The notes under the pieces are model-generated. The model saw only the letters and a program-made list of their open reading frames with translations, was not told the DNA's origin and did no database searches. The translations under genes and the position numbers were made by a program. Below, one piece after another: positions 1-64,000 of a stretch of 64,000 nt of DNA; positions within the stretch are counted from its first letter, which is position 1; every line of letters starts with the position of its first letter. This stretch comes from an uncultured bacterium (GTDB lineage: Bacteria; Oederibacteriota; JAAXVQ01; JAUVAV01), in the NCBI GenBank assembly GCA_963710755.1, contig CAVQBK010000003.1, positions 416,001 to 480,000 on the forward strand. Reading direction: 5' to 3'.

Positions 1-1
1 G

Positions 2-3000
2 CTTGGCTTGCCGGTGGGGATCGGCGCGTTGGCGGTCGGGGCTGCTAAGACTTTGTCTTCACCACCAGGGCTCTCTGAGGACCAGATCCGCATCCAGCGC
101 CAGGTGATGGAAACGGTGTGGATGCCGTCATTAAGCGCCAGGGGATCGGCTGCTGAAAACGCGCCTAAGCACGCAGCCCGATCGGTGCAAGAGCAAGCCT
201 ATGGTGACCTCATCGATCGTTTGGCAGAAAAAGACCTGGTTACCATGGCCGGGGGACAGGCAGCCTTTGTTGCGCTGGTTAATTTGTTCACGCCGGCCCA
301 GATAGATCAAGCACTTAAAAGCGGCACCATTGAATCCTTAACCGAGTATATTGACTATTATGCTGGAAAGCGATTTGCTCAACTAGAATCCAAAACTTAC
401 TATTCTTTACCATTTACGGAAATACCGAACCAATTGAATCAGGGGCAATGGCTTATCCTGGTTCACAATAAGCCGCACACAACCCGTATCGGTAGAGAAG
501 AAACCTGGGAAGACTTTGCCAGCGCACCCTTAAAAAGCGGCAGCGGCGCAGTGTTTCATTATACCTTTGTACCGCCGCGCGTTTTCACGGATAAAGGGTT
601 ATATGAATTCACCTATTATTTCTCTGATGAGCAGCGTTGGGAACATAACCTTTGGGAGCCGAATCATAAAGTCAATGTTTATCAATCGGAAGACCCCGTC
701 TCCATGAACATCGAAGATGTTGCGCCGGTAATTAAAAAAGAAAAACCCAACAGCGATGTTTTAGTGGATGAAATTTTAGGAAACTTGCATCCTGCAGAAG
801 TAAAACATTCCATCAAGTCTGCCTTAAACGGACACTCGCCGGATGAGCAGTTGGCTATTCTGAACATCATGCTTGGTTTAGGCAATGGCAATCCCGAAAC
901 AGAAGAGTTAAGTAGTGCCCTCCACCGGGTGTGGTCCAAATACTATGGCCAGGAGCAAGAGGTTGCTCGTCCTGTGATAACGTCGATCAATCTGCCGCCT
1001 GATTTTGAATCGGTGAAAAAAGTGATTTACAGTCCCTATGGGCACATGCTGATGCTATATAAATCCTCGGACTATTCGGTGACGGGTAAACTGGCGATCT
1101 ACCCCTATGATGAACAAGGTCTTAAAGATCACTATCTGATCTATCCCATGGGCAAAACCATTACGGATATTGCCCTCTCAAATGATCATGACTGGTTGGC
1201 GATAAGCTCTATTGCTAATGGCAACAACAATAAATACAGTCTTTCTCTTGCGCCCTTTTTAAAAGAACAGGGCGGGGTTTATGCTGCGGCTAAGGTCATT
1301 GATGAAAGCGCGGATGACATTCTGGGCATGGCGTGGTCACCCAAGGAACCGCTGCTGGCGGTCGGCCAGAAAGGCAAAGGGCAATTTTATAAGCAAGTTA
1401 ACCAACGCTGGATAACTATGGACGGCCCGGTAAGGCAAGAGGCCACGTTTGGCTTTAAGTTCCCGCAATGGTCTTTACAAGGCGACAAGGTGCTGTTTTG
1501 TAATGACGATAAAAATGATTTTGGGCCTGTGGCGGTGCTGTGGTATTTGAATGACGACCATCCCTTTGGATCAAGTGACCACACGGCTTTGCTGCTGGAG
1601 CCGAAACACACCATAGATAAGTATACTCAGTTCCGTTTTAGTCCTGATGGCGTGTATTTGGCGGCCATGCAAAACAGTATTATCGGCAAACCAGCACTCT
1701 ATATCTGGTCTATAGGCCGGCAGAGGGGGGCAATCCAAGGTCAGGGTAAAGCGCTGCAAAATGAGATTAAAGCGCGAGGCTATGAATGCCAGCACGATCT
1801 TCTCGATTTACGTTGGACCATCGATAACGCGCTTGTGGTGATCGGTATCCGCTACCCAAAGTTGTTTTCTCGTACCAAAACCAGTGTTTTTGCCGCGCAA
1901 GCAGTGATATGGCAATGGGATGATCAGGGCGAGGAAGGTCTGAGTACCTATCCTTTAGCCACCGTGATTGGTGATTGGGAAAAAGAAATATTAGGCAAGA
2001 TCATGCCCAACGGCCGTATCATCATGCTAAATCGCAGCCATATGGTAGCCGGTTCTTCTAAGTGGACGTCGTTCGACAGTGGCTATCATGTGACCTATCA
2101 GATACCCAATATTACCTATAGCGAGTGGAAGAAAGTCAGCGCGCTTCCAAGTGGCAAGGCGTTCTGGTTGACCGGCGAATTTCGTCAGGCACAACCCAGT
2201 TGGTTTAAACGAAGACTGATTTCCCTAAGTTTGCCTGAAGAAATGCCGGTTAACGAGCAGTCTGAAAAAGCCGCTGTACCGGCAAGCGTGAAAACCATTA
2301 ATGATTTAAAACTGGCCCAGGGTTTAAACCAGGTGGTGCTGGTAACGGATAATGCTATTGGAACAGCCTTGGACGCGGTTATGGACGTGTATCATGAAGA
2401 CGAGCAATCACCACAACTTATCAACCTTGGCCCTGCTGACAGTATAGAGGGGTGGTCCGGTTGGGATGAAATAAAGAGAACTTACAGGGATGATGCAGTC
2501 GAGTTGCCGTTATGGCGGGCTCTGCAGCGCAAACAACCGATCATCATCCGCCTGAATCGCGGTGTCAAGCAAAACGTGGTTGAGGATTTATTGCAAACCA
2601 TTATCCCCTACCTGATCAAGCAAAAGCGCTTCCACTCGATGGTGGTGATTGCGCCCCCGGAAGTGATGAGTGCTGTCGCCACTACGATTGAAAATATACA
2701 CGCTTGGATTAGGGGTGCAGCTTCCCCGGAGCAGAGGCGTGCTGTCACCACTATGCCCGAGGTATGGAGCTATTATCCCATGGTCCACGCTGCCCCAGGT
2801 TCCCTGGCAGAACAACAGGAACGGCTTTTAAGATTGGTTGATGAGCTGGAGATTCCCCAGGATCACCCTGCCAGGAGCATGGTAGAAGCGTTGACAACCA
2901 TAGCCCGGTTGAGTGCAGCCTATGCTGCTGACCACAGTAGCGGCCAGGAGTTGGAAATGGTGCCCTATGAAGCCTTGGCACAAACCTTGATCTATTTAAA

Positions 3001-6000
3001 CCGGTATCCTGGTGAGTACAGACACGTGGTCGATCTGGTTCGTCAATACACCGGGAAAAACGCGCCCCAGGCGGATGGCTTCTGGAAAACCTGTAAACAA
3101 TCTGTGCCCGCGTTGGGCATGGATGAAAAATATATTGAACCCCGGGATTTTAATCCGAACAACCTCCCTCTTATCGGCGCCATCACCGAACCTGTCGCGC
3201 ATTTGCACCGCCTGTGGCAGCTTGGACGGTCGGCTATTCTGGTCAATCATAACACCATGGATTTGGCGGGGGTCATAGCTGATTATTACCGCCAAACACT
3301 TGAGGAGCCCCTGTGGATCGACGGCGCTGGTATAAAGAAGGGGGAAGAAATCAAGGAGGTGGACCAATTAACCGCTGCTTACGATCAATTTAGGCCGGTG
3401 ATCATCAACCATATCCATCAAATGGATCCATACATTTTGACCCATGTCCATTATTTAATGACCTTGTCATCTCAAGCATACGGTGAGGAAGGTTTCCGGC
3501 CGGGTTTTCAAATAGTGGGTATCGATGAGGCCAACAGTGCCTACGCGCCGTCAACGGGCACAGCTGTGATACCAGTAGAAGAAATGGATGATGCGGATTT
3601 GAAAGCACTTATCCAATCAGCAGCACCTCATTTGAAAACAGCGCAGGTAAAAGATATATTAAACCTTTTCAACCGCCCGGTTTATCAACGCGAACGAAAA
3701 AAAACGACCCTCTTTCCAGGGTTAAAACTGTTGCAATTACTTGCAGAGATCGCTGACTGGCCGGAGCCAATGGCTAATTTTGTTATTGGACATAGCAACT
3801 CGATTTTGGAGTTGATCGCACAGTTGGAAAAGTTTGAAGCGCTGAAATTGAAATTTTCTTTTAAAAATTATTGGGATTATCCAGACTTGGGAGAGCAGTT
3901 ATTAAAAGGATGCCAGGATAATAGTCAGCTCTATAACTCATTACGTTCATTACAGCTTGGCCTGTCCTATTACACACTCGACCAAATCGCAGCCTATGTT
4001 GAAAAAATGCACGATGTGCCGCTGCCCTTGCTCAAGGAGTCTGGAAGTGAGCAGTCTATATTTACAGATCTTCCCGGCATTCGAGAGCAGTCAGAAAGGG
4101 CTGCCATGTTAAACGAGGTGTTCCCGACATTAAAACGGGCCAGTCGGCATCATCCTCCGCTTTATTCATTCATACTAAATATGTATTTAGAGAAAAAGAG
4201 GCCTGAAGAGCAGCAGCAAATGCTGGCGGCCATGAAGAATGAGCAATGGCTAACAACGGTAGAGTTGTTGGCTAAAGCCATCGCTCTGACCAACAAGCAG
4301 TGGAGAGACGTTTTTAATCACTATATAAACGCTTACTTGGACGGCCAAGCAACTCACGTGACAGCGGTCGTTAAAGCATTTAGCCGTCAGGCAGTGTTGA
4401 TTTTAAACAGTGGGCTGCTATCCGGACTTGACGCACAGGCATGGCAGTATACCTTTGATGCATTGCTTTACTGGCAGGCGGAACATCCGGATAATCTCAA
4501 AGTACTATTAAATATTATTGATGTTGATGAAAATGAAAACGTGGTTTTTAAGTCTTTTGATCAAAAATCAAAACAAGGATGGATTAATTTGGCACGGGAA
4601 ATCATTAACAGCCGGATCACCAGTTATGTCAACATCCTGGAGGATTGTTTATTTACCGCTGAATCGTTGAACCCTTATTATCGGCCCTTTCCACAAACCA
4701 TTTGGTCAGGTTATCTGGACTTGAGAAGCAGAATGGCGGTTGCTGAACTGTATGCTGAAATTGCGATGGCTGATGAATATTTAAAAGCGCAATGGGCAAG
4801 ACCGGCAACCGAGGAAGAAAGTGAACAAGTTGAAGAAACGGGTCAACATGAAGAAACGGGAGAAGAAACATTTTACCAGTTGGTGGGTGAACTTAACAAC
4901 CTGCTTAAAGCCATAAAAGACCAGGCCACCACAGCTTCGAGGAGAAGAAAATTAATCGAGGCCATGGCTGAGAAACAAAATATGGTCCGCAAGTTGTTTT
5001 TACATACACTGTTGAACGCTCACAATGGGGAGTACAGCCAAGCGTTGGATAAGCTCGATCCCGGCATGAAGAAGCGCGTCATGACCATCGCCATTCTCCT
5101 GGAAACATTGGATAACGGCTCAGAAGTAAGTGAATACGGTGAAGCAGGCTGGGTCCGATTAATGAACAAGCATGTGTTCAAAATAATATTCGATCATCTG
5201 ATGACGGATGAGCAGGATGCCCTGAGAAAGGGACTGGACGCGGCGCAACGGTTTTTACTGGATTTTGATAGAGCGGCCATGCAGGAAGAGCTTAAAAAAC
5301 TGGATGAACTTGAAGCGCAGTTGGGGAAAAAAGGTACAGGCTACCAGACCGATGATCTGAGCGAGCACAAAGCCAATAAAGAAACCATCGTGGCCCTGGT
5401 GGCGGCCGGCTATGATGAACGCCTGTGGACAGAAGGCATTGAGCTTAAGGTAGGTATTGATCAAGCCTTGAGCGAGGAGCAAAAAGTACAGCGCATATTA
5501 TCCATGTCCCATGAGTTGGCTGAATGGGCGATTGAACTGGGTATGACGACATTCAATGGAAAACCCTTTGATCTTTCGCGGGCCCATGAATTGATTGACC
5601 TTAAGACATGTAAAGCCTTGGTAAATGAGTTAGGAGCGCAAGTACCGGTTATAAGCGAGGATATAGACGCCCGCATCAATGACATTCTGGACCACATTTC
5701 CAATACGGAAAAGAAGGAAGCAGAGGTGGTAGCTAAGCAGCAATTTCGGGTGGTCATCAAAAAAGACTTTATTCGAGAAGCCACGGCCGGCATTGGCGTG
5801 CCCGGCTGCTTTGAGCCGAAAAGAGGATTACATCGGGAAATGCCGTTGGTTCATGCCATGGAGGGAGATGTTTTTTTTATACAAATCTTTGATGAGCGCA
5901 ATCGTCAGGTCTCCAACGCAGTGATGGTGACCACACCGGAAGGTGCACACGTCTTTGGCGGATATAATGGCACCAATTATGATTTGGAAAAGGCCTATGG

Positions 6001-7666
6001 AAAGGCTATTTTAAAAGCAACGGCTTTGATTCCAAGGTTCATCTTGAATCCCACTTCCGCAGGATACCATTATTTTCATGAAAACAAAGTAGGAAAAGAA
6101 TTGAAAGAACCAGTGACACTGGTCAAATCATTTCCCCTGTTTATGGGCCAGTATTTTGATTACGGTAAGGTTTATGATGGTCAATTGAAATTGGAAATTT
6201 CAATTGGACTGGAAGTAACCAAGGCGGATGCTCAGCAATTTAATTCAACCTCAGAAGGGAATACCCAGGTCTTGGCTGCGTTGCTGGCGCCGGGCATTCT
6301 GTTTAGCGGCCAGCAGGTTGACTGGCAGGACGCCGGGCTGATCGTGGCCGTGGGGCTCGGTTTGTTTTGGTTGTTCAAGTGGTTATTCCGACAGCCATGG
6401 GTGAAAAATGGGCTTGACCAAATGGCCGATCAGTTAAAAAACCTCAATGCAGTACGCTTAACCATGCCTGTCAAAATCAAATCGTCCAAACGGTCCTCGG
6501 ACGAGGAACATGCTAAAGAACAGCAATGGCGCAAGGTGGTGCTGTCCTTGCTGGTTTTCGGGGTGCTAGGCATCATTAGCCTGATCCTGATGCATCTCCA
6601 TCCCGGTGAGGGGTCGTTAAACCTCCTGAGAACTCATCACCTTGGCAACAACCAAAACTTAGGGACGGTTTTAAGCCTGCCCCTGGGGTTTGCCATGATA
6701 AAAAATAAAAGGGCCTTAGATAAAAGAGAAGCTCTTTACGGCACTTCGCTTACTGAGCCTGCTCAACCGCTGTTGCAACTCATCCGCCTGCCCCGGGTCA
6801 TTTATATGGCGCTGTTGTGGAGCCTGTTTTGGTTAATGGAACTCATGCGGCCCTCTTCCGGGAAGAAAGCCATAACACCCCAAGCCTGGGCGCAATGGCA
6901 AACGATGAAACAGCGTTATTTCCCGGCCGGCACGCTGGATGCGGCCAGTTTTAACCTCCGTCAGCTTTCCAGTAGCGTGTATACAGGGCATGGTGCACAG
7001 GCCTGTTTAGGTCAGTATGAGGAATCCACCGATCATTCCGGGTTGGCGCAGCTTAATCTTCATCCCGCCATCCTTGAAGCCTTGCCATTACCGGCCGCAC
7101 CGACCCTGCGGGCGGTGTGGCAGCATCGTCTGGCCCAGGCCTTGGCGCGCCATATTCTTTATTACCGCAGTGCCGAGTATCACGAGTTGACTTTAAGCCA
7201 GCAATGGCGGTTTACGATGAGTCAATGGTGGGGAAGGGTCGATCGCGCGGCTTATGCTCAAAAAATGGAAAGCGGCCGGACAGGTATGGGTAACCTGTTA
7301 ACCAGGCCCGAAAACCGCCTCTGGTTTTTGACTGCCGGGAAACAACAGCAGGTTCAACTGTTGAGAGCAGCGGTTCAATGGCTGGAAAGCAACCCCATGG
7401 ATCCACATAATCTGGATGTTCTGATTCAGGTGATGAACCGGTTACCGGCAAGCAGCCGTCTGTATCTGGGTGATTGGGCAAGGAACCAAAGCCCCCTTGG
7501 GGACAGAGCGGTTGTTCGTGTTTATATTCCCAAAATCATTGAGCAAGAACATTTGCCCATGATGAGGCGGCTGATGCACCTGCTTAAGTCCAGTGGCCGG
7601 TTTGATCAGCGCCGGCCTAGGCGGCGGCCGCGGCAACGCTTACAGCAGATGGCTCAGGCGGCCTGA
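2..7666 (+). CDS. Giant multi-domain protein, 5'-truncated by the window: beta-propeller-like region, degenerate AAA-like region, helical region, C-terminal membrane segments
   Basis: Frame is open from base 2 (LGLPVGIGALAVGAA...) to the stop at 7666. WD40-like strings (VIYSPYG, IALSNDHDWLA, MAWSPKEPLLAVG, FRFSPDGVYLAA) at about aa 330-600. Several hydrophobic helices after about aa 2090. Confidence 0.85.
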   Translation, partial: LGLPVGIGALAVGAAKTLSSPPGLSEDQIRIQRQVMETVWMPSLSARGSAAENAPKHAARSVQEQAYGDLIDRLAEKDLVTMAGGQAAFVALVNLFTPAQIDQALKSGTIESLTEYIDYYAGKRFAQLESKTYYSLPFTEIPNQLNQGQWLILVHNKPHTTRIGREETWEDFASAPLKSGSGAVFHYTFVPPRVFTDKGLYEFTYYFSDEQRWEHNLWEPNHKVNVYQSEDPVSMNIEDVAPVIKKEKPNSDVLVDEILGNLHPAEVKHSIKSALNGHSPDEQLAILNIMLGLGNGNPETEELSSALHRVWSKYYGQEQEVARPVITSINLPPDFESVKKVIYSPYGHMLMLYKSSDYSVTGKLAIYPYDEQGLKDHYLIYPMGKTITDIALSNDHDWLAISSIANGNNNKYSLSLAPFLKEQGGVYAAAKVIDESADDILGMAWSPKEPLLAVGQKGKGQFYKQVNQRWITMDGPVRQEATFGFKFPQWSLQGDKVLFCNDDKNDFGPVAVLWYLNDDHPFGSSDHTALLLEPKHTIDKYTQFRFSPDGVYLAAMQNSIIGKPALYIWSIGRQRGAIQGQGKALQNEIKARGYECQHDLLDLRWTIDNALVVIGIRYPKLFSRTKTSVFAAQAVIWQWDDQGEEGLSTYPLATVIGDWEKEILGKIMPNGRIIMLNRSHMVAGSSKWTSFDSGYHVTYQIPNITYSEWKKVSALPSGKAFWLTGEFRQAQPSWFKRRLISLSLPEEMPVNEQSEKAAVPASVKTINDLKLAQGLNQVVLVTDNAIGTALDAVMDVYHEDEQSPQLINLGPADSIEGWSGWDEIKRTYRDDAVELPLWRALQRKQPIIIRLNRGVKQNVVEDLLQTIIPYLIKQKRFHSMVVIAPPEVMSAVATTIENIHAWIRGAASPEQRRAVTTMPEVWSYYPMVHAAPGSLAEQQERLLRLVDELEIPQDHPARSMVEALTTIARLSAAYAADHSSGQELEMVPYEALAQTLIYLNRYPGEYRHVVDLVRQYTGKNAPQADGFWKTCKQSVPALGMDEKYIEPRDFNPNNLPLIGAITEPVAHLHRLWQLGRSAILVNHNTMDLAGVIADYYRQTLEEPLWIDGAGIKKGEEIKEVDQLTAAYDQFRPVIINHIHQMDPYILTHVHYLMTLSSQAYGEEGFRPGFQIVGIDEANSAYAPSTGTAVIPVEEMDDADLKALIQSAAPHLKTAQVKDILNLFNRPVYQRERKKTTLFPGLKLLQLLAEIADWPEPMANFVIGHSNSILELIAQLEKFEALKLKFSFKNYWDYPDLGEQLLKGCQDNSQLYNSLRSLQLGLSYYTLDQIAAYVEKMHDVPLPLLKESGSEQSIFTDLPGIREQSERAAMLNEVFPTLKRASRHHPPLYSFILNMYLEKKRPEEQQQMLAAMKNEQWLTTVELLAKAIALTNKQWRDVFNHYINAYLDGQATHVTAVVKAFSRQAVLILNSGLLSGLDAQAWQYTFDALLYWQAEHPDNLKVLLNIIDVDENENVVFKSFDQKSKQGWINLAREIINSRITSYVNILEDCLFTAESLNPYYRPFPQTIWSGYLDLRSRMAVAELYAEIAMADEYLKAQWARPATEEESEQVEETGQHEETGEETFYQLVGELNNLLKAIKDQATTASRRRKLIEAMAEKQNMVRKLFLHTLLNAHNGEYSQALDKLDPGMKKRVMTIAILLETLDNGSEVSEYGEAGWVRLMNKHVFKIIFDHLMTDEQDALRKGLDAAQRFLLDFDRAAMQEELKKLDELEAQLGKKGTGYQTDDLSEHKANKETIVALVAAGYDERLWTEGIELKVGIDQALSEEQKVQRILSMSHELAEWAIELGMTTFNGKPFDLSRAHELIDLKTCKALVNELGAQVPVISEDIDARINDILDHISNTEKKEAEVVAKQQFRVVIKKDFIREATAGIGVPGCFEPKRGLHREMPLVHAMEGDVFFIQIFDERNRQVSNAVMVTTPEGAHVFGGYNGTNYDLEKAYGKAILKATALIPRFILNPTSAGYHYFHENKVGKELKEPVTLVKSFPLFMGQYFDYGKVYDGQLKLEISIGLEVTKADAQQFNSTSEGNTQVLAALLAPGILFSGQQVDWQDAGLIVAVGLGLFWLFKWLFRQPWVKNGLDQMADQLKNLNAVRLTMPVKIKSSKRSSDEEHAKEQQWRKVVLSLLVFGVLGIISLILMHLHPGEGSLNLLRTHHLGNNQNLGTVLSLPLGFAMIKNKRALDKREALYGTSLTEPAQPLLQLIRLPRVIYMALLWSLFWLMELMRPSSGKKAITPQAWAQWQTMKQRYFPAGTLDAASFNLRQLSSSVYTGHGAQACLGQYEESTDHSGLAQLNLHPAILEALPLPAAPTLRAVWQHRLAQALARHILYYRSAEYHELTLSQQWRFTMSQWWGRVDRAAYAQKMESGRTGMGNLLTRPENRLWFLTAGKQQQVQLLRAAVQWLESNPMDPHNLDVLIQVMNRLPASSRLYLGDWARNQSPLGDRAVVRVYIPKIIEQEHLPMMRRLMHLLKSSGRFDQRRPRRRPRQRLQQMAQAA

Positions 7667-7677
7667 GGGAACAGGGG

Positions 7678-8364
7678 TTAGCGCGCTTTTTCAGCCAGCA
7701 TAATAATGTCCATGGCCCAATTGGGCCAGAGCTCGCCGGACACGGCCAGCCAGGGTTGACGTACATCATCCATCCAGGCCTGGGGCAAAAAAGGAATCCA
7801 ATTACCGGTGTGCTTAACCACCCGCAGCCCATGGGCTTGCAACTGGCGTTTTAAAATAGCGGGCGTATAGGCGCGCACATGACCGCAATTGGAGAGGTTG
7901 TAATCAAGCCAGCGGGGATAGCGTCCCAGCAGCAGACGCAGCCGGTTTTCAAAGGAAGCCAGATTGGGCGTGGTCAGAAGCAGCCGGCCGCCGGGCTTGA
8001 GCACGCGCTGCAGCTCCTGCAAAAAGCTGTCCGTGTCCACCAGATGTTCAATCACCTCACCTGCGAACACCAAATCAAAGGTCTCAGCCGCATAGGGTAC
8101 CGGGTCCTTGGCCAGATCGCAGACTTTGGCCTCCAGGCCCAGGGCTTGAGCCTGGGCCACAGCCCGGCCATTGATATCCATGCCTGACACTCGCCAACCT
8201 TGGTTCTGCCAATAAGTCATCCAAGTGCCCTCAGCGCAGCCTGCATCCAGCATATGGCCGGGTGTCAGACGACGTATAAGAGCCGCGCATTTTTTCAAAC
8301 GCGATTCTCGAAATTCAATGGGAAATGCGCGCTGGGCATTGTATTCGCCTACACTTTTAGCCAT
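7678..8364 (-). CDS. Class I SAM-dependent methyltransferase
   Basis: LDAGCAEG motif I, FDLVFAGEVIEH, RVLKPGGRLLLTTPN; RBS upstream. Confidence 0.9.
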   Translation of the reverse strand: MAKSVGEYNAQRAFPIEFRESRLKKCAALIRRLTPGHMLDAGCAEGTWMTYWQNQGWRVSGMDINGRAVAQAQALGLEAKVCDLAKDPVPYAAETFDLVFAGEVIEHLVDTDSFLQELQRVLKPGGRLLLTTPNLASFENRLRLLLGRYPRWLDYNLSNCGHVRAYTPAILKRQLQAHGLRVVKHTGNWIPFLPQAWMDDVRQPWLAVSGELWPNWAMDIIMLAEKAR

Positions 8365-8492
8365 GATGTTTCCTTAGGATTCGAGATCCTCCACCATTAA
8401 CATAAGCCTGCCGCGCCGTCAATCATATCCACACTCGGTTATCCATAACATCCGACGATGTTAACTATATACTGGTAAAAAACAAAGGCACC

Positions 8493-8622
8493 TATCCGCA
8501 GATGACGCAGATTGCGCGGATTAAGAAAAAATCTTTTGGATGAGCTGCGCTCATTAAAAACATTGTTTAGATTCATGATTTTTTAAGAGTTTAATCTGGG
8601 CAATCTGCGTCATCTGCGGATA
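8493..8622. repeat. 32-bp inverted repeat pair with 66-bp AT-rich spacer (MITE/REP-like)
   Basis: TATCCGCAGATGACGCAGATTGCGCGGATTAA (8493-8524) is the reverse complement of 8591-8622 with 2 mismatches. Confidence 0.85.
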
Positions 8623-8825
8623 AAATTTTTTTAATAATCAAAAGAGCGAAGACCGCCATCAATAAATTATACCTTACACTGCTGGCGCAGGTGGAAAGAA
8701 GTCCCTTTTTAGAGGATAATCTTTCTTGCTAAATCAGCACTTTATCCTTTATGGTAGAGTTATTTCCCCATACGCGTTGACGCAAAAAAAGAAGCCGTTC
8801 AATTTAACCAAGGAGGAATACTGCC

Positions 8826-9419
8826 ATGCCAGACGCCGTTGATTATCCCGTTAATTTAACCGTTGATTATCCAGACCGTGCTTTGAACAAAGTGTCCACC
8901 TTTTTTCGCGTCATTCTCATCATCCCCATTGGCATCATTTTGGCGCTGTTATGGAATGGCCGGGCCAGCATAATGGGCTTGGTGGTATTACCAACGATTT
9001 TAATGTTACTATTCCGGCATAAGTATCCCAAATGGTGGTTTGATTGGAATTATGCCTTGACGCGGTTCTGCTATCAGGTCATGGCCTACCTCTTTGTCAT
9101 GGATGACCGTTATCCATCTACGGATGAAGAACAATCGGTGCACGTGCAGCTTCCTTATCCCCAGGTGCAAACAGAACTCCATCCCGGCTTGCCATTGATC
9201 AAATGGTTGCTGGCCTTTCCCCATTATGTGGTACTGGTTATTTTAGGTATTTATGGATTAATATTGGTGATGATTGCGTGGTTTGCCGTTTTGTTTACCG
9301 GCCGTTATCCCAAAGGCATGTTTGACTTTATTGAAGGGCTCATGCGCTGGGAATTGCGGGTAATGGCTTATGCTATTTTAATGACCACCGATAAGTATCC
9401 GCCTTTTTCTTTGAAATAA
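8826..9419 (+). CDS. DUF4389-like membrane protein
   Basis: Two internal repeats (..YPKWWFDW..R..AY...DDRYP / ..GRYPKGMFDF..RW..RV.AY....DKYPPFSL); AAGGAGG RBS. Confidence 0.85.
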   Translation: MPDAVDYPVNLTVDYPDRALNKVSTFFRVILIIPIGIILALLWNGRASIMGLVVLPTILMLLFRHKYPKWWFDWNYALTRFCYQVMAYLFVMDDRYPSTDEEQSVHVQLPYPQVQTELHPGLPLIKWLLAFPHYVVLVILGIYGLILVMIAWFAVLFTGRYPKGMFDFIEGLMRWELRVMAYAILMTTDKYPPFSLK

Positions 9420-9599
9420 ACAGAGGACCGCTGGAGGAAGTCATTTAACCTTACCACGGCAAGGACGATACTTAGATTAAGGGTTTGCGCCCATCCCGGC
9501 GAACTGGTCGAGCAGGCCCGATCTGCCGGGGAGGCATGGGGTCTATTAATTTATTCTAAAAAAACAGATTAAGATTTTTGGCAGGAAAGGTATTACGCA

Positions 9600-9881
9600 A
9601 TGATGCACAGGCTGATGACATGGTTAAAAAATAAATATATATTGGCGTTGATTCTTTTTGTTATTTTGTCGGCCTTCCTGCATCTGCTCTCTGTATTGAT
9701 CTACGTTGTGAAGACCATGGATTTCGGCAAAATTAATTACTTCAAAATTTTGCAAATGGATTTATTATTTCCCACGCTTACCACAGGATCAGCCGGGTAT
9801 ATCCTGTCGTTGGGGATTGTCATTTTCGGGTATGTAGCGATTCTGCTGCTGCTCCATAGCCGCGAAAAAGTTCAGTCCTGA
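9600..9881 (+). CDS. Small two-helix membrane protein, hypothetical
   Basis: 93-aa ORF with RBS (AGGAAAGG) and two hydrophobic segments. Confidence 0.6.
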   Translation: MMHRLMTWLKNKYILALILFVILSAFLHLLSVLIYVVKTMDFGKINYFKILQMDLLFPTLTTGSAGYILSLGIVIFGYVAILLLLHSREKVQS

Positions 9882-10759
9882 GGCGGTTCCAGAGCCTCCC
9901 CGGGGTCCATGGCAGCAGCACTACCGTTCAAATCCATTTCCTTTAGCACCATAATGCCTTCTTCCTTTACCGGTGACCGGTGACTCCAACTGAGGCCCAA
10001 CGTAAGGGCCCGTCCTTCCTGTCGGGTGGGTTTGAGCAGGCAACTGCCGGCAATGAGGTGTTCCCGGCGGGTGAGGTATTGATAATGGCCCTGAATAGAG
10101 CCGTCCCTGGCAGCCAGCCCCAGCATTTGTCCGTAAGCAATCAGTCCGCCTTTAAAAGAGACCCAGACCCGGTTACCGGTCTGTTGAAAATGGTAGAGAA
10201 TAGCGTCTTCCGCCAGGCCCAAGCCCTGGTGGGAAAGAGGCCGGAACATTTTTTTATGATAGCTGATAAATCGCTGATCAGGCGCCAGCAGAGACTTGCT
10301 CATTTTAAAATAAACCAGGCGAACCTCATGATCCAGGGGAATAAAGGTTTCATGATCGATATGATAGCCCAAGCGCAGGTAAAACGCTTTGGCGCCTTTG
10401 CTGGCATCCAAGCAGACGCTGTTTTTGCCGTTCTTGAGGGCATGCTTTTCCAGATAAGCCATGACCTGTTGGCCCAATCCTTGTCGTTGATAAGCCGGAT
10501 CAATAAAGACCCGCTTGATCAGGGAACCCACCAACGTTCCGGTGGCAATGATTTTCTTATGGTCCACCATGACTACGGTATGGCCATTGACCACGTCGCG
10601 TAATATTCGCTGAGGCGTATGCAGTTGTTTATGATAAGCCACGCCAACCGGCGGATAGCCGGAAGTGGTGTCAGCATCCAGCGTGCGGTGAATTAATTCC
10701 TTCACTTCCGCCAAGTCGTCCGGTTTAAAGAGGCGTATGGGAAAAGGCGTTTTAGTCAT
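9872..10759 (-). CDS. GNAT N-acetyltransferase fused to a small C-terminal beta-rich domain
   Basis: VFIDPAYQRQGLGQQ acetyl-CoA motif and FYLRLGY; start reassigned to ATG 10759 behind GGAGG. Confidence 0.8.
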   Translation of the reverse strand: MTKTPFPIRLFKPDDLAEVKELIHRTLDADTTSGYPPVGVAYHKQLHTPQRILRDVVNGHTVVMVDHKKIIATGTLVGSLIKRVFIDPAYQRQGLGQQVMAYLEKHALKNGKNSVCLDASKGAKAFYLRLGYHIDHETFIPLDHEVRLVYFKMSKSLLAPDQRFISYHKKMFRPLSHQGLGLAEDAILYHFQQTGNRVWVSFKGGLIAYGQMLGLAARDGSIQGHYQYLTRREHLIAGSCLLKPTRQEGRALTLGLSWSHRSPVKEEGIMVLKEMDLNGSAAAMDPGEALEPPQD

Positions 10760-10793
10760 CGCAAGTCCTCCTTGGCCTGTAGCGAGATAAGGG

Positions 10794-11684
10794 TCAAAGC
10801 ATCCAGCCAATGGCAATGAGCAGATCTGTGGCCAGCACCAGACCCACATTAGCGCCCTGTGCCGTCACCATGGCCTCAAACTGCTGGTAATTCAGCAGGG
10901 CTGTGCGGCAGGCTTTCCAGGCCAAGGGCAGGGTTAAAAGTCCCAACAAGACCGGCTTTGGAAAAAATTGAAAGATCGCGCCCAGCAGCAAAATAAAATA
11001 AGTGGTCACCAAAGCTGTGGTGTAGAGGATAGCGGCAATCTCTGGTCCTAGCAGGATAACCAGATGACGGCGTCCACCCTGAGCATCAGCTTGAGCATCA
11101 GGAAATTCATTGAGCAGCAGGAGCAGAGCCGTCAAAATGCCGGGGGGGATGGAAATCAGCAGTAGGGGCGCAGTAATGGTGCCGGTTTGGGCATAGTAGC
11201 CGCCAATGACCACTAAGCTGCCCAGACCAATACCTGCCGCCAATTCGCCCAAGGCTGCTTTGGTCAACACCTCGGTGTACAACATCACAATAAGTCCGCC
11301 GGAAACGATAATGGCCAGAAGCGGCCAGCCCACCTGCCAGGAAAGATAAACCCCGATGGCCAGCGCCACGGTCAGGATGGCCGCGGTGACCCATTTGACC
11401 TGCATCGCCGTGGTGCGGCCTGCCGGCAGATTGCCGCTGCCGCCGGAAAAGGGTGTGCGCCTGGTGTTATAGTCAATGCCCGTACGGTAATCGGATAACT
11501 CATTTAAAAGATTGACGCCCGCATGGGCCAGGATCACGCCAAACAAAGCCAGGGTAAAACGCCAGGGGTGAAACGCATGATCCCGCAGGGCCAGAGCTGC
11601 GCTGATGGCCATCAGCACCACCGGCAGCAGCAGAAAAGGGGCGCGAATCTGGGCAAGCCAGAGGGCAAAAGCATTGGCATTCAT
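10794..11684 (-). CDS. menA: UbiA-family prenyltransferase, MenA-like (1,4-dihydroxy-2-naphthoate polyprenyltransferase)
   Basis: NLLNELSDYRTGID..RTPFSGGS and LLNEFPD...D...GRR motifs; multiple TM helices. Confidence 0.75.
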   Translation of the reverse strand: MNANAFALWLAQIRAPFLLLPVVLMAISAALALRDHAFHPWRFTLALFGVILAHAGVNLLNELSDYRTGIDYNTRRTPFSGGSGNLPAGRTTAMQVKWVTAAILTVALAIGVYLSWQVGWPLLAIIVSGGLIVMLYTEVLTKAALGELAAGIGLGSLVVIGGYYAQTGTITAPLLLISIPPGILTALLLLLNEFPDAQADAQGGRRHLVILLGPEIAAILYTTALVTTYFILLLGAIFQFFPKPVLLGLLTLPLAWKACRTALLNYQQFEAMVTAQGANVGLVLATDLLIAIGWML

Positions 11685-11776
11685 ACAAAAAAGTCCTCAC
11701 CGTAAATTTGGCCAAGCATAGCATGGCTTATCGCAGGCTGTAAAGTGGTCAAATGCAAGGCAGAACCTTGGGAAGG

Positions 11777-12250
11777 TTACATCAAAAGGGCTGTGGTCTG
11801 GTTACGGTGTTTTTCCAGGAAGATCAGCACCAGATCGTGCGTGATTTTTTCCGCTTTGAACAGGCGGTATCCGCATTTTTGATAAAAATAAAGATGCCGT
11901 TTGTTGGTTAGGGCGGTCGTGAGTTCAAAACGGTGCGCTGAGGCCAAACGGGTTTCCAGGGCGTCCATCAAGGCGCAACCAATGCCCTGGTTGCGGTAGT
12001 CAAAATGAACCACCAAATCACTGATATAACAAGTCTCATCCTGAAGACAGCCGCTGATGGTGCCGATAATGATATTGTTTTCCACGGCTTTCAGGACTAC
12101 CTGCTGCATGCAGGCACGGCGAAGTTCCTCCAAGGTTGGTGTGGCATGGGGAATATGAGGGTTAAAGGGGAGTGCAGTTCCACGAGACGCCAAGGTATGG
12201 AGGGCAAGAATTTCGGCTGCGTCTTCAGGAGTTGCCTGTTTGATCACCAT
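11777..12250 (-). CDS. GNAT N-acetyltransferase
   Basis: LVVHFDYRNQGIG and LYFYQKCGY motifs. Confidence 0.85.
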   Translation of the reverse strand: MVIKQATPEDAAEILALHTLASRGTALPFNPHIPHATPTLEELRRACMQQVVLKAVENNIIIGTISGCLQDETCYISDLVVHFDYRNQGIGCALMDALETRLASAHRFELTTALTNKRHLYFYQKCGYRLFKAEKITHDLVLIFLEKHRNQTTALLM

Positions 12251-12599
12251 GGCGGCCTCAAAGGGAAATAGATGGGTTAGTTATAGCGCACCTCCCAACC
12301 CTTGTCAAACTGAAACACTACCAAAATGTAATTTGTCAGCCATGGACCTGAAGAGGCCGATGAGTTAGGAAGCATTGGAACAGGAATAAAATAAACCAAC
12401 GTCAGATGCGCTCTATTCTTAATAGCTTGTCCCGCAGTTATAGACAGGATTGATTTTCGACGTTGGTAGCATCGTAATGTTTTTACGATCATGGCTTGCG
12501 GGCTAAGGCATTATTGACTATGATAAGACCCTTGCCCGGCGGGCCTAAAGGTGACTGTCCGGCAGAGCAGGACGTAATCAGGCAAAGGAGCGTGAACAC

Positions 12600-13658
12600 A
12601 TGGAGGTTGTGGTAATTACCGGCGTGGGGGGCTTGATCGGATCGGAGACAGCCCGGTTTTTTCATGAGCAAGGATTTTTTATCGTGGGCATTGACAATGA
12701 TATGCGCAAGTATTTTTTCGGGGAGGAAGCGTCAACCCTTTGGAATCAGAAAAAATTGGAAGAGGACCTGACCCGTTTCCGATGGGTCCAGGCCGATATT
12801 CGCGATCAAAAAAAAATGGAAGCCTTGTTTCAGGAGTATGGGCAGGATATCAAACTGGTGGTGCACACCGCCGCCCAGCCTTCTCATGATTGGGCAGCCA
12901 AGGAACCGCTGACGGATTTTACCATCAATGCCAACGGGACCCTGACGATTCTGGAACAGACCAGGCAGCATGCGCCCAAGGCGGTGTTTATTTTCACCTC
13001 CACCAACAAAGTCTACGGTGATACCCCCAACACCCTGCCCCTGGTGGAATTGGACCAGCGCTGGGAGGTACCGCAAGAGCATCCTTTTCACATCGGTATC
13101 AATGAAAGCATGAGCATCGACCAATCCAAACACAGTCTGTTCGGCGCTTCCAAAGTCGCAGCCGATGTGTTGGTCCAGGAGTACGGCCGCTATTTCGGCA
13201 TGCATACAGCTTGTTTCCGCGGCGGTTGTTTAACCGGGCCCCGTCATTCGGGTACCCAGCTGCACGGGTTTTTATCGTACCTCATGAAATGCGTCATGAA
13301 CGGGCGGCCCTACACGGTATTTGGCTACAAGGGTAAGCAAGTGCGCGACAATATTCACAGCACGGATTTGGTCAACATGTTCTGGCATTTTTATCAGGCC
13401 CCGCGCCAGGGTGAAGTGTACAACGCCGGAGGCAGCCGCCACTCCAATTGTTCCATGCTGGAAGCTATTAAGCTGTGCGAGGCTATCACCGGCAAGAGCT
13501 TGAACTATACCTACCAGGACGACAACCGCGTTGGCGATCATATCTGGTATATCAGTGATGTTTCCAAGTTCCAGGCCCACTACCCGGGCTGGTCCTACCA
13601 ATATAATATTGAGGGGATCTTAAAGGATATTTATCAGGTGCTGGTGGAGAAGGCTTAA
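12600..13658 (+). CDS. NAD-dependent epimerase/dehydratase (CDP-paratose 2-epimerase-like)
   Basis: GVGGLIG Rossmann motif, [26 protein letters not shown]. Confidence 0.9.
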
Positions 13659-13680
13659 GGCCTTTGCCGGACAACCGGCT

Positions 13681-14406
13681 TCAGGTTTTGGGCCCGTTCA
13701 ACAGCGAGACAATGACAATGCTGATGAAGTCCTGGCAGAAATGCATGACCATGGGCGCCACCAGACTGCCGCGCCACAAGTAAACCAGAGAAAATACCAG
13801 GCCCATCATACCGACCGTGATCACGCCCGCGCTGCCCTCATAACCATGACCCAGGGAAAAGATAAACGACGAGATGATCACAGCTGCGGCCGGGCTCTTG
13901 GTGAGCAGGCTGAAACGGCGGATGAGGTAGCCGCGGAAAATGGTTTCTTCGCTGATGGCCACCACCACCACCAACACCGCAGCCAGAACCATCTCCCAAG
14001 TGCCGTGGGCCAGCAGCGGCAGCGGGGTTTTAGGCGAGGACAACCCCAGGTGCTGGAGAAATTGATCGAGCAGGTTGGCTCCGTAAAACATGGGCACAAA
14101 CAGAATCAGCCCCAGCAACACTTCTGTACCCAGATGCTGTTTGGTCCAGCCAATGGTGGGCAGCGGTTCCTGATCGCGGGACAGAAAGACCAGAATAAGG
14201 CCCACCAATGCGAGGTCGCGAAAAAGGGTGGCCAAGGCCACGATTACAAAGCTTACCGATCCGGTCTTGAATGTCCAGAAGGAAAGCACCATGGACGGGA
14301 CAATCAATAGCAGGTAAACTACCAATTCCCAGAACAAGGCTTTTCTTCCCGGCGTCGCCGGCGTGGGATGGATAAGGTCATGCTGGAACGATGAGGGCTG
14401 ATTCAT
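13681..14406 (-). CDS. CPBP/Abi (CAAX-type) intramembrane metalloprotease
   Basis: EETIFRG, FSLGH, H...D motifs; start reassigned to ATG 14406 behind GGAGGT. Confidence 0.9.
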   Translation of the reverse strand: MNQPSSFQHDLIHPTPATPGRKALFWELVVYLLLIVPSMVLSFWTFKTGSVSFVIVALATLFRDLALVGLILVFLSRDQEPLPTIGWTKQHLGTEVLLGLILFVPMFYGANLLDQFLQHLGLSSPKTPLPLLAHGTWEMVLAAVLVVVVAISEETIFRGYLIRRFSLLTKSPAAAVIISSFIFSLGHGYEGSAGVITVGMMGLVFSLVYLWRGSLVAPMVMHFCQDFISIVIVSLLNGPKT

Positions 14407-14604
14407 AAACACCTCCCGCGGTGGTAAGATCTGATCACCATCATGGTACCTCAGGGGAGAATGGAAAACCAGCATTTAATACTCCGACAGCTGGAAAAAG
14501 GAAGCATGACACCGTCCCGTCGTCATAGCCGCCGAAACAGGGGATGTCGCCATACGGAATAATCCCTCTCTCCCTCCGTGACGATGCCATAATGGGTTTT
14601 TGTC

Positions 14605-14660
14605 GTCAAACCGGCGCCGACTTTCGTCGGCGATCCAGCACATGCTGGACCGGTATGCAG
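14605..14660. repeat. REP-like nested-hairpin element (GTCA-CCGG family, branched form)
   Basis: CCGG flanks enclose hairpins CGCCGAC-TTTC-GTCGGCG and TCCAGCA-CA-TGCTGGA; similar to the reverse complement of 32839-32895. Confidence 0.7.
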
Positions 14661-14949
14661 CGGTCTTTATTTTAAAAGTTTTCGGGGATCCCGTTTCTAG
14701 TATGGACATGAGCTGAAGGTTATGATTGCAAATCATTTTAAGAGCACAAGGGGATAACCAGCAACAAAATCCAATTACCACACAGTCTCGGGAATACTGG
14801 TGTGAAAGTCCCCGCGTTGTGACACTGTTTCGAGAAGAAGCGGTGATGTCATCAAACCCTAAGGATGATTTTTTTGCCCTCCAACCGTGAAGGTGGTACA
14901 ATCAACGTTATCGCGCCAACGCCTGCAGTGATGATCAAAAGAGGTACCT

Positions 14950-16479
14950 ATGGGTTGTCCCAGATTAAGAATGTCCAAATCGCAATATATCAAAGGCATG
15001 CAATGCCCTTTGGCCTTGTGGTATTTCAAACACCGCAAGGACCTTATTCCGGAAATCGACGAAGCCAAGCAGGCCCTTTTTGACAGCGGTCATGCAGTGG
15101 GCAATCTGGCCAAGCAACTCTATCCGGAAGGCCGGGAAATTGAGGGTAAGTTTTACGAGATCAGCAAGTTTGTAAACGATACCCAAGCTGCTATTGCCCA
15201 AGGCCAGACCACGCTGTTTGAAGCCGCGGCCTGCACGGCCCAGGGCTTGTACAGCCGCATTGATATCCTGAAAAAAAGCCCGGCCCTAACCGGAGCCTGG
15301 GATCTGATTGAAGTCAAGAGTTCCACCAGCGTTAAACCCTATCAGCTGGAAGACATGGCCGTGCAACGCTTTATTTTTGAGCAGGCGGGAATGATGGTAG
15401 ACCGCTGTTATTTGATGCATATCAACAATGCTTATGTCCGTCAAGGCCCCATTGATCCTCGGGCGTTGTTAATCTCTGAAGATGTGACGGAGGAGGTGCA
15501 AGCCCGCGGCCAGACAGTGGACGCCCAGGTGCAGCGCCTGCTTAAGGTCATGACGTCAACGGAAGAACCGGAAGTACCCATTGGTCTGCAATGCCATGAT
15601 CCCTTTGACTGCGAGTTCATTCACCATTGCTGGAAGCATATTCCTGAATATTCGGTCTACTCCTTGTTTAAGGGCGAAAAACTTCAGAGCCTGATCGATA
15701 AGAACATCACCCGTATTCAGGATGTTCCGGAGAGCATGGAGCTGACCGACAAGCAGCGTATTGACATCCAGGCTTATAAAAAGAACGAACCTCATATCGA
15801 AGCACCGCTGATCAAAGCTTTTTTAGACCAGCTTCACTATCCCCTCTACTTTTTGGATTATGAAACCGTAAGCCATGCTATCCCGCTCTTTGATGGCAGC
15901 GCACCTTTCCAGCAGGTGCCTTTTCAGTTTTCCCTGCATATCCAATATGAACCGAACGGGGCGCTGGAACACAAGGCCTTTTTATATGAAGGCCAGAACG
16001 ATCCCAGGCCGGCGCTGATCCAGGCTTTACTTGAGGCCTGCGGCCGCAGCGGGTCTGTGCTGGTATACTACCAGGCCTTTGAGGCCACGCGTAACAAGGA
16101 AATGGCCGCAGCCTTTCCTGAGGCGGCTCCCGGGTTGTTGGCGCTTAATGAACGGATGGTGGATTTGTGGGTGCCCTTCAACAGCCGCTATTTATATACC
16201 CCGGCGATGCAGAGTTCAGCCTCCATTAAAAAAGTCCTGCCGGCTCTGGTGCCGTCCATGCGTTATGATGACTTGGAGATTAAGGAAGGGGAGAGTGCCG
16301 CGCGTTCTTATCTGGCCTGTTTAACCGGTACGGTCTCTGAGGCGGAAAAGAGACGCCTGTTTCGGGCGTTGCATATCTACTGTCAGCAGGATACTCTGGC
16401 TATGGTGAAGCTGCTGGAAGTACTCGAGCAGTACCGGCCCAAAACCGTTACGCCCGCGATGCAGCTGCCTTTGTTTTAA
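14950..16479 (+). CDS. DUF2779-containing protein (PD-(D/E)XK-like nuclease plus RNase H-like domain)
   Basis: SKSQY...QCPLALW, RIDIL...LIEVKSST, CHDPFDCEF..HC, YFLDYET, PFQFSLH, SIKKVLP, YCQQDT. Confidence 0.85.
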   Translation: MGCPRLRMSKSQYIKGMQCPLALWYFKHRKDLIPEIDEAKQALFDSGHAVGNLAKQLYPEGREIEGKFYEISKFVNDTQAAIAQGQTTLFEAAACTAQGLYSRIDILKKSPALTGAWDLIEVKSSTSVKPYQLEDMAVQRFIFEQAGMMVDRCYLMHINNAYVRQGPIDPRALLISEDVTEEVQARGQTVDAQVQRLLKVMTSTEEPEVPIGLQCHDPFDCEFIHHCWKHIPEYSVYSLFKGEKLQSLIDKNITRIQDVPESMELTDKQRIDIQAYKKNEPHIEAPLIKAFLDQLHYPLYFLDYETVSHAIPLFDGSAPFQQVPFQFSLHIQYEPNGALEHKAFLYEGQNDPRPALIQALLEACGRSGSVLVYYQAFEATRNKEMAAAFPEAAPGLLALNERMVDLWVPFNSRYLYTPAMQSSASIKKVLPALVPSMRYDDLEIKEGESAARSYLACLTGTVSEAEKRRLFRALHIYCQQDTLAMVKLLEVLEQYRPKTVTPAMQLPLF

Positions 16480-16535
16480 CCAACTATTACCACGTTTCCG
16501 GCCCCGCCTGCCATGGCGAGGCCGGTGATCACTGC

Positions 16536-19073
16536 TTATTTCCAGCGCGCCCGCAGCTGGTTGACCGCGATCCGGCCCCGGCCGGGTGCATTGGCTGTGA
16601 ACACCAACTCCACATGATCAATGTACTCCAAATCGGTACTGCCGTTCCCGCCCCACCAATATGTCAAATCAGAAGCCGGAATCACCAGCTCATGCCACTT
16701 ATTATCATAGGGCAGATATTCTATTTTTTTGCCGAAGACCGCACCACTGGAGGTATAGAGCTTGAATTCCATCATGGTATTCAAGCCGTCGCCTTTGACA
16801 TTGACTTCGAAGCGGTGGCTCTTGGTGAGCCGTCCGGAGATGGCTTTTTTAATGCCAAACCAGGATTCTCCGTTGCCGTCGCTCACGTAATTGAGCTCCA
16901 TGGCGTAACCGACCTTGGCGGGAATAAAGATGATGTCCAGCTGGTCACCATTGGATTGAAAACTCTCCCAGCCGTCCATGTGATTGGCCGTAAGCTCTTT
17001 GGGATCGAAATCAAAAATAATGGATTCCTTGGACGGCGTGAGGGTGGACGCTGTAACCAAAGGTGACGAGAGTCCTATAGGGTTGACTGTGGCCATGCCA
17101 AAGGTATAGGTCTTGCCAGGCGTTAATCCGGAAATGGTGGTCTGATATTGGCCGGGACTCATCAGCCCGTGATACTCCACCTGGGAGGGCGGCAGGTGGT
17201 CGAATTGCGTCTTGGTGGTGATGGGATGATCAGCTACTTTGATGGTGTAGGCTGCATGCGGTACCTGGGCGGCCAATAACTGCCAGGTCAGAATAACCTC
17301 ACCGGCATGTTTGCCGGGCACGGCTTCCACATGTCGCGGTGCCGGCGGCAGGGTGCGCTTAAGCTCTTTGCTGAAATGGATATCGTCAAGATAAAACACA
17401 GGTTTTCCAGTATTGGGCCGGGGCTGCACCGTGAACAAGACGGTTTTAACAGCCAAAGAACGTCCTGGGGGAAGTTGGAAGTAAGAGAGGCTCCAAGCAC
17501 CGTCTTTTACGGTTGCTGCGGCTTTCAGACGATGGGGACGGTCGCTGGTATCCATAATCTTGATCTGGAGGTCTTCTACGCCGGCATGCCACAGGCCCAG
17601 GTAGCGATAACCCGTTGTACTCTTCAACCGCGGTTTGGCCATGACCTGCACCTGCTGCTGCCGGGCAGGATAGGCGACCTGCATGGCTAAATGCTGTTCT
17701 TTCACAAAGGTGTCGGTGGGCGAGAAGGTGATACCTTTGCCAAAGGCGCTCCATTGGGCATAGGGCTGGCTGTGAACAGAAGCGTCAAAATTATCCACCA
17801 CCCCCACCAGGCCAATGGTATTCAAGGCCTGGCGGATAAGGGGATGGTTGGAGAAATTGGTCCACACGGTGCCCTTCAAGTAGTTGTCGATCATAAGCAG
17901 AATGGGGCCCTGATTAATGCCCAAATGATCCTGGGAAAAATAATCAACGGTCAGATTAAAGGAATCGGTAAAGCCGTATTTATCGAAGACCTTATCGCCA
18001 TAATTGAGCTTAAGATTATTGATGAAGGCCATGGATTCATTGGGGACGAAGGGTAAAAATCCAATGGCCGCCGAGGGCGCCACCGTACCGTCGTTGTCCT
18101 GGCCATTGTAATATAAGGGGGCGTTGTCGATCACCGGTGCGCCATAGTTGCCGTATTTTTCCGGACCGAGGGCCATGGTCAGACCCCACACATTGGGACC
18201 ATAGCCTTCACCGCGGTGGTCCATGCACCAAGCCCGCGAGGCCAGGGCGAATTCGCGGTCGTTTTCACTGTAATTGGCGAAATAATCCTTTTTCAGTCTG
18301 GGATCAATGAAACAAAAAGGCCACTGATGAGTGTAGGCCGCGCCGTCGCCAAAATAGGAATAAACCGAATAAAAGGTGTGAAAATAACGGTGGCCCAAGG
18401 TGAACCAGCTGGATACGGGAATGGGGTGGGTCGGCGAAGCAATGGCCAGCAAGGTGGCCAGGGTGCCGATTTCATTCATTTGATAATACCCGAAATGCCC
18501 GCTCTTGGGGGTCCAGCCCAGATAAAGACTGTCTTCCTTGGCATTGTAAAACCAGGGCCAATCCACCTGATCGTATATGGCGCGGGAAAGCTTTTCCACT
18601 TCCGTGCCTTTGAAATACTGGCCGACCGTTAAAATCCCGGCCATGCATACGGCCGTGTCAGTGGCGAAGATGCCTTCTACATTGGGCCAGGAGCCGTCCA
18701 CGGTGCTGACCCAATGATAGGGATGGCCATGCTCCATGGCCACCTGGGTTTTGTTGGTTTTGAGTTTTGCCGGGTTGAAACTGCGCAGGGTAATCAAGGC
18801 CCGCTGATAGGCCTGATCGCGGGTGATCCAGCCGTTGTCCGCGCCAATACACAGGCCGGCCAAGCCGAAGCCGATTACGGAAACACTGGCATTTTGATTG
18901 GTAGTGGCATCGCGGATAAGACCGTTTTGCGGATTGGCCTGTTCCCAAAAATAATCGAAAGTGCGCCGCTCGATTTTCTGCAGCAGATGGCGTTCTTCCA
19001 CCGTCAGGGCCGAAGCGGAAAGGCAAAAAGTGGCAAGCAACAGCAAGGCGCCTGCAAGGGGATTCATTTTCAT
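16536..19073 (-). CDS. Secreted glucoamylase-like/GH144-type glycoside hydrolase with FN3 and C-terminal carbohydrate-binding-like modules
   Basis: Signal peptide; FDYFWEQANPQNGLIRD, NDGTVAPSAA, YGFTDSFN, LGINQGP; FN3-like GLTPGKTYTF. Confidence 0.8.
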   Translation of the reverse strand: MKMNPLAGALLLLATFCLSASALTVEERHLLQKIERRTFDYFWEQANPQNGLIRDATTNQNASVSVIGFGLAGLCIGADNGWITRDQAYQRALITLRSFNPAKLKTNKTQVAMEHGHPYHWVSTVDGSWPNVEGIFATDTAVCMAGILTVGQYFKGTEVEKLSRAIYDQVDWPWFYNAKEDSLYLGWTPKSGHFGYYQMNEIGTLATLLAIASPTHPIPVSSWFTLGHRYFHTFYSVYSYFGDGAAYTHQWPFCFIDPRLKKDYFANYSENDREFALASRAWCMDHRGEGYGPNVWGLTMALGPEKYGNYGAPVIDNAPLYYNGQDNDGTVAPSAAIGFLPFVPNESMAFINNLKLNYGDKVFDKYGFTDSFNLTVDYFSQDHLGINQGPILLMIDNYLKGTVWTNFSNHPLIRQALNTIGLVGVVDNFDASVHSQPYAQWSAFGKGITFSPTDTFVKEQHLAMQVAYPARQQQVQVMAKPRLKSTTGYRYLGLWHAGVEDLQIKIMDTSDRPHRLKAAATVKDGAWSLSYFQLPPGRSLAVKTVLFTVQPRPNTGKPVFYLDDIHFSKELKRTLPPAPRHVEAVPGKHAGEVILTWQLLAAQVPHAAYTIKVADHPITTKTQFDHLPPSQVEYHGLMSPGQYQTTISGLTPGKTYTFGMATVNPIGLSSPLVTASTLTPSKESIIFDFDPKELTANHMDGWESFQSNGDQLDIIFIPAKVGYAMELNYVSDGNGESWFGIKKAISGRLTKSHRFEVNVKGDGLNTMMEFKLYTSSGAVFGKKIEYLPYDNKWHELVIPASDLTYWWGGNGSTDLEYIDHVELVFTANAPGRGRIAVNQLRARWK

Positions 19074-19326
19074 GGTCAGCTCCTTTGAGCAGTGTTGGCC
19101 GCACGTTCAGCTCTGGGGCATTATAAGGCTTTTCCCAGCCCTGTCCAACTTTAAATCCAGCACCCTGCCGGCCCGGCACTAAACCCGAAACCCGGCTGGG
19201 GTGTAAGGAAAAAGCCCACCCAGGGACTTAATTATAAAAGGCATTGATGTAACTTGCTTATTTACACAATTTTGACTATCATTAAGCTCGTTAACCTTAA
19301 TCAAAAGAATGGAAAGGGTGAACACC

Positions 19327-20316
19327 ATGGCCTTGACCCTTAATTTGGATTTACCGCAACAATTAACTATGCAAGAGGGAGAAGAGCAGCAAAAAACCTT
19401 TGAGGTCGCCATTTTAGGTGGCGGCCCTGCCGGTATGACAGCGGCTGTTTACCTGGCCAGAAAACAACTGGACACGGTCATGATCACTCCTGATCTGGGC
19501 GGCCAGGTCCTCTGGACCAGCGGTATTGAAAACTACATGGGCTATCAATATATTACGGGTCCGGAATTGTCCAAAAAATTTTCCGAACAGATCACCCAAT
19601 TTCCGATCCGTCTGGCCCAAGGCCAGTCGGTGGCCGCCATCCGCCAGGATGAGCAGGGCCTCTTCCACATGACCTCGGATACGGACAAAACCTTTGTCAG
19701 CCGTGCGGTGATCATTGCCACGGGCAAGCGCTCCCGTCCCCTGGGCGTGCCGGGAGAAGAGGAATACCGCGGCAAGGGTGTGTCCTATTGCTCCATCTGC
19801 GACGGCCCCTTTTTCAAAGGCAAGTCTGTGGTCATTGCCGGCGGCGGCAATTCAGCAGCCACAGCGGCTCTGGAGATGATCGGGCTGGGCAGTCCGGTCA
19901 CCATGATCAATTATGCTCAGGGCTGGCAGGCGGACCCGCTCATAATGGACAAGCTTAAAGACCGGGTCACCTTATTGGATAACCATCAGATTGAGACCAT
20001 CAGAGGCAATGACCAGCAGGTGACAGGCATCACGGTGCAGGACCGGTCCGGCGGAGCCGTGAAGGAATTGGACGCGCAAGGTGTGTTTGTTGAGATCGGC
20101 TTGTTGCCCAACACCGGGCCTTTCAAGGGGTTTGTGGACCTCAATCAATGGGGTGAGATCAATACGGATTGTTTTTCCCGGACTTCCCGGCCTGGTGTCT
20201 ATGCAGCAGGCGACTGCACCAGCGTCCCGGAGAAACAAATTATTATTGCAGCTGGTGATGGCGCCAAAGCCGCATTGGCGGCTTATAGATTTATCAACCA
20301 TCTGCCGGCAGAATAG
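19327..20316 (+). CDS. trxB: Thioredoxin-disulfide reductase (TrxB / AhpF C-terminal-like)
   Basis: GGGPAG, GVSYCSICDG redox CxxC, GGGNSA, GVYAAGD. Confidence 0.85.
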   Translation: MALTLNLDLPQQLTMQEGEEQQKTFEVAILGGGPAGMTAAVYLARKQLDTVMITPDLGGQVLWTSGIENYMGYQYITGPELSKKFSEQITQFPIRLAQGQSVAAIRQDEQGLFHMTSDTDKTFVSRAVIIATGKRSRPLGVPGEEEYRGKGVSYCSICDGPFFKGKSVVIAGGGNSAATAALEMIGLGSPVTMINYAQGWQADPLIMDKLKDRVTLLDNHQIETIRGNDQQVTGITVQDRSGGAVKELDAQGVFVEIGLLPNTGPFKGFVDLNQWGEINTDCFSRTSRPGVYAAGDCTSVPEKQIIIAAGDGAKAALAAYRFINHLPAE

Positions 20317-20327
20317 GAGAAAGCGCT

Positions 20328-20978
20328 ATGGCTTTTTTAGATGATAAAACCAAGCTTCAGATTAAAGCAGAGTTTGAAAAATTAAAACATCCGGTGACGT
20401 TGCATGTATTCACCCAGGAGTTGGAATGCCAGTACTGCCGGGAAAACCGCGGTATTGCCGAGGAACTGGCCGACATTTTGCCGGAAAAGGTTAAGCTGGC
20501 AGTGCACAATTTCACCATCGACACAGAGGCTGTGGAACGCTATAAAATCGATAAAATCCCGGCCCTGGCCGTGGTGGGCGAGCAGGATTATGGTATCCGT
20601 TTTTATGGCGTGCCTGCAGGCTATGAGTTCACCTCACTGTTTTTAGCCATTCAGATGGTGGGCAATGGCCAGTCCGGGCTTTCCGCTTCCAGCGTGGCCA
20701 AAGTAGTGGCCTTGGACAAACCGGTGCATTTGAAAGTATTTGTAACCCTGACTTGTCCCTACTGTCCCAATGCCGTGCATCTGGCACAGCAAATGGCCAT
20801 GGCCACACCCATGATCACGGCCGAGATGATTGAATCGGCCGAGTTTCCGCATCTGGCCAACCGGGAGCAGGTCATGGGTGTCCCCAAGACCATCGTGGAG
20901 GGCCACGGCGCTTTTGAAGGGGCCATGCCGGAACCGCAATTTGTGGAGAAAGTGATGTCATTAATCAACGGAGCCTAA
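20328..20978 (+). CDS. Protein disulfide oxidoreductase (two thioredoxin folds; AhpF-NTD/PDO type)
   Basis: CQYC and CPYC motifs, GVPAGYEF, VMGVP. Confidence 0.9.
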   Translation: MAFLDDKTKLQIKAEFEKLKHPVTLHVFTQELECQYCRENRGIAEELADILPEKVKLAVHNFTIDTEAVERYKIDKIPALAVVGEQDYGIRFYGVPAGYEFTSLFLAIQMVGNGQSGLSASSVAKVVALDKPVHLKVFVTLTCPYCPNAVHLAQQMAMATPMITAEMIESAEFPHLANREQVMGVPKTIVEGHGAFEGAMPEPQFVEKVMSLINGA

Positions 20979-20979
20979 T

Positions 20980-22728
20980 ATGAATGACACCAGCAAAGCA
21001 GGCATGAGTTTAAGCGGTATTCCGGCCTCGCCGGGCATGGCGGTGGGGCGGGTATGTTTTTGGAGCGATCCGGAGGCCACCCCGCGCTATAAAATTTCGC
21101 CGGACATGATCGGTGATGAACTCAAGCGGCTTGATGAAGCCCTGGCCTTGTCGCGCAAACAATTGGAGCAGCTACAACAGCGGGTGGAAAAAGAGATCGG
21201 GCAGGACGAGGCGGCTATTTTTTCCTCCCATAATTTATTGCTCAACGATCCCACCATTTACAGCCGCATCGAGAAGCAGCTCATCAGCGAAGGCATCAAC
21301 CTGGAAGCTGCCGTGGAAGATGTGATCGAAGAGCTGGTCAAAGTCTTTCTGAAAATTCCCGATCCCTATATCCGGGAACGGGCTGATGACTACCGTGACA
21401 TCGGGCGGCGGCTGCTGGACAACCTGCTTTCCTACCAACGGCAATGCACCATGGCTGAAGGAGAACTGATCGTGCTGGTAGCCAGGGAGTTGATGCCATC
21501 GGATACTGTGCATTTTCATCGTCACCATGTGGGTGCCTTTGTGACCGAGCGGGGCGGAGTGTCCTCCCATGCGGCCATCTTGGCCCGGTCCCTGGGCCTG
21601 CCGGCGGTGGTGGGCATCTCAGGTGTGCTCAAACAGCTGCGCGCCGGGGAGCTGGTGGTGATCGACGGCACCAAAGGACGGATCATCAAGGATCCGTCTG
21701 AGTCCTTAATCACCATGGCCAAGCAGGAGCGTAAAAGCCGGATAGCGCTGACCAAGCAGGAACGGCCGGCTCAGATTACTAAAACCAAAGACAGCCATGA
21801 GATTATCATTTCCGCCAATCTAACCCGGGAGATCGAAGCCAATGAAGCCCGCCGGGTGGGGGCCATGGGCGTTGGATTGCTGCGCACGGAATTTTTGTTC
21901 ATGGATCATGACGAGTTTCTCGATGAGGAAGGCCAATACCTGGCCTACCGGCATGTGGTGGAAAAGATCGCCCCCCACACGGTCACGATCCGCACCCTCG
22001 ATCTGGGGGAAGACAAACATTTTGATTTTGAGAGTCCTATCGAAGACAACATGTCCGGCTGCGTGCTGGGATGGCGGTCCTTACGGCGCTCCCTGGCGGA
22101 CAGCAAGGTTTTTTTACACCAATTGCGGGCAATTCTGCGCGCAGCGGTGCATGGCCCGGTGCGGATTTTGCTGCCCATGATCAGTGGGGTGGAAGAGATC
22201 AGGGTGGTGCGCATGCTGCTGGCCAATGCCGCCCAGGAACTGGCCGAGGCCGGCGTGCCCTATAATGCCGATATCCTGGTGGGTGCCATGATTGAAACCC
22301 CAGCCGCAGCTGTGGTGCCCAGGTTGATTCTGCAGGAAGCGGATTTTTTATCGGTGGGGACCAATGATCTGGTGCAATACACCATGGTGGCCGACCGGGT
22401 TTCGGAAAAATTGCAGGTTTACTACCGCCCCACTGCGCCGGCTATTCTGGCGCTGCTCAAGGCTCTGCCCGAGGCCGGGCGGGAAGTGGATAAAGATGTG
22501 AGTATTTGCGGGGAAATTGCCGGAGATCCGCTTTACCTGCCCCTGCTGCTCGGCCTGGGGTTCAGGAATTTATCAGTGGCGCCGGTGCTGATTCCTGACT
22601 TGGCGGAGGCCGTGACCAAATTGGAAATGAAGGCTTGTGTGGAACTGGCACAGGCAGCCCTGAAAAAAAGCACAGCCGATGAAGTGGAGGCTTTGCTCAA
22701 AGCCAATATGGTGATCTTGAAACGCTGA
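20980..22728 (+). CDS. ptsI: Phosphoenolpyruvate-protein phosphotransferase (PTS enzyme I)
   Basis: GGVSSHAAILARSLG phospho-His motif, GVGLLRTEF, MIETPAA, SVGTNDLVQY, SICGE. Confidence 0.93.
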   Translation: MNDTSKAGMSLSGIPASPGMAVGRVCFWSDPEATPRYKISPDMIGDELKRLDEALALSRKQLEQLQQRVEKEIGQDEAAIFSSHNLLLNDPTIYSRIEKQLISEGINLEAAVEDVIEELVKVFLKIPDPYIRERADDYRDIGRRLLDNLLSYQRQCTMAEGELIVLVARELMPSDTVHFHRHHVGAFVTERGGVSSHAAILARSLGLPAVVGISGVLKQLRAGELVVIDGTKGRIIKDPSESLITMAKQERKSRIALTKQERPAQITKTKDSHEIIISANLTREIEANEARRVGAMGVGLLRTEFLFMDHDEFLDEEGQYLAYRHVVEKIAPHTVTIRTLDLGEDKHFDFESPIEDNMSGCVLGWRSLRRSLADSKVFLHQLRAILRAAVHGPVRILLPMISGVEEIRVVRMLLANAAQELAEAGVPYNADILVGAMIETPAAAVVPRLILQEADFLSVGTNDLVQYTMVADRVSEKLQVYYRPTAPAILALLKALPEAGREVDKDVSICGEIAGDPLYLPLLLGLGFRNLSVAPVLIPDLAEAVTKLEMKACVELAQAALKKSTADEVEALLKANMVILKR

Positions 22729-22747
22729 ACCGGGGCCGGAAAAAAGA

Positions 22748-22776
22748 TTGACATACATATAATAATATTCTAATAT
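22748..22776 (+). promoter_or_regulatory. Sigma70-type promoter overlapped by a putative ArsR operator
   Basis: TTGACA-N17-TAATAT; imperfect palindrome ATATAATAATATTCTAATAT (22757-22776). Confidence 0.7.
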
Positions 22777-22838
22777 TTTTGTAAGTCTATCCATCCCTGC
22801 TCTGGGGTTGAGAGCAAGCGAAAGGGAGAGCGCCCAAA

Positions 22839-23180
22839 GTGTCTATACAGGCGCGGCGGCCTAAAAAAATGATGAAAGAATTGACCTTATCCGATAAGAC
22901 CAGCCAGTTGGTGGCGGATATTTTACAGGCCATGGCTCATCCCATCCGGCTTAAGATTCTGGCTGGGTTATGCGAGTCGGAATGCAATGTCAACCGGCTG
23001 TGGCATAAGCTGAATATCAGTCAGCCATTGGCATCACAACATCTCAACCGTATGCGCCGGGCTGGCTTGATCCAGGGGGAACGCAAAGGCCAGGAAATTT
23101 GTTACCGCATTGTGGACAAAAAAGTTAAGCAAATCGTCAAGCAGTTATGTGACATGGTGGAGACCAGTCATCCCAGTTAA
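22839..23180 (+). CDS. ArsR/SmtB-family transcriptional regulator
   Basis: AMAHPIRLKIL, SQPLASQHL, ERKGQEICY. Confidence 0.92.
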   Translation: MSIQARRPKKMMKELTLSDKTSQLVADILQAMAHPIRLKILAGLCESECNVNRLWHKLNISQPLASQHLNRMRRAGLIQGERKGQEICYRIVDKKVKQIVKQLCDMVETSHPS

Positions 23181-23206
23181 AAATCGTTTTATTCCAGGAG
23201 GATGGA

Positions 23207-23524
23207 ATGCCAACTCAAATCAGTAATCAGAATTTTGAAAGTGAAGTTAAGCAATCGGACAAACCGGTCTTGGTTGATTTTTACGCGCCCTGGTGCGGTC
23301 CCTGTAAAATGGTGGCGCCCATATTGGAAGAGATTGCCAAGGAACGGGGCGATGTTAAGATCGTTAAGGTGGATGTGGATGAAGAACCTGAACTGGCGCG
23401 CATCCATAATGTGATGAGCGTGCCCACACTGGTGCTTTATCATAAGGGCCAGGTAGTCAGTAGCTGGGTGGGCCTGCGGCCCAAACAAGTCCTGATGCAG
23501 GAAATGGACAGCGCTTTAAAATAA
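23207..23524 (+). CDS. trxA: Thioredoxin
   Basis: DFYAPWCGPCK; AGGAGG RBS. Confidence 0.95.
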   Translation: MPTQISNQNFESEVKQSDKPVLVDFYAPWCGPCKMVAPILEEIAKERGDVKIVKVDVDEEPELARIHNVMSVPTLVLYHKGQVVSSWVGLRPKQVLMQEMDSALK

Positions 23525-23553
23525 GTAAAGGCAGGATAAACCACACTTTACCA

Positions 23554-24114
23554 ATGAAAGGACTAACTATGAATCCCATCAAAGTGGCCTTAACAACCCT
23601 GGCCGTGGTCTTTATGCTGACGGCCTGTCAACCTTCGCAACAACCTTCGCAACAAGCAGACCACAAGGGCGCGCCCAAAGCCGACATCCCCAGCCTGGCG
23701 GCCGGTCAGGGACAAGTACTGCCTGATTTTACGGTCAAGGATTTGGACGGACAGGAGCATAAGCTCTCCCAGTATCGCGGCAAGGTGATGATCCTCGATC
23801 TGTTTGCCACCTGGTGCCCGCCTTGCAAGATGGAAATTCCCCATTTTGTGGAATTGCAGACCGCCTATGCCAAGGATCTGGCGGTGGTGGGCCTGAGTTT
23901 TGATCAAACCGGCCCGGAGAAAGTGCGGGCTTTTGCCAAGGAAATGAATATTAATTATGATATCTATTGGGGTAATGAAGACGTGGCCCGCTATGTGAGC
24001 CTGCGCGGCATTCCCCATACATTGGTCATTGACCGCGAAGGGCATGTGGTCAAGAGTTTTGTAGGGTACCGGGACAAAGCGGTTTTTGAAGAAGCCATCA
24101 AGGCATTGTTTTAA
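23554..24114 (+). CDS. TlpA/ResA-family thiol-disulfide oxidoreductase, lipoprotein
   Basis: Lipobox LTAC; FATWCPPCK; GIP cis-Pro loop. Confidence 0.9.
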   Translation: MKGLTMNPIKVALTTLAVVFMLTACQPSQQPSQQADHKGAPKADIPSLAAGQGQVLPDFTVKDLDGQEHKLSQYRGKVMILDLFATWCPPCKMEIPHFVELQTAYAKDLAVVGLSFDQTGPEKVRAFAKEMNINYDIYWGNEDVARYVSLRGIPHTLVIDREGHVVKSFVGYRDKAVFEEAIKALF

Positions 24115-24125
24115 AGGCGGTGACC

Positions 24126-24557
24126 ATGGCTGGAGATCAATATTGCGTCATGCCGTCTTCTTCCAAAGAAGGCGCGGAGGCATTGAAAGACATCAAAGTG
24201 ATTGCTGTGGTGGGTTTGTCCCCCCGGGAAGAGCGGGCGTCCTACCGCGTGAGCAAGTATATGCAGGAGCACGGTTACCGCATTATTCCCGTGCGTCCCG
24301 GGGTGACGGAAATCCTGGGTGAGAAGGCTTATGCCAACTTGGTGGAAGCCGGACAGCATGAAGCCATTGACATGGTGAATATTTTCAGAAAACCGGAAGC
24401 TGTGCCGGAGATTGTAGATCAGGCCATTAGCCTCAAGGCCAAAGTGGTGTGGATGCAGGAGGGCATCGGCCATCCTGATGCTGCTGAAAAAGCGGAAGCT
24501 GCCGGGTTAAAAGTCGTACAGAATCTTTGCCTCATGAAAGTCCATCAGGCCCTCTAA
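24126..24557 (+). CDS. CoA-binding protein (YccU-like)
   Basis: IAVVGLS...RASY.V..Y, IDMVNIFR, VWMQEGI, NLC. Confidence 0.9.
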   Translation: MAGDQYCVMPSSSKEGAEALKDIKVIAVVGLSPREERASYRVSKYMQEHGYRIIPVRPGVTEILGEKAYANLVEAGQHEAIDMVNIFRKPEAVPEIVDQAISLKAKVVWMQEGIGHPDAAEKAEAAGLKVVQNLCLMKVHQAL

Positions 24558-24634
24558 CTCAATGGGTCCAACCACTTAATTATTTTGCAGGGGAGAAACA
24601 GCATTCGCCTTTTTTGGCCTTTCACCTCTCCTGA

Positions 24635-25552
24635 TTACAACCCAAACGCCTGGGTATCCACCCATTCCATGGTCAGCAGAGACCAAAAGTCCAAAGCAAA
24701 TTTTGACAAGACGTATTGAAAGGGCAGCCAGCCATAACCTTTGTCGCCCCATTCGACGCCCCAGGAATTGCGAAAGAGCAAAGCACCGGTTGTGGTTTCA
24801 TTGGTGGTGGTGTTTTTAATGACCTTCTTGTCATCATATCCCACGGCGACGATGGCATGGCCCCAGGCCGCTCTTTCCGTGGGTGCGGGAAAGGGAATGT
24901 CACCAGGCTCGCCGCCTTTGTCAAAAGACGGAAATCCCCAGAACCCAAACATGGAAGGAATACCGGCGCTTAAATATTTCTTAACCGAGAGCAGTACTTG
25001 CTCTGGTGCCGGCGGTTGCTGCTGGGGATCATGGCAAAAATAAGTCAGGGCCTGGTAGGATTTGCCCATGGCATAGACAAAAGCCGTGGGTTCCTTGTCA
25101 AAGTCAGGGATTTTATCCGTGTAGGGCCAATAGGTGGCCGGTGGAATGCCGAGCAGTACCAAAGCGCCCATGGTGTTGCGGGTCCAGGCACCGGTGTCGC
25201 CGGTCACACCCATGAGATTGCGGGTGGCCTTGTAGACAAAGAGACGGGAGCCGTCGATATACTTGCCATGAGCGCGGTTCTCAAAATACTCCACCATGCC
25301 CATGGCCGCATTGGCTGTACACGAGCCCAACTTGCCCTGTTGTTCCACCGGGGAACACCATGGCCTCAAATCCACGCTGGTGGGCAAGGCGCTGGCCGCA
25401 CCGGGTTCGGGCAGGTTAAGTTTCTTGGCCATGGCCTGTACCGCCGGGGTTTGTACGGAATAGTCGCGCAGATCAGGTACCGGCGGCAGCCAGCCCGTGC
25501 CCACGGGCTCAGGGAGATTGGTTAACTTGAGGGTGGAAGAAAAAGGGAACAT
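24635..25552 (-). CDS. C1A (papain-like) cysteine peptidase
   Basis: QGKLGSCTANA, GHAIVAVGYDD, RNSWG..WG..GY. Confidence 0.93.
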   Translation of the reverse strand: MFPFSSTLKLTNLPEPVGTGWLPPVPDLRDYSVQTPAVQAMAKKLNLPEPGAASALPTSVDLRPWCSPVEQQGKLGSCTANAAMGMVEYFENRAHGKYIDGSRLFVYKATRNLMGVTGDTGAWTRNTMGALVLLGIPPATYWPYTDKIPDFDKEPTAFVYAMGKSYQALTYFCHDPQQQPPAPEQVLLSVKKYLSAGIPSMFGFWGFPSFDKGGEPGDIPFPAPTERAAWGHAIVAVGYDDKKVIKNTTTNETTTGALLFRNSWGVEWGDKGYGWLPFQYVLSKFALDFWSLLTMEWVDTQAFGL

Positions 25553-25933
25553 AAGCGCACCTCCTGGAATAGGATGGCAGGATTAAAACTGCTGTCAGAT
25601 TAGCACCAGGGTATAGAGACGTCAATGAGGAAAAGGGAAGAAATGTCTTTGGGTTAATCCCTGTTGATGACCGGGAAGCATCTGTCTTCGTTAAAACGTC
25701 GGACCTTGCCAAAGCTATGTCGGAAATAATCTATGGACTTGGGGAGTCCAAGGAGGAAGACTACTTATAGCCGACAAGGTGGTTGGCACTGAACTTTACA
25801 ACTTATAAACTAACCCCAGCCCCCATTATAGCCCTTTAGATCCCTGAAAAGGGTTTAACATTTGTGAAAGGGTTGTGGGACCATGTGCCTAGCTTAACTT
25901 ATTGTTTTGGCAAAAACCATTAGGAGGGGTGAT

Positions 25934-26239
25934 ATGACGGTGCTTAATCGGATCATTATTTTCGGGAAAAAATTAGTTTGTCCAATTTGTGAGCATGATC
26001 TGTTTATGGAAAGAAGTTTTATGTTGAATACTCAAAGTGCAACCTTTTTTGGTTGGGATTGGGCCGATGCCACGGCAATTAATTATATCTGTAACCATTG
26101 TGGCCATGTGTTGTGGTTTGCTAAAAATATTGGACAGCACGAGGAAGTTAAAAAACCCTATAGTGAAGAACAAAAGAGAATGTTTCCAAACACAAAATGT
26201 CCTATATGCAGTAAGCCTAATAAAGAGTGTACCTGTTAG
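25934..26239 (+). CDS. Small zinc-ribbon protein with extra C-terminal Cys cluster
   Basis: CPIC...CNHC plus terminal CPIC....CTC; AGGAGG RBS before ATG 25934; AT-rich. Confidence 0.75.
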   Translation: MTVLNRIIIFGKKLVCPICEHDLFMERSFMLNTQSATFFGWDWADATAINYICNHCGHVLWFAKNIGQHEEVKKPYSEEQKRMFPNTKCPICSKPNKECTC

Positions 26240-26586
26240 GCAGGAACTATTGCAGCCTAGGGTGGCAATAAGGCTGAATGGGAAATAATAAAATATGTAC
26301 AGAGACGGTATTTAACTGACACCTGGCTTTAGCCGGAGCAGTTGTTAAGCTGCCTCTTGCTTGGATGTTTTTGCCGGGTTTATGATCTTTGAGTTTTATG
26401 GGACACCGCTGCTTATTTAACTATAGGTCAAGATAAAAATTAAATCGGTATAATTAAAGGGATGAATTAAAGGGGCGGAATAATCAGCGCTCCTATCCAT
26501 CGCCTACGGCGTTGATTCTTGACACTGCCGCGCACGCAATGCTACCATTGCCCAATATCCTTTACACGATTCGCCACCGAGGTCGC

Positions 26587-27456
26587 ATGGACAAGCTTAA
26601 GGCATTCCTGCAATTGATGAGACCCAAGCAATGGACCAAAAATTTTGTGGTTTTTGTGGGGTTGATTTTCAGCGGTAACTTTCTTAATCCGGCCATGGGT
26701 ATCACAGCTTTGCAGGCCTTCATTATCTTCTGTATCACCGCCGGGGCCATCTATGTTTTCAATGACCTCAAAGATATTGAAAGCGACCGGGCCCATCCGC
26801 AAAAGAAAAACCGTCCTCTGGCCGCCAAACGGCTCTCCCCAGGCGCCGCCTCTTTGGGCGGCAGCCTGCTGATGGTGATCGGTCTGATGTGGAGCTTTTT
26901 CCTCTCTCCGCTGTTTGCCCTGGTGGTGCTGGCCTATGTGCTGCTCAATACGGCCTATTCCCTGGGATTAAAGCATGTGGTGATTCTCGATGTGTTTGTC
27001 ATCACCACGGGGTTTGTGCTGCGGGCTATGGCCGGAGCCCTGGTAATCAAGGTGGCCATCTCCCCGTGGCTGATCGTGGTGACCATCTTATTATCACTGT
27101 TTCTGGGCTTTGCCAAGCGGCGTCACGAGCTGATCACCATGGGCGACGAAGCTGCCAACCATCGGCCTGCGCTGGACGACTATTCGCCGGCGTTGCTTGA
27201 TCAGTACATGGGCGTGGTGGCCTCGGCCACGATTATTGCCTATTCCCTCTATGCCTTTACCTCGTCCACAGCCAGCCGCAGTACTTATTTTATGCTTACC
27301 ATTCCCATGGTAATTTATGGGATTTTGCGCTATCTCTATCTGGTCTATCAAAAAAATCTCGGCGGGGCCCCGGAAGTCATCCTGCTTAGCGATAAGCCTT
27401 TGATGGCAGCCATAGTGCTCTGGGTAGCCACTGTCGGACTCTTACTCTATATATAG
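26587..27456 (+). CDS. UbiA-family polyprenyl-phosphate phosphoribosyltransferase (DPPR synthase-like)
   Basis: RPKQWTKN, NDLKD...DRAHPQKKNRPLA, KRRHEL, YGILRY. Confidence 0.9.
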   Translation: MDKLKAFLQLMRPKQWTKNFVVFVGLIFSGNFLNPAMGITALQAFIIFCITAGAIYVFNDLKDIESDRAHPQKKNRPLAAKRLSPGAASLGGSLLMVIGLMWSFFLSPLFALVVLAYVLLNTAYSLGLKHVVILDVFVITTGFVLRAMAGALVIKVAISPWLIVVTILLSLFLGFAKRRHELITMGDEAANHRPALDDYSPALLDQYMGVVASATIIAYSLYAFTSSTASRSTYFMLTIPMVIYGILRYLYLVYQKNLGGAPEVILLSDKPLMAAIVLWVATVGLLLYI

Positions 27457-27464
27457 GATGACCA

Positions 27465-30400
27465 ATGAGCCCTAAAAAGACAACTTCCAAAACTGGTTCT
27501 GCTTCCTCAAAAAAAACCAAGGCCGTTAAAAAAGCCGTCCGTGGCGGCGCCAAAAAAACGGTCCGGCCGGCTGCGGCCAAACCAAGCCGGCCACAACCCA
27601 AAAAAGCAGTGAAAAAAACAGCTGTCAAAAAAGCGGCGGCTAAAAAGGCCATAGCTAGAAAAACCACCGTAAAAAAAACCAGGGTCAGGATGGTAAGCCC
27701 GTCCCGTTTTCATCAAGCGCTTGGTTCCTGGTGGCAACGTCTGAAGGCGCAAATGGCAGGGCTTTATCAGCGCGAGCCGGAGACCATCTGGCTGGCCGGA
27801 CTGATGCTGGTGGCTGCGGGATTACGGTTTATTCAACCGGACTGGTATATGGCCCGGCAATTTCATCCCGACGAACGCTGGATCGTCGGCGTGGTCAGCC
27901 AGCTCTCCTACCCGCAGGAGCCGGCGGGCTTGCAGTACGGCACCTTTCCCATGTATTTGCTGGCCCTGATCAAAGACCTGGTGGCAACCGCAGCCGGATG
28001 GTTCGGCCATTTTGATGTCAACCGGTTCACCATCTGGGCGGGCCGCATGCTCAGCGCTTGTTTTGATTTGGGCACGATTGTGTTCACCTACCTCATCGGC
28101 CGGCGCCTGCGGCCAGGACAATTAGGGCGGCAGATCGGGCTGATGGCCGCGGCCTTGCTGACCTTCACGGTGCTCAATATTCAAATGGCCCATTTCTTTG
28201 TGGTCGATGTGCCCCTGGGCTTGTTGGCCACAGCCACCTTGTATTGGAGTATTCTCATTGCCCAGGAGGGCAGGCGGCGTGATTATGTGTTGGCAGGACT
28301 CATGATCGGCTTGGCGCTGGCCACCAAGACCAGTGCCTTTCCTTTAGTGGCCGCTGTGGGCATGGGCCATCTGCTGGGCCTCAATCAAAGTCCGGTGAGT
28401 GACCGCGTCCGGCGCTGGCAGGAATTGGGCCTGGCGGTGGGGGTTTCACTGGTGACCTTTTTCATAGCCATGCCCTATGCGTTTCTCGATTGGTCCAAGT
28501 TTTGGAGCAACCAGCAGGAACAGCAGCGTATCCTGGTCACGGGCAAGGCGGATGTGCCCTACAACCGCCAATACCTGCACACCACTGCTTATCTTTACTA
28601 CTTCCGCAATTTGATCCGCTACACCCAGGGCTGGAGTCTGGGGCTGCTGTCGGTTCTTGCCATTCTGCTGGTGCCCTTGGCGGGGATCATTCAAAGTGCC
28701 CGGTTACTGATGTCCAAACAAGTCAAAGCCTGGCGCCGCTGGCTTAATCGGGAAAGCGTGCTGCTGGTGCTCATGGCGTTTGCGATTCTGTATTTTGCCA
28801 TTGTGGGCCATGCCTTTGCCAAGTTCAATCGCTACATGTTGCCGCTCACGCCTATCTTCAGTCTGATCGTGGCCTGGGTTCTGATGCAGGCTTATCATGG
28901 ACTGCGCGTCCACTGGCAGCGCCGGCTGGGCCAGGTTGTATTAGTCATGGTGCTGGCCAACACTATCCTGTGGGCCTTGGCTTTTGTCTCCATATACCAG
29001 CAGGAACATCCCTGGATTGCCGCCAGCCGCTGGATTCAGACGCATGTACCGGAAAAAACCATGAAAAACGGCATTCCCTTTCCTACGGCTATTCTCAACG
29101 AAGAATGGGGCGACGATCTGCCCACCTATGTACCTGGTTTGGCCCATACCAGACATTATGCTATGAATAAATTCGCAGTGCAGGAACCGGATACCCCGGC
29201 CAAACGACAGGCCATTTTAGCCATGCTCCAGAAAAACGATCTGATCGTGATGGCCGATACGCGCGCCCATGCGGTTTATCGCCGGCTGCCGGAACGTTAT
29301 CCCATCAATGCCGCCTATTATCAATTAATGTTTGAAGGCCGTTTGGGGTTTCACCTGGCGGCTGAATTCACCGATTACCCCCGCCTCTTTGGCCATGAAT
29401 TTTCTGACGATGACAGTGATGAAAGTTTTACCCTCTATGATCATCCGCATGTCTATCTTTTTGCCCGCGACCGGACCACCTTGTCTGCCAGGGAACTGGC
29501 CAGCCGTCTGGATAAACGTATTGTCCTGATCAAGGCGCAAGGCCAACATCCCCGTGCACCGGTCAAGACCGTGCCCAAGCTCAAGCATTGGAACATGACC
29601 AAGAAAGAACCCATGCCCACCGTGATTAACAACAATATCGACCAACCGGAAGTACGGCCGGTCTTTCTACTGGGGCGGATCAATAGTTTTAAAGCCGGAT
29701 TAATGTGGGTATTGCTTATGGAGGTCATCGGCCTGTTAACTTTGCCTTTGTGCCTGAGCCTGTTCCCGCGACTGCCTGATGCAGGCGCAGCGTTGAGTAA
29801 AATCATCGGGTCGCTTATTCTGGGCTGGACCATTTGGATGCTGGTTTCTTTGGGCGTGATTCCACATGTGCAAGCCGCCAGTTTTCTGGTACTGGTGGTG
29901 CTGGGCGCCATCAGCCTGACCTGGGCCTGGAAACGAAAGCTGGAGATCGAAACTTTCTTTCGCGAGAAGGGCAGGCTGTGGCTGCTCATGGAACTAATAT
30001 TTCTGCTGGCCTTTGTGGGCTATATGGTGACCAAGCTGTACAATCCCGATATCAACAACCCAACGGGTCAGGGCTATAACGGCGGCGGCGAGCCTATGGG
30101 CATCAGCTTTTTTTCCGCAGTTTATCAAAGTCTCCATTTTCCACCGTATGATCCCTGGTTGTCAGGTTATCACATCAACTATTATTATTACGGCCAGCTG
30201 ATCCTGGGCATTCTGGCCAAGCTGGCGGGGGTCCCACCGGTCTGGTCTTATCAAATTGTCATTAGTCTGCTCTTTGCTTTGACCTTTACCGGCGTCTTTG
30301 GTCTGGGTCTGGCCCTGACCGGCAAAAAACGATGGGGCTTGTTCTCGGCCGTGGCTGCGGCCATGCTGGGCAACATGCATACCTATTTTTATATGCTGGA

Positions 30401-32276
30401 ACCCATCAACCGCGGTCTCAACTGGAATAACCTGGGCCAGAGTCTGGCCATGCTCTGGAAAAGTTTCTGGCTCCATCTGGGCCGGTTTGAATTCATCTGG
30501 AATCCCACCCGTCTGATTAAAGGTACCATCAATGAAATGCCCTGGTTCTCTTTTCTCTATGGGGATTTGCACGCCCATATCATTGCCATTCCTTACTCCC
30601 TGCCTTTAATCGGCTGGGCAGCCAACCTGCTGACACCGGTAAGCAAAACCAACACCGTGTTGCCCGAAGTCAGCGGCCGCACCGGCACGGAGCGGGGCTT
30701 GTCTTTCTTTGTCACCGCCCTGACCCTGGGGGCCTTATCGGCCATCAATACCTGGAATTTTCCACCCTATGCCTTGCTGGTGCTGGCCGTGCTGATCGTC
30801 CAGGCACTGCAAGACTATAAGGGCGGTCCCTTGCCCTGGCGGGCCTTGGGCAAGGCGGTTTTAGGATGGCTCAGACTGGTGGTGGGCGGCCTGGTGTTGC
30901 TGCTTTACTTCCACATTCATTTTAAACCCCAATCCACCAGCCTGGCCTTGGTCAATCCTGCGGTCCGAACCCATCTCAAGGAATTTATGATCTTCTTCAG
31001 CCTGCCGCTGTTTTTGTTGATCAGTTTCACTGCCCAACACTTGGTGAGCAGCGGTCGGGCTTTGTTAAGCACACTGGGCTGGAAACCACGGTCCCGCAAA
31101 CCGTGGTGGCAAAAAGTGGTGGCTATACTCAACACCTTTTGGGCCAAATACCCCGTGGCGGTTTATATTATCTTGGCGGCCTTGCTGGGGGCCGGACTGC
31201 TGCTCTTGTTTAATCAAGTCACGTTGGTGGTGCTGGGCTTGTTGGTCCTGGCTCTGATCTATGTGCTGGTCTGGAAGCCCTTGGCCCCGGGCCTGCGCCT
31301 GGCCATGATCATGGCGATGCTTGGTTTCTTAATTGTGCTGGGCTGTGAGATTGTACACGTGCGCGATTTCATGGGGGTTGGCGGTGACATGAGCCGCATG
31401 AATACGGTGTTTAAATTTTATATGGTCGTGTGGATCTATCTGGCGCTGGCGGCCGGGGCTGTGGCGCACCATCTTCTGGAAGGCAGCAGCCAGGTCTTGG
31501 CTTCCTGGCGGAAAGTGTTTGTGCAACAACAATGGCTGCCCTGGCTGGGGTACCTCTTGGGCCTGTTCGTGCTTGCGGCCATGGCCAACTACCAACAGGA
31601 AAATACCGGCACGCCTTGGCTAACGTGGCTGCTGTTTTCAGCTCTGATCCTGCTGCCGCTGGTCTGGGCCATCCGGCCGGAGCTGGCACAACTGCGCAGG
31701 CTGTGGATGGCCGTGCTGGGTTTTGTGTTGATCACCGTGGCCCTTTATCCGCCTATTGCGCTCTACAACCGCATGCACCTGTGCTCCAATTTCGAGCATC
31801 CTACCCTAAACGGTGTGGCTTACCTGGAGCGCCTGCTGCCCAAGGAAGCCAAAGCCTTGCGCTGGATCGACGAGCACGTGGACCGCATGGCCATTATTTT
31901 GGAAGCTCCCGGTAAACGGGGATATAACTGTTTTGATACGCGCATTGCCATCTTTACCGGCCATCCGTCCCTGATTGGGTGGGTGGGGCAGGAAGAACAA
32001 ATGCGCTACAACGGGTTATTGACCGGCAGCCGCACCGAGGATGCAGATCGCATCTACAGGACGCTTAGTATCAAGGAAGCCCAAGCCCTATTGAGACGCT
32101 ACCATGTTGGCTATGTTTTCGTGGGTCTCAACGAACAGGCCGCCTATCCCCGGGCCGGACTGGAAAAATTGGGACGGTTCATGGATCTGGTCTATGATCA
32201 GGACGGGATCAAAATTTATCAAATGCGACAATACGCAGAGGAGGATACACAAGATGGTGAAACCAAAACAAAATGA
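27465..32276 (+). CDS. Large membrane protein: Lys/Ala-rich N-tail + PMT-like GT-C domain + DUF2298 (YYY) domain
   Basis: FHPDER, GRMLSA.FD, AHFFVVD (PMT_2-like); PPYDPWLSG..INYYYYG, INEMPWFSFLYGDLHAH, RMNTVFKFY (DUF2298); many TM helices. Confidence 0.85.
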   Translation: MSPKKTTSKTGSASSKKTKAVKKAVRGGAKKTVRPAAAKPSRPQPKKAVKKTAVKKAAAKKAIARKTTVKKTRVRMVSPSRFHQALGSWWQRLKAQMAGLYQREPETIWLAGLMLVAAGLRFIQPDWYMARQFHPDERWIVGVVSQLSYPQEPAGLQYGTFPMYLLALIKDLVATAAGWFGHFDVNRFTIWAGRMLSACFDLGTIVFTYLIGRRLRPGQLGRQIGLMAAALLTFTVLNIQMAHFFVVDVPLGLLATATLYWSILIAQEGRRRDYVLAGLMIGLALATKTSAFPLVAAVGMGHLLGLNQSPVSDRVRRWQELGLAVGVSLVTFFIAMPYAFLDWSKFWSNQQEQQRILVTGKADVPYNRQYLHTTAYLYYFRNLIRYTQGWSLGLLSVLAILLVPLAGIIQSARLLMSKQVKAWRRWLNRESVLLVLMAFAILYFAIVGHAFAKFNRYMLPLTPIFSLIVAWVLMQAYHGLRVHWQRRLGQVVLVMVLANTILWALAFVSIYQQEHPWIAASRWIQTHVPEKTMKNGIPFPTAILNEEWGDDLPTYVPGLAHTRHYAMNKFAVQEPDTPAKRQAILAMLQKNDLIVMADTRAHAVYRRLPERYPINAAYYQLMFEGRLGFHLAAEFTDYPRLFGHEFSDDDSDESFTLYDHPHVYLFARDRTTLSARELASRLDKRIVLIKAQGQHPRAPVKTVPKLKHWNMTKKEPMPTVINNNIDQPEVRPVFLLGRINSFKAGLMWVLLMEVIGLLTLPLCLSLFPRLPDAGAALSKIIGSLILGWTIWMLVSLGVIPHVQAASFLVLVVLGAISLTWAWKRKLEIETFFREKGRLWLLMELIFLLAFVGYMVTKLYNPDINNPTGQGYNGGGEPMGISFFSAVYQSLHFPPYDPWLSGYHINYYYYGQLILGILAKLAGVPPVWSYQIVISLLFALTFTGVFGLGLALTGKKRWGLFSAVAAAMLGNMHTYFYMLEPINRGLNWNNLGQSLAMLWKSFWLHLGRFEFIWNPTRLIKGTINEMPWFSFLYGDLHAHIIAIPYSLPLIGWAANLLTPVSKTNTVLPEVSGRTGTERGLSFFVTALTLGALSAINTWNFPPYALLVLAVLIVQALQDYKGGPLPWRALGKAVLGWLRLVVGGLVLLLYFHIHFKPQSTSLALVNPAVRTHLKEFMIFFSLPLFLLISFTAQHLVSSGRALLSTLGWKPRSRKPWWQKVVAILNTFWAKYPVAVYIILAALLGAGLLLLFNQVTLVVLGLLVLALIYVLVWKPLAPGLRLAMIMAMLGFLIVLGCEIVHVRDFMGVGGDMSRMNTVFKFYMVVWIYLALAAGAVAHHLLEGSSQVLASWRKVFVQQQWLPWLGYLLGLFVLAAMANYQQENTGTPWLTWLLFSALILLPLVWAIRPELAQLRRLWMAVLGFVLITVALYPPIALYNRMHLCSNFEHPTLNGVAYLERLLPKEAKALRWIDEHVDRMAIILEAPGKRGYNCFDTRIAIFTGHPSLIGWVGQEEQMRYNGLLTGSRTEDADRIYRTLSIKEAQALLRRYHVGYVFVGLNEQAAYPRAGLEKLGRFMDLVYDQDGIKIYQMRQYAEEDTQDGETKTK

Positions 32277-32574
32277 CGAGGACAAACAAGGCGTGCAGCT
32301 ACAGGTGGAAGTGGATGATCAGGTAGCCCAGGGCGCTTATTCCAATCTGGCCCTGGTGGCCCATAATGCCACAGAGTTCGTGCTGGATTTTATTTTTGTC
32401 CAACCCCAGCAGCCCAAGGCTAAGGTCCGGGCCAGGATTATCAGTTCCCCGGGACATACCAAACGTTTTTTACGGGCCTTGGCGGAAAACGTCAATCGCT
32501 TTGAGCAGACCTTCGGAGAGATCAAGGAAGTCTCCGCCGGTCCTATTGATGAGAATCAAATCAAGTTGCATTAA
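32254..32574 (+). CDS. DUF3467-family protein
   Basis: GAYSNLA...H...EFVLDF...ARII.SP.H.KR...AL..N...FE..FGEI; RBS before ATG 32254. Confidence 0.85.
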   Translation: MVKPKQNDEDKQGVQLQVEVDDQVAQGAYSNLALVAHNATEFVLDFIFVQPQQPKAKVRARIISSPGHTKRFLRALAENVNRFEQTFGEIKEVSAGPIDENQIKLH

Positions 32575-32751
32575 TACGTTCCTACGAATTCCCCGCATTT
32601 CAGGGACTGTATGGTCATGTGCTTTTTTGATTGCCATCCCGTTACGCTTTAACGTGGGATTCAGAAAAGTCTTTGAAATCAAATCTTCTTTTAAGAAACT
32701 TCCTTTGGATTCCGGTTAAACCCATATCAGAAGGTCGGTTTTTTTAAGATC

Positions 32752-32895
32752 GTCATTCGGGCATGATATTAGCCGGAGTCCAGAAGAGATAAACGTTTTT
32801 TACCATTTACCCCAGCCGCTGTTCAGCTGGGTGAAGTTCTGGCTACCGGTCCAGCCTGTGCTGGGTCTTTGACTTTGGTCGGGCGCCGGTAATGA
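32752..32895. repeat. Bipartite REP/BIME-like element (GTCAT-CCGG family)
   Basis: Left arm 32752-32781 matches the reverse complement of 57186-57215 at 26/30; right arm 32839-32895 resembles the reverse complement of 14605-14660. Confidence 0.7.
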
Positions 32896-33042
32896 AAAAA
32901 CCGGTACGAGACCTCTCTCCGTGAGGCGTTTCAGCGCCCAGCCTCAACCCTATTCAGTCTCTGAGGTTCCTGGACGATACTAAAGTCAGCACCAGGAAAA
33001 TTATCCAGGTGTCTGCAAGTAGATTATCAGGAGCCGCGATTC

Positions 33043-33585
33043 ATGAGTTCAGACGATTGGGAAAAATCAAAAGAGCATGACGAAGAAGAATTGCGCCAAA
33101 TTCTACAGGCTCAAAATGCCTACTTCATGGATAAAGTCTTTGCCGCCATCGTGCTGGTCAAACAAGGACAAACCCATGAGGCCATTCTGCCGGTGTTGCT
33201 GGAAGCTTTAACCGCCATTGATCAGGACATGCGCAGTGCCGCCGCCCTGACCCTGGGCAAGCTGGGTGTGGAAAGTTGCGAAGCTGTGCCCCATTTGATT
33301 AAAGCTCTGAAAAAAGAAGATCACCAGGAAGTGCGTTATTCCCTGGCCCTGGCGCTGGCCAGTATTGGCGCACCGGCTGTGGAAGCGGTACCTGCCTTGA
33401 TCCCCCTTACCCAGGACGATCACCTGATGGTACAATATGCCGCCATCCTGGCCCTGGGCCAGATAGGAGCTGACGCTGAAGCAGCCCGTACCACGCTGCA
33501 AGCCTTGACAGCCCATGACAACAGCCTCATCCGTCATTATGCCCGCCAAGCTTTGGCCGCGATTCAAAGCCTCCCGACGGTCTAA
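33043..33585 (+). CDS. HEAT/PBS-lyase repeat protein
   Basis: Repeats of R..AA..LG.LG.....AVP.L..AL. Confidence 0.85.
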   Translation: MSSDDWEKSKEHDEEELRQILQAQNAYFMDKVFAAIVLVKQGQTHEAILPVLLEALTAIDQDMRSAAALTLGKLGVESCEAVPHLIKALKKEDHQEVRYSLALALASIGAPAVEAVPALIPLTQDDHLMVQYAAILALGQIGADAEAARTTLQALTAHDNSLIRHYARQALAAIQSLPTV

Positions 33586-33651
33586 GCCTGATTCTGCCAG
33601 TTGTTTCTCAGCCCTAAAAAAATACTCCTCCAACAAAAAAAGCTTGCGTAA

Positions 33652-33671
33652 ATATAAGAATATGCTAATGT
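33652..33671 (+). promoter_or_regulatory. Second copy of the putative ArsR operator
   Basis: ATATAAGAATATGCTAATGT, 17/20 identical to 22757-22776; preceded by TTGCGT. Confidence 0.6.
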
Positions 33672-33699
33672 ATTAATACTTAGGTTTGGAGGTTAAGCT

Positions 33700-33897
33700 A
33701 TGAGCATAGAAGTCAACCATAAGCGCTGTCCGCAGAATCATCTTTGTCCGGCAGTGCAAGTCTGTCCGGTCAATGCCATTACCCAGGAAGGCTATGCCGC
33801 GCCCAAGGTGGATCAGGAAAAATGCATTGATTGCGGCGCCTGCGCCCGTTTTTGCCCCTTGGGGGCGCTCACCTTTGCCAATCCCATCTTGTCCTGA
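33700..33897 (+). CDS. Small 4Fe-4S binding protein (ferredoxin-like)
   Basis: CPQNHLC...VCP and CIDCGACARFCP; GGAGG RBS. Confidence 0.9.
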   Translation: MSIEVNHKRCPQNHLCPAVQVCPVNAITQEGYAAPKVDQEKCIDCGACARFCPLGALTFANPILS

Positions 33898-34044
33898 TCG
33901 CCGCCCGCCGCGGCCTGCGCCGCGCGAACACAGGCTATTTGCTTCCGGCGATTGACAGACAAAATCGCCTTTGTTACTATTTCTCTCAAATCTTAAATAG
34001 TTCTGGCTGCGAATGGATGTTGGTCCTGTCTATAAACCATTAGC

Positions 34045-34072
34045 GTAGGGAACAGGTAGGCCTGTTCCCTAT
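34045..34072. repeat. GTAG-type REP palindrome
   Basis: TAGGGAACAGG-TAGG-CCTGTTCCCTA, perfect 11-bp stem. Confidence 0.7.
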
Positions 34073-34157
34073 AGGGGACCAGTTCCCTGAAGGTCGTTCA
34101 ACCCAGCTGGCCTTTTATAGCAGCAGAAACAAAATAATGATCTTGGAGGTAAGTCCC

Positions 34158-36092
34158 ATGACCGAATCATCGGCCGTTAAAAAAGAAACCCATGTGTTTA
34201 AAACGGAGGTTAATCAGCTGCTGGACCTGGTGGTCCATTCGCTCTATTCCCATAAAGATATCTTTTTGCGGGAGCTGATTTCCAATGCTTCCGATGCCAT
34301 TGACAAACGGCGCTACCAGTCGCTGACCGATCCAACCCTGGCCCTGGAGGAGGGAGACTGGAAAATCAAGCTGGTGCCGAACAAAACGGCCGGTACCCTC
34401 ACCGTTCAGGACAATGGCATCGGCATGAGCCACGAGGACCTGATCACTCATATCGGCACTATCGCCAAATCGGGCACCAAGGAATTTTTAAGCCAGCTTA
34501 AGGAAAAGCAGGACAACATGAATCTTATTGGCCAGTTTGGTGTGGGTTTCTATTCCGCCTTCATGGTGGCCGATAAGGTGGAGGTAATCACCAAGGCCGG
34601 CGAGGACCAGGCCTATCGCTGGAGCTCGGACGGCAAGGGCGGCTTTGAGATCGAAGAAGCCTCCAAAGATCAGCGCGGCACGGATGTGATTTTGACCCTC
34701 AAGGAGGACTGCAAAAATTATCTGGAGGAGTGGGAGCTGCGCCAGCTGGTCAAGAAATACTCGGACTTTGTGGAGTTTCCCATCACCATGGACATTGAGC
34801 GCGAAGAGGTGCCCCGTGATGACCAAGGCAAGCCCAAAGAAGGGGCCGAACCGGTCAAGACGGTAACCGAGGAAACCCTTAATTCCCGTCAAGCCATCTG
34901 GGCCAAAGCCAAGCAGGATATCACGGAAGAAGAGCACAAGGAATTTTACCAGCATGTGTCCCATGACTTTGACGCGCCTCTGGAAACCATCCATTACCGC
35001 GCTGAAGGCACCACGGAATTCAAGGCCCTGTTGTATATTCCCAGCCATGCACCCTTTGACCTCTTTCTGCAGGAAGGCCACAAGGGCGTGCATTTGTACA
35101 TCAACCGAGTCTTTATCATGAGCGATGCCAAGACTATCATTCCCCAGTACCTGCGCTTTGTGCGCGGGGTGGTGGATGCCTCCGATCTGCCGCTCAATGT
35201 CTCCCGAGAAATTCTCCAGCAAAATGCGCAGCTGGAAAAGATCAAAAAGAACATTGTCAATAAAGTACTCTCCACCCTTAAGACCATGAAGGAAAAAGAC
35301 TACGATAAATATCTTAAATTTTACCAGGCCTTCGGCACGGTCCTTAAAGAAGGCATTCATTATGATCATGACCATAAGGAGAAAATCGCGGAACTGCTGC
35401 TGTTTGAATCCACCAAGCAGGAGGCCGGACAATACCGCAGTCTTGATCAGTATGTGCTGGATATGCCGGAAGCGCAGAAGAATATTTATTATATTATCTC
35501 CGAGAGCCGCAAAAGCGCCCTGGCCTCGCCGCATCTGGAAATATTCAGGAGCAAGCAGCAGGAAGTGCTGATCATGACCGAGACTATTGATGAAGTGGTG
35601 GTGCAGGGCCTGGTGACCTACAAAGACAAAACGCTCAAGTCCGTGGAACGGGGCGATCTGGAGCTGGATGATCAGGAAAAAGCCAAGGTCGAGGAAGAAC
35701 AGCAGAAAGCCAAGGAAACATACAAAGACCTGCTGGGCCGTATGCAGGAACAACTGAAAGACGATATCAAGGAAGTGCGCTTTTCCAAACGCCTCACCGA
35801 CAGCCCGGCCTGCCTGGTGGTGGACGAAATGGGCATGAGCAAGCAGATGGAGCAGCTCTTCAAGGCCATGGGCCAGGAGATTCCACCTCAGAAATATATT
35901 CTCGAGCTTAACCCTAATCATCCGCTGATCGAAAAAATGAACAGCCAGCTGGGCAAGGAGGAAAGCGGCTCCAAGCTGGCTGATTACATCGGTCTGGTTT
36001 ATGATCAGGCCCTGCTGACCGCAGGCTACAAGCTTAAGGATCCCCAGGCCTTTGCCAGGCGCATGACCGAATTGATGGTGCAGGCGGGGTAA
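34158..36092 (+). CDS. htpG: Molecular chaperone HtpG (Hsp90)
   Basis: SLYSHKDIFLRELISNASDA, DNGIGM, IGQFGVGFYSAF, LPLNVSRE. Confidence 0.97.
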   Translation: MTESSAVKKETHVFKTEVNQLLDLVVHSLYSHKDIFLRELISNASDAIDKRRYQSLTDPTLALEEGDWKIKLVPNKTAGTLTVQDNGIGMSHEDLITHIGTIAKSGTKEFLSQLKEKQDNMNLIGQFGVGFYSAFMVADKVEVITKAGEDQAYRWSSDGKGGFEIEEASKDQRGTDVILTLKEDCKNYLEEWELRQLVKKYSDFVEFPITMDIEREEVPRDDQGKPKEGAEPVKTVTEETLNSRQAIWAKAKQDITEEEHKEFYQHVSHDFDAPLETIHYRAEGTTEFKALLYIPSHAPFDLFLQEGHKGVHLYINRVFIMSDAKTIIPQYLRFVRGVVDASDLPLNVSREILQQNAQLEKIKKNIVNKVLSTLKTMKEKDYDKYLKFYQAFGTVLKEGIHYDHDHKEKIAELLLFESTKQEAGQYRSLDQYVLDMPEAQKNIYYIISESRKSALASPHLEIFRSKQQEVLIMTETIDEVVVQGLVTYKDKTLKSVERGDLELDDQEKAKVEEEQQKAKETYKDLLGRMQEQLKDDIKEVRFSKRLTDSPACLVVDEMGMSKQMEQLFKAMGQEIPPQKYILELNPNHPLIEKMNSQLGKEESGSKLADYIGLVYDQALLTAGYKLKDPQAFARRMTELMVQAG

Positions 36093-36108
36093 AACTTGGC
36101 CGGGGCTT

Positions 36109-36142
36109 AAAAAAAGACAACCTTTTGGGGTTGTCTTTTTTT
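36109..36142. terminator. Bidirectional intrinsic terminator
   Basis: A-run, GACAACC-loop-GGTTGTC hairpin, T-run between convergent htpG and U32 genes. Confidence 0.85.
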
Positions 36143-36155
36143 ACATTCGCCTAAA

Positions 36156-37397
36156 TCACACTTTTTTCATCACATAAAGCTTATCGCTCAGCCGAAGGGG
36201 AGCAGGAACAGTGATGGTGGCTTCCTCGCCTTTCTTGGCTACCGCGGCTTCACGCTCGTTGACGCGCAGGCTGCTGAGCTTAAAGCGCAGCACGCCCGTG
36301 GTGGGTCCGATGACCAGGCAATCATCACCTAAGGCCAGATCACAGGCCTCCAACAAAAGATGGGCAACCTTAGCCTGGGGATAATAATTGAGCACTTTGG
36401 CGCAGTACTGTTTGCGGTGGGTAGCCTGGGAGCCGTAATGGCCGGCCCACTGATCGGGGTTGTACCCCAAATAAAAACCGTCCGAAAAGCCGCGATGGTA
36501 AACCTGGCTGACCTGGGCCATCAATTTATCTTTAAGCGCTTGCGTATACTGATCTCTGGCAATAGCTTCCAGCGCCTCGCGATAAGCCGCCACCACGGTG
36601 GCCACGTATTCCGGGGAACGGGTACGGCCTTCAATCTTCAGGGCCGCGGGGCCGCTGGCCACCAATTGATCTAAAAAGGGCAGGGTGTTTAAATCGCGGG
36701 GACTCATGACGTGGTGGTTGTCAATGATCAGTTCTTTCCCAGTTTCCTCATCAATCACGCGATAACTGCGACGGCAGGGCTGAATACATTCACCACGGTT
36801 GGCGGAGCGGTTGTAATGATACAGGGACATGGCACAGCGGCCGGACACGGCCACGCACATGGCGCCATGGGCAAAAAGTTCAATCTCCACCAGACGTCTC
36901 CGAGGTCCTCGCAGGTCCTGTTCTTTAATTCCATGGATGATGGCCTTGATCTGTTCTAAGGTCAGCTCCCGGGCCAGCACGATCCGGTCCACCCATTGAC
37001 TGTAAAAGCGTACCGCTTCCAGATTGGATACCGAAGCCTGAGTGGAAAGATGGGCTTCCAGCTGAAGATCGCGGCACAAAGTCAAGGCCGCCATGTCCGC
37101 CACAATAACCGCATCCACGCCAATGCGTTTGGCACGCGCCAGCAGGGCTTTAGCCTGAGCCAGTTCGTCATCATAGATGATGGTGTTGAGGGTCATATAG
37201 GCGTGACATTGGTATTCTTTGGCCCGGGCGACCACCTCTTCCAATTCTTCAGGTGAGAAATTGGTCGCATTTTGCATGCGCATGTTAAGCGGACCAACGC
37301 CAAAATAAACAGCATCTGCGCCGGCTTGCAAGGCTGCCTGCAGTGAGGCCATACTGCCAACAGGCGCTAATAATGTTGGTAAAGGGTGAGCAATCAT
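36156..37397 (-). CDS. U32-family peptidase-like Fe-S protein (TrhP/RlhA-like)
   Basis: AGADAVYFG, HLSTQ, LARELTL, HGAMCVAVSGRC, NRGECIQPCR, KIEGR. Confidence 0.92.
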   Translation of the reverse strand: MIAHPLPTLLAPVGSMASLQAALQAGADAVYFGVGPLNMRMQNATNFSPEELEEVVARAKEYQCHAYMTLNTIIYDDELAQAKALLARAKRIGVDAVIVADMAALTLCRDLQLEAHLSTQASVSNLEAVRFYSQWVDRIVLARELTLEQIKAIIHGIKEQDLRGPRRRLVEIELFAHGAMCVAVSGRCAMSLYHYNRSANRGECIQPCRRSYRVIDEETGKELIIDNHHVMSPRDLNTLPFLDQLVASGPAALKIEGRTRSPEYVATVVAAYREALEAIARDQYTQALKDKLMAQVSQVYHRGFSDGFYLGYNPDQWAGHYGSQATHRKQYCAKVLNYYPQAKVAHLLLEACDLALGDDCLVIGPTTGVLRFKLSSLRVNEREAAVAKKGEEATITVPAPLRLSDKLYVMKKV

Positions 37398-37681
37398 GGC
37401 GGCATTATACTGAAAAAGCCGGACTTGGTCAAAAACCGACACCATTAATTTTCATTTAGATCTTCCAAGTTAGGTTGTGTCAAATTGGCACTTTTTACCA
37501 AGGCAGCGAAGATGTCTGCAGACACGCTTTGATATAATGTCTTTTCCCGCTGCGGATGAAGACCTTTTTTCTTTTATAGAGAATACGTCATTAGCAAGGC
37601 TAAAAACCAGAGCGTTGAGACCTAAAAGCAAAACGGCCTTGAATTAACTCCTCCCTGATTCACACCGATCCTAGATAGAGG

Positions 37682-37716
37682 AAAAAAATGGAACCCATCT
37701 GGCGGCTAGTTAAACT
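37682..37716 (+). promoter_or_regulatory. Putative ECF-sigma autoregulatory promoter
   Basis: A-tract+TGGAACC...TAGTTAAACT; similar motif at 42431-42465. Confidence 0.5.
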
Positions 37717-37766
37717 ATTTTCATGTCAAGAAAGCGCTGGATGGAACAGGGGACGATAACGATATA

Positions 37767-38375
37767 ATGGAACCTCAGGGGATGGTTTTTAGCACTATAG
37801 GGGCGGGACTAAGTGACGACCAACTGATTGATCTGGTGTTGGATGGCCAGGAGCAAGCCTTCAATCAATTGGTTCACAAGTATCAAGGACGGATTTACAA
37901 TTATGCTTTTTATTTACTTCACAGTCCCGACGAGGCGCAAGACGTGACCCAGGAAACATTTATTCGAGCCTACATGAACTTAAGCAAGTTCAGGCGGGAA
38001 GCCAGTTTAATAACCTGGCTTTACCGCATTGCGGCCAATACAGCCTATCAGGCCATGAGAAAACTGGTGAAACACCGGAGGATAAAAGAAAAAGCGGTTC
38101 AGGAGCAGCCACGCGATCCAGCCAACACGGTGACACCGGAAGACCATTTTAGGACCAGTGAAGCCCAACGCCACCTTCTGGGAGCGCTGGATAAATTAAG
38201 ACCCAAGCATAAACAGGTCTTGATTTTAAAGGAGCTGCAAGGGCTGGATGTGTTGGAAGTAGCCAAAATCTGCGGTGTGCCGGAGGGAACCATCAAATCC
38301 AGACTCAACCGTGCACGTCTGGAATTACGCCGCCAACTGGTTCGCGGTGCCGGCAAAGGAGGGGGGCAATCATGA
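37767..38375 (+). CDS. ECF-family RNA polymerase sigma factor
   Basis: AQDVTQETFIRAY, TWLYRIAAN, PEGTIKSRLNRAR. Confidence 0.95.
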   Translation: MEPQGMVFSTIGAGLSDDQLIDLVLDGQEQAFNQLVHKYQGRIYNYAFYLLHSPDEAQDVTQETFIRAYMNLSKFRREASLITWLYRIAANTAYQAMRKLVKHRRIKEKAVQEQPRDPANTVTPEDHFRTSEAQRHLLGALDKLRPKHKQVLILKELQGLDVLEVAKICGVPEGTIKSRLNRARLELRRQLVRGAGKGGGQS

Positions 38376-39391
38376 GCTGTCCCACTTACCGCCGTTTGAC
38401 AACCCATTATTACAGTATGACCGATACTCCGAAAAAGCGGCGGCAGCTGGAAGCCCACAGTCAAAGGTGTCCATCCTGCCAGCGGCTGTTGCACCAGCAG
38501 AAGGAATTGAGTCAACGCTTGACGGCTCTACCGGAGGTGCTACCTGCGAAGCCAGTGTTGCCATCCATTTGGCAGGGTATTGAGGCTAGAAAACAGGCTG
38601 CCTCTTCGAGAGCTTTTCAGCGGCTGTATGCGCCCTGGGCCTGGGGTTTGGCGGCTACTGCTGTTCTAGCCATAGTTCTCATGATGCCCCTGTTGCTGCA
38701 GCATAAAGCTCATCAGGCTCAAGGCCTCAAGGTAGCCAAACAAATCGTCGGGCCGGACATAACCAGGTCCAACGCTGATCAGCAAGCCCCCTTGTCCGTG
38801 GTGATTGCACGGCAACAGGCGGAAGTCGAACGCCATCAAAATCAACCTGCTTCTGAACGAAAATTAAATCGTCGTCAAGAGCACCAGGTGGCCATAATTC
38901 CGGACAATAATAAAAATCCAAATGTTCCTGCGCAAACCAGCCAACCGCCAAGGCAACATCTGGCCAAGAACCATGAGCAAACGCATGTGCACGACCAGAA
39001 CTCTCTAAAAAACGGCAGCATCATGCTCGATCAGTACCAAGGCAGCCGGGTGCTCAGCGCCCAACAACCAGGCTCTCGACAGGTTATGGAAACAACATCC
39101 AGCCAGGAAGGGTTTCGGTTGTTTAATAATATGCTTAATCTCAATAAGGGGGGAACCACGCGCATTACCTTGGTGCTTCAAGAAAGTCTGGAGGTCAAGG
39201 TGACCATTTACAGCCGCAGCGGCCGCGTGGTAAAACCATTGGCGGATGAACACCTTGGGGCCGGCCAGTATGAGTGGCAGTGGAACGGTACGACCAGCAG
39301 CGGCAGTCAGGCGGCCAGCGGAATTTACTTTATGGTCTGCCAACTGCAAGGCCACAAGCCGGTTACCTATAAGGTGATGGTGGTTAAATAA
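38372..39391 (+). CDS. Zinc-binding anti-sigma factor with TM helix and C-terminal FlgD-Ig/T9SS-CTD-like domain
   Basis: HSQRCPSC (HxxxCxxC); TM WAWGLAATAVLAIVLMMPLLL; tail IYSRSGRVV..L...WNG....G....SGIY; ATGA overlap with the sigma gene. Confidence 0.85.
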   Translation: MSCPTYRRLTTHYYSMTDTPKKRRQLEAHSQRCPSCQRLLHQQKELSQRLTALPEVLPAKPVLPSIWQGIEARKQAASSRAFQRLYAPWAWGLAATAVLAIVLMMPLLLQHKAHQAQGLKVAKQIVGPDITRSNADQQAPLSVVIARQQAEVERHQNQPASERKLNRRQEHQVAIIPDNNKNPNVPAQTSQPPRQHLAKNHEQTHVHDQNSLKNGSIMLDQYQGSRVLSAQQPGSRQVMETTSSQEGFRLFNNMLNLNKGGTTRITLVLQESLEVKVTIYSRSGRVVKPLADEHLGAGQYEWQWNGTTSSGSQAASGIYFMVCQLQGHKPVTYKVMVVK

Positions 39392-39407
39392 ATTGGGGAG
39401 CAGGCAC

Positions 39408-40259
39408 ATGAATGGACAGGCCAAAATAGTCTTATCGGTGATAGGGCTGATGCTTTGGGGCCACAGCGTCTTGGCGGATACGGCAACGCCCACGGCTACT
39501 GTTACTTTCACAGCAACGCCATTGGTATCAGCCACCTCAACCATAACGCTTACGGCCACACCGTCCAAAACCGTCACGCCCAGCGCTACACCTACATTTA
39601 CCCGTACGCCCAATGCTACATTGACCAGTACTATCAGCGCCACCTATACGGTCAGTCCGACATGGACGTCAACCGGCACTAGCACTCATACGCCCACCAA
39701 TACCATGACTTGTACACCTACTTCCACGTGGACCTCAACCCCCATGGATACTGTCACCTTCACACCGACCAGCACCATCAGTACCACCATGTCGGCCACC
39801 TCCACAGCCACTCCGACTGCCACTCCTTCCGCGACGGTCACGAGCAACTCATCGGCCACAGTAACTCCTACTGTGACCATGACCCCCACCGTGACCCCAA
39901 CGCCTCCATCAGGGCTGGCTACCAGTACCTCCACATCAACAGCTACAGCCACGTCGGCCGCTAGTCTCCCCACGGTGGTACCGGCTGAAATATTGGGTAA
40001 TGTGATGAATCTCAATGAACGAAAACCGGCGCGCATCCGGGTGCAACTGGATCATCCCCAAAAAGTAAGAATCGTGATTTATACCCAGCGGGGACGGATT
40101 GTTAAGGAACTTGCAGATGAGCTGGTTTCAGCAGGTACCTTTGAGGCTGTGTGGGACGGCGGTAACCGCTACGGTCAGTTGGTGCCGGCTGGGATTTATA
40201 TTGTTTATATTCAAACCGAACGCTTCCAGGAGAAAAAGCGTATAGCGATCGTGCATTAA
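39408..40259 (+). CDS. Exported Thr/Ser/Pro-rich (mucin-like) protein with C-terminal FlgD-Ig/CTD-like domain
   Basis: Signal peptide (..SVLA-D), about 165 aa of T/S/P-rich sequence, tail IYTQRGRIV.EL...WDG.N..G..V..GIY. Confidence 0.85.
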   Translation: MNGQAKIVLSVIGLMLWGHSVLADTATPTATVTFTATPLVSATSTITLTATPSKTVTPSATPTFTRTPNATLTSTISATYTVSPTWTSTGTSTHTPTNTMTCTPTSTWTSTPMDTVTFTPTSTISTTMSATSTATPTATPSATVTSNSSATVTPTVTMTPTVTPTPPSGLATSTSTSTATATSAASLPTVVPAEILGNVMNLNERKPARIRVQLDHPQKVRIVIYTQRGRIVKELADELVSAGTFEAVWDGGNRYGQLVPAGIYIVYIQTERFQEKKRIAIVH

Positions 40260-40305
40260 ATAATCCCGCCATAAACAGCGGACGATAGGATTAAGGGGAA
40301 AAGGC

Positions 40306-42351
40306 ATGAGCCTAAGGCAAGTTAGAACATCATGGCGACTCAGGCTTAAAGGTCTGATGCTGATCGGACTTTTAAGCCTGGTCACAGGCCTGCGAGCATC
40401 AACGGGCGCTGAATTTTTGCGTCCCGAAAGCTCGCCCAACGCCACCGTGATGATGGGCGGCTCGGCTCTGGAAGGGGGCTCGGCCATGCTGGCCATCAAT
40501 CCGGCCGGTTTGTTGGGCCAAGCCTATGCCTCGCTGGCGTTTACCCATTATGCCTCGTTTGTGGAAACAGCCTATGAGCAAATGGAATTTTTGTGGCCTG
40601 CCCAACCAGGATTGGCCTGGGCAGGCCGGTTGTTTTATGACAGCACCTATAACTTTGTGGCTATTAATGATTTAGGCGAACGCGTGGCCACGGTGGACAA
40701 TTACGACTTACTGCTCAACCCAGCAGTGGCCTGGCGCCTGGATCCTATGTTGGATTTGGGCGTAGGGCTTAAATTATTTCGCAGTGTTATTGCCAGCTAC
40801 AGCAGCATGGGCGCAGCTGCGGATATTGGCGTTCAGGTGCACTGGCCCGGCATGCCTCTGAGCTTGGGAGCCTCGCTGCAGAATCTTGGTATGATGACCG
40901 CCTATGATCAACAGGCCGACAGCCTGCCTTTGGCCTTGACTTTGGGCGGAGCCTGGGACGTGAATTTTGGTATCAATCAATTAATCTTGACGGCGGATCT
41001 CACCACCGGCTTTGATGAGCATCGACCGCTCACACCCATTGCAGGCATGGAATACCACTATGCGTCACTGGCCAGCGTGCGCCTGGCTTATCGGATGGAT
41101 GAGGAATTGGGTAATATCATCGTTGGGGCCGGGGTGCAATGGCGGCGGTTGGGTCTGGATTATTCCTATCAACCCTACGGCGTGTTGGGTGAAAATCACC
41201 GCTTGACCTTGTCTTATTATTTCAGGTCCCTTGCGCAAGAAAAACCACACTCAAGTGCTGAAGCGGTTTTGGCGGAAGAAACGCCGCAACTGAAAGCCCA
41301 ATCTTTGACCAAGCAAAAAGTGGCGGTTTTAACCGAGCTGCCTAGAACTTACAATGCCAAATTAACCTTCATGCCTTTGCTTAAAAGAGGTCCTTTCAAA
41401 CCCTGGAACCTTACTATTACTAATGACCAGCAGCAGACCATTCGCCAGTTTTACGGAGACGAGCGACTGCCCCAACGGATCAGCTGGGACGGCATGAATA
41501 ACCAAGGCCAGCCTCTGCTTCAATCGCAAACCTGCACCATCACCCTGGACGTTGATGGAAAAACCAGAGCCCGGCAGGAAATGCCCATCATGGCACCGGC
41601 GGTCAGGTTAATGTTACCACAGGACGTAGCGTTGCCTGTGCCGGTGATTTTTCAAATGTCCAGGCCTCTGGCCACGCGCGGTTGGACCTTACAGGTAATG
41701 ACGCCTTCAGCAGCCCCGACCGGAACAAATATTATTATGAAAGGGACGCCTTCGGCAGCCCCGACCGGAACAAATATTATTATGAAAGGGACGCCTTCGG
41801 CAGCCTCCTTTAGCGGGCAAGGGGCATGGAAGGACCCCGTGACGTGGGTTAGTACGGTGAATGATACTCACCTCAGTTATGAACTGGAATTGGTGACGGA
41901 TCAGCCCATAAAAGTGATCTTGAAGGAGCCGATCAAGACAGTAACGGCTTCAACCATTATGGCTCCGGAAGGTTATGAAGGATTGAAGATCAGCGGTGTC
42001 CTTTTTGATTTTAACCAAGCCGCGTTAAAGCCCGAAATGGCGGACAAGTTGCAAGCCGTGAGTCAATTGCTGGCCTATTATCCACAGGACCTGTATGTCA
42101 TATGTGAAGGCCATGCTGATGAAGTGGGGGACCAGGCTTATAACCAAACTTTGTCCGAAAAACGGGCCCAGATGGTGGCGGAAAAATTGGTGCGTGACAG
42201 CGGTGTCAGCCAGGACCGGGTAAGCATTAAAGGCTACGGCCAAGCCCGGCCTGAAAACAGCCTGGGCACGCCGGAAGGCATGGCCCGCAATCGGCGTGTG
42301 GACATCAAGGTGTTTTTCCCTGTAAATCTTGCCAAAAAAACCGGCAAATAA
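40306..42351 (+). CDS. PorV/PorQ-like beta-barrel fused to a FlgD-like segment and C-terminal OmpA domain
   Basis: GAEFLR...MGG...INPAGL start, alternating barrel strands ending DYSY.PYG.LG..HR.TLSY.F; WDGMNNQG; VLFDF..A.L, EGHAD, N..LS..RA, NRRVDI. Confidence 0.85.
   Translation: MSLRQVRTSWRLRLKGLMLIGLLSLVTGLRASTGAEFLRPESSPNATVMMGGSALEGGSAMLAINPAGLLGQAYASLAFTHYASFVETAYEQMEFLWPAQPGLAWAGRLFYDSTYNFVAINDLGERVATVDNYDLLLNPAVAWRLDPMLDLGVGLKLFRSVIASYSSMGAAADIGVQVHWPGMPLSLGASLQNLGMMTAYDQQADSLPLALTLGGAWDVNFGINQLILTADLTTGFDEHRPLTPIAGMEYHYASLASVRLAYRMDEELGNIIVGAGVQWRRLGLDYSYQPYGVLGENHRLTLSYYFRSLAQEKPHSSAEAVLAEETPQLKAQSLTKQKVAVLTELPRTYNAKLTFMPLLKRGPFKPWNLTITNDQQQTIRQFYGDERLPQRISWDGMNNQGQPLLQSQTCTITLDVDGKTRARQEMPIMAPAVRLMLPQDVALPVPVIFQMSRPLATRGWTLQVMTPSAAPTGTNIIMKGTPSAAPTGTNIIMKGTPSAASFSGQGAWKDPVTWVSTVNDTHLSYELELVTDQPIKVILKEPIKTVTASTIMAPEGYEGLKISGVLFDFNQAALKPEMADKLQAVSQLLAYYPQDLYVICEGHADEVGDQAYNQTLSEKRAQMVAEKLVRDSGVSQDRVSIKGYGQARPENSLGTPEGMARNRRVDIKVFFPVNLAKKTGK
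41701..41805 (+). repeat. In-frame 45-bp tandem repeat (2.3 copies)
   Basis: ACGCCTTC(A/G)GCAGCCCCGACCGGAACAAATATTATTATGAAAGGG at 41701 and 41746, partial at 41791. Confidence 0.95.
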
Positions 42352-42380
42352 GACTTTAAACCGGTCGAGCCGTTACGCCT

Positions 42381-42410
42381 TGTAGGGAACGGTCGCGACC
42401 GGTCCCCACA
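42381..42410. repeat. GTAG-type REP palindrome
   Basis: TGTAGGGAACGGTCGCGACCGGTCCCCACA, imperfect stem. Confidence 0.65.
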
Positions 42411-42430
42411 ATATCACCCTTCTTTTTTTC

Positions 42431-42465
42431 AAAAAAAAATGGAACCTCCTAGTCAATAGTTGACT
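42431..42465 (+). promoter_or_regulatory. Putative ECF-sigma promoter for the second module
   Basis: A-tract+TGGAACC...TAGTTGACT. Confidence 0.5.
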
Positions 42466-42509
42466 CTCTTCTTTGTTATCAATAACCACCAGTTAAAGGA
42501 GAGGGATCA

Positions 42510-43802
42510 ATGAGGACTTTTAAAAGAATTGCGTTTTTGCTTTTACTAACACTGGCCTGTCTGCACCAGGCCGGACTCGCCAACACGGCAGTACCCACTT
42601 TCTCGCCAACGGTCACATTCACAGCAACTGGGACGCCCACGGTGACGGTGACACCAATGAGTAGCACGCCGACAGCAGTCTTCACGGCCACGATTACGCC
42701 CACTCGGACGAGCACAGCCACACCGGTTGGAACCGTGCCTGCCGGTTCAACGAAAACCGCTACAGCCACAGCGACGCATACGGCCACAGTGGCGGTGACA
42801 CCAATGAGTAGCACGCCGACAGCAGTCTTCACGGCCACGATTACGCCCACTCGGACGAGTACCGCCACACCGGTTGGAACCGTGCCTGCCGGTTCAACGA
42901 AAACCGCTACAGCCACAGCGACGCATACGGCCACAGTGGCGGTGACACCAATGAGTAGCACGCCGACAGCAGTCTTCACGGCAACGATTACGCCCACTCG
43001 GACGAGCACAGCCACGCCGGTTGGAACCGTGCCTGCCGGTTCAACGAAAACCGCTACAGCCACAGCGACGCATACGGCCACAGTGGCGGTGACACCAATG
43101 AGTAGCACGCCGACCGCGGTGTTCACGGCCACGATTACGCCCACTCGGACGAGCACAGCCACGCCGGTTGGAACCGTGCCTGCCGGGTCAACGAAGACCG
43201 CTACGGCCACGTCGACCCGGACCCCGATAGCGACCTCCACAGCGGCTGGTACAGCGGTTGCCACCCATACGCCCACTAAAACACCCACGCAGTCACCAGG
43301 CACACCGGCTCTAACCGCCACTCGTACCGCTACGGCCACGATGACGTTTACTGTGACCAGCACGCCCCAAGGTGAGGTCACCACTGCGCCCACTGCCACC
43401 GGCACAGCAACCCCTATGGCCACCTCCACACCGGTCAACACGGCCACGCCCAGCGGCATGGTCTCCACCTCCACGGTAACCGTCACCACCACGGCCATTG
43501 CCACCGCTTCAGCGCCAAAAGTGGAAGCCAAGGTTTACGGCAGCGTGGTGAATCCAGCCAAAACCGAGAGCGCCCACATTCAGGTGCACCTGGATAAGCC
43601 CCAGAAAGTTCAGGTTATCATTTACAATCAAAGAGGACAGGTGGTCAGGACTTTGGTCGACGCAGTGAAAGACGCCGGAACCTTTGATGCCGTATGGCAG
43701 GGCGTGAACCGCCATGGCCAGGTCGTGTCCTCCGGAATTTACGTGGTGTATATCAAGACAGATACTTTCCAAGCCAAAAAACGCATCGTGGTTATTCGAT
43801 AG
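42510..43802 (+). CDS. Exported Thr-rich tandem-repeat protein with C-terminal FlgD-Ig/CTD-like domain
   Basis: Signal peptide (..AGLA-N); 49-aa repeats; tail clearly homologous to that of 39408..40259. Confidence 0.88.
42648..43211 (+). repeat. 147-bp (49-aa) tandem repeat, about 3.8 near-identical copies
   Basis: CCAATGAGTAGCACG recurs at 42654, 42801, 42948 and 43095 (period 147). Confidence 0.95.
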
Positions 43803-43811
43803 GAGGACGAG

Positions 43812-44747
43812 ATGGGCATGCTAGTTACTATACATATGAAAAAGGTTTGTAAAACCGGGGTTATGATCGCCATGCTGGCGGGGTTGGCCTCGGTCCTAGG
43901 GACACCTTTGTTGGCCCTAACCGGGGCGGATTTCCTGCGCCTGGAAAGCTCGCCCAATGCAGCAGTCATGATGGGTGGAGCGGCTTTATCCGGCACGCCG
44001 GCTATGTTGGCGGTTAATCCGGCAAGCTTGTTGGGCCAACAGGAACCATCGATCTCCTTTTCCCATTTTGCGTCCTTTGCTCTAACCGGGTATGAACAGT
44101 TGGAAGGGGTGATACCTCTCGGTTCCCATCTGGCTGTAGGCGGACGACTATTTTATGACAGTGCCTATGGTCTGGCGGATATTGATCTTGAGGGTAATAA
44201 TCAGGGTACCATTGCCAATTATGATTTGCTGGTCAATCCGGCCATGGCGGTTAAAATCAACGAGTTGCTCAACCTGGGTGTGGGGCTCAAAGGATTCCAA
44301 AGCGTGCTCTTTGATTATTCCAGTGTGGGTGCTGCCCTGGATATGGGGGTGCATTTTCAGGTGCCTGGTCTGGGGCTGAGCCTGGGTGCGTCCATGCAGA
44401 ACCTCGGTTTTATGACCGCCTACAACACCGTGCAGGAACAACTGCCTCTGAGCTTTGATCTGGGCGCGGCCTATCAATGGCTGAGCGGTCCGCATCAATT
44501 CACTGTGCTTGGTGATGTCACCACCGTGGTGGAGGAATATCAAACCCTGACCCCCATACTGGGGGCAGTCTATCGCTATGGCGGTTTGGCCTCTGTGCGC
44601 GTGGCCTACCGCTTGGACCAGGAGTTGGGCAATTTAATGGTCGGCGCCGGTTTAACCTGGCAGGCTATCGGCGTGGCTTATGCCTACCAGCCCTTGGGTG
44701 CCTTGGGGGACAATCACCGCTTCAGTGTTTCCTACCTTTTCAAATAG
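43812..44747 (+). CDS. PorV/PorQ-like outer-membrane beta-barrel
   Basis: Paralog of the N-half of 40306..42351 (GADFLRLESSPNAAVMMGG, VNPASLLG, RLFYDS, NHRFSVSYLFK). Confidence 0.85.
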   Translation: MGMLVTIHMKKVCKTGVMIAMLAGLASVLGTPLLALTGADFLRLESSPNAAVMMGGAALSGTPAMLAVNPASLLGQQEPSISFSHFASFALTGYEQLEGVIPLGSHLAVGGRLFYDSAYGLADIDLEGNNQGTIANYDLLVNPAMAVKINELLNLGVGLKGFQSVLFDYSSVGAALDMGVHFQVPGLGLSLGASMQNLGFMTAYNTVQEQLPLSFDLGAAYQWLSGPHQFTVLGDVTTVVEEYQTLTPILGAVYRYGGLASVRVAYRLDQELGNLMVGAGLTWQAIGVAYAYQPLGALGDNHRFSVSYLFK

Positions 44748-44775
44748 TACTGGTGAGTGCTTGGCCTGAGATGAG

Positions 44776-44803
44776 GTAGGGGCACAAAATAATGTGCCCC
44801 TAC
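44776..44803. repeat. GTAG-type REP palindrome between convergent genes
   Basis: GTAGGGGCACA-AAATAA-TGTGCCCCTAC, perfect 11-bp stem. Confidence 0.75.
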
Positions 44804-44824
44804 GGATTCAGATGCAGAGTAAGC

Positions 44825-45862
44825 TCAGCGCTGGGACAAGCCGGAGAGCGCCACGCCCAGGAGGCGGACTTTTTTTTGGCCGACCAAGGTTTTGGGAAGC
44901 AGTTGTTCCACGGCCTCCCAAATTGCATGGGCCTGGTAAACCGGCTTAGCCAGAGTGGCGGCCCTGGTGATCTGGATAAAATCATAATACTTGACCTTTA
45001 AGGTCACTGTATTGCCCTGACGCTGCGCCTGTTCCAGCACTTGGGCGACGTGATGGCAAAGCCGTTTCAATTCCTGATGGATCACTGCTGGTTCGAGCAG
45101 GTCCTTTTCAAAGGTTTTTTCCCGTCCCATAGACTTTCGGATGCGATCAGATTCTACCGGTCGCTCATCTATTCCGCGCGCAAAAGTATAATAGCGCCTG
45201 CCAGCCTTACCGAAATAATGAATAAGTTCCTCCATGTTTTTTTTGCGCAAATCCGCGCCGGTCTTGATGCCCAAAGCCAACATCTTTTTTTCCGTGACTT
45301 TGCCCACGCCGAAAAATTTACGAATTGGCAGGCCGGCGATAAAAGCCTGTGCTTTTTCCGGAGGAATCACGGTCAGACCCCGCGGCTTGCGGTAATCGGA
45401 CGCCACCTTGGCCAGGAATTTGTTGGTCGACACCCCGGCCGAGGCCGTAAGTTTGGTTTCCTGTTCAATCCTCTGCAGCACCTCGCGTGCCAGCACGGTA
45501 GCTGACGTTATATGTTTTTTATTATCGGTCACATCCAAATAAGCTTCATCCAAAGACAGCGGTTCCACTATATCGGTATACTCCTGGAAAATCGCCCTCA
45601 ATTGATGAGATACCTGTTTGTAAACAGCCATACGGGGCAGCACAAAGATGCCTTGAGGGCAGCGTTGCCGGGCTTCTTTGGAGGGCATGGCGGAATGGAT
45701 TCCAAACTTGCGGGCTTCGTAGGAACAGGTGGCCACTACGCCCCGCTTTTCAGGATCACCGCCTACAATCACCGGCTTACCTTGCCACTGAGGATGGTCC
45801 CGCTGCTCTACAGAGGCATAAAAAGCATCCATGTCAATATGAATAATCTTACGACCAGTCAT
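44825..45862 (-). CDS. dinB: DNA polymerase IV
   Basis: IIHIDMDAFYASVEQRD, SYEARKFG, SLDEAYLD, KFLAKVASD; start reassigned to ATG 45862. Confidence 0.96.
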   Translation of the reverse strand: MTGRKIIHIDMDAFYASVEQRDHPQWQGKPVIVGGDPEKRGVVATCSYEARKFGIHSAMPSKEARQRCPQGIFVLPRMAVYKQVSHQLRAIFQEYTDIVEPLSLDEAYLDVTDNKKHITSATVLAREVLQRIEQETKLTASAGVSTNKFLAKVASDYRKPRGLTVIPPEKAQAFIAGLPIRKFFGVGKVTEKKMLALGIKTGADLRKKNMEELIHYFGKAGRRYYTFARGIDERPVESDRIRKSMGREKTFEKDLLEPAVIHQELKRLCHHVAQVLEQAQRQGNTVTLKVKYYDFIQITRAATLAKPVYQAHAIWEAVEQLLPKTLVGQKKVRLLGVALSGLSQR

Positions 45863-46105
45863 GGTTTTATTGTAATCCACCAGCCACCCCAACTCTAGAG
45901 AAATCATGGAATCCTTTCCATAGGGGTTTTTGGTAATGTGTGGTTTTGATTCCCTAGAGGCGAGGATAGGTATTGTGTCAGATGTAAAAAATAGAATAAA
46001 ACACTTGATAAATAAAGATATCAGCAGATCTATAATCCGAACTAAAAATTGGCCTAATAGTTGCTTAAGTAAAAGTTGCCAACAGCTATTCCACAAGGAG
46101 GACCA

Positions 46106-46303
46106 ATGAATCATCGCCGTTACAAATACCTAATCTGGAACTCCAATTGGTACAAACAGAATGTGACCCAAACCAAAGCGCAATGGGACAAGGCCGTGGT
46201 GACCCAGAGTGATGCTCCGGCCAAGGAATTGGATGTTTCCAAAAAGAGAAAACCCCTGCTGGAGGATTTTTTCCCCTGGTGGAAACAGGATCATAAAAAC
46301 TAA
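46106..46303 (+). CDS. Small hypothetical protein (65 aa)
   Basis: Strong AAGGAGG RBS before ATG 46106; upstream of flgF. Confidence 0.55.
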   Translation: MNHRRYKYLIWNSNWYKQNVTQTKAQWDKAVVTQSDAPAKELDVSKKRKPLLEDFFPWWKQDHKN

Positions 46304-46402
46304 AGACCTGTTCTTCGACGCAGGGCTGAAAGTAAATTCAGATCAGCTTTTGAATAGGGTGCTGCAACAGGGGAAAGCAATATCCTGGGAAAGGATGAAC
46401 CC

Positions 46403-47092
46403 ATGATCTACGGTATTTATCAAACCGCGACCAGTCTGGACAGTTTGAACCGCATGCAGGATGTGGTGGCCAACAACCTGGCCAACATGACCACTAATGG
46501 CTTTAAACAGGAACTGCTGCAGGTCATGAAAAATGAACCGGGCCGCCTCAGTGTGGCCAGTCAGGTGGATATGAGCGCCGGGCCCATCAAGATGACCGAC
46601 AATCCCACCGATCTGGCCATAACCAGCGACGGTTTTTTTGCTGTGCAGAGCGAGGACGGCGTGGCCTACACCAGAAGCGGTGATTTTAAATTAGACAGTA
46701 CTGGCCGGTTGGTGACCAATGAGGGCCTGCCGGTACTGGGTAAACACGGCGAGATTCTGATCGGTACCAATAAATTTACGGTCAACGGCCAGGGCGAAAT
46801 TTTTGTGGGACAGGACCAGGTAGACCAGCTCGAACTCTTCAAGCCCCAGGGACCAATGGTCAGAATCGGGCAGCGCCTGCTTAAATCGGAAGTGCCCGAT
46901 CAAATGGTGGCCATGGACAACAACAACGTTAAGATCATGCAGGGTGCTGTGGAAGCCTCCAATGTCAATCCAGTGGAGGCGATGGTCAACATGATGCTCA
47001 TCGTGCGCCAATACGAGGCCAATCAGAAAGCCATGAGCGTGCAGGACGAAAGTATTCGCCCCGTAATTACTCAGGTAGGCAAGCATACTTAA
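46403..47092 (+). CDS. flgF: Flagellar basal-body rod protein FlgF-like
   Basis: ANNLAN..T.GFK, YTRSGDF, EASNVNPVEAM. Confidence 0.85.
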   Translation: MIYGIYQTATSLDSLNRMQDVVANNLANMTTNGFKQELLQVMKNEPGRLSVASQVDMSAGPIKMTDNPTDLAITSDGFFAVQSEDGVAYTRSGDFKLDSTGRLVTNEGLPVLGKHGEILIGTNKFTVNGQGEIFVGQDQVDQLELFKPQGPMVRIGQRLLKSEVPDQMVAMDNNNVKIMQGAVEASNVNPVEAMVNMMLIVRQYEANQKAMSVQDESIRPVITQVGKHT

Positions 47093-47112
47093 TTGCAGCA
47101 GGAGGATGACCC

Positions 47113-47895
47113 ATGTTAAGAGCCTTGATGATTTCAGCCACCGGCATGTCGGCCCAACAACTGGCCATGGACAACATTTCCAACAATCTGGCCAATGTCA
47201 ATACCACGGGCTTCAAGGCCTCTCAGGCCAAGTTCGCCGATATTTTTTATCAGGCTATCAACGAACCGCAGCCTTTGGGTCCGGTGGAAAATAACCAGCC
47301 CTCCGTGGGTATTGGTGTGCAAAATACGTCCATGGAACGATCCTTTCTGCAAGGCGCTTTGGAAAGCACCGGCAATCCGCTGGATATGGCGGTGCAGGGC
47401 GACGGGTTTTTTCAGGTACTTCAGCCGGACGGCAGTATGGCCTACACTCGTGACGGATCTTTCAAAGTGAGTGGTGACGGTCTGTTGTGCACCAATCAGG
47501 GTTATCCGGTTCAGCCGGAAGTGCAAATTCCTGCTGATGCCTCGGAAGTCAATGTGGCGGCCGACGGTACGGTGCTGGTGAAGGGACTGAACGATACCAC
47601 GCCCCGGCCTATAGCCCAGTTGGAACTGGCCCGGTTTGTTAACCCCGGTAGTCTGGAAAGCCTGGGTCAAAACCTGTATGCCTCTTCTACGGCTTCCGGT
47701 GAGGCTATCGTCAGCACTCCTGGCCAGGAAGGGCTGGGCAGTCTGGTGCAGGGGAGCTTGGAACGGTCCAATGTCAACTTGGTGCAGGAAATGGTGAATA
47801 TGATCATGACGCAACGGGCTTATGAAATTAACACCAAATCCATTCAGGCAGCGGATGACATGATGAAGATGGCCAATAATTTAAGGAGAATTTAA
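47113..47895 (+). CDS. flgG: Flagellar distal rod protein FlgG
   Basis: SNNLANVNTTGFK, YTRDGSF, SNVNLVQEMVNMIMTQRAYEIN. Confidence 0.95.
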   Translation: MLRALMISATGMSAQQLAMDNISNNLANVNTTGFKASQAKFADIFYQAINEPQPLGPVENNQPSVGIGVQNTSMERSFLQGALESTGNPLDMAVQGDGFFQVLQPDGSMAYTRDGSFKVSGDGLLCTNQGYPVQPEVQIPADASEVNVAADGTVLVKGLNDTTPRPIAQLELARFVNPGSLESLGQNLYASSTASGEAIVSTPGQEGLGSLVQGSLERSNVNLVQEMVNMIMTQRAYEINTKSIQAADDMMKMANNLRRI

Positions 47896-47899
47896 AGGC

Positions 47900-48592
47900 A
47901 TGGTTAAGCGGGTGCTGCTGATAGGGTTAGGCTTGTGGCTCAGCGCTGCCGGCGCGCTGCATGCGCTTACCCAGAGCACTGTGGAAAGGTCTTTGGAACA
48001 ATGGATGACCAAGCACTTTCCTATTGTCCAGGGACGATGGGAAGCCTGGTGCCTTAATGTGACCAATCCCAAGCTGCTGAGCAGTCTGACCCAAGTGGAT
48101 ATTCGAGGCGTGGTGGGAGTGGCCAAACCGAAAAAGATTATGACCTTTATTGTAGGTCCCAAAGGCCGGACTTGCCGGGTCACTGCCCGTCTGGCAGGCT
48201 TTAAAAAAGTCATGGTGGCCAAGCGCATTCTACAAAAGGCGGTGGTGCCCACTTCCGATGACTGGCAATGGGAAGAACGGCTGGTTGATGCCCTGCCCCG
48301 GGACAGTCTGGATCAAGCCTGCATCCTGGACGGCATGCGGACTAAAAAAGTGTTGGCCAAAGGTGAGGTCATGACCGCTCATGCTTTGGAAGCGCAACCA
48401 GCAGTATTGCCCGGTCAGCGGCTGACCTTGGAGGTGCGCGGTCAGGGCATTGTGATCAAAACCGATGTAACCAGTCTGGAAGAAGGTGTGGTCGGTGACT
48501 GGATCAAATTAAAGGACTGCCAGAATGGCCGGCAATTGTCAGGTAAAGTGGTGGCGCCTTATTTAACTCAAATTGTGTTGAACAGGAGATAG
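47900..48592 (+). CDS. flgA: Flagellar P-ring formation chaperone FlgA
   Basis: Signal peptide, SAF-like C-terminus (LEEG.VGD.I), position between flgG and flgH. Confidence 0.8.
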   Translation: MVKRVLLIGLGLWLSAAGALHALTQSTVERSLEQWMTKHFPIVQGRWEAWCLNVTNPKLLSSLTQVDIRGVVGVAKPKKIMTFIVGPKGRTCRVTARLAGFKKVMVAKRILQKAVVPTSDDWQWEERLVDALPRDSLDQACILDGMRTKKVLAKGEVMTAHALEAQPAVLPGQRLTLEVRGQGIVIKTDVTSLEEGVVGDWIKLKDCQNGRQLSGKVVAPYLTQIVLNRR

Positions 48593-48596
48593 ACTT

Positions 48597-49175
48597 ATGA
48601 GTGTGCGCAAAATGATTATGTTGGCGGTGGTGCTGGGTGCCTGGCCCACAACCGCAGTAATGGCGGAATCCTTGAGCGCAGGCCAGAATGTTTTCAGTAC
48701 GGAAAAGTATTATCGTGCCGGCGATTTGATTACCATCATTATTTCCGAGAGTGCCCAGGCTTCCCAGAGCGCCTCCACAGACCTGCACAAGGATTCGCAG
48801 GTGGGCTATACCAGCGGCGGCCTGTTGGGGTCTTTGATGCCTGCGGCCAGCGTGGGCATTAATTCCAAAAATGACGGCGGTGGGCAACTGGCACGACAGG
48901 GGAAAATGAAGGCCATGATTGGCGCCACGGTGGAATCGATTCTGCCCAACGGTCTGCTCAAAGTCAAAGGCACCCAGGAAATCGGGTTTGACAGCGGCCG
49001 CCAGATTATCCGTATCGAAGGATTGGTGAGGCCACGCGATATTTCATCGGAAAACGAAGTTTATTCCTATCGTCTGGCCAATGTGAAAATCGATTATGTG
49101 GGCGACGGGGCATTGCAGGAAAAATCACGAACTGGATTCTTAAGCCGATTTTTAGACTGGCTCTGGATATTTTAG
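48597..49175 (+). CDS. flgH: Flagellar L-ring protein FlgH
   Basis: GDLITIIISE, LPNG.L.V.G, GLVRPRDI..N. Confidence 0.9.
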   Translation: MSVRKMIMLAVVLGAWPTTAVMAESLSAGQNVFSTEKYYRAGDLITIIISESAQASQSASTDLHKDSQVGYTSGGLLGSLMPAASVGINSKNDGGGQLARQGKMKAMIGATVESILPNGLLKVKGTQEIGFDSGRQIIRIEGLVRPRDISSENEVYSYRLANVKIDYVGDGALQEKSRTGFLSRFLDWLWIF

Positions 49176-49201
49176 AGTCATGCGGCAGACAGGGGGAGAC
49201 C

Positions 49202-49399
49202 ATGGATTGGCCTGAACAACCGGCATCATTTAAACCTATATCCACTACGAGCCTGACCGGTCCGAGCCTGGACCTCGGTCGCGGGGAAAACGATCTCTGG
49301 AAAAATGTGGAACAAGTTTATGCCGCGGACGGCAGCGTTAAAAAAACCAAACGCCTTAAATTCGTGCGTGTTCATCGCGGGGTTGAGGAGGAAGTATGA
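49202..49399 (+). CDS. Small hypothetical protein coupled to flgI
   Basis: GGGGAG RBS; stop overlaps the flgI start (ATGA). Confidence 0.55.
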   Translation: MDWPEQPASFKPISTTSLTGPSLDLGRGENDLWKNVEQVYAADGSVKKTKRLKFVRVHRGVEEEV

Positions 49400-50517
49400 A
49401 GCGTTGTGACCATCGTGCCCTAAGCATTATTCTGCTGATGCAGGTGTTGCTGCCGGGACTGGTCTCTTTAGCCGGGGCCATTGAGCTGACCATCAGGGAC
49501 GTGGCTCATGTACAAGGGTTAAGGGAAAACCAGCTCCTGGGTTACGGCCTGGTGGTGGGGCTCCAAGGCACGGGAGACAGCCGCTATTCAGGCGTCACCT
49601 CCAAGACCATGGCCAATATGCTGGAGAAATTCGGACTCAATCTCACCAACCGCGATTTTTCATCGCGCAATGCGGCGGCGGTTATGGTGACGACGACGCT
49701 TATGCCCTTCATGCGCGAAGGCGACCGCCTGGATGTGCATATTTCCTCCATCGGTGATGCCAAGAGCCTGCAAGGGGGCACATTGCTGATGACCCCGTTG
49801 TTTGCGGGCAATGAAACCATCTATGCCTATGCTCAGGGACCTGTTTCTGTGGGCGGTTATTACGCCGGCACCCGCTCCCAATCCATCCAGAAAAATGTGA
49901 CCACGGTCGGGGTCATCAGCAGCGGTGCTATTGTGGAAAAAATGGTGAATTCCACCTTTATTGAGAATGAGAAGTTGAAGTTAACCCTGGACCGCACGGA
50001 TTTTAGCCTAGCGGCAGCAGTGGTACAGGCTATCAACAAACAATTCGGCATGAACGTAGCCTCCACCAACAATGCCACTGATATTGCCATTACCATTCCC
50101 GAGCAACAGCAAAACGATCCGGTTGGGTTTATTGCCAAAGCCCTGGCTCTGCCCCTGAATGTGGACGAGCAACCGCGGGTGGTGGTGGACGAGCGCACCG
50201 GCACTATTGTGGTCGGCGGGGACGTAAAAATTTCCAAGGTGGCCATTTCCCATGGCGGCTTGCATATCGCCATTGCCGGAGAGACCCAAGTCGTGCAGCC
50301 TTTGCCGCTCAGCCTGGGACAGACCGTGGTAGCGGAAAACTTGTCGGTCCGAACGGATGAACAAAAGGGCGAATTGGTGAGCTTGCCGGCAGGCACCACC
50401 ATTGATGAGTTGGTTCGGGCTTTAAATACAGTGGGGACCTTGCCCCGTGATATTATGGTCATTTTACAGAACTTACGAACGGTAGGCGCTTTGCATGCCA
50501 GCATCTTGGCCCGATAG
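49396..50517 (+). CDS. flgI: Flagellar P-ring protein FlgI
   Basis: NQLLGYGLVVGLQGTGD, GDAKSLQGGTLL, ERTGTIV, GALHA. Confidence 0.96.
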   Translation: MKRCDHRALSIILLMQVLLPGLVSLAGAIELTIRDVAHVQGLRENQLLGYGLVVGLQGTGDSRYSGVTSKTMANMLEKFGLNLTNRDFSSRNAAAVMVTTTLMPFMREGDRLDVHISSIGDAKSLQGGTLLMTPLFAGNETIYAYAQGPVSVGGYYAGTRSQSIQKNVTTVGVISSGAIVEKMVNSTFIENEKLKLTLDRTDFSLAAAVVQAINKQFGMNVASTNNATDIAITIPEQQQNDPVGFIAKALALPLNVDEQPRVVVDERTGTIVVGGDVKISKVAISHGGLHIAIAGETQVVQPLPLSLGQTVVAENLSVRTDEQKGELVSLPAGTTIDELVRALNTVGTLPRDIMVILQNLRTVGALHASILAR

Positions 50518-50558
50518 TGATGGTGGCCAAAGCGCTTTTCCAGTCCCTGGGGGGGGAC

Positions 50559-50592
50559 CTGTGCACCGTCATCGGAAGATGACGGTGCACAG
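50559..50592. other. Perfect 15-bp stem-loop with GGAA loop
   Basis: CTGTGCACCGTCATC-GGAA-GATGACGGTGCACAG. Confidence 0.8.
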
Positions 50593-50639
50593 AAAAATAA
50601 TCGTTAATTTTAGTTTTTAACTAGATAAGGAGATAAAAG

Positions 50640-50939
50640 ATGGATATTGGGGCCTTAATGCCGGTTATAGCATCAGAAATGAACAAAAATGATCAATTAT
50701 CGTCTCCTGGCTCTAGCCAAGACCCTCAAAAAGTGGGCCAGCAGTTCGAAGCAGTCTTTTATAACCTCATGTTATCTGGCATGCATGACAGTGCTGCCGG
50801 GTTAAATAAGGATAAGGTCAACCATACCCAGGAGGATTGGGCCTGGGCCATGATGGTGCAAAAGTTATCCAATGAACTGGCCAAAGAAAACCATTTAAAA
50901 ATAGGAGATATCATTGAGGCCAGCCAGCCAAAAAAATAA
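50640..50939 (+). CDS. flgJ: Rod-binding protein (short FlgJ)
   Basis: QQFEAVF..LML..M motif; follows flgI. Confidence 0.7.
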   Translation: MDIGALMPVIASEMNKNDQLSSPGSSQDPQKVGQQFEAVFYNLMLSGMHDSAAGLNKDKVNHTQEDWAWAMMVQKLSNELAKENHLKIGDIIEASQPKK

Positions 50940-50960
50940 TGAAATAAAGTAAAAAAAAGT

Positions 50961-50988
50961 TAAAGTTTTTATTCCGTTGGAACGAAAC
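50961..50988 (+). promoter_or_regulatory. Putative sigma28 promoter
   Basis: TAAAGTTT-N12-AACGAAAC versus consensus TAAAGTTT-N11-GCCGATAA; upstream of the flgM-like gene. Confidence 0.5.
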
Positions 50989-51028
50989 CTAGATTGAAGT
51001 CAAATCCCATCGAAAGGGGGAGAATACC

Positions 51029-51640
51029 ATGAGTATCGAAGGATTGCCGCCATCATCGAACCCATTCTCCCGGATGGATAAGGCAGACGATATCAAGAAA
51101 CCTTCCAGCGTCAAAGAGACGGGCAAAGCCGCACCAGCGCCAAAAGCGGCAACGCCCGAGACTCAGGCCGGCACACCGGCCACCCCAAAGGCGGAAACAC
51201 CGGCCCAGGCAACGCCGACGCAGGAGAATCCTGTTCAGGAACAGCAAAAGGTCATTAAGGACAAGGTTTCCCATTATATTGCCGAATTGCAAACCTTATC
51301 AGAAAAGCTGAAAAAGAACCAGGAGCTTCATCAAACCCGAAGCAAAATTGACACTATGGGCGCTTCTCTGCGGGAAATGGAAAAGGAGTTAAACGACGCC
51401 ATTACCGAGCGTTACGGTGATTCCCTGTCTCTTGATCAGACCTATACCAAAATGTCCTATTGGGACAAATTGGATGTAATGGCCAAATCGCAAACCATCA
51501 ATCGTTTAAAGGACAAAATTCGCGATACCACCATTGACCGTGCCCATCTGGTCAATCAGCTGAAAGAAGAAATTGTCTCGGGCACCTATGCCCCCAGCAG
51601 CGACCGGATTTTAAAAGGCATGATCAAGGAATTTTTCTGA
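51029..51640 (+). CDS. flgM: Extended FlgM-like anti-sigma28 factor
   Basis: C-terminal R...V..LK..I..GTY......I...M signature; position before flgN-flgK. Confidence 0.65.
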   Translation: MSIEGLPPSSNPFSRMDKADDIKKPSSVKETGKAAPAPKAATPETQAGTPATPKAETPAQATPTQENPVQEQQKVIKDKVSHYIAELQTLSEKLKKNQELHQTRSKIDTMGASLREMEKELNDAITERYGDSLSLDQTYTKMSYWDKLDVMAKSQTINRLKDKIRDTTIDRAHLVNQLKEEIVSGTYAPSSDRILKGMIKEFF

Positions 51641-51654
51641 GGAAGGGTAGCGCC

Positions 51655-52152
51655 ATGGAACTAAGCTGGAAGCGATTAATGAAGGTCATGGATGAGCTTG
51701 GCGCCAAAGTCCAACGCTTAATTGCCATCAGCCAAGACCTGCATCAAGCCATCATTGCAGAAAAAGTGGACATCATCGGACAGGTGGTCATTGACCAGGA
51801 AAAGGAGATGAAAGCTTTTGAGGACCTGGAGCGCGAGCGCCTGGCCCTGGTCAATTCGTTGGGCGCTCAGTTTCGTTTGGCGCCGTCCCAGGTCACGGCT
51901 GCGGCCTTGCAGGCTCACATCCCGCCGGCATGGAGCAACGACTACCGTCTGCAGGTGATGCGCCTTAAGCAAGGTATGGACGAACTGAAACAAGCCAATC
52001 TGGTCAATCAACGATTATTGCAGCAATCGCGGGAATTTATGTCCTGGCTGATCAATTATCTGGTTACCCCCAGCGGAGCTTCCGCTTTATACAATGATTC
52101 CGGTATCAGCATTCAGAATAGTTGCTATCACGTGGTTAATCAAAATATGTAA
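51655..52152 (+). CDS. flgN: Flagellar export chaperone FlgN
   Basis: Helical protein with L...N..N..LL..S motif and Y...G near the C-terminus; precedes flgK. Confidence 0.8.
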   Translation: MELSWKRLMKVMDELGAKVQRLIAISQDLHQAIIAEKVDIIGQVVIDQEKEMKAFEDLERERLALVNSLGAQFRLAPSQVTAAALQAHIPPAWSNDYRLQVMRLKQGMDELKQANLVNQRLLQQSREFMSWLINYLVTPSGASALYNDSGISIQNSCYHVVNQNM

Positions 52153-52164
52153 GAGGAGTACTAC

Positions 52165-53580
52165 ATGTATTCGACGTTTTTTGGGATTGAGCTTGGGAAA
52201 ACCGCTCTCCTGGCACAGCAAATGGCGCTGCACACCACGGCCCATAATATTGCCAATGTCAATACACCCGGCTATTCACGACAGCTTACTTCTCTGGTGA
52301 CCAATGCGCCCTTTAATCTTCCGGAAGCCAACCGTGTTCAGATGCCGGGCCAGATGGGCACCGGCGTCAAGGTGGATTTTATCAGCCGCGCCCGGGACAT
52401 GATGTTGGAGCGGCAAATTCAGCAGGAAACATCAAAACAATCGGTTATGGACAGCAAGGTGAGTTATTTAAACCAGGTGGAATCCATTATCAATGAACCG
52501 GCCGATAGTTCCATTGGTGATGCTTTGGATGCTTTCTGGGCCAGCTGGCAGGAACTGTCCGTTTATCCTGACGATGTTTCTGTCCGTAACAGCCTGATAT
52601 CCAAAACCCAGCAATTGCTGCATCTGATGAAAAATAAGGACAGTAATTTACAGGAATTGCAGAATCAGGCGGATACCACCTACCGCAGCGATGTGGATCA
52701 GATCAATGCCCTTGCCGGCCAGATCCGGGACATTAACATCAAGATCAATCAATCGGAGGGCGTGGACACGGAGCCTAACGATCTGCTGGATAAACGCGAT
52801 GCCCTGTTGCGGGATTTGTCGAAACTGGTTAATTTCAGCGGCACTGAAATGGAGAATGGCCTGTATGCCATCACCATCAACGGTCACACCCTGGTGCAGG
52901 ATGAAGAATTCATTCCTATCAATGTGGTAAATGATCCTCTTAACAATAATTTTGCCCAGGCTGTCTGGTCTGATGACAGTACGGCGGTCGGCATCTCCAG
53001 CGGTGCCTTGCAAGGGTTGGTGGAGATCCGTGATGCCCATCTGCCGGTGTACCGCGGCGCGCTGGACAGTATTGCCCAGGAACTGATCAATGTCATCAAT
53101 CCCCTGCACAGCGCAGGCTATGCCCTGAATGCCGCCGCACCCTCAGGCTTGGGATTCTTTACGGGCACGGGACTGGCGGATATTGAAGTCAATGCCGCCA
53201 TTGTAGCTGATCCCACCCAGATAGCGGCTGCGGTTAATCCCACAGCGCCGGGTGACGGCTCCAACGCCCTGGCCATTGCCCAGTTGCAAAATGTGGACAG
53301 CATGACTGGTGGTACTCAGTCTATTGGTGAGTTTTATCAAGCCTTTCTCAGTCAGATCGGCTTGGACAGTCAGGACGCCCAGAACAATCAGGATATCCAG
53401 ACCAAGCTGGTACAAAGTTTTGAGAACCTGCAGGAATCCCAATCCGGCGTCAATCTCGATGAAGAGATGACCGATATGATGCGTTATCAGGAAGGTTATC
53501 AAGCCGCCATCAGGGTGGTAACCTCCATGGATGAAATGATTGATACCGTGGTCAACCGTATGGGAGTTGTTGGCCGGTAA
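52165..53580 (+). CDS. flgK: Hook-associated protein FlgK
   Basis: HNIANVNTPGYSRQ, NDLLDKRD, SGVNLDEEM. Confidence 0.96.
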   Translation: MYSTFFGIELGKTALLAQQMALHTTAHNIANVNTPGYSRQLTSLVTNAPFNLPEANRVQMPGQMGTGVKVDFISRARDMMLERQIQQETSKQSVMDSKVSYLNQVESIINEPADSSIGDALDAFWASWQELSVYPDDVSVRNSLISKTQQLLHLMKNKDSNLQELQNQADTTYRSDVDQINALAGQIRDINIKINQSEGVDTEPNDLLDKRDALLRDLSKLVNFSGTEMENGLYAITINGHTLVQDEEFIPINVVNDPLNNNFAQAVWSDDSTAVGISSGALQGLVEIRDAHLPVYRGALDSIAQELINVINPLHSAGYALNAAAPSGLGFFTGTGLADIEVNAAIVADPTQIAAAVNPTAPGDGSNALAIAQLQNVDSMTGGTQSIGEFYQAFLSQIGLDSQDAQNNQDIQTKLVQSFENLQESQSGVNLDEEMTDMMRYQEGYQAAIRVVTSMDEMIDTVVNRMGVVGR

Positions 53581-53614
53581 ATAAAGCACTTCAATACTAA
53601 GTGAGGTGAAGGAC

Positions 53615-54526
53615 ATGCGCGTCACCGGCAACATGATGTCCAACCAAATTATTCAAAACCTTAATATCGACCTGGCGCGTTTGCAGGACGTGCATGAGCA
53701 GGCATCCACCGGCAAAAGAATCAATCGTCCCAGCGATGATCCCCTGGGCACGCAGCGGGTGGCCAACCTCAATGAAGCCCTGGACGGGATCGACCAATTT
53801 CAACGGAACGCCAGTTTTGTGACCAATTGGATCAGCGCCTCCGAGGCCGCACTGAGCGGTGCGGGCGAGGCCCTGCAACGGGCCAACACCCTGGCTGTGC
53901 GCGCTTCCAATGATGTCACCTTGAATCAACAGGAGCGCAACACCATTGCTGATGAAGTTAATTCCATTCTCGAGGGGCTGGTGGCGGCCGGCAACACCAA
54001 GCTGGAGGGCAAAGGTCTTTTCAGTGGGTTTCAAACCAGCAGTGACGCTTTTACCACCACCGTGGTGGGCGGTGAAATCACGACGGTCGCTTACAGCGGA
54101 GACAGCGGTGTGGACCAGGTGGAGATTGACCAGGGCCTGGTGGTGAATAAAAACGTTACCGGCGACGGTGTGTTTCAACCGGGTGCCGGTATTGATGTGT
54201 TCCAGGCCCTCATTGATTTGCGGGATAATCTGCGCGCCAACAACACCGCCGGCATTCATGCCGGCATCACCGATACCGACCAGGCCCAACAGCAGGTGGT
54301 GGAACAAGTGTCCATGCTGGGCAATAAGACCAATATGCTGGAAATGGCCGGGGAGAACATCAGCGCGCGCAAGGTGGGGCTGGTGAAACTTAACAGTGAA
54401 CTGGCTGACGCCGATATGCCCGAGACCATTGTGCGCCTGCAGACCGCCCAGAATGTGTTGGATTCAGCCCTGCAATCCAGCGCGCGTATTATGCAACAAC
54501 AAAGTTTGGCCGATTTTCTGGCCTAG
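53615..54526 (+). CDS. flgL: Hook-associated protein FlgL
   Basis: STGKRINRPSDDP, terminal SLADFL. Confidence 0.94.
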   Translation: MRVTGNMMSNQIIQNLNIDLARLQDVHEQASTGKRINRPSDDPLGTQRVANLNEALDGIDQFQRNASFVTNWISASEAALSGAGEALQRANTLAVRASNDVTLNQQERNTIADEVNSILEGLVAAGNTKLEGKGLFSGFQTSSDAFTTTVVGGEITTVAYSGDSGVDQVEIDQGLVVNKNVTGDGVFQPGAGIDVFQALIDLRDNLRANNTAGIHAGITDTDQAQQQVVEQVSMLGNKTNMLEMAGENISARKVGLVKLNSELADADMPETIVRLQTAQNVLDSALQSSARIMQQQSLADFLA

Positions 54527-54604
54527 ATCAAGGCCGCCGGCAAGGGTCAAGTTAAGCTCCGGGCCCGGCCGGTGAGTATCAATCAGGTTGGGGGAGGAAC
54601 AGCA

Positions 54605-55108
54605 GTGAAAATCAACTCAAGGCATTTTGGAGAATTGGACATCAACGAAGAAAAAATCATTCATTTTCCCAAAGGTATCATCGGCTTTCCCGAGGCTAAG
54701 CAGTTCTGCTTGTTCAGCATGCCCGAGATCGAGCCCTATCAATGGCTCCAGAGTGTGGATCAGCAGGACCTGGCTTTTGTAGTGGTGCCCATATTGATGC
54801 TCAAGCCTGATTATAAATTGTTTATGACCAAAGCGGATCATCTGGCGCTGGGGTTTGAAAAGGAGGAAATGCCGCTGCTGCTGGGGATTGTGGTCATTCC
54901 CGAGGATCCGCATAAAGCCACGGTCAACCTGTTGGCGCCCATTGCCATCAATGAGGAGCGGCGTCTGGCCGGGCAAGTGGTGAACGAATGCCGGGATTAC
55001 AAGACACGCCATGTCATCAAGGAAGAACTTAAGTCAAATGCCAGGGAGGGCAGTGATCATGTTGGTGTTAACGAGGAAGAAAAATCAGTCGTTGAAAGTC
55101 GGGGATGA
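54605..55108 (+). CDS. fliW: Flagellar assembly factor FliW
   Basis: FG........I.FP.GI.GF, WLQS, TVNLLAPI.IN; GTG start behind GGAGG. Confidence 0.92.
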   Translation: MKINSRHFGELDINEEKIIHFPKGIIGFPEAKQFCLFSMPEIEPYQWLQSVDQQDLAFVVVPILMLKPDYKLFMTKADHLALGFEKEEMPLLLGIVVIPEDPHKATVNLLAPIAINEERRLAGQVVNECRDYKTRHVIKEELKSNAREGSDHVGVNEEEKSVVESRG

Positions 55109-55301
55109 GATAGAAATACGGGTTTTGGAAATCAACGGGGAACAGGTCCGGCTTGGCATCAGTGCTCCGGTCTCGGTACGGGTACTGCGCAAGGAACTGT
55201 ATACCGATATCCACCAGCAAAACCTGCAAGCCGCATCCATGCAAAGTCTTAAAGGACTCCATCAGGTCCAGCCCGATCAGAAGAAAGGGCAAGACCACTA
55301 G
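55059..55301 (+). CDS. csrA: Carbon storage regulator CsrA
   Basis: MLVLTRK, QVRLGISAP, R.ELY..I...N..A. Confidence 0.95.
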   Translation: MLVLTRKKNQSLKVGDEIEIRVLEINGEQVRLGISAPVSVRVLRKELYTDIHQQNLQAASMQSLKGLHQVQPDQKKGQDH

Positions 55302-55326
55302 TTGTTGGGCCATTATCATCGGGCCG

Positions 55327-55435
55327 CAGGATAAGTCAATGGCCTTATCCACGTCGTGCAGAGGGAGGCTGCATCACCGGCAGGATGAATGGGGAATATT
55401 GGCAAGGAAGCCAAAACCACTATCAAGGAGGATGA
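55327..55435 (+). promoter_or_regulatory. Flagellin 5' leader with multiple CsrA-binding GGA motifs
   Basis: CAGGA (55327), GCAG-AGGGAGG-CTGC hairpin, CAGGATG (55381), TGGC-AAGGAA-GCCA hairpin, AAGGAGGA SD. Confidence 0.75.
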
Positions 55436-55439
55436 AACA

Positions 55440-56264
55440 ATGGGATTTGCAATCAATCACAATGTACCGTCAGTAGCAGCTTTGGGAGCTTTGGACAAAA
55501 CGACAACCGCCATCGGAAAATCGTTGTCCAAACTTTCCACGGGTTTGCGCATCGTGAAATCAGGCGATGATGCTTCCGGGTTGGTCATCAGTGAGCGCAT
55601 GCGTGCGCAGATCAACGGGCTGCAAACCGCCAAACTGAACGCTGCCGAAGGCATCAACATGCTCTCCACCGCGGAAGGCGTGCTCAACGAAATCCACAGC
55701 ATTTTGCAACGCATGAACACTCTGGCCGTGCGGGCCGACAACAGCGTCACCATTGCCCCCGGTTCCGCGGAATTGCAAGCCTTACAGGATGAAAGCGACG
55801 CCTTGGTGCAGGAAGTCGACCGTATCGCCGGGTATGCGCAATTTAACGGGGTTACTCTCCTCGACGGCTCGCTCAGTGGGAACCTGCAAGTTGGTCCCAG
55901 CGCGGGCGCCGACAACGTTATTGCCACCACCTTGGGCGCTATCGACTCCACCACTTTGGGCGTGAATGCCCTGACCTTGGGCGACGGCGGAACGGCCATC
56001 ACCGCCATCACCGCTGCGATTGAGACCTTAGGTACCAACCGCGGCGATCTGGGTGTGGCCATGAACCGTCTGGAGCACACGATCGTCAACCTCGACACCA
56101 TGATCGAGAACACGACCGCTTCGGAAAGCCGTATCCGCGATGTGGATATGTCCGAAGAAATCTCCAACTTCACGCGACTCCAAATCCTGCAACAATCGGG
56201 AACGTCCATGCTGGCTCAAGCTAATGCCCAGCCACAAGCTGTGCTTAGTCTACTGCGCGGCTAA
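55440..56264 (+). CDS. fliC: Flagellin (minimal, 274 aa)
   Basis: LSTGLRI...DDASGL.ISE, RG.LG..MNRL, ESRIRDVDM, QAN..PQ.VLSLL. Confidence 0.96.
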   Translation: MGFAINHNVPSVAALGALDKTTTAIGKSLSKLSTGLRIVKSGDDASGLVISERMRAQINGLQTAKLNAAEGINMLSTAEGVLNEIHSILQRMNTLAVRADNSVTIAPGSAELQALQDESDALVQEVDRIAGYAQFNGVTLLDGSLSGNLQVGPSAGADNVIATTLGAIDSTTLGVNALTLGDGGTAITAITAAIETLGTNRGDLGVAMNRLEHTIVNLDTMIENTTASESRIRDVDMSEEISNFTRLQILQQSGTSMLAQANAQPQAVLSLLRG

Positions 56265-56280
56265 CCCATTGCCCCATGAG

Positions 56281-56318
56281 AAAAGCCGGACCGGGATCTC
56301 CCGGCCCGGCTTTTTTTT
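56281..56318 (+). terminator. Intrinsic terminator after flagellin
   Basis: AAAAGCCGGACCGGGA-TC-TCCCGGCCCGGCTTTTTTTT. Confidence 0.9.
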
Positions 56319-56532
56319 ATGCCGTTCAACTGCAGGGGCTGGGAATGGCCATGATCGTTCCCGGCAAGCATCAATCCACCTCAGGGGAAAACGGCAGGTA
56401 TCGATTTGGGTGAAACAAAAAAAATCATATAATTCACCTTTGCCAAAGTTGAGCTATATTGGATGACGGATTAATTCTTGTTATCGATGGTGATATTGAA
56501 GCACATAAACATGAACGACGAAAGAAAAGCCC

Positions 56533-56688
56533 ATGGACGCCGTAACGGTATCTCCGAAGTATCAGGTGGTCATTCCCCGCATGATCAGGGAAGCTTTAAA
56601 GATCAAGCCGGGGGAGAAGATGCAGGTCGTTCGTTATGGAAACCGCATCGAGCTGGCTGGAATATTTTGCAGACGCCCGCAATGCTGA
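56533..56688 (+). pseudogene. AbrB/MazE-type antitoxin, C-terminally truncated (not in ORF track)
   Basis: MDAVTVSPKYQVVIPRMIREALKIKPGEKMQVVRYGNRIEL, then runs out of frame into toxin sequence and stops. Confidence 0.8.
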
Positions 56689-57019
56689 TTTTTTCGCTCC
56701 GATCATTGAAAAACCAACCCAACTACTTGTACCGGCTGTCTCCATTTATGAGGTGTTTAAAAGAAATTTGCAGCAGCGTGATGAAAATGAAGACTTAAAA
56801 ACCATTGCCGTCATGGCCCAAGGGCGCGTGGTGGATTTGGATGACAGCCTGGCCCTGGAAGCCGCCAAGCTCAGCGTGGATTACAAATTACCCATAACAG
56901 ACAGCATGATCCTGGCCACGGCTTGGGCCTATAAAGTCACCTTGTGGACTCAAGGTGAAGATTTTAAGGGATTGCATCTGGTGAAGTACATCCCAAAGAA
57001 ATCAACCGCGATAGAATAG
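56636..57019 (+). pseudogene. PIN-domain (VapC) toxin apparently lacking its first residues
   Basis: WLEYFAD...SIYEVFK...ITDSMILATA....LWTQGEDF; the usual N-terminal hhDSS Asp is absent. Confidence 0.7.
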
Positions 57020-57125
57020 TGCTTGATTGCGGGGAGTACCGGCCTGCGTGGTTTCATTAAAAGCATAGTCCATGCCACGGTGCTAAGATGGCGCTAATGC
57101 AGGACATCACAAATAGCTTTCAGAT

Positions 57126-57215
57126 GTCACCCCGGCAGCTTGTTGCCATGGTCCAATAAGAGCTATTAATGATGGAAAAAAATCGGGATTCCGGCTAAAA
57201 TCATGCCGGCATGAC
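57126..57215. repeat. Bipartite REP/BIME-like element (GTCA-CCGG family)
   Basis: GTCACCCCGGCA...GTCCA left arm; GGATTCCGGCTAAAATCATGCCGGCATGAC right arm matching 32752-32781. Confidence 0.65.
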
Positions 57216-57362
57216 GCAGAAAATGAAAAAGCAAAAGTAAAGAAGCGTTGGACACACTACACTAGCGCTATTTTTATGGGGGCTCAACATGTTGATCCCC
57301 TAACGGACGTAGGATCGATTTTGATCGGGTGAATGGATCATTAATTCTAAAGGAGATTTTGG

Positions 57363-58349
57363 ATGATGAAAAAAATTGGATTATTAAGCTTGCTGGTTTT
57401 GCTCACGTTCAGTCTGGCCCAGGCCGACATTCCTAAGATTATTCATTTTCAAGGCCGGTTGACTGACCTGAGTGGTGTTCCCATAAGCGAGGGCGGTCAT
57501 GGCATTACGTTTAATCTTTGGGATGCCGAAACCGGGGGGAACCTCTTATGGACAGGGAATTATACGGTATCGACCAAAAGCGGCTACTACAGTATAGATC
57601 TTGGTGACAGCCCTAGTCCTTTTCCGGCGGCCATGACGTTTGATCAACCTTATTATCTGGATCTGCAAGTTGGAGGAGATCCTGATGTATTAAGCCCCCG
57701 TATCAAACTGGACAGTGCAGCCTATGCCATGAATGTTGCCGACAATGCCATTGTGACTACCAAGCTCAAAGACGGCGCCGTGACGGAGGCTAAACTGGCC
57801 GACAGCGCCGTGACCACTGCCAAACTGGACGACAGCGCCGTAACCAACGCTAAACTTGCCTATCATGCTATTACGGCAGACAAGATGGAGAACAGTGCGG
57901 TCATTACCGACAAAATTGCCGACAATGCCGTGACCACAACCAAGGTAGCCGACAGTGCGGTCACCAATGCCAAACTTGCCGCGGGCGCGGTGACGGGAAG
58001 TAAAATTACGGACGGGTCGGTAACCGCAACCAAAATTGCCAATGGTGCTGTGAATTCTCAAGCCAAAGCACCTTATGCGCCAGAAGTTTATTTTAATGGT
58101 ACCAGGACACCTAATATTAAAATACTTACCGGATCAAGCGGGACTAATGCTTCAGGATATGAAAAAGTCAATTTTCCAACAAACTTTTTTAGCACGCCGC
58201 CAAGAGTTTTTTTTACGGCCAGTAACAACACTTATTTAGTAGCGATGGATCTGCAAAGTGTTACCAAAGATTATTTTGAAGTTTGGTCAAGATATATGAA
58301 CAGTCAAGCATTTCCAACGAGTTATCAGTGGATGGCCATCGGATATTAG
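57363..58349 (+). CDS. Exported fibre/adhesin-like protein with 10-aa repeats
   Basis: Signal peptide (AQA-D); FQGRLTD..G N-domain; about 10 repeats of D(S/N/G)AVT.AK(L/I)A; C-terminal V.F...F...P.V ... YQWMAIG domain. Confidence 0.8.
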   Translation: MMKKIGLLSLLVLLTFSLAQADIPKIIHFQGRLTDLSGVPISEGGHGITFNLWDAETGGNLLWTGNYTVSTKSGYYSIDLGDSPSPFPAAMTFDQPYYLDLQVGGDPDVLSPRIKLDSAAYAMNVADNAIVTTKLKDGAVTEAKLADSAVTTAKLDDSAVTNAKLAYHAITADKMENSAVITDKIADNAVTTTKVADSAVTNAKLAAGAVTGSKITDGSVTATKIANGAVNSQAKAPYAPEVYFNGTRTPNIKILTGSSGTNASGYEKVNFPTNFFSTPPRVFFTASNNTYLVAMDLQSVTKDYFEVWSRYMNSQAFPTSYQWMAIGY

Positions 58350-58385
58350 AGCTATTTATAACCTGTTTTTGATGGGATCACCATA

Positions 58386-60002
58386 ATGGATACTCAATTT
58401 AAAATTGATCGGTTTGGGCAAAGAGACTGGCTCTGGGTGGGGTTGTTTTTTATTGCCGTCTGGGTAGGCATGTTTTGGACAAGTGGCTTATACCATGGCG
58501 GCTTTAATTACTTTTTAGATGATCATTTGCTGGTTTCTATTTATGCCAAGTTAACCTCATGGAAAGCGACCTTAATCGATCCATTTTCCACCTTGTTTCA
58601 AGCCGGGCATGACCGTTTCCGGCCCATGTACTTTGTGTTTTTGCATATCTTTACTAAACTCTATGGATTAAATCCCTTTATTTGGTATTTATCGTCCAGC
58701 CTTATCGCTGTCATCACATCTTTGGTTTTTTATGCTTTTGCCCGCAGAATCAATTTTTCTATGCTCAATTCGCTTATTTTTACATTACTGATCATGATGG
58801 GTTACCAAGCGTCAACCTATGCACGATTCGGCACGCCTGAAACGACTGCGACCTTGCTTCTGGGATTGGCTTTTTTGTTTTCAACTGGTAAATACAGGTT
58901 GAATTCTTCAAAAATAACCACAACCATTTTGGTGATTTTATTTGCTGCCTTGGCTGCCTTGAATAAGGAAGCCTGTATTCTCATGTTACCAGCTTTGGCG
59001 GTTTTTAAGTTATGGAACAGCATTAGAGATAAAAATAACAATTTGGTGACGGCGTGGAAAGAAAGCAAGGCTATTGTTGTTGGTTTGCTGGTTTTATTTG
59101 TTGTTTTAGTAGTTTACATCAAGGTTATGGCCATATCAGGTCCGGGTTATGCAGGAATTTCAAAGGAAACATTTGCCCTTCACAATATTATAAAAGTAAT
59201 AAAATCCATGGTTAGAAAGACTAGTTTCGGAATGGCCATCATTGCCAACGGCTACTTATGGTGGCATCTAATGAGATCAAAAAAACGGATTAGTGCTGAT
59301 CTTATTGGATTTTATATAACCTGTATTTTAATTATTGTCCCTCAATGGATTATTTATTCCAAGTCGGGATTTCAAGATCATTATTTCTTTCCCATCATCA
59401 TTGGTATTGCACTGTTGACAGTTTACCCTCTTCATTTAATACGACAAATTAATAAATGGCTTTTTAATACCATGATCATCCTATTGGCATTGTTCGTTGG
59501 CATCCAGGCGCAATGGACTTTTGGCTATTTTAAACGTGTAGCCAATGAAACCGTTCAGCAAAAAATGATGATAAAAGACATAGCTAAGAATGTTGACCAA
59601 AAAGGTAAAATTATTATTTTCGGAAATCCTTACGTCCATAACGAGAAACTGTTTGGATTCAAAACCATATTTTCAGACATTCTAAAAAGAAAAAATGTCT
59701 ATTTGGCAACACTTAGTTCAAAGGATAAACAGTTCAAAACATTTAGTTTGGCCAAGGAAGAATTGCCTTGGCTCTATCTTGGTCGGGCACCGCTTGTTGA
59801 AAGATATAATCATCAAACAATTGATGCTTTAAAGGCCGATGACCTGTCCGATGTGGAGGCTATTATCGTACTATCTCCCCGGGAGCTCCGGCAGGATGTG
59901 CTGTCAAATATTAATCAGTGGTTTAACTCAGCGCAGTATTTTTATAAAGACTATCCTGAAAATGATGTCGGCATTTACTTTAAAAAATCCTCCCCTAATT
60001 AA
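58386..60002 (+). CDS. Polytopic membrane protein, GT-C/glucosyltransferase-like
   Basis: N-terminal TM followed by LDD, RFRP, KE motifs; about 10 TM helices; AT-rich. Confidence 0.65.
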   Translation: MDTQFKIDRFGQRDWLWVGLFFIAVWVGMFWTSGLYHGGFNYFLDDHLLVSIYAKLTSWKATLIDPFSTLFQAGHDRFRPMYFVFLHIFTKLYGLNPFIWYLSSSLIAVITSLVFYAFARRINFSMLNSLIFTLLIMMGYQASTYARFGTPETTATLLLGLAFLFSTGKYRLNSSKITTTILVILFAALAALNKEACILMLPALAVFKLWNSIRDKNNNLVTAWKESKAIVVGLLVLFVVLVVYIKVMAISGPGYAGISKETFALHNIIKVIKSMVRKTSFGMAIIANGYLWWHLMRSKKRISADLIGFYITCILIIVPQWIIYSKSGFQDHYFFPIIIGIALLTVYPLHLIRQINKWLFNTMIILLALFVGIQAQWTFGYFKRVANETVQQKMMIKDIAKNVDQKGKIIIFGNPYVHNEKLFGFKTIFSDILKRKNVYLATLSSKDKQFKTFSLAKEELPWLYLGRAPLVERYNHQTIDALKADDLSDVEAIIVLSPRELRQDVLSNINQWFNSAQYFYKDYPENDVGIYFKKSSPN

Positions 60003-60077
60003 TTTCTCGTCGGAAAAAATAATACTAGTTGCCCCAATAGGTTTAGCCAAGTTCAACTTCGTCTTTACGATTCAGCA

Positions 60078-60106
60078 TTGACATGACCAGGGTTAACCTT
60101 CACAAT
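60078..60106 (+). promoter_or_regulatory. Putative sigma70 promoter
   Basis: TTGACA-N17-CACAAT upstream of the usp genes. Confidence 0.5.
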
Positions 60107-60168
60107 AAGCACGCCGGGGGTGAGTCAGGCCTGCGGCCTTGTAGCGACCAAACCAGCATGAAGGAGCA

Positions 60169-61101
60169 ATGGCGATGAAACGGTTCAAAAACATTCTTTG
60201 TTATTTCAACAAAAAAGACGATAAGGTGGCGCTGCGCATGGCTTTTCATCTGGCTAAAGAAAACCAGGCCAAGTTGACGCTCATCGATATTGCCGATCAT
60301 CTTCCACCGGAATGCGACTATGAAGTGCCCTCTACGGACAAGCGTAAGTCTACACCGCCGCTGCATTGCCAGGAATACTTGGACATGGTAATCAAGCCTT
60401 ATCAGAATCAAGGGGTGCCGATTAAAACCCAGATCGTGAAAGGCATTCCTATCATCAAGCTGGTCAAGGCTGTCAAAAAATCCCGCTATGATCTGGTGGT
60501 GACCAGCACCATCGGTCTTCCTCTGCGCGGTCTTTTCTGGGATAGTATGGCCTTGAAGTTGATCCGCAAGTGCCCGGTGCCGGTCTGGATCATTCGTTCC
60601 CAAGCCGGTAAAACCTTTAAACACATCCTGGCGGCTGTGGATTTGGCGGAGGATAAAAAGACCAAGGCGCTCAATAAAAAAATTATGGAAATGGCATCCT
60701 CTCTGGCGCTTATGCACCAGGGACACCTGACTGTGGTCCATGGCTGGCAGGCGGAAAGGGAGCTCAACCTGATCACCTGGCATTCGCCCATCGATAAAGA
60801 TGAATATAAACGCATCAAAACAGAGATGAAAAAGGCCAAGACCGAGCAGCTGCATGAACTGGTAAAGCTTTACCACCGGAAAGGGCTGACCATCACCGCC
60901 AAGCTGGTGGAGAACAAAGGCGCCCTGGCCATTGTGGATACAGCCGAAGAGATCAAAGCGGATTTAACCGTCATGGGTACGGTGCACCGCACGGGCATTG
61001 CCGGGTTATTGATGGGCAGTACGGCCGAGGAAGCTTTACCGTTGCTTAAAAGTTCTCTGCTGGCCATCAAACCGGAAGGGTTCCAATCACCTATTGTCTA
61101 A
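60169..61101 (+). CDS. Universal stress protein (tandem USP, UspE-like)
   Basis: LIRKCPVPVW, ILAAVD, DLTVMGTVHRTG..G.LMGSTAE. Confidence 0.92.
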   Translation: MAMKRFKNILCYFNKKDDKVALRMAFHLAKENQAKLTLIDIADHLPPECDYEVPSTDKRKSTPPLHCQEYLDMVIKPYQNQGVPIKTQIVKGIPIIKLVKAVKKSRYDLVVTSTIGLPLRGLFWDSMALKLIRKCPVPVWIIRSQAGKTFKHILAAVDLAEDKKTKALNKKIMEMASSLALMHQGHLTVVHGWQAERELNLITWHSPIDKDEYKRIKTEMKKAKTEQLHELVKLYHRKGLTITAKLVENKGALAIVDTAEEIKADLTVMGTVHRTGIAGLLMGSTAEEALPLLKSSLLAIKPEGFQSPIV

Positions 61102-61157
61102 GCCGGCAATTCCTCTGCTGAGCATCCGGCCCTGCCTGGCCCGGAAAGGATGGCGTT

Positions 61158-62309
61158 ATGAAACTCTTGAAGAAATTGTTGGTTTCCATTGATTTTAGCG
61201 ACCAGTCCCAGGACGTAGTCAACCAGGCCGGGCGTTTGGCCAAACTTTTCAAATCTCAGCTTATTTTGCTGCATGTGGTGCCCACCGCGATCAGCAAGGC
61301 GTGCGATCTTGACAATTTGCTCCAACCTGCGACTCAGGCGCTGGAGGACGTCCGGCGCCGTTTGCAACAAGAGGGTGCTGAAATCGAGGCCAGCCATGTG
61401 ATCTGTGCCGAGCCTTTTGAGGAGATCATCAATCAGGCGGAACGGTACCGGGCCAACCTTATTCTGATGGGCGGCAAAGATTATGAACCGGACGGTGACA
61501 CCGGTGTGGGCGTGACCACTTGGCGGGTCATTCGTAAGAGTCAAAAACCGGTGTGGGTGGTCAAACCAAAAAATGCACATCCACTTTCCTCCATTTTATG
61601 CGCCGTTGATTATTCCGAAGCCTCCCAAAGGGCTTTGAAAAGCGCGCTCACCCTGGCCCGCACCAGCGGTGCCAAACTGCACGTCCTTCATGTCAATGAT
61701 AACAATCATCAGTTACCCGGGCATTATGAACCTCTTACAGCCAAAGAAAAAATCGCGATCAGGCAACAGGTGGTGCAAGATCAGCTGGACGATTTTTTAA
61801 GGAGCTTCGATACCCATCAAGTTCTACTGGAAAAACATTTGATCGCGGGGGACCCCCGTCAGGCCATCATGCATGCTGCGGATTTATTGAAAGCCGATTT
61901 GGTTATGCTGGGCAGCATTGGTCAAAATGAATCTGCCAAACTTCTGCTGGGGGCGGTCGCAGAGGCCGTGGTGAAGACTTCGCCCATCAGTTTCATTACT
62001 TTTAAAAAAGAGCATGCCATTGCCTTGGAAGTGGACAACCTGCTGGTCAGCATCACCGATCATTTTACCCAAGGCAAGGAGCTTTTGGAAAACGGTCTGG
62101 CCGATGAAGCCATTTCTTTTTTCGAACACTGTCTGAATGAGGACAAAATGTTTTTGCCGGCCTGGGAAGGCCTGGCCGAGGCGTATCATCGTATCGGTCA
62201 GCAGGCGGAGGCTCAGAAAGTTCTAGAGACTATTGATGCCCTCAAAAAGCGCTTCTGGGAAAAAAGAGTGGAGTTTGAGTTAAAGCACCGATTTTGGAAA
62301 AAATCCTAA
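61158..62309 (+). CDS. Tandem USP protein with C-terminal TPR
   Basis: LVSIDFS and LCAVDYS USP starts, LGAVAE; TPR-like G..L...G...EA...F..AW..LA.AY...G...EA. Confidence 0.85.
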   Translation: MKLLKKLLVSIDFSDQSQDVVNQAGRLAKLFKSQLILLHVVPTAISKACDLDNLLQPATQALEDVRRRLQQEGAEIEASHVICAEPFEEIINQAERYRANLILMGGKDYEPDGDTGVGVTTWRVIRKSQKPVWVVKPKNAHPLSSILCAVDYSEASQRALKSALTLARTSGAKLHVLHVNDNNHQLPGHYEPLTAKEKIAIRQQVVQDQLDDFLRSFDTHQVLLEKHLIAGDPRQAIMHAADLLKADLVMLGSIGQNESAKLLLGAVAEAVVKTSPISFITFKKEHAIALEVDNLLVSITDHFTQGKELLENGLADEAISFFEHCLNEDKMFLPAWEGLAEAYHRIGQQAEAQKVLETIDALKKRFWEKRVEFELKHRFWKKS

Positions 62310-62424
62310 ACCAAAGAACCTAAGCCGGGTCCAACTACAGCCAACGGAAAGGCCCTGTTGACCATAATCACCATCACGGCACGCTTCCTGCTTTACCAAA
62401 ATATACGACAGGAGGTATAGTCCC

Positions 62425-64000
62425 ATGGATCAATTATTGGACCGCGCCTGGCACGCCATGGAGTTGCAAGAGGTCATGGCGTTGCTGGAATCCCATCAGG
62501 AGACCGGCCTTTCTATGGTTGAAGTTAAAGGCCGCCTCGAAACCTTTGGCTCCAATACCCTCACTGCCAAAAAAGCCGTCAGCCCCATCAAACGGTTTCT
62601 GCTCCAATTTCACAATCCCTTGGTTTACATTTTGCTCGCTTCAGCAGCCGTGACCGGCGCGCTGCAGGAATGGGTGGACTTTGCCGTCATTCTCGGGGTG
62701 GTGCTGGTCAATGCCGTTATAGGTTATATTCAGGAAGCCAAAGCCGAACAAGCAATTGAAGCCCTGAAACAGGTGGTCTCCACGGAAGCCACGGTTATCC
62801 GTGACGGCGAGACCGAGCGCATCCCTTCCGACGGCCTGGTGCCCGGTGATGTGGTGCTGCTCGAGTCGGGCGATAAAGTGCCGGCCGACCTGCGGCTTTT
62901 CCAAAGTAAGGAACTGCGTGTTTCCGAGAGCGCGCTTACCGGAGAATCGCTGCCCGTGGAAAAAGCCGTTCATCGGGTGGACCAGGAAACCGTGTTGGCC
63001 GATCGCTTTAACATGGCTTATTCCGGCACCTTGGTCTCGTCGGGTCGCGGCCGGGGCATGGTGGTGGCTACCGGTGACCGCACTGAGACCGGACGCATTT
63101 CCAGCCTGATCAATGAAGCCACCAATCTGGAAACCCCGCTCACGCGCAAGATCACCAGCTTCAGCCGCCTGTTGTTATGGGTCATTCTTGGTCTGGCCGG
63201 CATGACCTTGGGCATTGGGCTGTTACGGTCACAACCTTTTGTAGAAGTGTTCATGAGCGCCGTCGCCCTGGCCGTGGGTGCCATTCCCGAAGGCCTGCCC
63301 GCAGCCGTGACCATTACCTTGGCTATAGGCGTCAACCGCATGGCTAAAAAACGGGCTATTATTAGAAAAATGCCGGCAGTAGAGACGTTGGGCAGTACCA
63401 CGGTCATCTGTTCCGACAAGACCGGCACGCTTACCAAAAATGAAATGACCGTACTGGTTTCCTATGCCGGCGGCGAAACCTTCAGCTTTACCGGTACTGG
63501 CTATGACCCGGAAGGGCAGGTACAACAGCATCAGCAAGCCTTGTCCTCAATCAACAACCAAGCATTGCTGGAAACGCTCACAGCCGGTGTGCTCTGCAAT
63601 GACGCCGGCTTAAAAAAAGAACAGGACCTGTGGAAGGTCCAGGGTGATCCCACGGAAGCCGCCTTGCTGGTGAGCGCCCAAAAAGCAGGACTTGAGCGAA
63701 AGGCCTTGTTGATCAAGTTTCCCAGGGTGGATGTAATCCCCTTTGAATCGGAACGGCAATACATGGCCACCTTGCATGATACGGGCAAGGAGCTACCCAA
63801 CCTGATTTATCTCAAAGGCTCGGTGGAAAAAGTGCTGGCCCGCTGTACTGAGGCCTTGTCGCCGCAAGGCAAGTCCATGGACCTGGACCAGGAAGCAGTG
63901 TTGAAGGAAGCCGAAGAAATGGCGGCGCAGGGTCTGCGGGTACTGGCCTTGGCCAAACGCGCCATTGGTAATGAAGAAAAAAGTTTGGAATGCGCCGAGG
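62425..64000 (+). CDS. Cation-transporting P-type ATPase (type II-like), 3'-truncated; not in ORF track
   Basis: AGGAGG RBS, ATG 62425 (MDQLLDRAWH); in-frame LTGES, AIPEGLP, CSDKTGTLT (Asp codon 63415), GDPTE. Confidence 0.95.
   Translation, partial: MDQLLDRAWHAMELQEVMALLESHQETGLSMVEVKGRLETFGSNTLTAKKAVSPIKRFLLQFHNPLVYILLASAAVTGALQEWVDFAVILGVVLVNAVIGYIQEAKAEQAIEALKQVVSTEATVIRDGETERIPSDGLVPGDVVLLESGDKVPADLRLFQSKELRVSESALTGESLPVEKAVHRVDQETVLADRFNMAYSGTLVSSGRGRGMVVATGDRTETGRISSLINEATNLETPLTRKITSFSRLLLWVILGLAGMTLGIGLLRSQPFVEVFMSAVALAVGAIPEGLPAAVTITLAIGVNRMAKKRAIIRKMPAVETLGSTTVICSDKTGTLTKNEMTVLVSYAGGETFSFTGTGYDPEGQVQQHQQALSSINNQALLETLTAGVLCNDAGLKKEQDLWKVQGDPTEAALLVSAQKAGLERKALLIKFPRVDVIPFESERQYMATLHDTGKELPNLIYLKGSVEKVLARCTEALSPQGKSMDLDQEAVLKEAEEMAAQGLRVLALAKRAIGNEEKSLECAE

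Follow-up and report, generated by a model that had tools for sequence, protein, structure and literature searches.

What a six-gene locus headed by an ECF sigma factor contributes to an uncultured, flagellated soil bacterium outside Bacteroidota, and whether it constitutes a secretion system of its own, are the questions raised by the window, i.e., the whole 64,000-nucleotide stretch of DNA analyzed here. The six co-directional ORFs, all on the plus strand, encode the sigma factor, an anti-sigma factor, and two modules, each made of a Thr/Ser/Pro-rich passenger followed by a PorV/PorQ-family barrel (Table 1). This layout, with one barrel fused to OmpA, had been proposed in a sequence-only reading and was borne out by the ORFs and Pfam. 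The same reading placed the locus in a flagellated organism unlike Bacteroidota, in line with flgF, flgG, and flgA in the window and with the closest named relatives of its FlgG, which belong to candidate division FCPU426 and Ca. Firestonebacteria. Its further suggestion of a stand-alone, undescribed secretion system did not hold. The genome (3.4 Mb, 98% complete) encodes an SprA/Sov translocon (253.1 bits against an NCBI curated cut-off of 200), 42 barrels, and about 63 proteins with such tails. The locus thus exemplifies a T9SS-like display route. It is best read as a variant of T9SS-like display and not as a separate secretion system; with a probability of roughly 60%, it comprises two surface-display modules, with a PorV-family anchor dedicated to each type-A-like tail.

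Table 1. Features of the locus, with positions in the window.
Feature	Position	Strand	Evidence
Promoter-like box 1: A-tract then ATGGAACC, 81 nt ahead of the sigma start codon	37682-37730	+	congener comparison
ECF sigma factor, 202 aa	37767-38375	+	Sigma70_r2 62.5 bits, r4_2 49.8 bits (Pfam)
Anti-sigma factor, 339 aa	38372-39391	+	sequence; FlgD_ig 40.5 bits
Anti-sigma hydrophobic segment, about residues 89-109	38636-38698		
Anti-sigma C-terminal FlgD_ig/T9SS-type tail, residues 256-339	39137-39388		
Passenger 1, 288 aa	39393-40259	+	FlgD_ig 33.8 bits; composition
Barrel 1, 681 aa	40306-42351	+	PorV_fam 88.4 bits; OmpA 72 bits
45-bp x2.4 repeat within barrel 1	41700-41805		
Promoter-like box 2: A-tract then ATGGAACC, 73 nt ahead of the passenger 2 start codon	42437-42480	+	congener comparison
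Passenger 2, 430 aa	42510-43802	+	FlgD_ig 38.7 bits; TIGR04183 29.8 bits
147-bp x3.9 tandem repeat inside the passenger 2 stalk	42633-43210		
Barrel 2, 311 aa, without extension	43812-44747	+	PorV_fam 87.6 bits, PorQ 74.7 bits

The sigma factor scored 111.2 bits with NCBIfam TIGR02937 (cut-off 42.9). The anti-sigma ORF overlaps it by 4 nt and shows a zinc motif, H29xxxC33xxC36, in its sequence, with a 147-aa linker between the hydrophobic segment and the tail; its score with the NCBIfam antisigma model NF052375 was 34.9 bits, under the cut-off of 100. Both passengers consist of a hydrophobic N-terminus, a Thr-rich stalk (residues 29-205 and 25-345 in passengers 1 and 2, respectively), and a tail (residues 206-288 and 346-430). 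Thr makes up 37 and 36% of the two stalks, and Thr, Ser, and Pro together 63 and 55%, compared to 16% in the genome's long ORFs. Pfam reported no catalytic domain for the passengers (E<=1), in agreement with their earlier description as stalk and tail only. Barrel 1 combines the barrel proper (residues 17-306) with an Ig-like domain (354-407) and an OmpA peptidoglycan-binding domain (556-681; Pfam match over residues 566-663).

All three tails exceeded the Pfam FlgD_ig cut-off of 27, as expected for the FlgD-Ig/T9SS type-A tails proposed for both passengers. With the type A sorting domain model itself (NCBIfam TIGR04183, cut-off 23), the assignment stood for passenger 2 and not for passenger 1 (18.7 bits); the anti-sigma factor was also under the cut-off with 16.4 bits. 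The solved structures best matching the tail profile were the retained CTDs of PorU (5.6e-8) and PorZ (1.3e-4), together with the FlgD Ig domain and the substrate CTDs of 8glj/8glk. The passenger 2 tail was modelled as a 7-strand sandwich (pLDDT 95.8), whose fold search returned generic Ig-like structures with PorZ at rank 5 and PorU at rank 35. That the anti-sigma factor bears the same tail as the passengers had been overlooked in the sequence-only reading.

The operon of sigma factor, tail-bearing anti-sigma factor, passenger, and OmpA-fused barrel is conserved through the order. A tail-bearing ORF directly follows the sigma gene in 12 of 29 non-self sigma loci, 11 of which lie in the order, represented by 14 genomes. 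The full gene order, ending in a barrel of 657-695 aa, was kept in 6 of 10 extended loci; in a seventh the contig ends after the passenger, and in G013 the barrel is present and the passenger absent. The tail was the only Pfam domain of the orthologous passengers.

This conservation also bears on an unlikely explanation, that the set is mainly a trans-envelope sensor. The state of the barrel, set by passenger-tail occupancy or OmpA wall contact, would reach the anti-sigma tail via the barrel's periplasmic Ig-like domain, in the way FecA signals to FecR, and the stalk proteins would be ligands or reporters instead of a coat. In the FecA-FecR-FecI system an outer-membrane barrel, a membrane anti-sigma factor with a periplasmic C-terminal domain, and an ECF sigma factor are encoded together; here, however, the barrel is PorV-like and not a TonB-dependent transducer, and the sensor domain of the anti-sigma factor is a T9SS-type tail. 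Consistent with a sensor, the operon always retains the long barrel with its Ig-like and OmpA extension, even without a passenger in G013, the anti-sigma tail is kept in 12 loci, and only 1 of the 8 ECF sigma loci of the genome is linked to tails or barrels. [quoted passage not shown] The anti-sigma tail is nevertheless similar to the cargo tails (38% identity with that of passenger 1, E 1.9e-18) and gave no significant BLAST match to the internal Ig-like domain of the barrel. Furthermore, six other OmpA-fused barrels in the genome have no sigma gene nearby, and the duplicated passenger-barrel module and repeat expansion look like structural surface genes.

The pairing of passengers and barrels is not due to chance. 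The next upstream same-strand neighbour is a tail-bearing gene for 24 of the 42 barrels genome-wide, 25 times the chance level (permutation mean 0.94; 0 of 10,000 permutations reached 24). A same-strand tail gene lies within 300 bp of 26 barrels, while 16 barrels and about 37 of the 63 tail proteins are unpaired. The genome contains about two dozen cargo-barrel pairs, the window locus among them. Elsewhere in the phylum, a tail gene was directly upstream at 10 of the 20 barrel loci taken from other families, so the adjacency is also conserved in relatives, and the proposed arrangement of cargo plus dedicated barrel proved real in the permutation test, the phylum loci, and the extended operon loci alike. 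Distances among barrels and among tails are correlated (Mantel r 0.18, reached by 25 of 5000 permutations), and for 9 of the 26 pairs barrel and tail have concordant nearest neighbours. Each window module is most closely related to the other (55 and 52% identity), and the second would be a tandem duplicate of the first.

The barrels are borderline members of PorV_fam (NF033709, cut-off 90), since the scores in Table 1, and 90.2 bits for barrel 1 in the genome scan, straddle or miss the cut-off. The best equivalog scores among the genome's barrels were 73.7 for PorV (cut-off 250) and 108 for PorQ (cut-off 220), neither reaching its threshold, and the PorQ model scored higher than the PorV model. 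Barrel 2 was modelled with 14 strands (pLDDT 86.7, pTM 0.81) as a small PorV/FadL-type fold that retains the family's conserved N-terminal segment. Its best fold matches were the PorV chains 8gl6_F and 6h3i_F (TMq 0.74 and 0.70) of the Flavobacterium johnsoniae SprA-PorV translocon with substrate CTD.

The tail is predicted to dock on the extracellular loops of the barrel. The complex model reached an ipSAE of 0.90 in three of three runs (best of three controls 0.01), a mark reached by 58 of 80 solved complexes and 2 of 110 mismatched pairs; contact agreement was at least 96% and partner pLDDT at least 89, although the high score may stem from solved PorV-CTD complexes (8gl6) that the model had memorized, and our own alignments were input. 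All modelled contacts fall on the loops that follow strands 1, 3, 5, 7, 9, 11, and 13, the extracellular face, with the folded tail atop the loops and not in the lumen. Extracellular-loop contacts are likewise the known binding mode of PorV according to Lauber (2024).

Of the 31 phylum genomes, 28 gave an SprA match; the copy in the genome studied here is too distant from solved SprA for a phmmer match. Two C25 peptidases with tails scored only 70 and 58 bits with the PorU model (cut-off 420). GldK, GldL, GldM, and GldN gave no match in the 98%-complete genome, GldK none over its cut-off and GldM none at all among the 31 phylum genomes, with the positive controls for GldL, GldM, and GldN also silent. 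The motor that energizes carrier and cargo release in Bacteroidota was thus not found here; release of the carrier-substrate complex is reported as the energy-requiring step (PMC10994853).

A missing motor would fit a quite unlikely reading of self-contained two-partner export, in which the barrel itself translocates or assembles the protein of the preceding gene, independent of SprA and similar to a split autotransporter. Tail proteins and barrels pair one to one, often with translational coupling (overlapping stop and start codons in at least 10 pairs), and PorA of P. gingivalis is reported at the surface without T9SS machinery (PMC7712824). The conserved SprA, the many tail proteins without an adjacent barrel, the small 14-stranded fold, and the modelled position of the tail above the loops argue against it.

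Even less probable is a periplasmic complex, with the tail as a mere Ig-like interaction domain and the Thr-rich proteins as envelope spacers bound to the periplasmic side of the barrel or to Ig-like domains. FlgD_ig outscores the T9SS models in all three tail proteins, the tail fold is generic, 11 of the 42 barrels bear a tail-like domain on a periplasmic C-terminal extension, and the anti-sigma tail must be periplasmic. In contrast, the predicted contacts are exclusively extracellular, an SprA translocon is present, and the other paired cargo (subtilases, beta-helix proteins, Kelch and FG-GAP propellers, and CarboxypepD_reg repeat proteins) is typical of secreted T9SS cargo. It is extremely improbable that the barrels take up hydrophobic compounds as FadL-type channels and have unrelated neighbours. 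FadL, TodX, and TbuX were the next-best fold and sequence matches, which speaks for this reading, but PorV was far ahead (TMq ~0.6 for FadL; 6.9e-8 for TodX against 2.1e-38 for PorV in the profile search), and the adjacency is conserved and well over chance. The barrels are accordingly PorV-like, as the sequence-only reading held, with a predicted tail interface.

Under the favoured T9SS-like display, the passengers would enter the periplasm by Sec, cross the outer membrane via the SprA/Sov-type translocon, and dock with their tails on their own barrels. Consisting only of a length-variable Thr/Ser/Pro-rich stalk and a tail, they would form a fibrillar coat, with barrel 1 also fastened to peptidoglycan via its fused Ig-like and OmpA domains. 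In the sequence-only reading such a coat was proposed to be probably glycosylated and under envelope-stress control. The sigma factor may drive transcription from two similar promoter-like boxes and would be held by the membrane anti-sigma factor. As the extracytoplasmic end of the latter is a homologous tail, sigma release is probably coupled to whatever recognizes tails, barrel or translocon; this is the least supported step, and the periplasmic topology of the anti-sigma tail, whereas cargo tails dock outside, counts against it.

No comparable arrangement of tail cargo with its own PorV-like barrels was found in the literature searched. A close likeness is to PorU-PorV and PorZ-PorQ of the P. 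gingivalis T9SS attachment complex, where a type-A CTD is likewise retained and held at the surface by a PorV/PorQ-family barrel. Here, however, 26 adjacent pairs occur in one genome, no barrel attains the equivalog cut-offs, and the cargo comprises stalks, enzymes, and adhesins instead of machinery parts. In P. gingivalis itself, the porZ and porQ genes are not known to lie side by side. Paillat (2025) states that a single PorV recognizes every type A CTD. In the type B and PorE-PorP-PG1035 systems of F. johnsoniae and P. gingivalis, the cargo gene likewise adjoins its own barrel gene, and the PorP/SprF-like barrel is reported as a specific anchor or shuttle (PMC12618676; PMC9143113). The barrel family differs here (PorP model TIGR03519 at best 19.4 bits, cut-off 90.55), and the window tails are type-A/FlgD_ig-like, with CHU_C under its Pfam cut-off in all three. 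A peptidoglycan link via an OmpA-like domain is also reported there (PMC12618676; PMC9143113), but PorE is separate in Bacteroidota, whereas one chain combines the roles of PorP and PorE in barrel 1.

A similar promoter-like box precedes both the sigma gene and passenger 2, which had escaped the first reading. Box 1 and the downstream AAACTATTTTCATG are conserved in a congener (L048), as are ATGGAACCTC and TTGACTCTCTTCTT of box 2 (congener L023), and the spacer differs in both cases.

Genes for proteins with a C-terminal tail and genes for PorV/PorQ-family barrels lie side by side throughout the source genome (G000, 3.44 Mb, 98% complete), in which the window occupies C3:416001-480000. With HMMs built from the barrel and tail copies of the window, 42 ORFs of this genome were recognised as barrels and 75 as carrying a tail domain. 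Of the latter, 63 are non-barrel proteins that end in the tail, 11 are barrels in which the copies are internal or C-terminal, and one is of another kind. A same-strand tail gene occurred within 300 bp of 26 of the 42 barrels; it preceded the barrel in 22 of these pairs and followed it in 4, and stop and start codons often overlapped. The next upstream neighbour was a tail gene for 24 of the 42 barrels, compared to a permutation mean of 0.94, and none of 10,000 permutations over a crude set of 2660 genes reached 24. The pairing is genome-wide and not a product of chance, and cargo and barrel genes are adjacent as they are in PorP/SprF-type B pairs. Across the 26 pairs, barrel and tail distances correlated with a Mantel r of 0.18, which was reached by 25 of 5000 permutations, and nearest neighbours agreed in 9 of 26. 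The 18 paired cargo proteins scanned with Pfam included two subtilases, a beta-helix, Kelch and FG-GAP/SBBP propellers, and a CarboxypepD_reg repeat protein, and several carried the tail as their only domain. A T/S/P-rich linker of 60 aa preceded the tail in 28 of the 63 tail proteins; nine are stalk-only like the pair in the window.

The six genes of the window locus are co-directional, with a gap of 158 bp between barrel 1 and passenger 2. The tail was the sole Pfam/NCBIfam domain of both passengers, which bears out the sequence-only reading that they consist of stalk and tail and lack a catalytic domain. Their stalks contain 36-37% Thr and 55-63% T+S+P against a background of 16%. The two modules are each other's closest relatives (barrels 55%, tails 52% identity) and are therefore read as a tandem duplication. 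Tandem repeats were found in passenger 2 (147 bp x 3.9, 96% identity) and barrel 1 (45 bp x 2.4, near-perfect). The contig of a congener, L023, has runs of N at places matching both repeats (~3040-3190 and ~4180-4290) and X residues in its ORFs, so these regions are length-variable or hard to assemble.

Features of the window locus and related sites; plain positions refer to the window, G000 to contigs of the source genome, and L numbers to extracted loci
Feature	Location	Strand	Basis or remark
Promoter-like box before sigma	37682..37730		
ECF sigma factor	37767-38375	+	Pfam/NCBIfam: regions 2 and 4
Anti-sigma	38372-39391	+	Overlaps sigma gene; FlgD_ig above cut-off at C-terminus
Passenger 1	39393-40259	+	C-terminal FlgD_ig above cut-off
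Barrel 1	40306-42351	+	PorV/PorQ family model NF033709 + OmpA domain
Barrel 1 tandem repeat	41700-41805		
Promoter-like box before passenger 2	42437..42480		
Passenger 2	42510-43802	+	C-terminal FlgD_ig and TIGR04183 above cut-off
Passenger 2 tandem repeat	42633-43210		
Barrel 2	43812-44747	+	PorV/PorQ family model NF033709
DinB-type polymerase	44825-46114	-	
SprA-like ORF	G000:C1:68813-75229		
SprA neighbourhood (L044)	G000:C1:61001-87000		
Barrel ending in FlgD_ig-like domain	G000:C6:132964-134214		
Barrel ending in FlgD_ig-like domain	G000:C6:156915-158171		
Barrel ending in FlgD_ig-like domain	G000:C3:134154-135395		
Cargo with CHU_C tail (L088)	G000:C1:183958-186135		Pfam
Cargo with CHU_C tail (L094)	G000:C4:72852-74528		Pfam
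Cargo with CHU_C tail (L100)	G000:C3:1290487-1291440		Pfam
Further box-like site	G000:C3:64194		
Further box-like site	G000:C3:1057353		
Sigma locus of G018	L086:2-7879		

The assignment of the tails to the FlgD-Ig/T9SS type-A pattern held in part. FlgD_ig (PF13860) was found above its cut-off in passenger 1, passenger 2 and the anti-sigma factor, the last of which had escaped the sequence-only reading, and the sorting-domain model TIGR04183 (cut-off 23) was passed by passenger 2 with 29.8 bits and not by passenger 1 (18.7) or the anti-sigma factor (16.4). Passenger 2 remained below the cut-off of PF18962 (18.4 against 27). No more than 8 residues separate the end of the tail domain from the C-terminus, and the passenger 2 tail was modelled as a 7-strand sandwich (pLDDT 95.8), in agreement with the terminal beta-sandwich of ~70-90 aa with conserved motifs that defines a type A sorting domain. 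The alignment conserves YNxxGxxV, W, SGVY and KKxxVxK/R, with PNP in many paralogues, which we take to be the conserved sorting-domain motifs. Searched against solved structures, the tail profile best matched the PorU CTD (5.6e-8), the FlgD Ig domain (8.3e-8) and the PorZ CTD (1.3e-4), and also the substrate CTDs in 8glk and 8glj. The fold search returned generic Ig-like domains; PorZ ranked fifth and PorU thirty-fifth. Three paired cargo tails, at 32.9, 28.4 and 28.7 bits, exceeded the Pfam cut-off of CHU_C, a type B signal, but neither that of FlgD_ig nor the one of the type A model. The split into type A and type B may not be cleanly applicable in this lineage.

The barrels proved PorV-like, as had been proposed from the sequence, and a FadL-type transporter is the poorer match at the levels of both profile and fold. 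The barrel family profile matched PorV among solved structures with 2.1e-38, followed by TodX with 6.9e-8. The AlphaFold model of barrel 2 (pLDDT 86.7, pTM 0.81) has 14 strands, and its best Foldseek matches were the PorV chains 8gl6_F and 6h3i_F (TMq 0.74 and 0.70), ahead of FadL and TodX at ~0.5-0.6, which places it in the FadL superfamily closest to PorV. With the family model NF033709 (PorV_fam, cut-off 90), barrel 1 scored 88.4 in the protein search and 90.2 in the genome scan, and barrel 2 scored 87.6 and 86.3, respectively. This model gave 43 matches in the source genome; outside the window, 26 exceeded the cut-off by themselves, and another 3 frames did so when combined with neighbouring pieces. 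The equivalog levels of PorV (NF033710, cut-off 250) and PorQ (NF033711, cut-off 220) were not reached in this genome, with best scores of 73.7 and 108, and the PorP/SprF barrel (TIGR03519, cut-off 90.55) was not found there, the best score being 19.4 bits. FlgD_ig-like domains occurred in 11 and OmpA domains in 7 of the 42 barrels. In three of the barrels (413-418 aa), the C-terminus is formed by one FlgD_ig-like domain, which is presumed to be periplasmic. A word-indexed homologue search with barrel 2 returned only 7 proteins, one of them close (71% identity). In a protein atlas, the clusters nearest to the barrel, taken as leads only, were PorV/PorQ, UPF0164 and DUF5723 from Krumholzibacteriota, Cloacimonadota, Calditrichota and others.

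Modelling of the tails against the barrels had been suggested by the sequence-only reading, and an interface was predicted for one cognate pair, barrel 2 and the 96-aa tail of passenger 2, from our own alignments. The ipSAE was 0.90 in three of three runs, compared to 0.01 for the best of three controls; 96% or more of the contacts were common to the runs, and the pLDDT of the partner did not fall below 89. Of 80 solved complexes, 58 reach the mark applied here, as do 2 of 110 mismatched pairs. On the barrel, contacts were predicted with loops L1-L7, which follow strands 1, 3, 5, 7, 9, 11 and 13 and form the extracellular face, and with the first residues of the mature protein; on the tail they coincide with the conserved motifs. 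CTD binding on extracellular loops, a property of the PorV/PorQ family, was in this way predicted in silico only, and the modelled contact mode is the one that PMC10994853 describes for PorV and substrate CTDs. The pass denotes likeness to solved complexes for the cognate pair alone and may reflect structures already seen by the predictor, because PorV-CTD complexes of a like kind have already been solved.

The nearest named relatives of the source bacterium by FlgG belong to candidate division FCPU426 (64% identity) and Ca. Firestonebacteria (61%). PorV_fam matched all 31 sampled genomes of the phylum, with 8-54 matches per genome. From other families of the phylum, 20 barrel loci were taken among the top-scoring matches, and thus not at random. 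A tail gene lay directly upstream in 10 and downstream in 1, a count from which diverged tails may be missing as the tail HMM was derived from the source genome only. The contig scan found one congener contig, L023, and it repeats the entire window locus including dinB and flgFGA downstream. The adjacency of passengers and barrels is kept in the congener as well as in loci of other families.

The sigma factor was searched across the same 31 genomes. An ORF of 318-348 aa with a terminal tail directly followed the sigma gene in 12 of 29 non-self loci, 11 of which were found among the 14 genomes of the order and one, in genome G018, in a different family; two further sigma loci were cut by contig ends. 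Of the ten loci that were extended, six continued from sigma and tail-bearing anti-sigma to a passenger and then a barrel of 657-695 aa. The other four comprised one locus cut after the passenger, one with a barrel and no passenger (G013), one with nothing recognisable (G003), and one with a long ORF (G018). The last of these, from a distant family, follows the sigma and tail-bearing anti-sigma genes and encodes more than 2626 aa with 44% T+S+P and no Pfam domain. Orthologous passengers measured 294-702 aa with the tail as their only Pfam domain, and one orthologous barrel combined FlgD_ig (31.8 bits) with OmpA. Within the source genome, one of eight ECF sigma loci was linked to tails or barrels.

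Components of the wider secretion machine were recovered unevenly. A 2138-aa ORF of the source genome matched the SprA/Sov model TIGR04189 with 253.1 bits (cut-off 200), and SprA-like ORFs of 1776-2252 aa were matched in 28 of the 31 genomes; in 7 of these the genome scan gave a score beyond the cut-off. In a phmmer search of the ORF against solved structures, only fn3/titin matches were returned and SprA was not among them. SprA and tail-bearing proteins co-occur, and the tails would be exported via the SprA/Sov translocon. Two proteins combine Peptidase_C25 (Pfam 131.5 and 143.3 bits) with fn3 and a tail; they scored 70.3 and 57.8 bits with the PorU sortase model NF033707 (cut-off 420) and do not qualify as PorU. 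In the source genome, no match to GldK, GldL, GldM or GldN was obtained at E<=0.01. Among the 31 genomes, GldM was matched in none, and GldK gave only weak matches in 10; these stayed at or below 88.6 bits (cut-off 350) and covered mainly the C-terminal half of the model. Since no control genome matched the GldL, GldM and GldN models, their blanks are read as "not found" and not as "absent". Of the SprA, PorK-N and PorU proposed for searching, SprA was recovered over its cut-off, and neither PorU nor GldK/L/M/N was. Because SprA is widespread and neither GldM nor a GldK over cut-off was seen, the phylum may possess a T9SS-like route devoid of the known motor and ring.

Around the SprA-like gene, a PMT_2-family glycosyltransferase and lptF/lptG are divergently oriented, and five paralogous ORFs of ~670-740 aa follow; the two of these that were scanned are TonB-dependent receptors. 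The glycosyltransferase could bear on the glycosylation of the stalks or of LPS.

Current T9SS models derive from Bacteroidota, and in them a GldLM motor pays for release. A single PorV recognises all type A CTDs in Bacteroidota and private PorP/SprF-like shuttles serve type B cargo only (PMC12618676), and reviews assign the T9SS to the FCB superphylum (PMC11205867). In contrast, the lineage studied here lies outside Bacteroidota and carries a SprA homologue, and its private PorV-family barrels, paired with type-A-like tails, number in the dozens. A recognisable motor was not found in the source genome or the 31-genome searches. It further differs in that a tail sits on an anti-sigma factor and that several barrels are fused to wall anchors. 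While adjacency of cargo and barrel is shared with the PorP/SprF-type B pairs, the barrel here is not of the PorP/SprF family, and barrel 1 with its fused OmpA would form a one-chain counterpart to PorP plus PorE (PMC9143113). Within the open-access literature and preprints, no private PorV/PorQ-family barrels for type-A tails, no T9SS in FCPU426 or Firestonebacteria, and no anti-sigma factor with a T9SS tail were found. If true, carrier specificity would be an ancient principle by which type IX-like export is generally organised, and the energising of release without GldLM would become a testable question. The 96-aa tail and the 311-aa barrel would provide a compact set for binding studies.

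An H29xxxC33xxC36 motif and a single hydrophobic segment can be read from the sequence of the anti-sigma factor. They are followed by a 147-aa linker and a tail 38% identical to that of passenger 1 (E 1.9e-18). The arrangement is that of an ECF sigma factor with a ZAS-type anti-sigma factor, in which regions 2 and 4 are followed by an overlapping membrane protein with HxxxCxxC; the anti-sigma model NF052375 scored 34.9 bits against a cut-off of 100. The tail hints at a direct connection between the recognition of tails and gene expression. To our knowledge, only the indirect PorA-PorXY-SigP route leads from the one to the other. This route is the nearest precedent for tail recognition acting on a sigma factor (PMC7712824).

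Both promoter-like boxes carry ATGGAACC, and AAAAAAATGGAACC lies 81 nt before the start codon of sigma and 73 nt before that of passenger 2. In the congener, both sites retain the box and a block downstream of it with a different spacer, and the sites look like promoters for that reason. The scan for sigma-70 promoters and terminators in the sequence was not above shuffles, and the ECF promoter expression GGAAC...CGT had no match. Because a post-hoc pattern, TGGAACC-N10-16-RTTRAC, matched the passenger 2 site only, the promoter claim rests on the common box and the congener footprint. These are suggestive of auto-regulation and of control of the second module from predicted, not mapped, promoters. 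Two other sites of the source genome are similar, with AAATGGAACC followed by a like downstream ATTAAC block, and may be further targets of the locus sigma factor; an ORF of 198 aa that is flanked by tail and barrel loci begins 49 nt downstream of one of the two.

The order of the genes, its conservation in relatives, the families of the parts and the presence of SprA are observed, and the mechanism is proposed. The passengers would be exported by Sec and then pass SprA, each Thr-rich stalk would be retained on its private barrel with the tail docked on the outer loops as in the model, and barrel 1 would be tethered to peptidoglycan through its fused OmpA. The ECF sigma factor would control the locus from the two boxes, and the anti-sigma factor would be coupled to tail recognition. 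In the boldest reading, to which we give a chance of about one in five, the anti-sigma tail would be a substrate mimic engaged or competed for by the route of SprA and PorV-like barrel, so that sigma release would track export capacity or barrel occupancy. This would amount to a FlgM-like checkpoint made from type IX parts, governing a length-variable Thr-rich coat of which each component has a private PorV-family anchor, and the route would work in this phylum without a detectable GldKLMN motor.

Downstream of barrel 2, the longest ORF of the DinB-type polymerase begins ~75 codons ahead of the region common with the congener's 353-aa copy, so the true start is probably internal.

Follow-up and report, generated by a model that had tools for sequence, protein, structure and literature searches.

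A putative ECF anti-sigma factor ending in a cargo-type sorting domain belongs to a conserved gene module with PorV-like barrels in an uncultured soil phylum

In the window, i.e., the whole stretch of 64,000 nucleotides analysed here, a gene for an extracytoplasmic function (ECF) sigma factor is followed by that of a putative membrane-bound anti-sigma factor whose C-terminal domain resembles the sorting domains of secreted proteins encoded directly downstream. Sigma factor, anti-sigma factor, PorV-like barrel and cargo with a C-terminal sorting domain (CTD) constitute a module whose conservation suggests that this uncultured soil phylum ties gene expression to protein export. Our preferred reading, put forward tentatively and with somewhat less than even confidence, is that the anti-sigma factor, by virtue of its tethered sorting domain, competes with cargo at the barrel of its own module and in this way couples sigma activity to export capacity. 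The features on which the following considerations are based are:

37682..37711, + strand: P1, promoter-like site (A-tract, TGGAACC at 37689-37695, 11 nt, TAGTT at 37707-37711)
37767..38375, + strand: ECF sigma factor, 202 aa (Sigma70_r2 3.3e-17, Sigma70_r4_2 2.6e-13, Sigma70_ECF 4.1e-7)
38372..38626, + strand: putative zinc-type anti-sigma domain, cytoplasmic, residues 1-85 (ligands C3, H29, C33, C36)
38639..38710, + strand: predicted single transmembrane helix, residues 90-113 (AlphaFold2 helix and hydrophobicity)
38711..39103, + strand: predicted disordered periplasmic spacer, Q-rich, residues 114-244 (mostly pLDDT <50, without secondary structure)
39104..39391, + strand: cargo-type C-terminal sorting domain, residues 245-339 (...YKVMVVK) and stop codon (FlgD_ig match, beta-sandwich model)
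39393..40259, + strand: cargo 1, 288 aa from a TTG start, with an ATG at 39408 (FlgD_ig 3.4e-8, residues 204-274)
40306..42351, + strand: barrel 1, PorV/PorQ-like and OmpA-like (NF033709 PorV_fam 88.4 bits, cut-off 90; OmpA 5.3e-20)
42431..42461, + strand: P2, promoter-like site (A-tract, TGGAACC at 42440-42446, 10 nt, TAGTT at 42457-42461)
42510..43802, + strand: cargo 2, 430 aa (FlgD_ig 9.7e-10; TIGR04183 29.8 bits, passing the cut-off of 23)
43812..44747, + strand: barrel 2, PorV/PorQ-like, 311 aa (NF033709 87.6 bits, cut-off 90; T9SS_PorQ 6.4e-21)

The sigma factor scored 111 bits against the sigma70-ECF model TIGR02937 (cut-off 42.9), and the start of the ORF behind it (38372..39391, + strand, 339 aa) overlaps its stop by 4 bases, pointing to co-transcription of the two genes. 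Zinc-type anti-sigma (ZAS) domains follow the rule H-x3-C-x2-C with an upstream Cys or His ligand about 23-26 residues earlier; the N-terminus encoded here reads C3-x25-H29-x3-C33-x2-C36, with the regular expression matching at residue 29. The sequence-only reading that preceded this study had named a HxxxCxxC zinc anti-sigma domain; the motif was borne out, a Pfam match was not, as the window's own protein stayed below the zf-HC2 model in the Pfam scan. Its NCBIfam anti-sigma match was likewise sub-threshold (NF052375, 34.9 bits versus a cut-off of 100), and its scores in the protein atlas (0.81-0.85) lay below the meaningful level. At the family level, zf-HC2 is present in 21 of 35 members, and the family profile matched the anti-sigma domain of RsiW (5wuq_C, 1.6e-10, positions 1-75) as well as RslA (3hug_B, 1.9e-4), with weak matches to ChrR and RsrA, too. 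The assignment of the ORF as the putative membrane-bound anti-sigma factor of the adjoining upstream sigma factor thus rests on the motif, the position after the sigma gene, the sub-cut-off NCBIfam matches and the match of the family profile to RsiW.

In the AlphaFold2 model, the anti-sigma domain consists of helices within residues 4-85 (pLDDT of about 76-95), followed by a helix at residues 90-113 that coincides with the sole strongly hydrophobic stretch of the protein (top 19-residue window from residue 91, mean Kyte-Doolittle value 2.27). The single transmembrane helix and the low-complexity linker of about 130 amino acids had both been read correctly from the sequence, the latter corresponding to residues 114-244. 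The model continues with a beta-sandwich of 95 residues at the exact C-terminus (245-339), predicted with a pLDDT of 96-98. The location of this tail, on which the earlier proposal of an inner-membrane-tethered, cargo-like domain hinged, was checked: with the sigma-binding domain in the cytoplasm and one membrane helix behind it, the tail must be periplasmic, and it is indeed of the same subclass as the cargo tails (see below). The protein lacks the layout of a cargo with a Sec signal peptide, starting instead with the cytoplasmic anti-sigma domain and then the membrane anchor. With such an N-terminus and anchor it is not exportable as a whole, and is therefore a carrier of a sorting domain rather than an ordinary cargo.

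Several lines of evidence support the view that the tail is a cargo-type CTD that resembles those of type IX secretion systems (T9SS) and falls into one subclass with the tails of the neighbouring cargoes. Among the sorting-domain models, only Pfam FlgD_ig was passed (2.7e-10, 40.5 bits, cut-off 27, residues 259-319), PF18962 being absent from the reported Pfam matches; CHU_C (3.3e-4, 21.2 bits, cut-off 27) and TIGR04183 Por_Secre_tail (16.4 bits, cut-off 23) remained sub-threshold. At E<=0.01, Por_Secre_tail was matched by 4 and CHU_C by 18 of the 35 family members. The alignment with the tails of the two cargo genes, an observation already made in the sequence-only reading, was reproduced with 30% (ORF 39393-40259) and 25% identity (ORF 42510-43802) over about 100 columns; in BLASTP, the values were 38% over 74 aa for cargo 1 and 33% over 67 aa for cargo 2, which ranked as best and fourth match, respectively, among the 61 other terminal tails of the genome. 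All these tails share the consensus v...iY...G..v...G.....W.G....g..vasGiY, and a terminal K or R is found in 52 of 55 anti-sigma tails, in 21 of 24 cargo tails of the loci and in 52 of 59 other cargo tails. In structural comparisons by VIA-align, the best match was the CTD of PorU (6za2_A; Z 11.0, rmsd 2.4 A, 90 aa, 24% identity), with the PorZ CTD at Z 9.3. In the Foldseek ranking, PorZ and PorU were intermingled with domains from filamin, C5a peptidase and FlgD, and many unrelated Ig-like domains reached Z 9-10 when both tools are considered; Foldseek by itself fails to separate a T9SS CTD from other Ig-like domains. In a quick tail tree, poorly resolved with its 85 columns, all 21 anti-sigma tails and all cargo tails of the loci fell into one 48-row subtree (support 82) that contains few other tails from this genome. 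The likeness to the tail of the very next gene could also be accounted for by plain local duplication. An identity as flagellar hook-cap protein FlgD was rejected, since matches are confined to the Ig-like domain (profile positions 262-318 versus FlgD 7eh9_A), and so was a FlgD function, the N-terminus being an anti-sigma domain and the neighbours (sigma gene, cargo, barrels) being non-flagellar.

The fusion of anti-sigma domain and tail goes beyond chance, because among the 62 terminal-tail ORFs of the genome only the anti-sigma factor has HxxxCxxC, and because the architecture recurs in all homologues. The homologues come from an exhaustive search, a word-indexed one having yielded two relatives. 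All 35 aligned homologues combine HxxxCxxC, a single hydrophobic helix, a spacer and a terminal tail, H29, C33 and C36 being invariant. The spacer measures 125-182 aa (median 144, n=35). It is the tail that is best conserved (mean pairwise identity 34%), followed by the anti-sigma domain (23%) and the spacer (13%). Among 99 genomes of the phylum, which is FCPU426-like, uncultured and found in soil, 45 had near-full-length copies listed. Synteny was assessed at 20 loci from 17 genomes, a non-random sample picked for diversity and contig room: the sigma gene lay directly upstream of the anti-sigma gene in 20/20 cases, and a PorV-like barrel and/or a terminal-tail cargo was present within the fetched span at 18 loci (both at 14, barrel alone at 2, cargo alone at 2, and neither at 2, namely L113 and L125), compared with a chance expectation of 23.8% derived from random spans of this genome. 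The barrel often directly follows the anti-sigma gene within the same operon, and of the eight ECF-like sigma genes in the genome only that of the window directly adjoins cargo and barrel.

Turning to the downstream genes, both cargo proteins start with a signal-peptide-like sequence and end in the sorting domain, the part between being a Thr-rich low-complexity body in cargo 1 and four Thr-rich 49-aa repeats in cargo 2 (tandem repeat of 147 nt x 3.9). Antisense ORFs at 39005-39643 and 42479-43531 were rejected as genes, as they mirror the Thr-rich repeats. Barrel 1 is composed of the barrel proper (residues ~14-306), a middle part and an OmpA-like peptidoglycan-binding domain (566-663). The model of its residues 1-320 (pLDDT 82.5) found PorV chains as best Foldseek matches (8gl6_F, 1.1e-12, TM 0.74; and 6h3i_F), with FadL-type barrels trailing by about four orders of magnitude; the two PorV chains come from substrate-bound translocon structures. 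In the six-frame genome search with NF033709 (cut-off 90), the two barrels scored just over (90.2) and under (86.3) the threshold. In the barrel tree, all 20 barrels of anti-sigma loci form one clade (SH-aLRT 97) that excludes the 39 other barrels of the genome and in which barrel 2 is the sister of barrel 1; matching tail and barrel clades are no proof of contact, though, because neighbouring genes are inherited together.

The putative promoters P1 and P2, located 78 nt upstream of the sigma ATG and 70 nt upstream of the cargo 2 ATG, respectively, have AAAAAAATGGAACC...TAGTT in common. The pattern TGGAACC-N9-14-TAGTT occurs three times on both strands of the 3.44-Mb genome, two of the matches being P1 and P2, and a hairpin of -24.5 kcal/mol is found after the barrel 1 stop and before P2. 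A scan for sigma-70-type promoters and terminators gave nothing above shuffled sequences at the relevant sites. From the sequence, the ECF sigma factor appears to drive two units via the two promoter copies, one comprising sigma factor, anti-sigma factor, cargo 1 and barrel 1, and the other cargo 2 and barrel 2. A lineage-specific motif of the type GGAAC-N17-GTC was present at 12 of the 20 related loci, both before the sigma gene and directly before the cargo or downstream gene; the version at locus L112 is TGTAAC...CGTTT. The GGAACC...CCAGTC sequences at the sigma ORF starts of L107, L109, L125 and L126 were rejected as sure promoters, as they run into the opening codons of the longest ORF and their conservation may be that of coding sequence.

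As to the export route, the genome encodes, at C1:68813-75229, a 2138-aa protein that matched the Sov/SprA model (253 bits, cut-off 200), further 42 PorV-like barrels, with many PorV_fam matches over the cut-off, and 62 terminal-tail ORFs, a tailed protein being encoded directly upstream of 25 of the 42 barrels. For PorU, matches were weak and limited to the peptidase region (46 bits versus a cut-off of 420), PorU-like peptidases being encoded at C3:388074-391559 and C3:268917-272438. An RseP-like M50 protease is present as well, at C3:999990-1001255 (213 bits). Searches for GldL, GldM, GldN and GldM_4th gave no match in the 98%-complete genome, the control genomes being equally silent. Private cargo/barrel pairs number in the dozens in this genome, with no GldLMN motor detected.

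Our preferred reading may be pictured as follows. Residues ~1-85 of the anti-sigma factor would hold the sigma factor in the cytoplasm, the helix would span the inner membrane and the disordered spacer of ~130-150 residues the periplasm, while the last 95 residues would represent a tethered copy of the sorting domain of the module's own secreted proteins. Like a cargo, and in competition with real cargo, this tail would dock on the dedicated PorV-like barrel, probably inside the pore of the SprA-like translocon; the spacer length supports the idea that the tail can reach across the periplasm, and docking could take place without the tethered tail crossing the membrane. As long as barrel and translocon capacity is free, the tail would be captured and the periplasmic part be cut or trimmed, which would license intramembrane cleavage of the RseP type, free the sigma factor and give rise to more cargo and barrel; once the route is filled by cargo, the anti-sigma factor would be spared and expression would fall. 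Tail-barrel binding and proteolysis are steps that we infer, and the sign of the sigma response to export occupancy is a guess. A bolder version, to which we assign a rather low probability, takes the tail as a true substrate of the outer-membrane route: the module's own PorV-like barrel would capture it in the SprA-like pore, and the cut by a PorU-like surface peptidase would be the site-1 event of regulated intramembrane proteolysis. If true, this would amount to an export-coupled switch in which free capacity activates the cargo genes, a type-IX counterpart of the FlgM checkpoint.

The same observations can be viewed differently. The tail might never meet a barrel; its site of action would be the periplasm or the inner membrane, where it could, for example, pair with sorting domains of unexported cargo, such that a periplasmic backlog instead of free barrel capacity would be sensed. 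We consider this rather unlikely and retain it because of the PorA precedent, where a sorting domain signals without touching a barrel (PMC12152298), the CTD of Porphyromonas gingivalis PorA binding the inner-membrane kinase PorY; this precedent speaks for an action in the periplasm that does not depend on the barrel. The common subclass of the anti-sigma tail and the cargo tails of the locus would suit such tail-to-tail recognition, but neither the dedicated barrel clade that travels with the sigma/anti-sigma pair nor the length-conserved spacer of ~145 residues would be explained. Conversely, the tail could be bound to the barrel at all times in a standing complex as in the FecR/FecA case, with the barrel relaying an outside signal that cargo held at the surface, like the GH8 enzymes at related loci, might sense; an environmental substrate would then be reported and not export capacity. 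Trans-envelope signalling between anti-sigma factor and barrel is an established principle (FecIRA, Bacteroidota PUL systems). In keeping with it, the barrel is conserved and the cargo variable across loci, with the cargo at L116 and L119 being GH8 glycoside hydrolases that carry beta-propellers and a CBM-like part. The cargoes of the window, however, are Thr-rich repeats without a recognisable binding or catalytic domain, and the Pfam scan found no FecR domain in the anti-sigma factor and no TonB-dependent transducer in the module, which makes this explanation unlikely in our eyes.

More sceptical readings concern the identity of the parts themselves. The tail may be a generic Ig-like end domain that caps the spacer or has an unrelated ligand in the periplasm or cell wall, in which case its likeness to the cargo tails would be a relic of local domain duplication and the linkage to barrels a matter of co-regulation alone. 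The FlgD_ig fold is widespread, unrelated Ig-like domains come close in structural comparisons (Z 9-10), the T9SS-specific models stay below their cut-offs for the anti-sigma protein, and such tails (62) and barrels (42) abound in this genome. We nevertheless think this quite improbable: the C-terminal position, the terminal basic residue and every position of the cargo-tail consensus are kept phylum-wide, no other part of the protein is as well conserved as the tail, and barrel and/or cargo accompany it at 18/20 loci instead of the 23.8% expected by chance. Finally, the ORF might not encode an anti-sigma factor at all, but a surface or periplasmic protein with a membrane anchor whose place behind a sigma gene is accidental, a notion fed by the missed zf-HC2 model and the 34.9 bits scored where NCBIfam demands 100. 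It is extremely improbable in view of the full C-x25-H-x3-C-x2-C motif with H, C and C invariant in 35/35 members, the 4-base overlap with a sigma gene that is found upstream in 20/20 loci, the match of the family profile to the RsiW domain (1.6e-10) and the presence of zf-HC2 in 21/35 members.

ECF sigma/anti-sigma pairs are among the commonest signalling devices of bacteria, and to our knowledge the signal is not known for most of them. Here, the sensor domain copies the sorting tag of the very proteins that the sigma factor appears to control, and it is accompanied by a barrel family recognising such tags; sensor and dedicated barrel family together therefore provide a concrete, testable hypothesis for an ECF signal. 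Should the tail engage barrel or translocon, the synthesis of large surface proteins would be matched to the capacity of the outer-membrane route, and the recent idea, developed for PorA (2025), that a T9SS sorting domain can signal would extend from a single Bacteroidota protein to a fused design found throughout another phylum. The private cargo/barrel pairs likewise bear on the working and evolution of type-IX-like export outside the Bacteroidota. Testing in a heterologous host is feasible because every component is defined, from the promoter, sigma factor and anti-sigma factor to the barrel and the tails.

Our literature searches returned no paper describing an anti-sigma factor with a cargo sorting domain, in agreement with the earlier statement that no such ECF signalling mechanism had been described, and 'FlgD' has 0 occurrences in the main text of the ECF reclassification paper. 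The closest published case was the PorA-CTD/PorY pair of P. gingivalis. In the periplasm, the PorA CTD acts on PorY with no need for PorV or Sov (PMC12152298), and inner-membrane-tethered PorA still signals, which the authors regard as lending robustness to the secretion system (PMC7712824; PMC12152298). The PorA-PorY/PorX-SigP circuit is alike in that a T9SS-type sorting domain serves as a signalling element in a pathway ending in an ECF sigma factor for secretion-related genes; it differs in that PorA, equipped with a signal peptide, is secreted as a protein of its own and acts on a histidine kinase, and in that SigP comes without such an anti-sigma factor, whereas here the sorting domain is fused to one of the zinc type. 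The system of the window furthermore travels with a dedicated PorV-like barrel and belongs to a non-Bacteroidota phylum.

Among anti-sigma factors, B. subtilis RsiW (sigma-W) and RseA (sigma-E) belong to class I, whose members are released by stepwise regulated intramembrane proteolysis. Like them, the window protein starts with an anti-sigma domain of this type (profile match to RsiW) and continues through one membrane helix into an extracytoplasmic part, the parallel extending to the RseP-like site-2 protease in the genome; the extracytoplasmic part is, in contrast, a long disordered spacer with a secretion-type sorting domain in our case. In FecI/FecR/FecA, the periplasmic end of the anti-sigma factor contacts an outer-membrane barrel. 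There is a likeness in the ECF sigma factor, the single-pass anti-sigma factor whose periplasmic end we propose to contact the adjoining barrel, and the self-regulation of the module, but Pfam found no FecR domain, TonB-dependent transducer or signalling N-domain in the window module; moreover, unlike FecA, the barrel is PorV-like and contact would be made through a copy of the cargo sorting tag. In its proposed logic, i.e., an anti-sigma factor that controls the substrates of an export apparatus and is itself recognised by it, the system resembles the FlgM/sigma-28 checkpoint. FlgM, however, is soluble and exported whole through the flagellar type III apparatus, while only the tail of the present protein could engage the outer-membrane route, because the protein is anchored in the inner membrane. 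As for T9SS carrier and anchor barrels, PorV partners with type A cargo and PorU, PorQ with PorZ, and PorP/SprF-like shuttles pair with type B cargo (PMC12618676); structures of SprA-PorV-substrate complexes are known (PMC10994853). Barrel 1 has the PorV-like fold, the tailed proteins are encoded beside their own barrels, and the anti-sigma tail has its closest structural counterparts in the uncleaved CTDs of PorU and PorZ, all in line with this scheme. What sets the present system apart are PorV/PorQ-like barrels that number in the dozens per genome and each have a type-A-like tail partner, searches for a GldL/M/N motor that gave no match, and the fact that one of these partners is an anti-sigma factor and not a secreted protein.

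The sigma gene and the anti-sigma gene share a 4-base overlap, in which the ATG of the latter overlaps the stop of the sigma ORF, and two cargo genes and two barrel genes follow:

37767-38375: ECF sigma factor (Sigma70_r2 3.3e-17, Sigma70_r4_2 2.6e-13, TIGR02937 111 bits with the cut-off at 42.9)
38372-39391, + strand: anti-sigma factor, 339 aa, N-terminus MSCPTYRRL...
39393-40259: cargo 1, Thr-rich, with a terminal tail
40306-42351: barrel 1, a fusion of a PorV/PorQ-like barrel, a middle part (~250 residues) and, at 566-663, an OmpA-like peptidoglycan-binding domain
42510-43802: cargo 2, with four Thr-rich repeats and a terminal tail
43812-44747: barrel 2, PorV/PorQ-like

The AlphaFold2 model of the anti-sigma factor, based on an alignment of 35 homologues, consists of a helical N-domain (residues 4-85, pLDDT ~76-95), a single long helix (90-113) that is also the sole strongly hydrophobic stretch, a segment without secondary structure (114-244, mostly pLDDT <50) and a β-sandwich (245-339, pLDDT 96-98). 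The zinc anti-sigma domain, single transmembrane helix and linker of ~130 aa proposed in the sequence-only reading were all recovered, the first as the motif C3-x25-H29-x3-C33-x2-C36 (regex match at residue 29), although the window's own protein falls short of the Pfam zf-HC2 model. Our anti-sigma assignment draws on the motif and on where the gene lies, together with NCBIfam anti-sigma matches below threshold and evidence at family level. The sandwich matches Pfam FlgD_ig (2.7e-10, 40.5 bits, cut-off 27) and scores under the cut-offs of both T9SS-specific models, CHU_C and TIGR04183.

An exhaustive protein search returned 5480 proteins at E<=0.001, most of them matching only in the tail; 34 reached E<=1e-10. 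Thirty-nine were fetched from the best 150 of the 5480 matches; six were dropped (four cargo-like proteins without the anti-sigma domain, two anti-sigma domains without the tail), and the remaining 33 were aligned end-to-end with the window's protein and the homologue P0002 (45% identical). In every one of the 35, the zinc motif sits at residues 20-33 and a hydrophobic helix begins at residues 76-95; the spacer is 125-182 residues long, with a median of 144, and varies from K-rich to P/A-rich. H29, C33, C36, N253, G298, W304, G306 and Y319 are invariant. Mean pairwise identity falls from 34% for the tail to 23% for the anti-sigma domain and 13% for the spacer. The spacer appears to be kept in length rather than in sequence, as would be expected of a periplasm-spanning tether. 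FlgD_ig was found in 35/35 homologues, zf-HC2 in 21/35, CHU_C in 18/35 and Por_Secre_tail in 4/35, and two homologue clusters bear the source names 'anti-sigma factor RsiW' and 'hypothetical protein'. By HtpG, the closest named relative (65% identity) is a 'candidate division FCPU426 bacterium', in whose genome the anti-sigma match has the same location as in G025, a relative of the window's genome from the same family; the organism is accordingly FCPU426-like. The family profile matched all 99 genomes searched of the FCPU426-like phylum, many through tails only, with matches covering both profile ends in at least 45 of the 99 genomes and at least 16 of the 23 families; some genomes (G041, G092, G074, G088, G094) hold 2-4 copies among the matches listed. 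The full fusion occurred in neither of the two outgroup genomes searched, an Elusimicrobia and an Ozemobacteraceae MAG, where tail and anti-sigma-domain matches were separate.

The likeness claimed earlier between the anti-sigma tail and those of the ORFs at 39408 and 42510 holds up in alignment, with 30% identity to the cargo 1 tail and 25% to the cargo 2 tail. ORFs called over the whole 3.44-Mb genome (G000) were searched with iterated HMMs seeded with the window's tails and barrels, yielding 62 ORFs with such a terminal tail and 42 PorV-like barrels. HxxxCxxC was present in the anti-sigma factor only (1/62), and most other tailed ORFs have signal-peptide-like starts, as judged by eye. By BLASTP, the cargo 1 tail is the best match to the anti-sigma tail among the 61 other genome tails (38% over 74 aa), and the cargo 2 tail ranks fourth. 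Column-by-column comparison showed the cargo-tail consensus v...iY...G..v...G.....W.G....g..vasGiY to be common to 55 anti-sigma tails; 52 of these 55 end in K/R, as against 21/24 locus cargo tails and 52/59 other cargo tails. A quick tree of 104 tails, weakly resolved, placed the 21 anti-sigma tails and the locus cargo tails, without exception, in one 48-row subtree (support 82) containing few other tails of the window's genome. The anti-sigma tail is a cargo-type sorting domain.

A type-IX-kind translocon with carrier/anchor barrels is predicted from the genome sequence, since a 2138-aa protein scored 253 bits with the Sov/SprA model (cut-off 200) and the barrel 1 model (residues 1-320, pLDDT 82.5) had as top Foldseek matches the PorV chains of translocon structures, 8gl6_F (1.1e-12, TM 0.74) and 6h3i_F, some four orders of magnitude ahead of FadL-type barrels. 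The label stops short of a canonical T9SS: the PorU peptidase part was weakly matched by two tailed proteins of ~1170 aa (46 bits, cut-off 420), and the GldL, GldM and GldN models found no match in the window's genome, control genomes being equally silent. At C1:68813-84597, LptF/LptG genes precede the SprA-like gene on the opposite strand and three paralogous genes for TonB-dependent receptors of ~735 aa lie downstream. By eye, a pair of ORFs at 46403-47895 of the window (229 aa and 260 aa) resemble the flagellar rod proteins FlgF/FlgG; if they are rod proteins, the organism would be flagellated besides bearing type-IX-like parts. The window also holds very large ORFs at 2-7666 (2554 aa, running in from beyond the window's start) and 27465-32276 (1603 aa), and a stretch at 58001-60000 with a G+C content of 0.379 versus about 0.50-0.55 elsewhere, which may be foreign DNA.

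A tailed ORF lies directly upstream, on the same strand, of 25 of the genome's 42 PorV-like barrels, an arrangement that looks like a system of private cargo/barrel pairs; many of the 42 barrels bear C-terminal extensions of 100-550 residues. For the locus itself, we annotated 20 copies from 17 genomes in 11.5-kb spans with HMMs built in this analysis, a non-random sample picked for diversity and contig room. The sigma gene directly precedes the anti-sigma gene in all 20. Barrel and terminal-tail cargo were both found in 14 spans, cargo only in two, barrel only in two and neither in two (L113, L125); of random 11.5-kb spans taken from the window's genome, 23.8% touch a barrel or tailed-cargo gene, the sampled loci being non-independent relatives. 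The window and the families closest to it have the gene order sigma/anti-sigma/cargo/OmpA-fused barrel; elsewhere it is sigma/anti-sigma/barrel/cargo (with a propeller cargo of ~1450 aa in L116, L123 and L124) or barrel/sigma/anti-sigma. Only the window's sigma gene, among eight ECF-like ones in the genome, directly adjoins cargo and barrels. A quick barrel tree with 59 members, 20 from the loci and 39 others from the window's genome, grouped the locus barrels in one clade (SH-aLRT 97) excluding all 39. As the cargo varies between lineages (GH8 hydrolase plus propeller in L116 and L119, other propellers, CARDB, or nothing recognisable), the conserved core consists of sigma, anti-sigma factor and barrel. 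The OmpA fusion of barrel 1 recurs in the closest relatives (L107, L108, L109, L126); a weak FlgD_ig-like match falls in its middle part (residues 368-404, E 0.16), which also contains a 45-nt tandem repeat (2.4 copies, 41700-41805, 98% matches). The cargo 2 repeat (147-nt unit, 3.9 copies, 42633-43210) encodes Thr-rich 49-residue units and looks recent, as the units are 96% identical; an antisense ORF at 42479-43531 mirrors it and is probably not a gene.

Two promoter-like sites resemble each other:

37682-37711, + strand: P1, upstream of the sigma gene; A-tract, TGGAACC, 11 nt, TAGTT
42431-42461, + strand: P2, upstream of cargo 2; A-tract, TGGAACC, 10 nt, TAGTT

With both strands counted, TGGAACC-N9-14-TAGTT occurs three times in the genome, two of these being P1 and P2. 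In related loci, a lineage-specific motif of the GGAAC-N17-GTC type precedes the sigma gene and has a second copy immediately ahead of the cargo or next gene, as with GGAACTAATTTTGGGCGGATTCTGTC and GGAACTAATTTAAGTTATATTCTGTC in L123 or GATGTAACCTTTT...GCGTTTAAT in L112. Such pairs were found in 12/20 loci (L108-L112, L114, L116, L117, L120, L123, L124, L126), the sigma-proximal copy ending in GAC in L110 and L120. By a rough estimate, the loose pattern yields about one chance match per locus, so that the weight rests on positions and extended identity. After the barrel 1 stop, an inverted repeat at 42360-42403 (hairpin, -24.5 kcal/mol), followed ~20 nt later by a T-run just before P2, may serve to terminate or process the transcript between two units; it was absent from the output of a terminator scan. 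In L107, L108, L109, L125 and L126, a TPR-like gene extends up to the sigma gene and GGAACC-N14-CCAGTC lies inside the opening codons of the sigma ORF in its longest form, recurring before cargo genes in L108, L109 and L126; either translation of sigma starts further downstream, or the apparent motif is a product of coding conservation.

Class I anti-sigma factors sequester their cognate sigma in the cytoplasm, and their removal commonly proceeds by stepwise proteolysis, with the first cut outside the membrane. That the protein is no anti-sigma factor at all, as its zf-HC2 miss might suggest, is extremely improbable: profile positions 1-75 match B. subtilis RsiW in its cytoplasmic domain (5wuq_C, 1.6e-10), with weaker matches to RslA, ChrR and RsrA. 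That the tail is a generic Ig-like domain would fit the Foldseek search, which ranked many such domains together, and generic VIA-align matches at Z 9-10; these reach 9-18% identity, and the top VIA-align match is the P. gingivalis PorU CTD (6za2_A; Z 11.0, rmsd 2.4 Å, 90 residues, 24% identity), with the PorZ CTD at Z 9.3 and 21%, and we regard this explanation as very unlikely.

According to PMC10994853, a conserved lysine of type A CTDs touches PorV, and the step that requires energy is the one in which the carrier-substrate pair is released; with a spacer of ~145 residues, the tail could therefore remain anchored and yet dock from the periplasmic side. The tail would then compete, on its tether, with cargo for the translocon and for the barrel that belongs to the module, close to the decoy proposed from the sequence. 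Its capture would lead to trimming of the periplasmic part, intramembrane cleavage and release of the sigma factor, whereas a route filled by cargo would protect the anti-sigma factor; an RseP-like M50 protease is encoded in the genome. We infer binding, proteolysis and sign alike, and hold this best reading tentatively, at a little short of an even chance. Its main rival, by analogy with PorA, the only published signalling CTD, has the tail sense a periplasmic backlog of cargo tails, which we consider rather unlikely; a standing FecR/FecA-like complex passing on an outside signal seems quite unlikely.

In the open full-text literature on anti-sigma factors, T9SS, CTD and FlgD, as far as its main texts extend, we found no description of an anti-sigma factor with a sorting domain at its C-terminus. 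That an anti-sigma factor meets an outer-membrane barrel, that one is itself an export substrate and that a CTD acts as a signal are known principles; the fusion of anti-sigma factor and sorting domain, with its dedicated barrel, is, judged by this literature, new.
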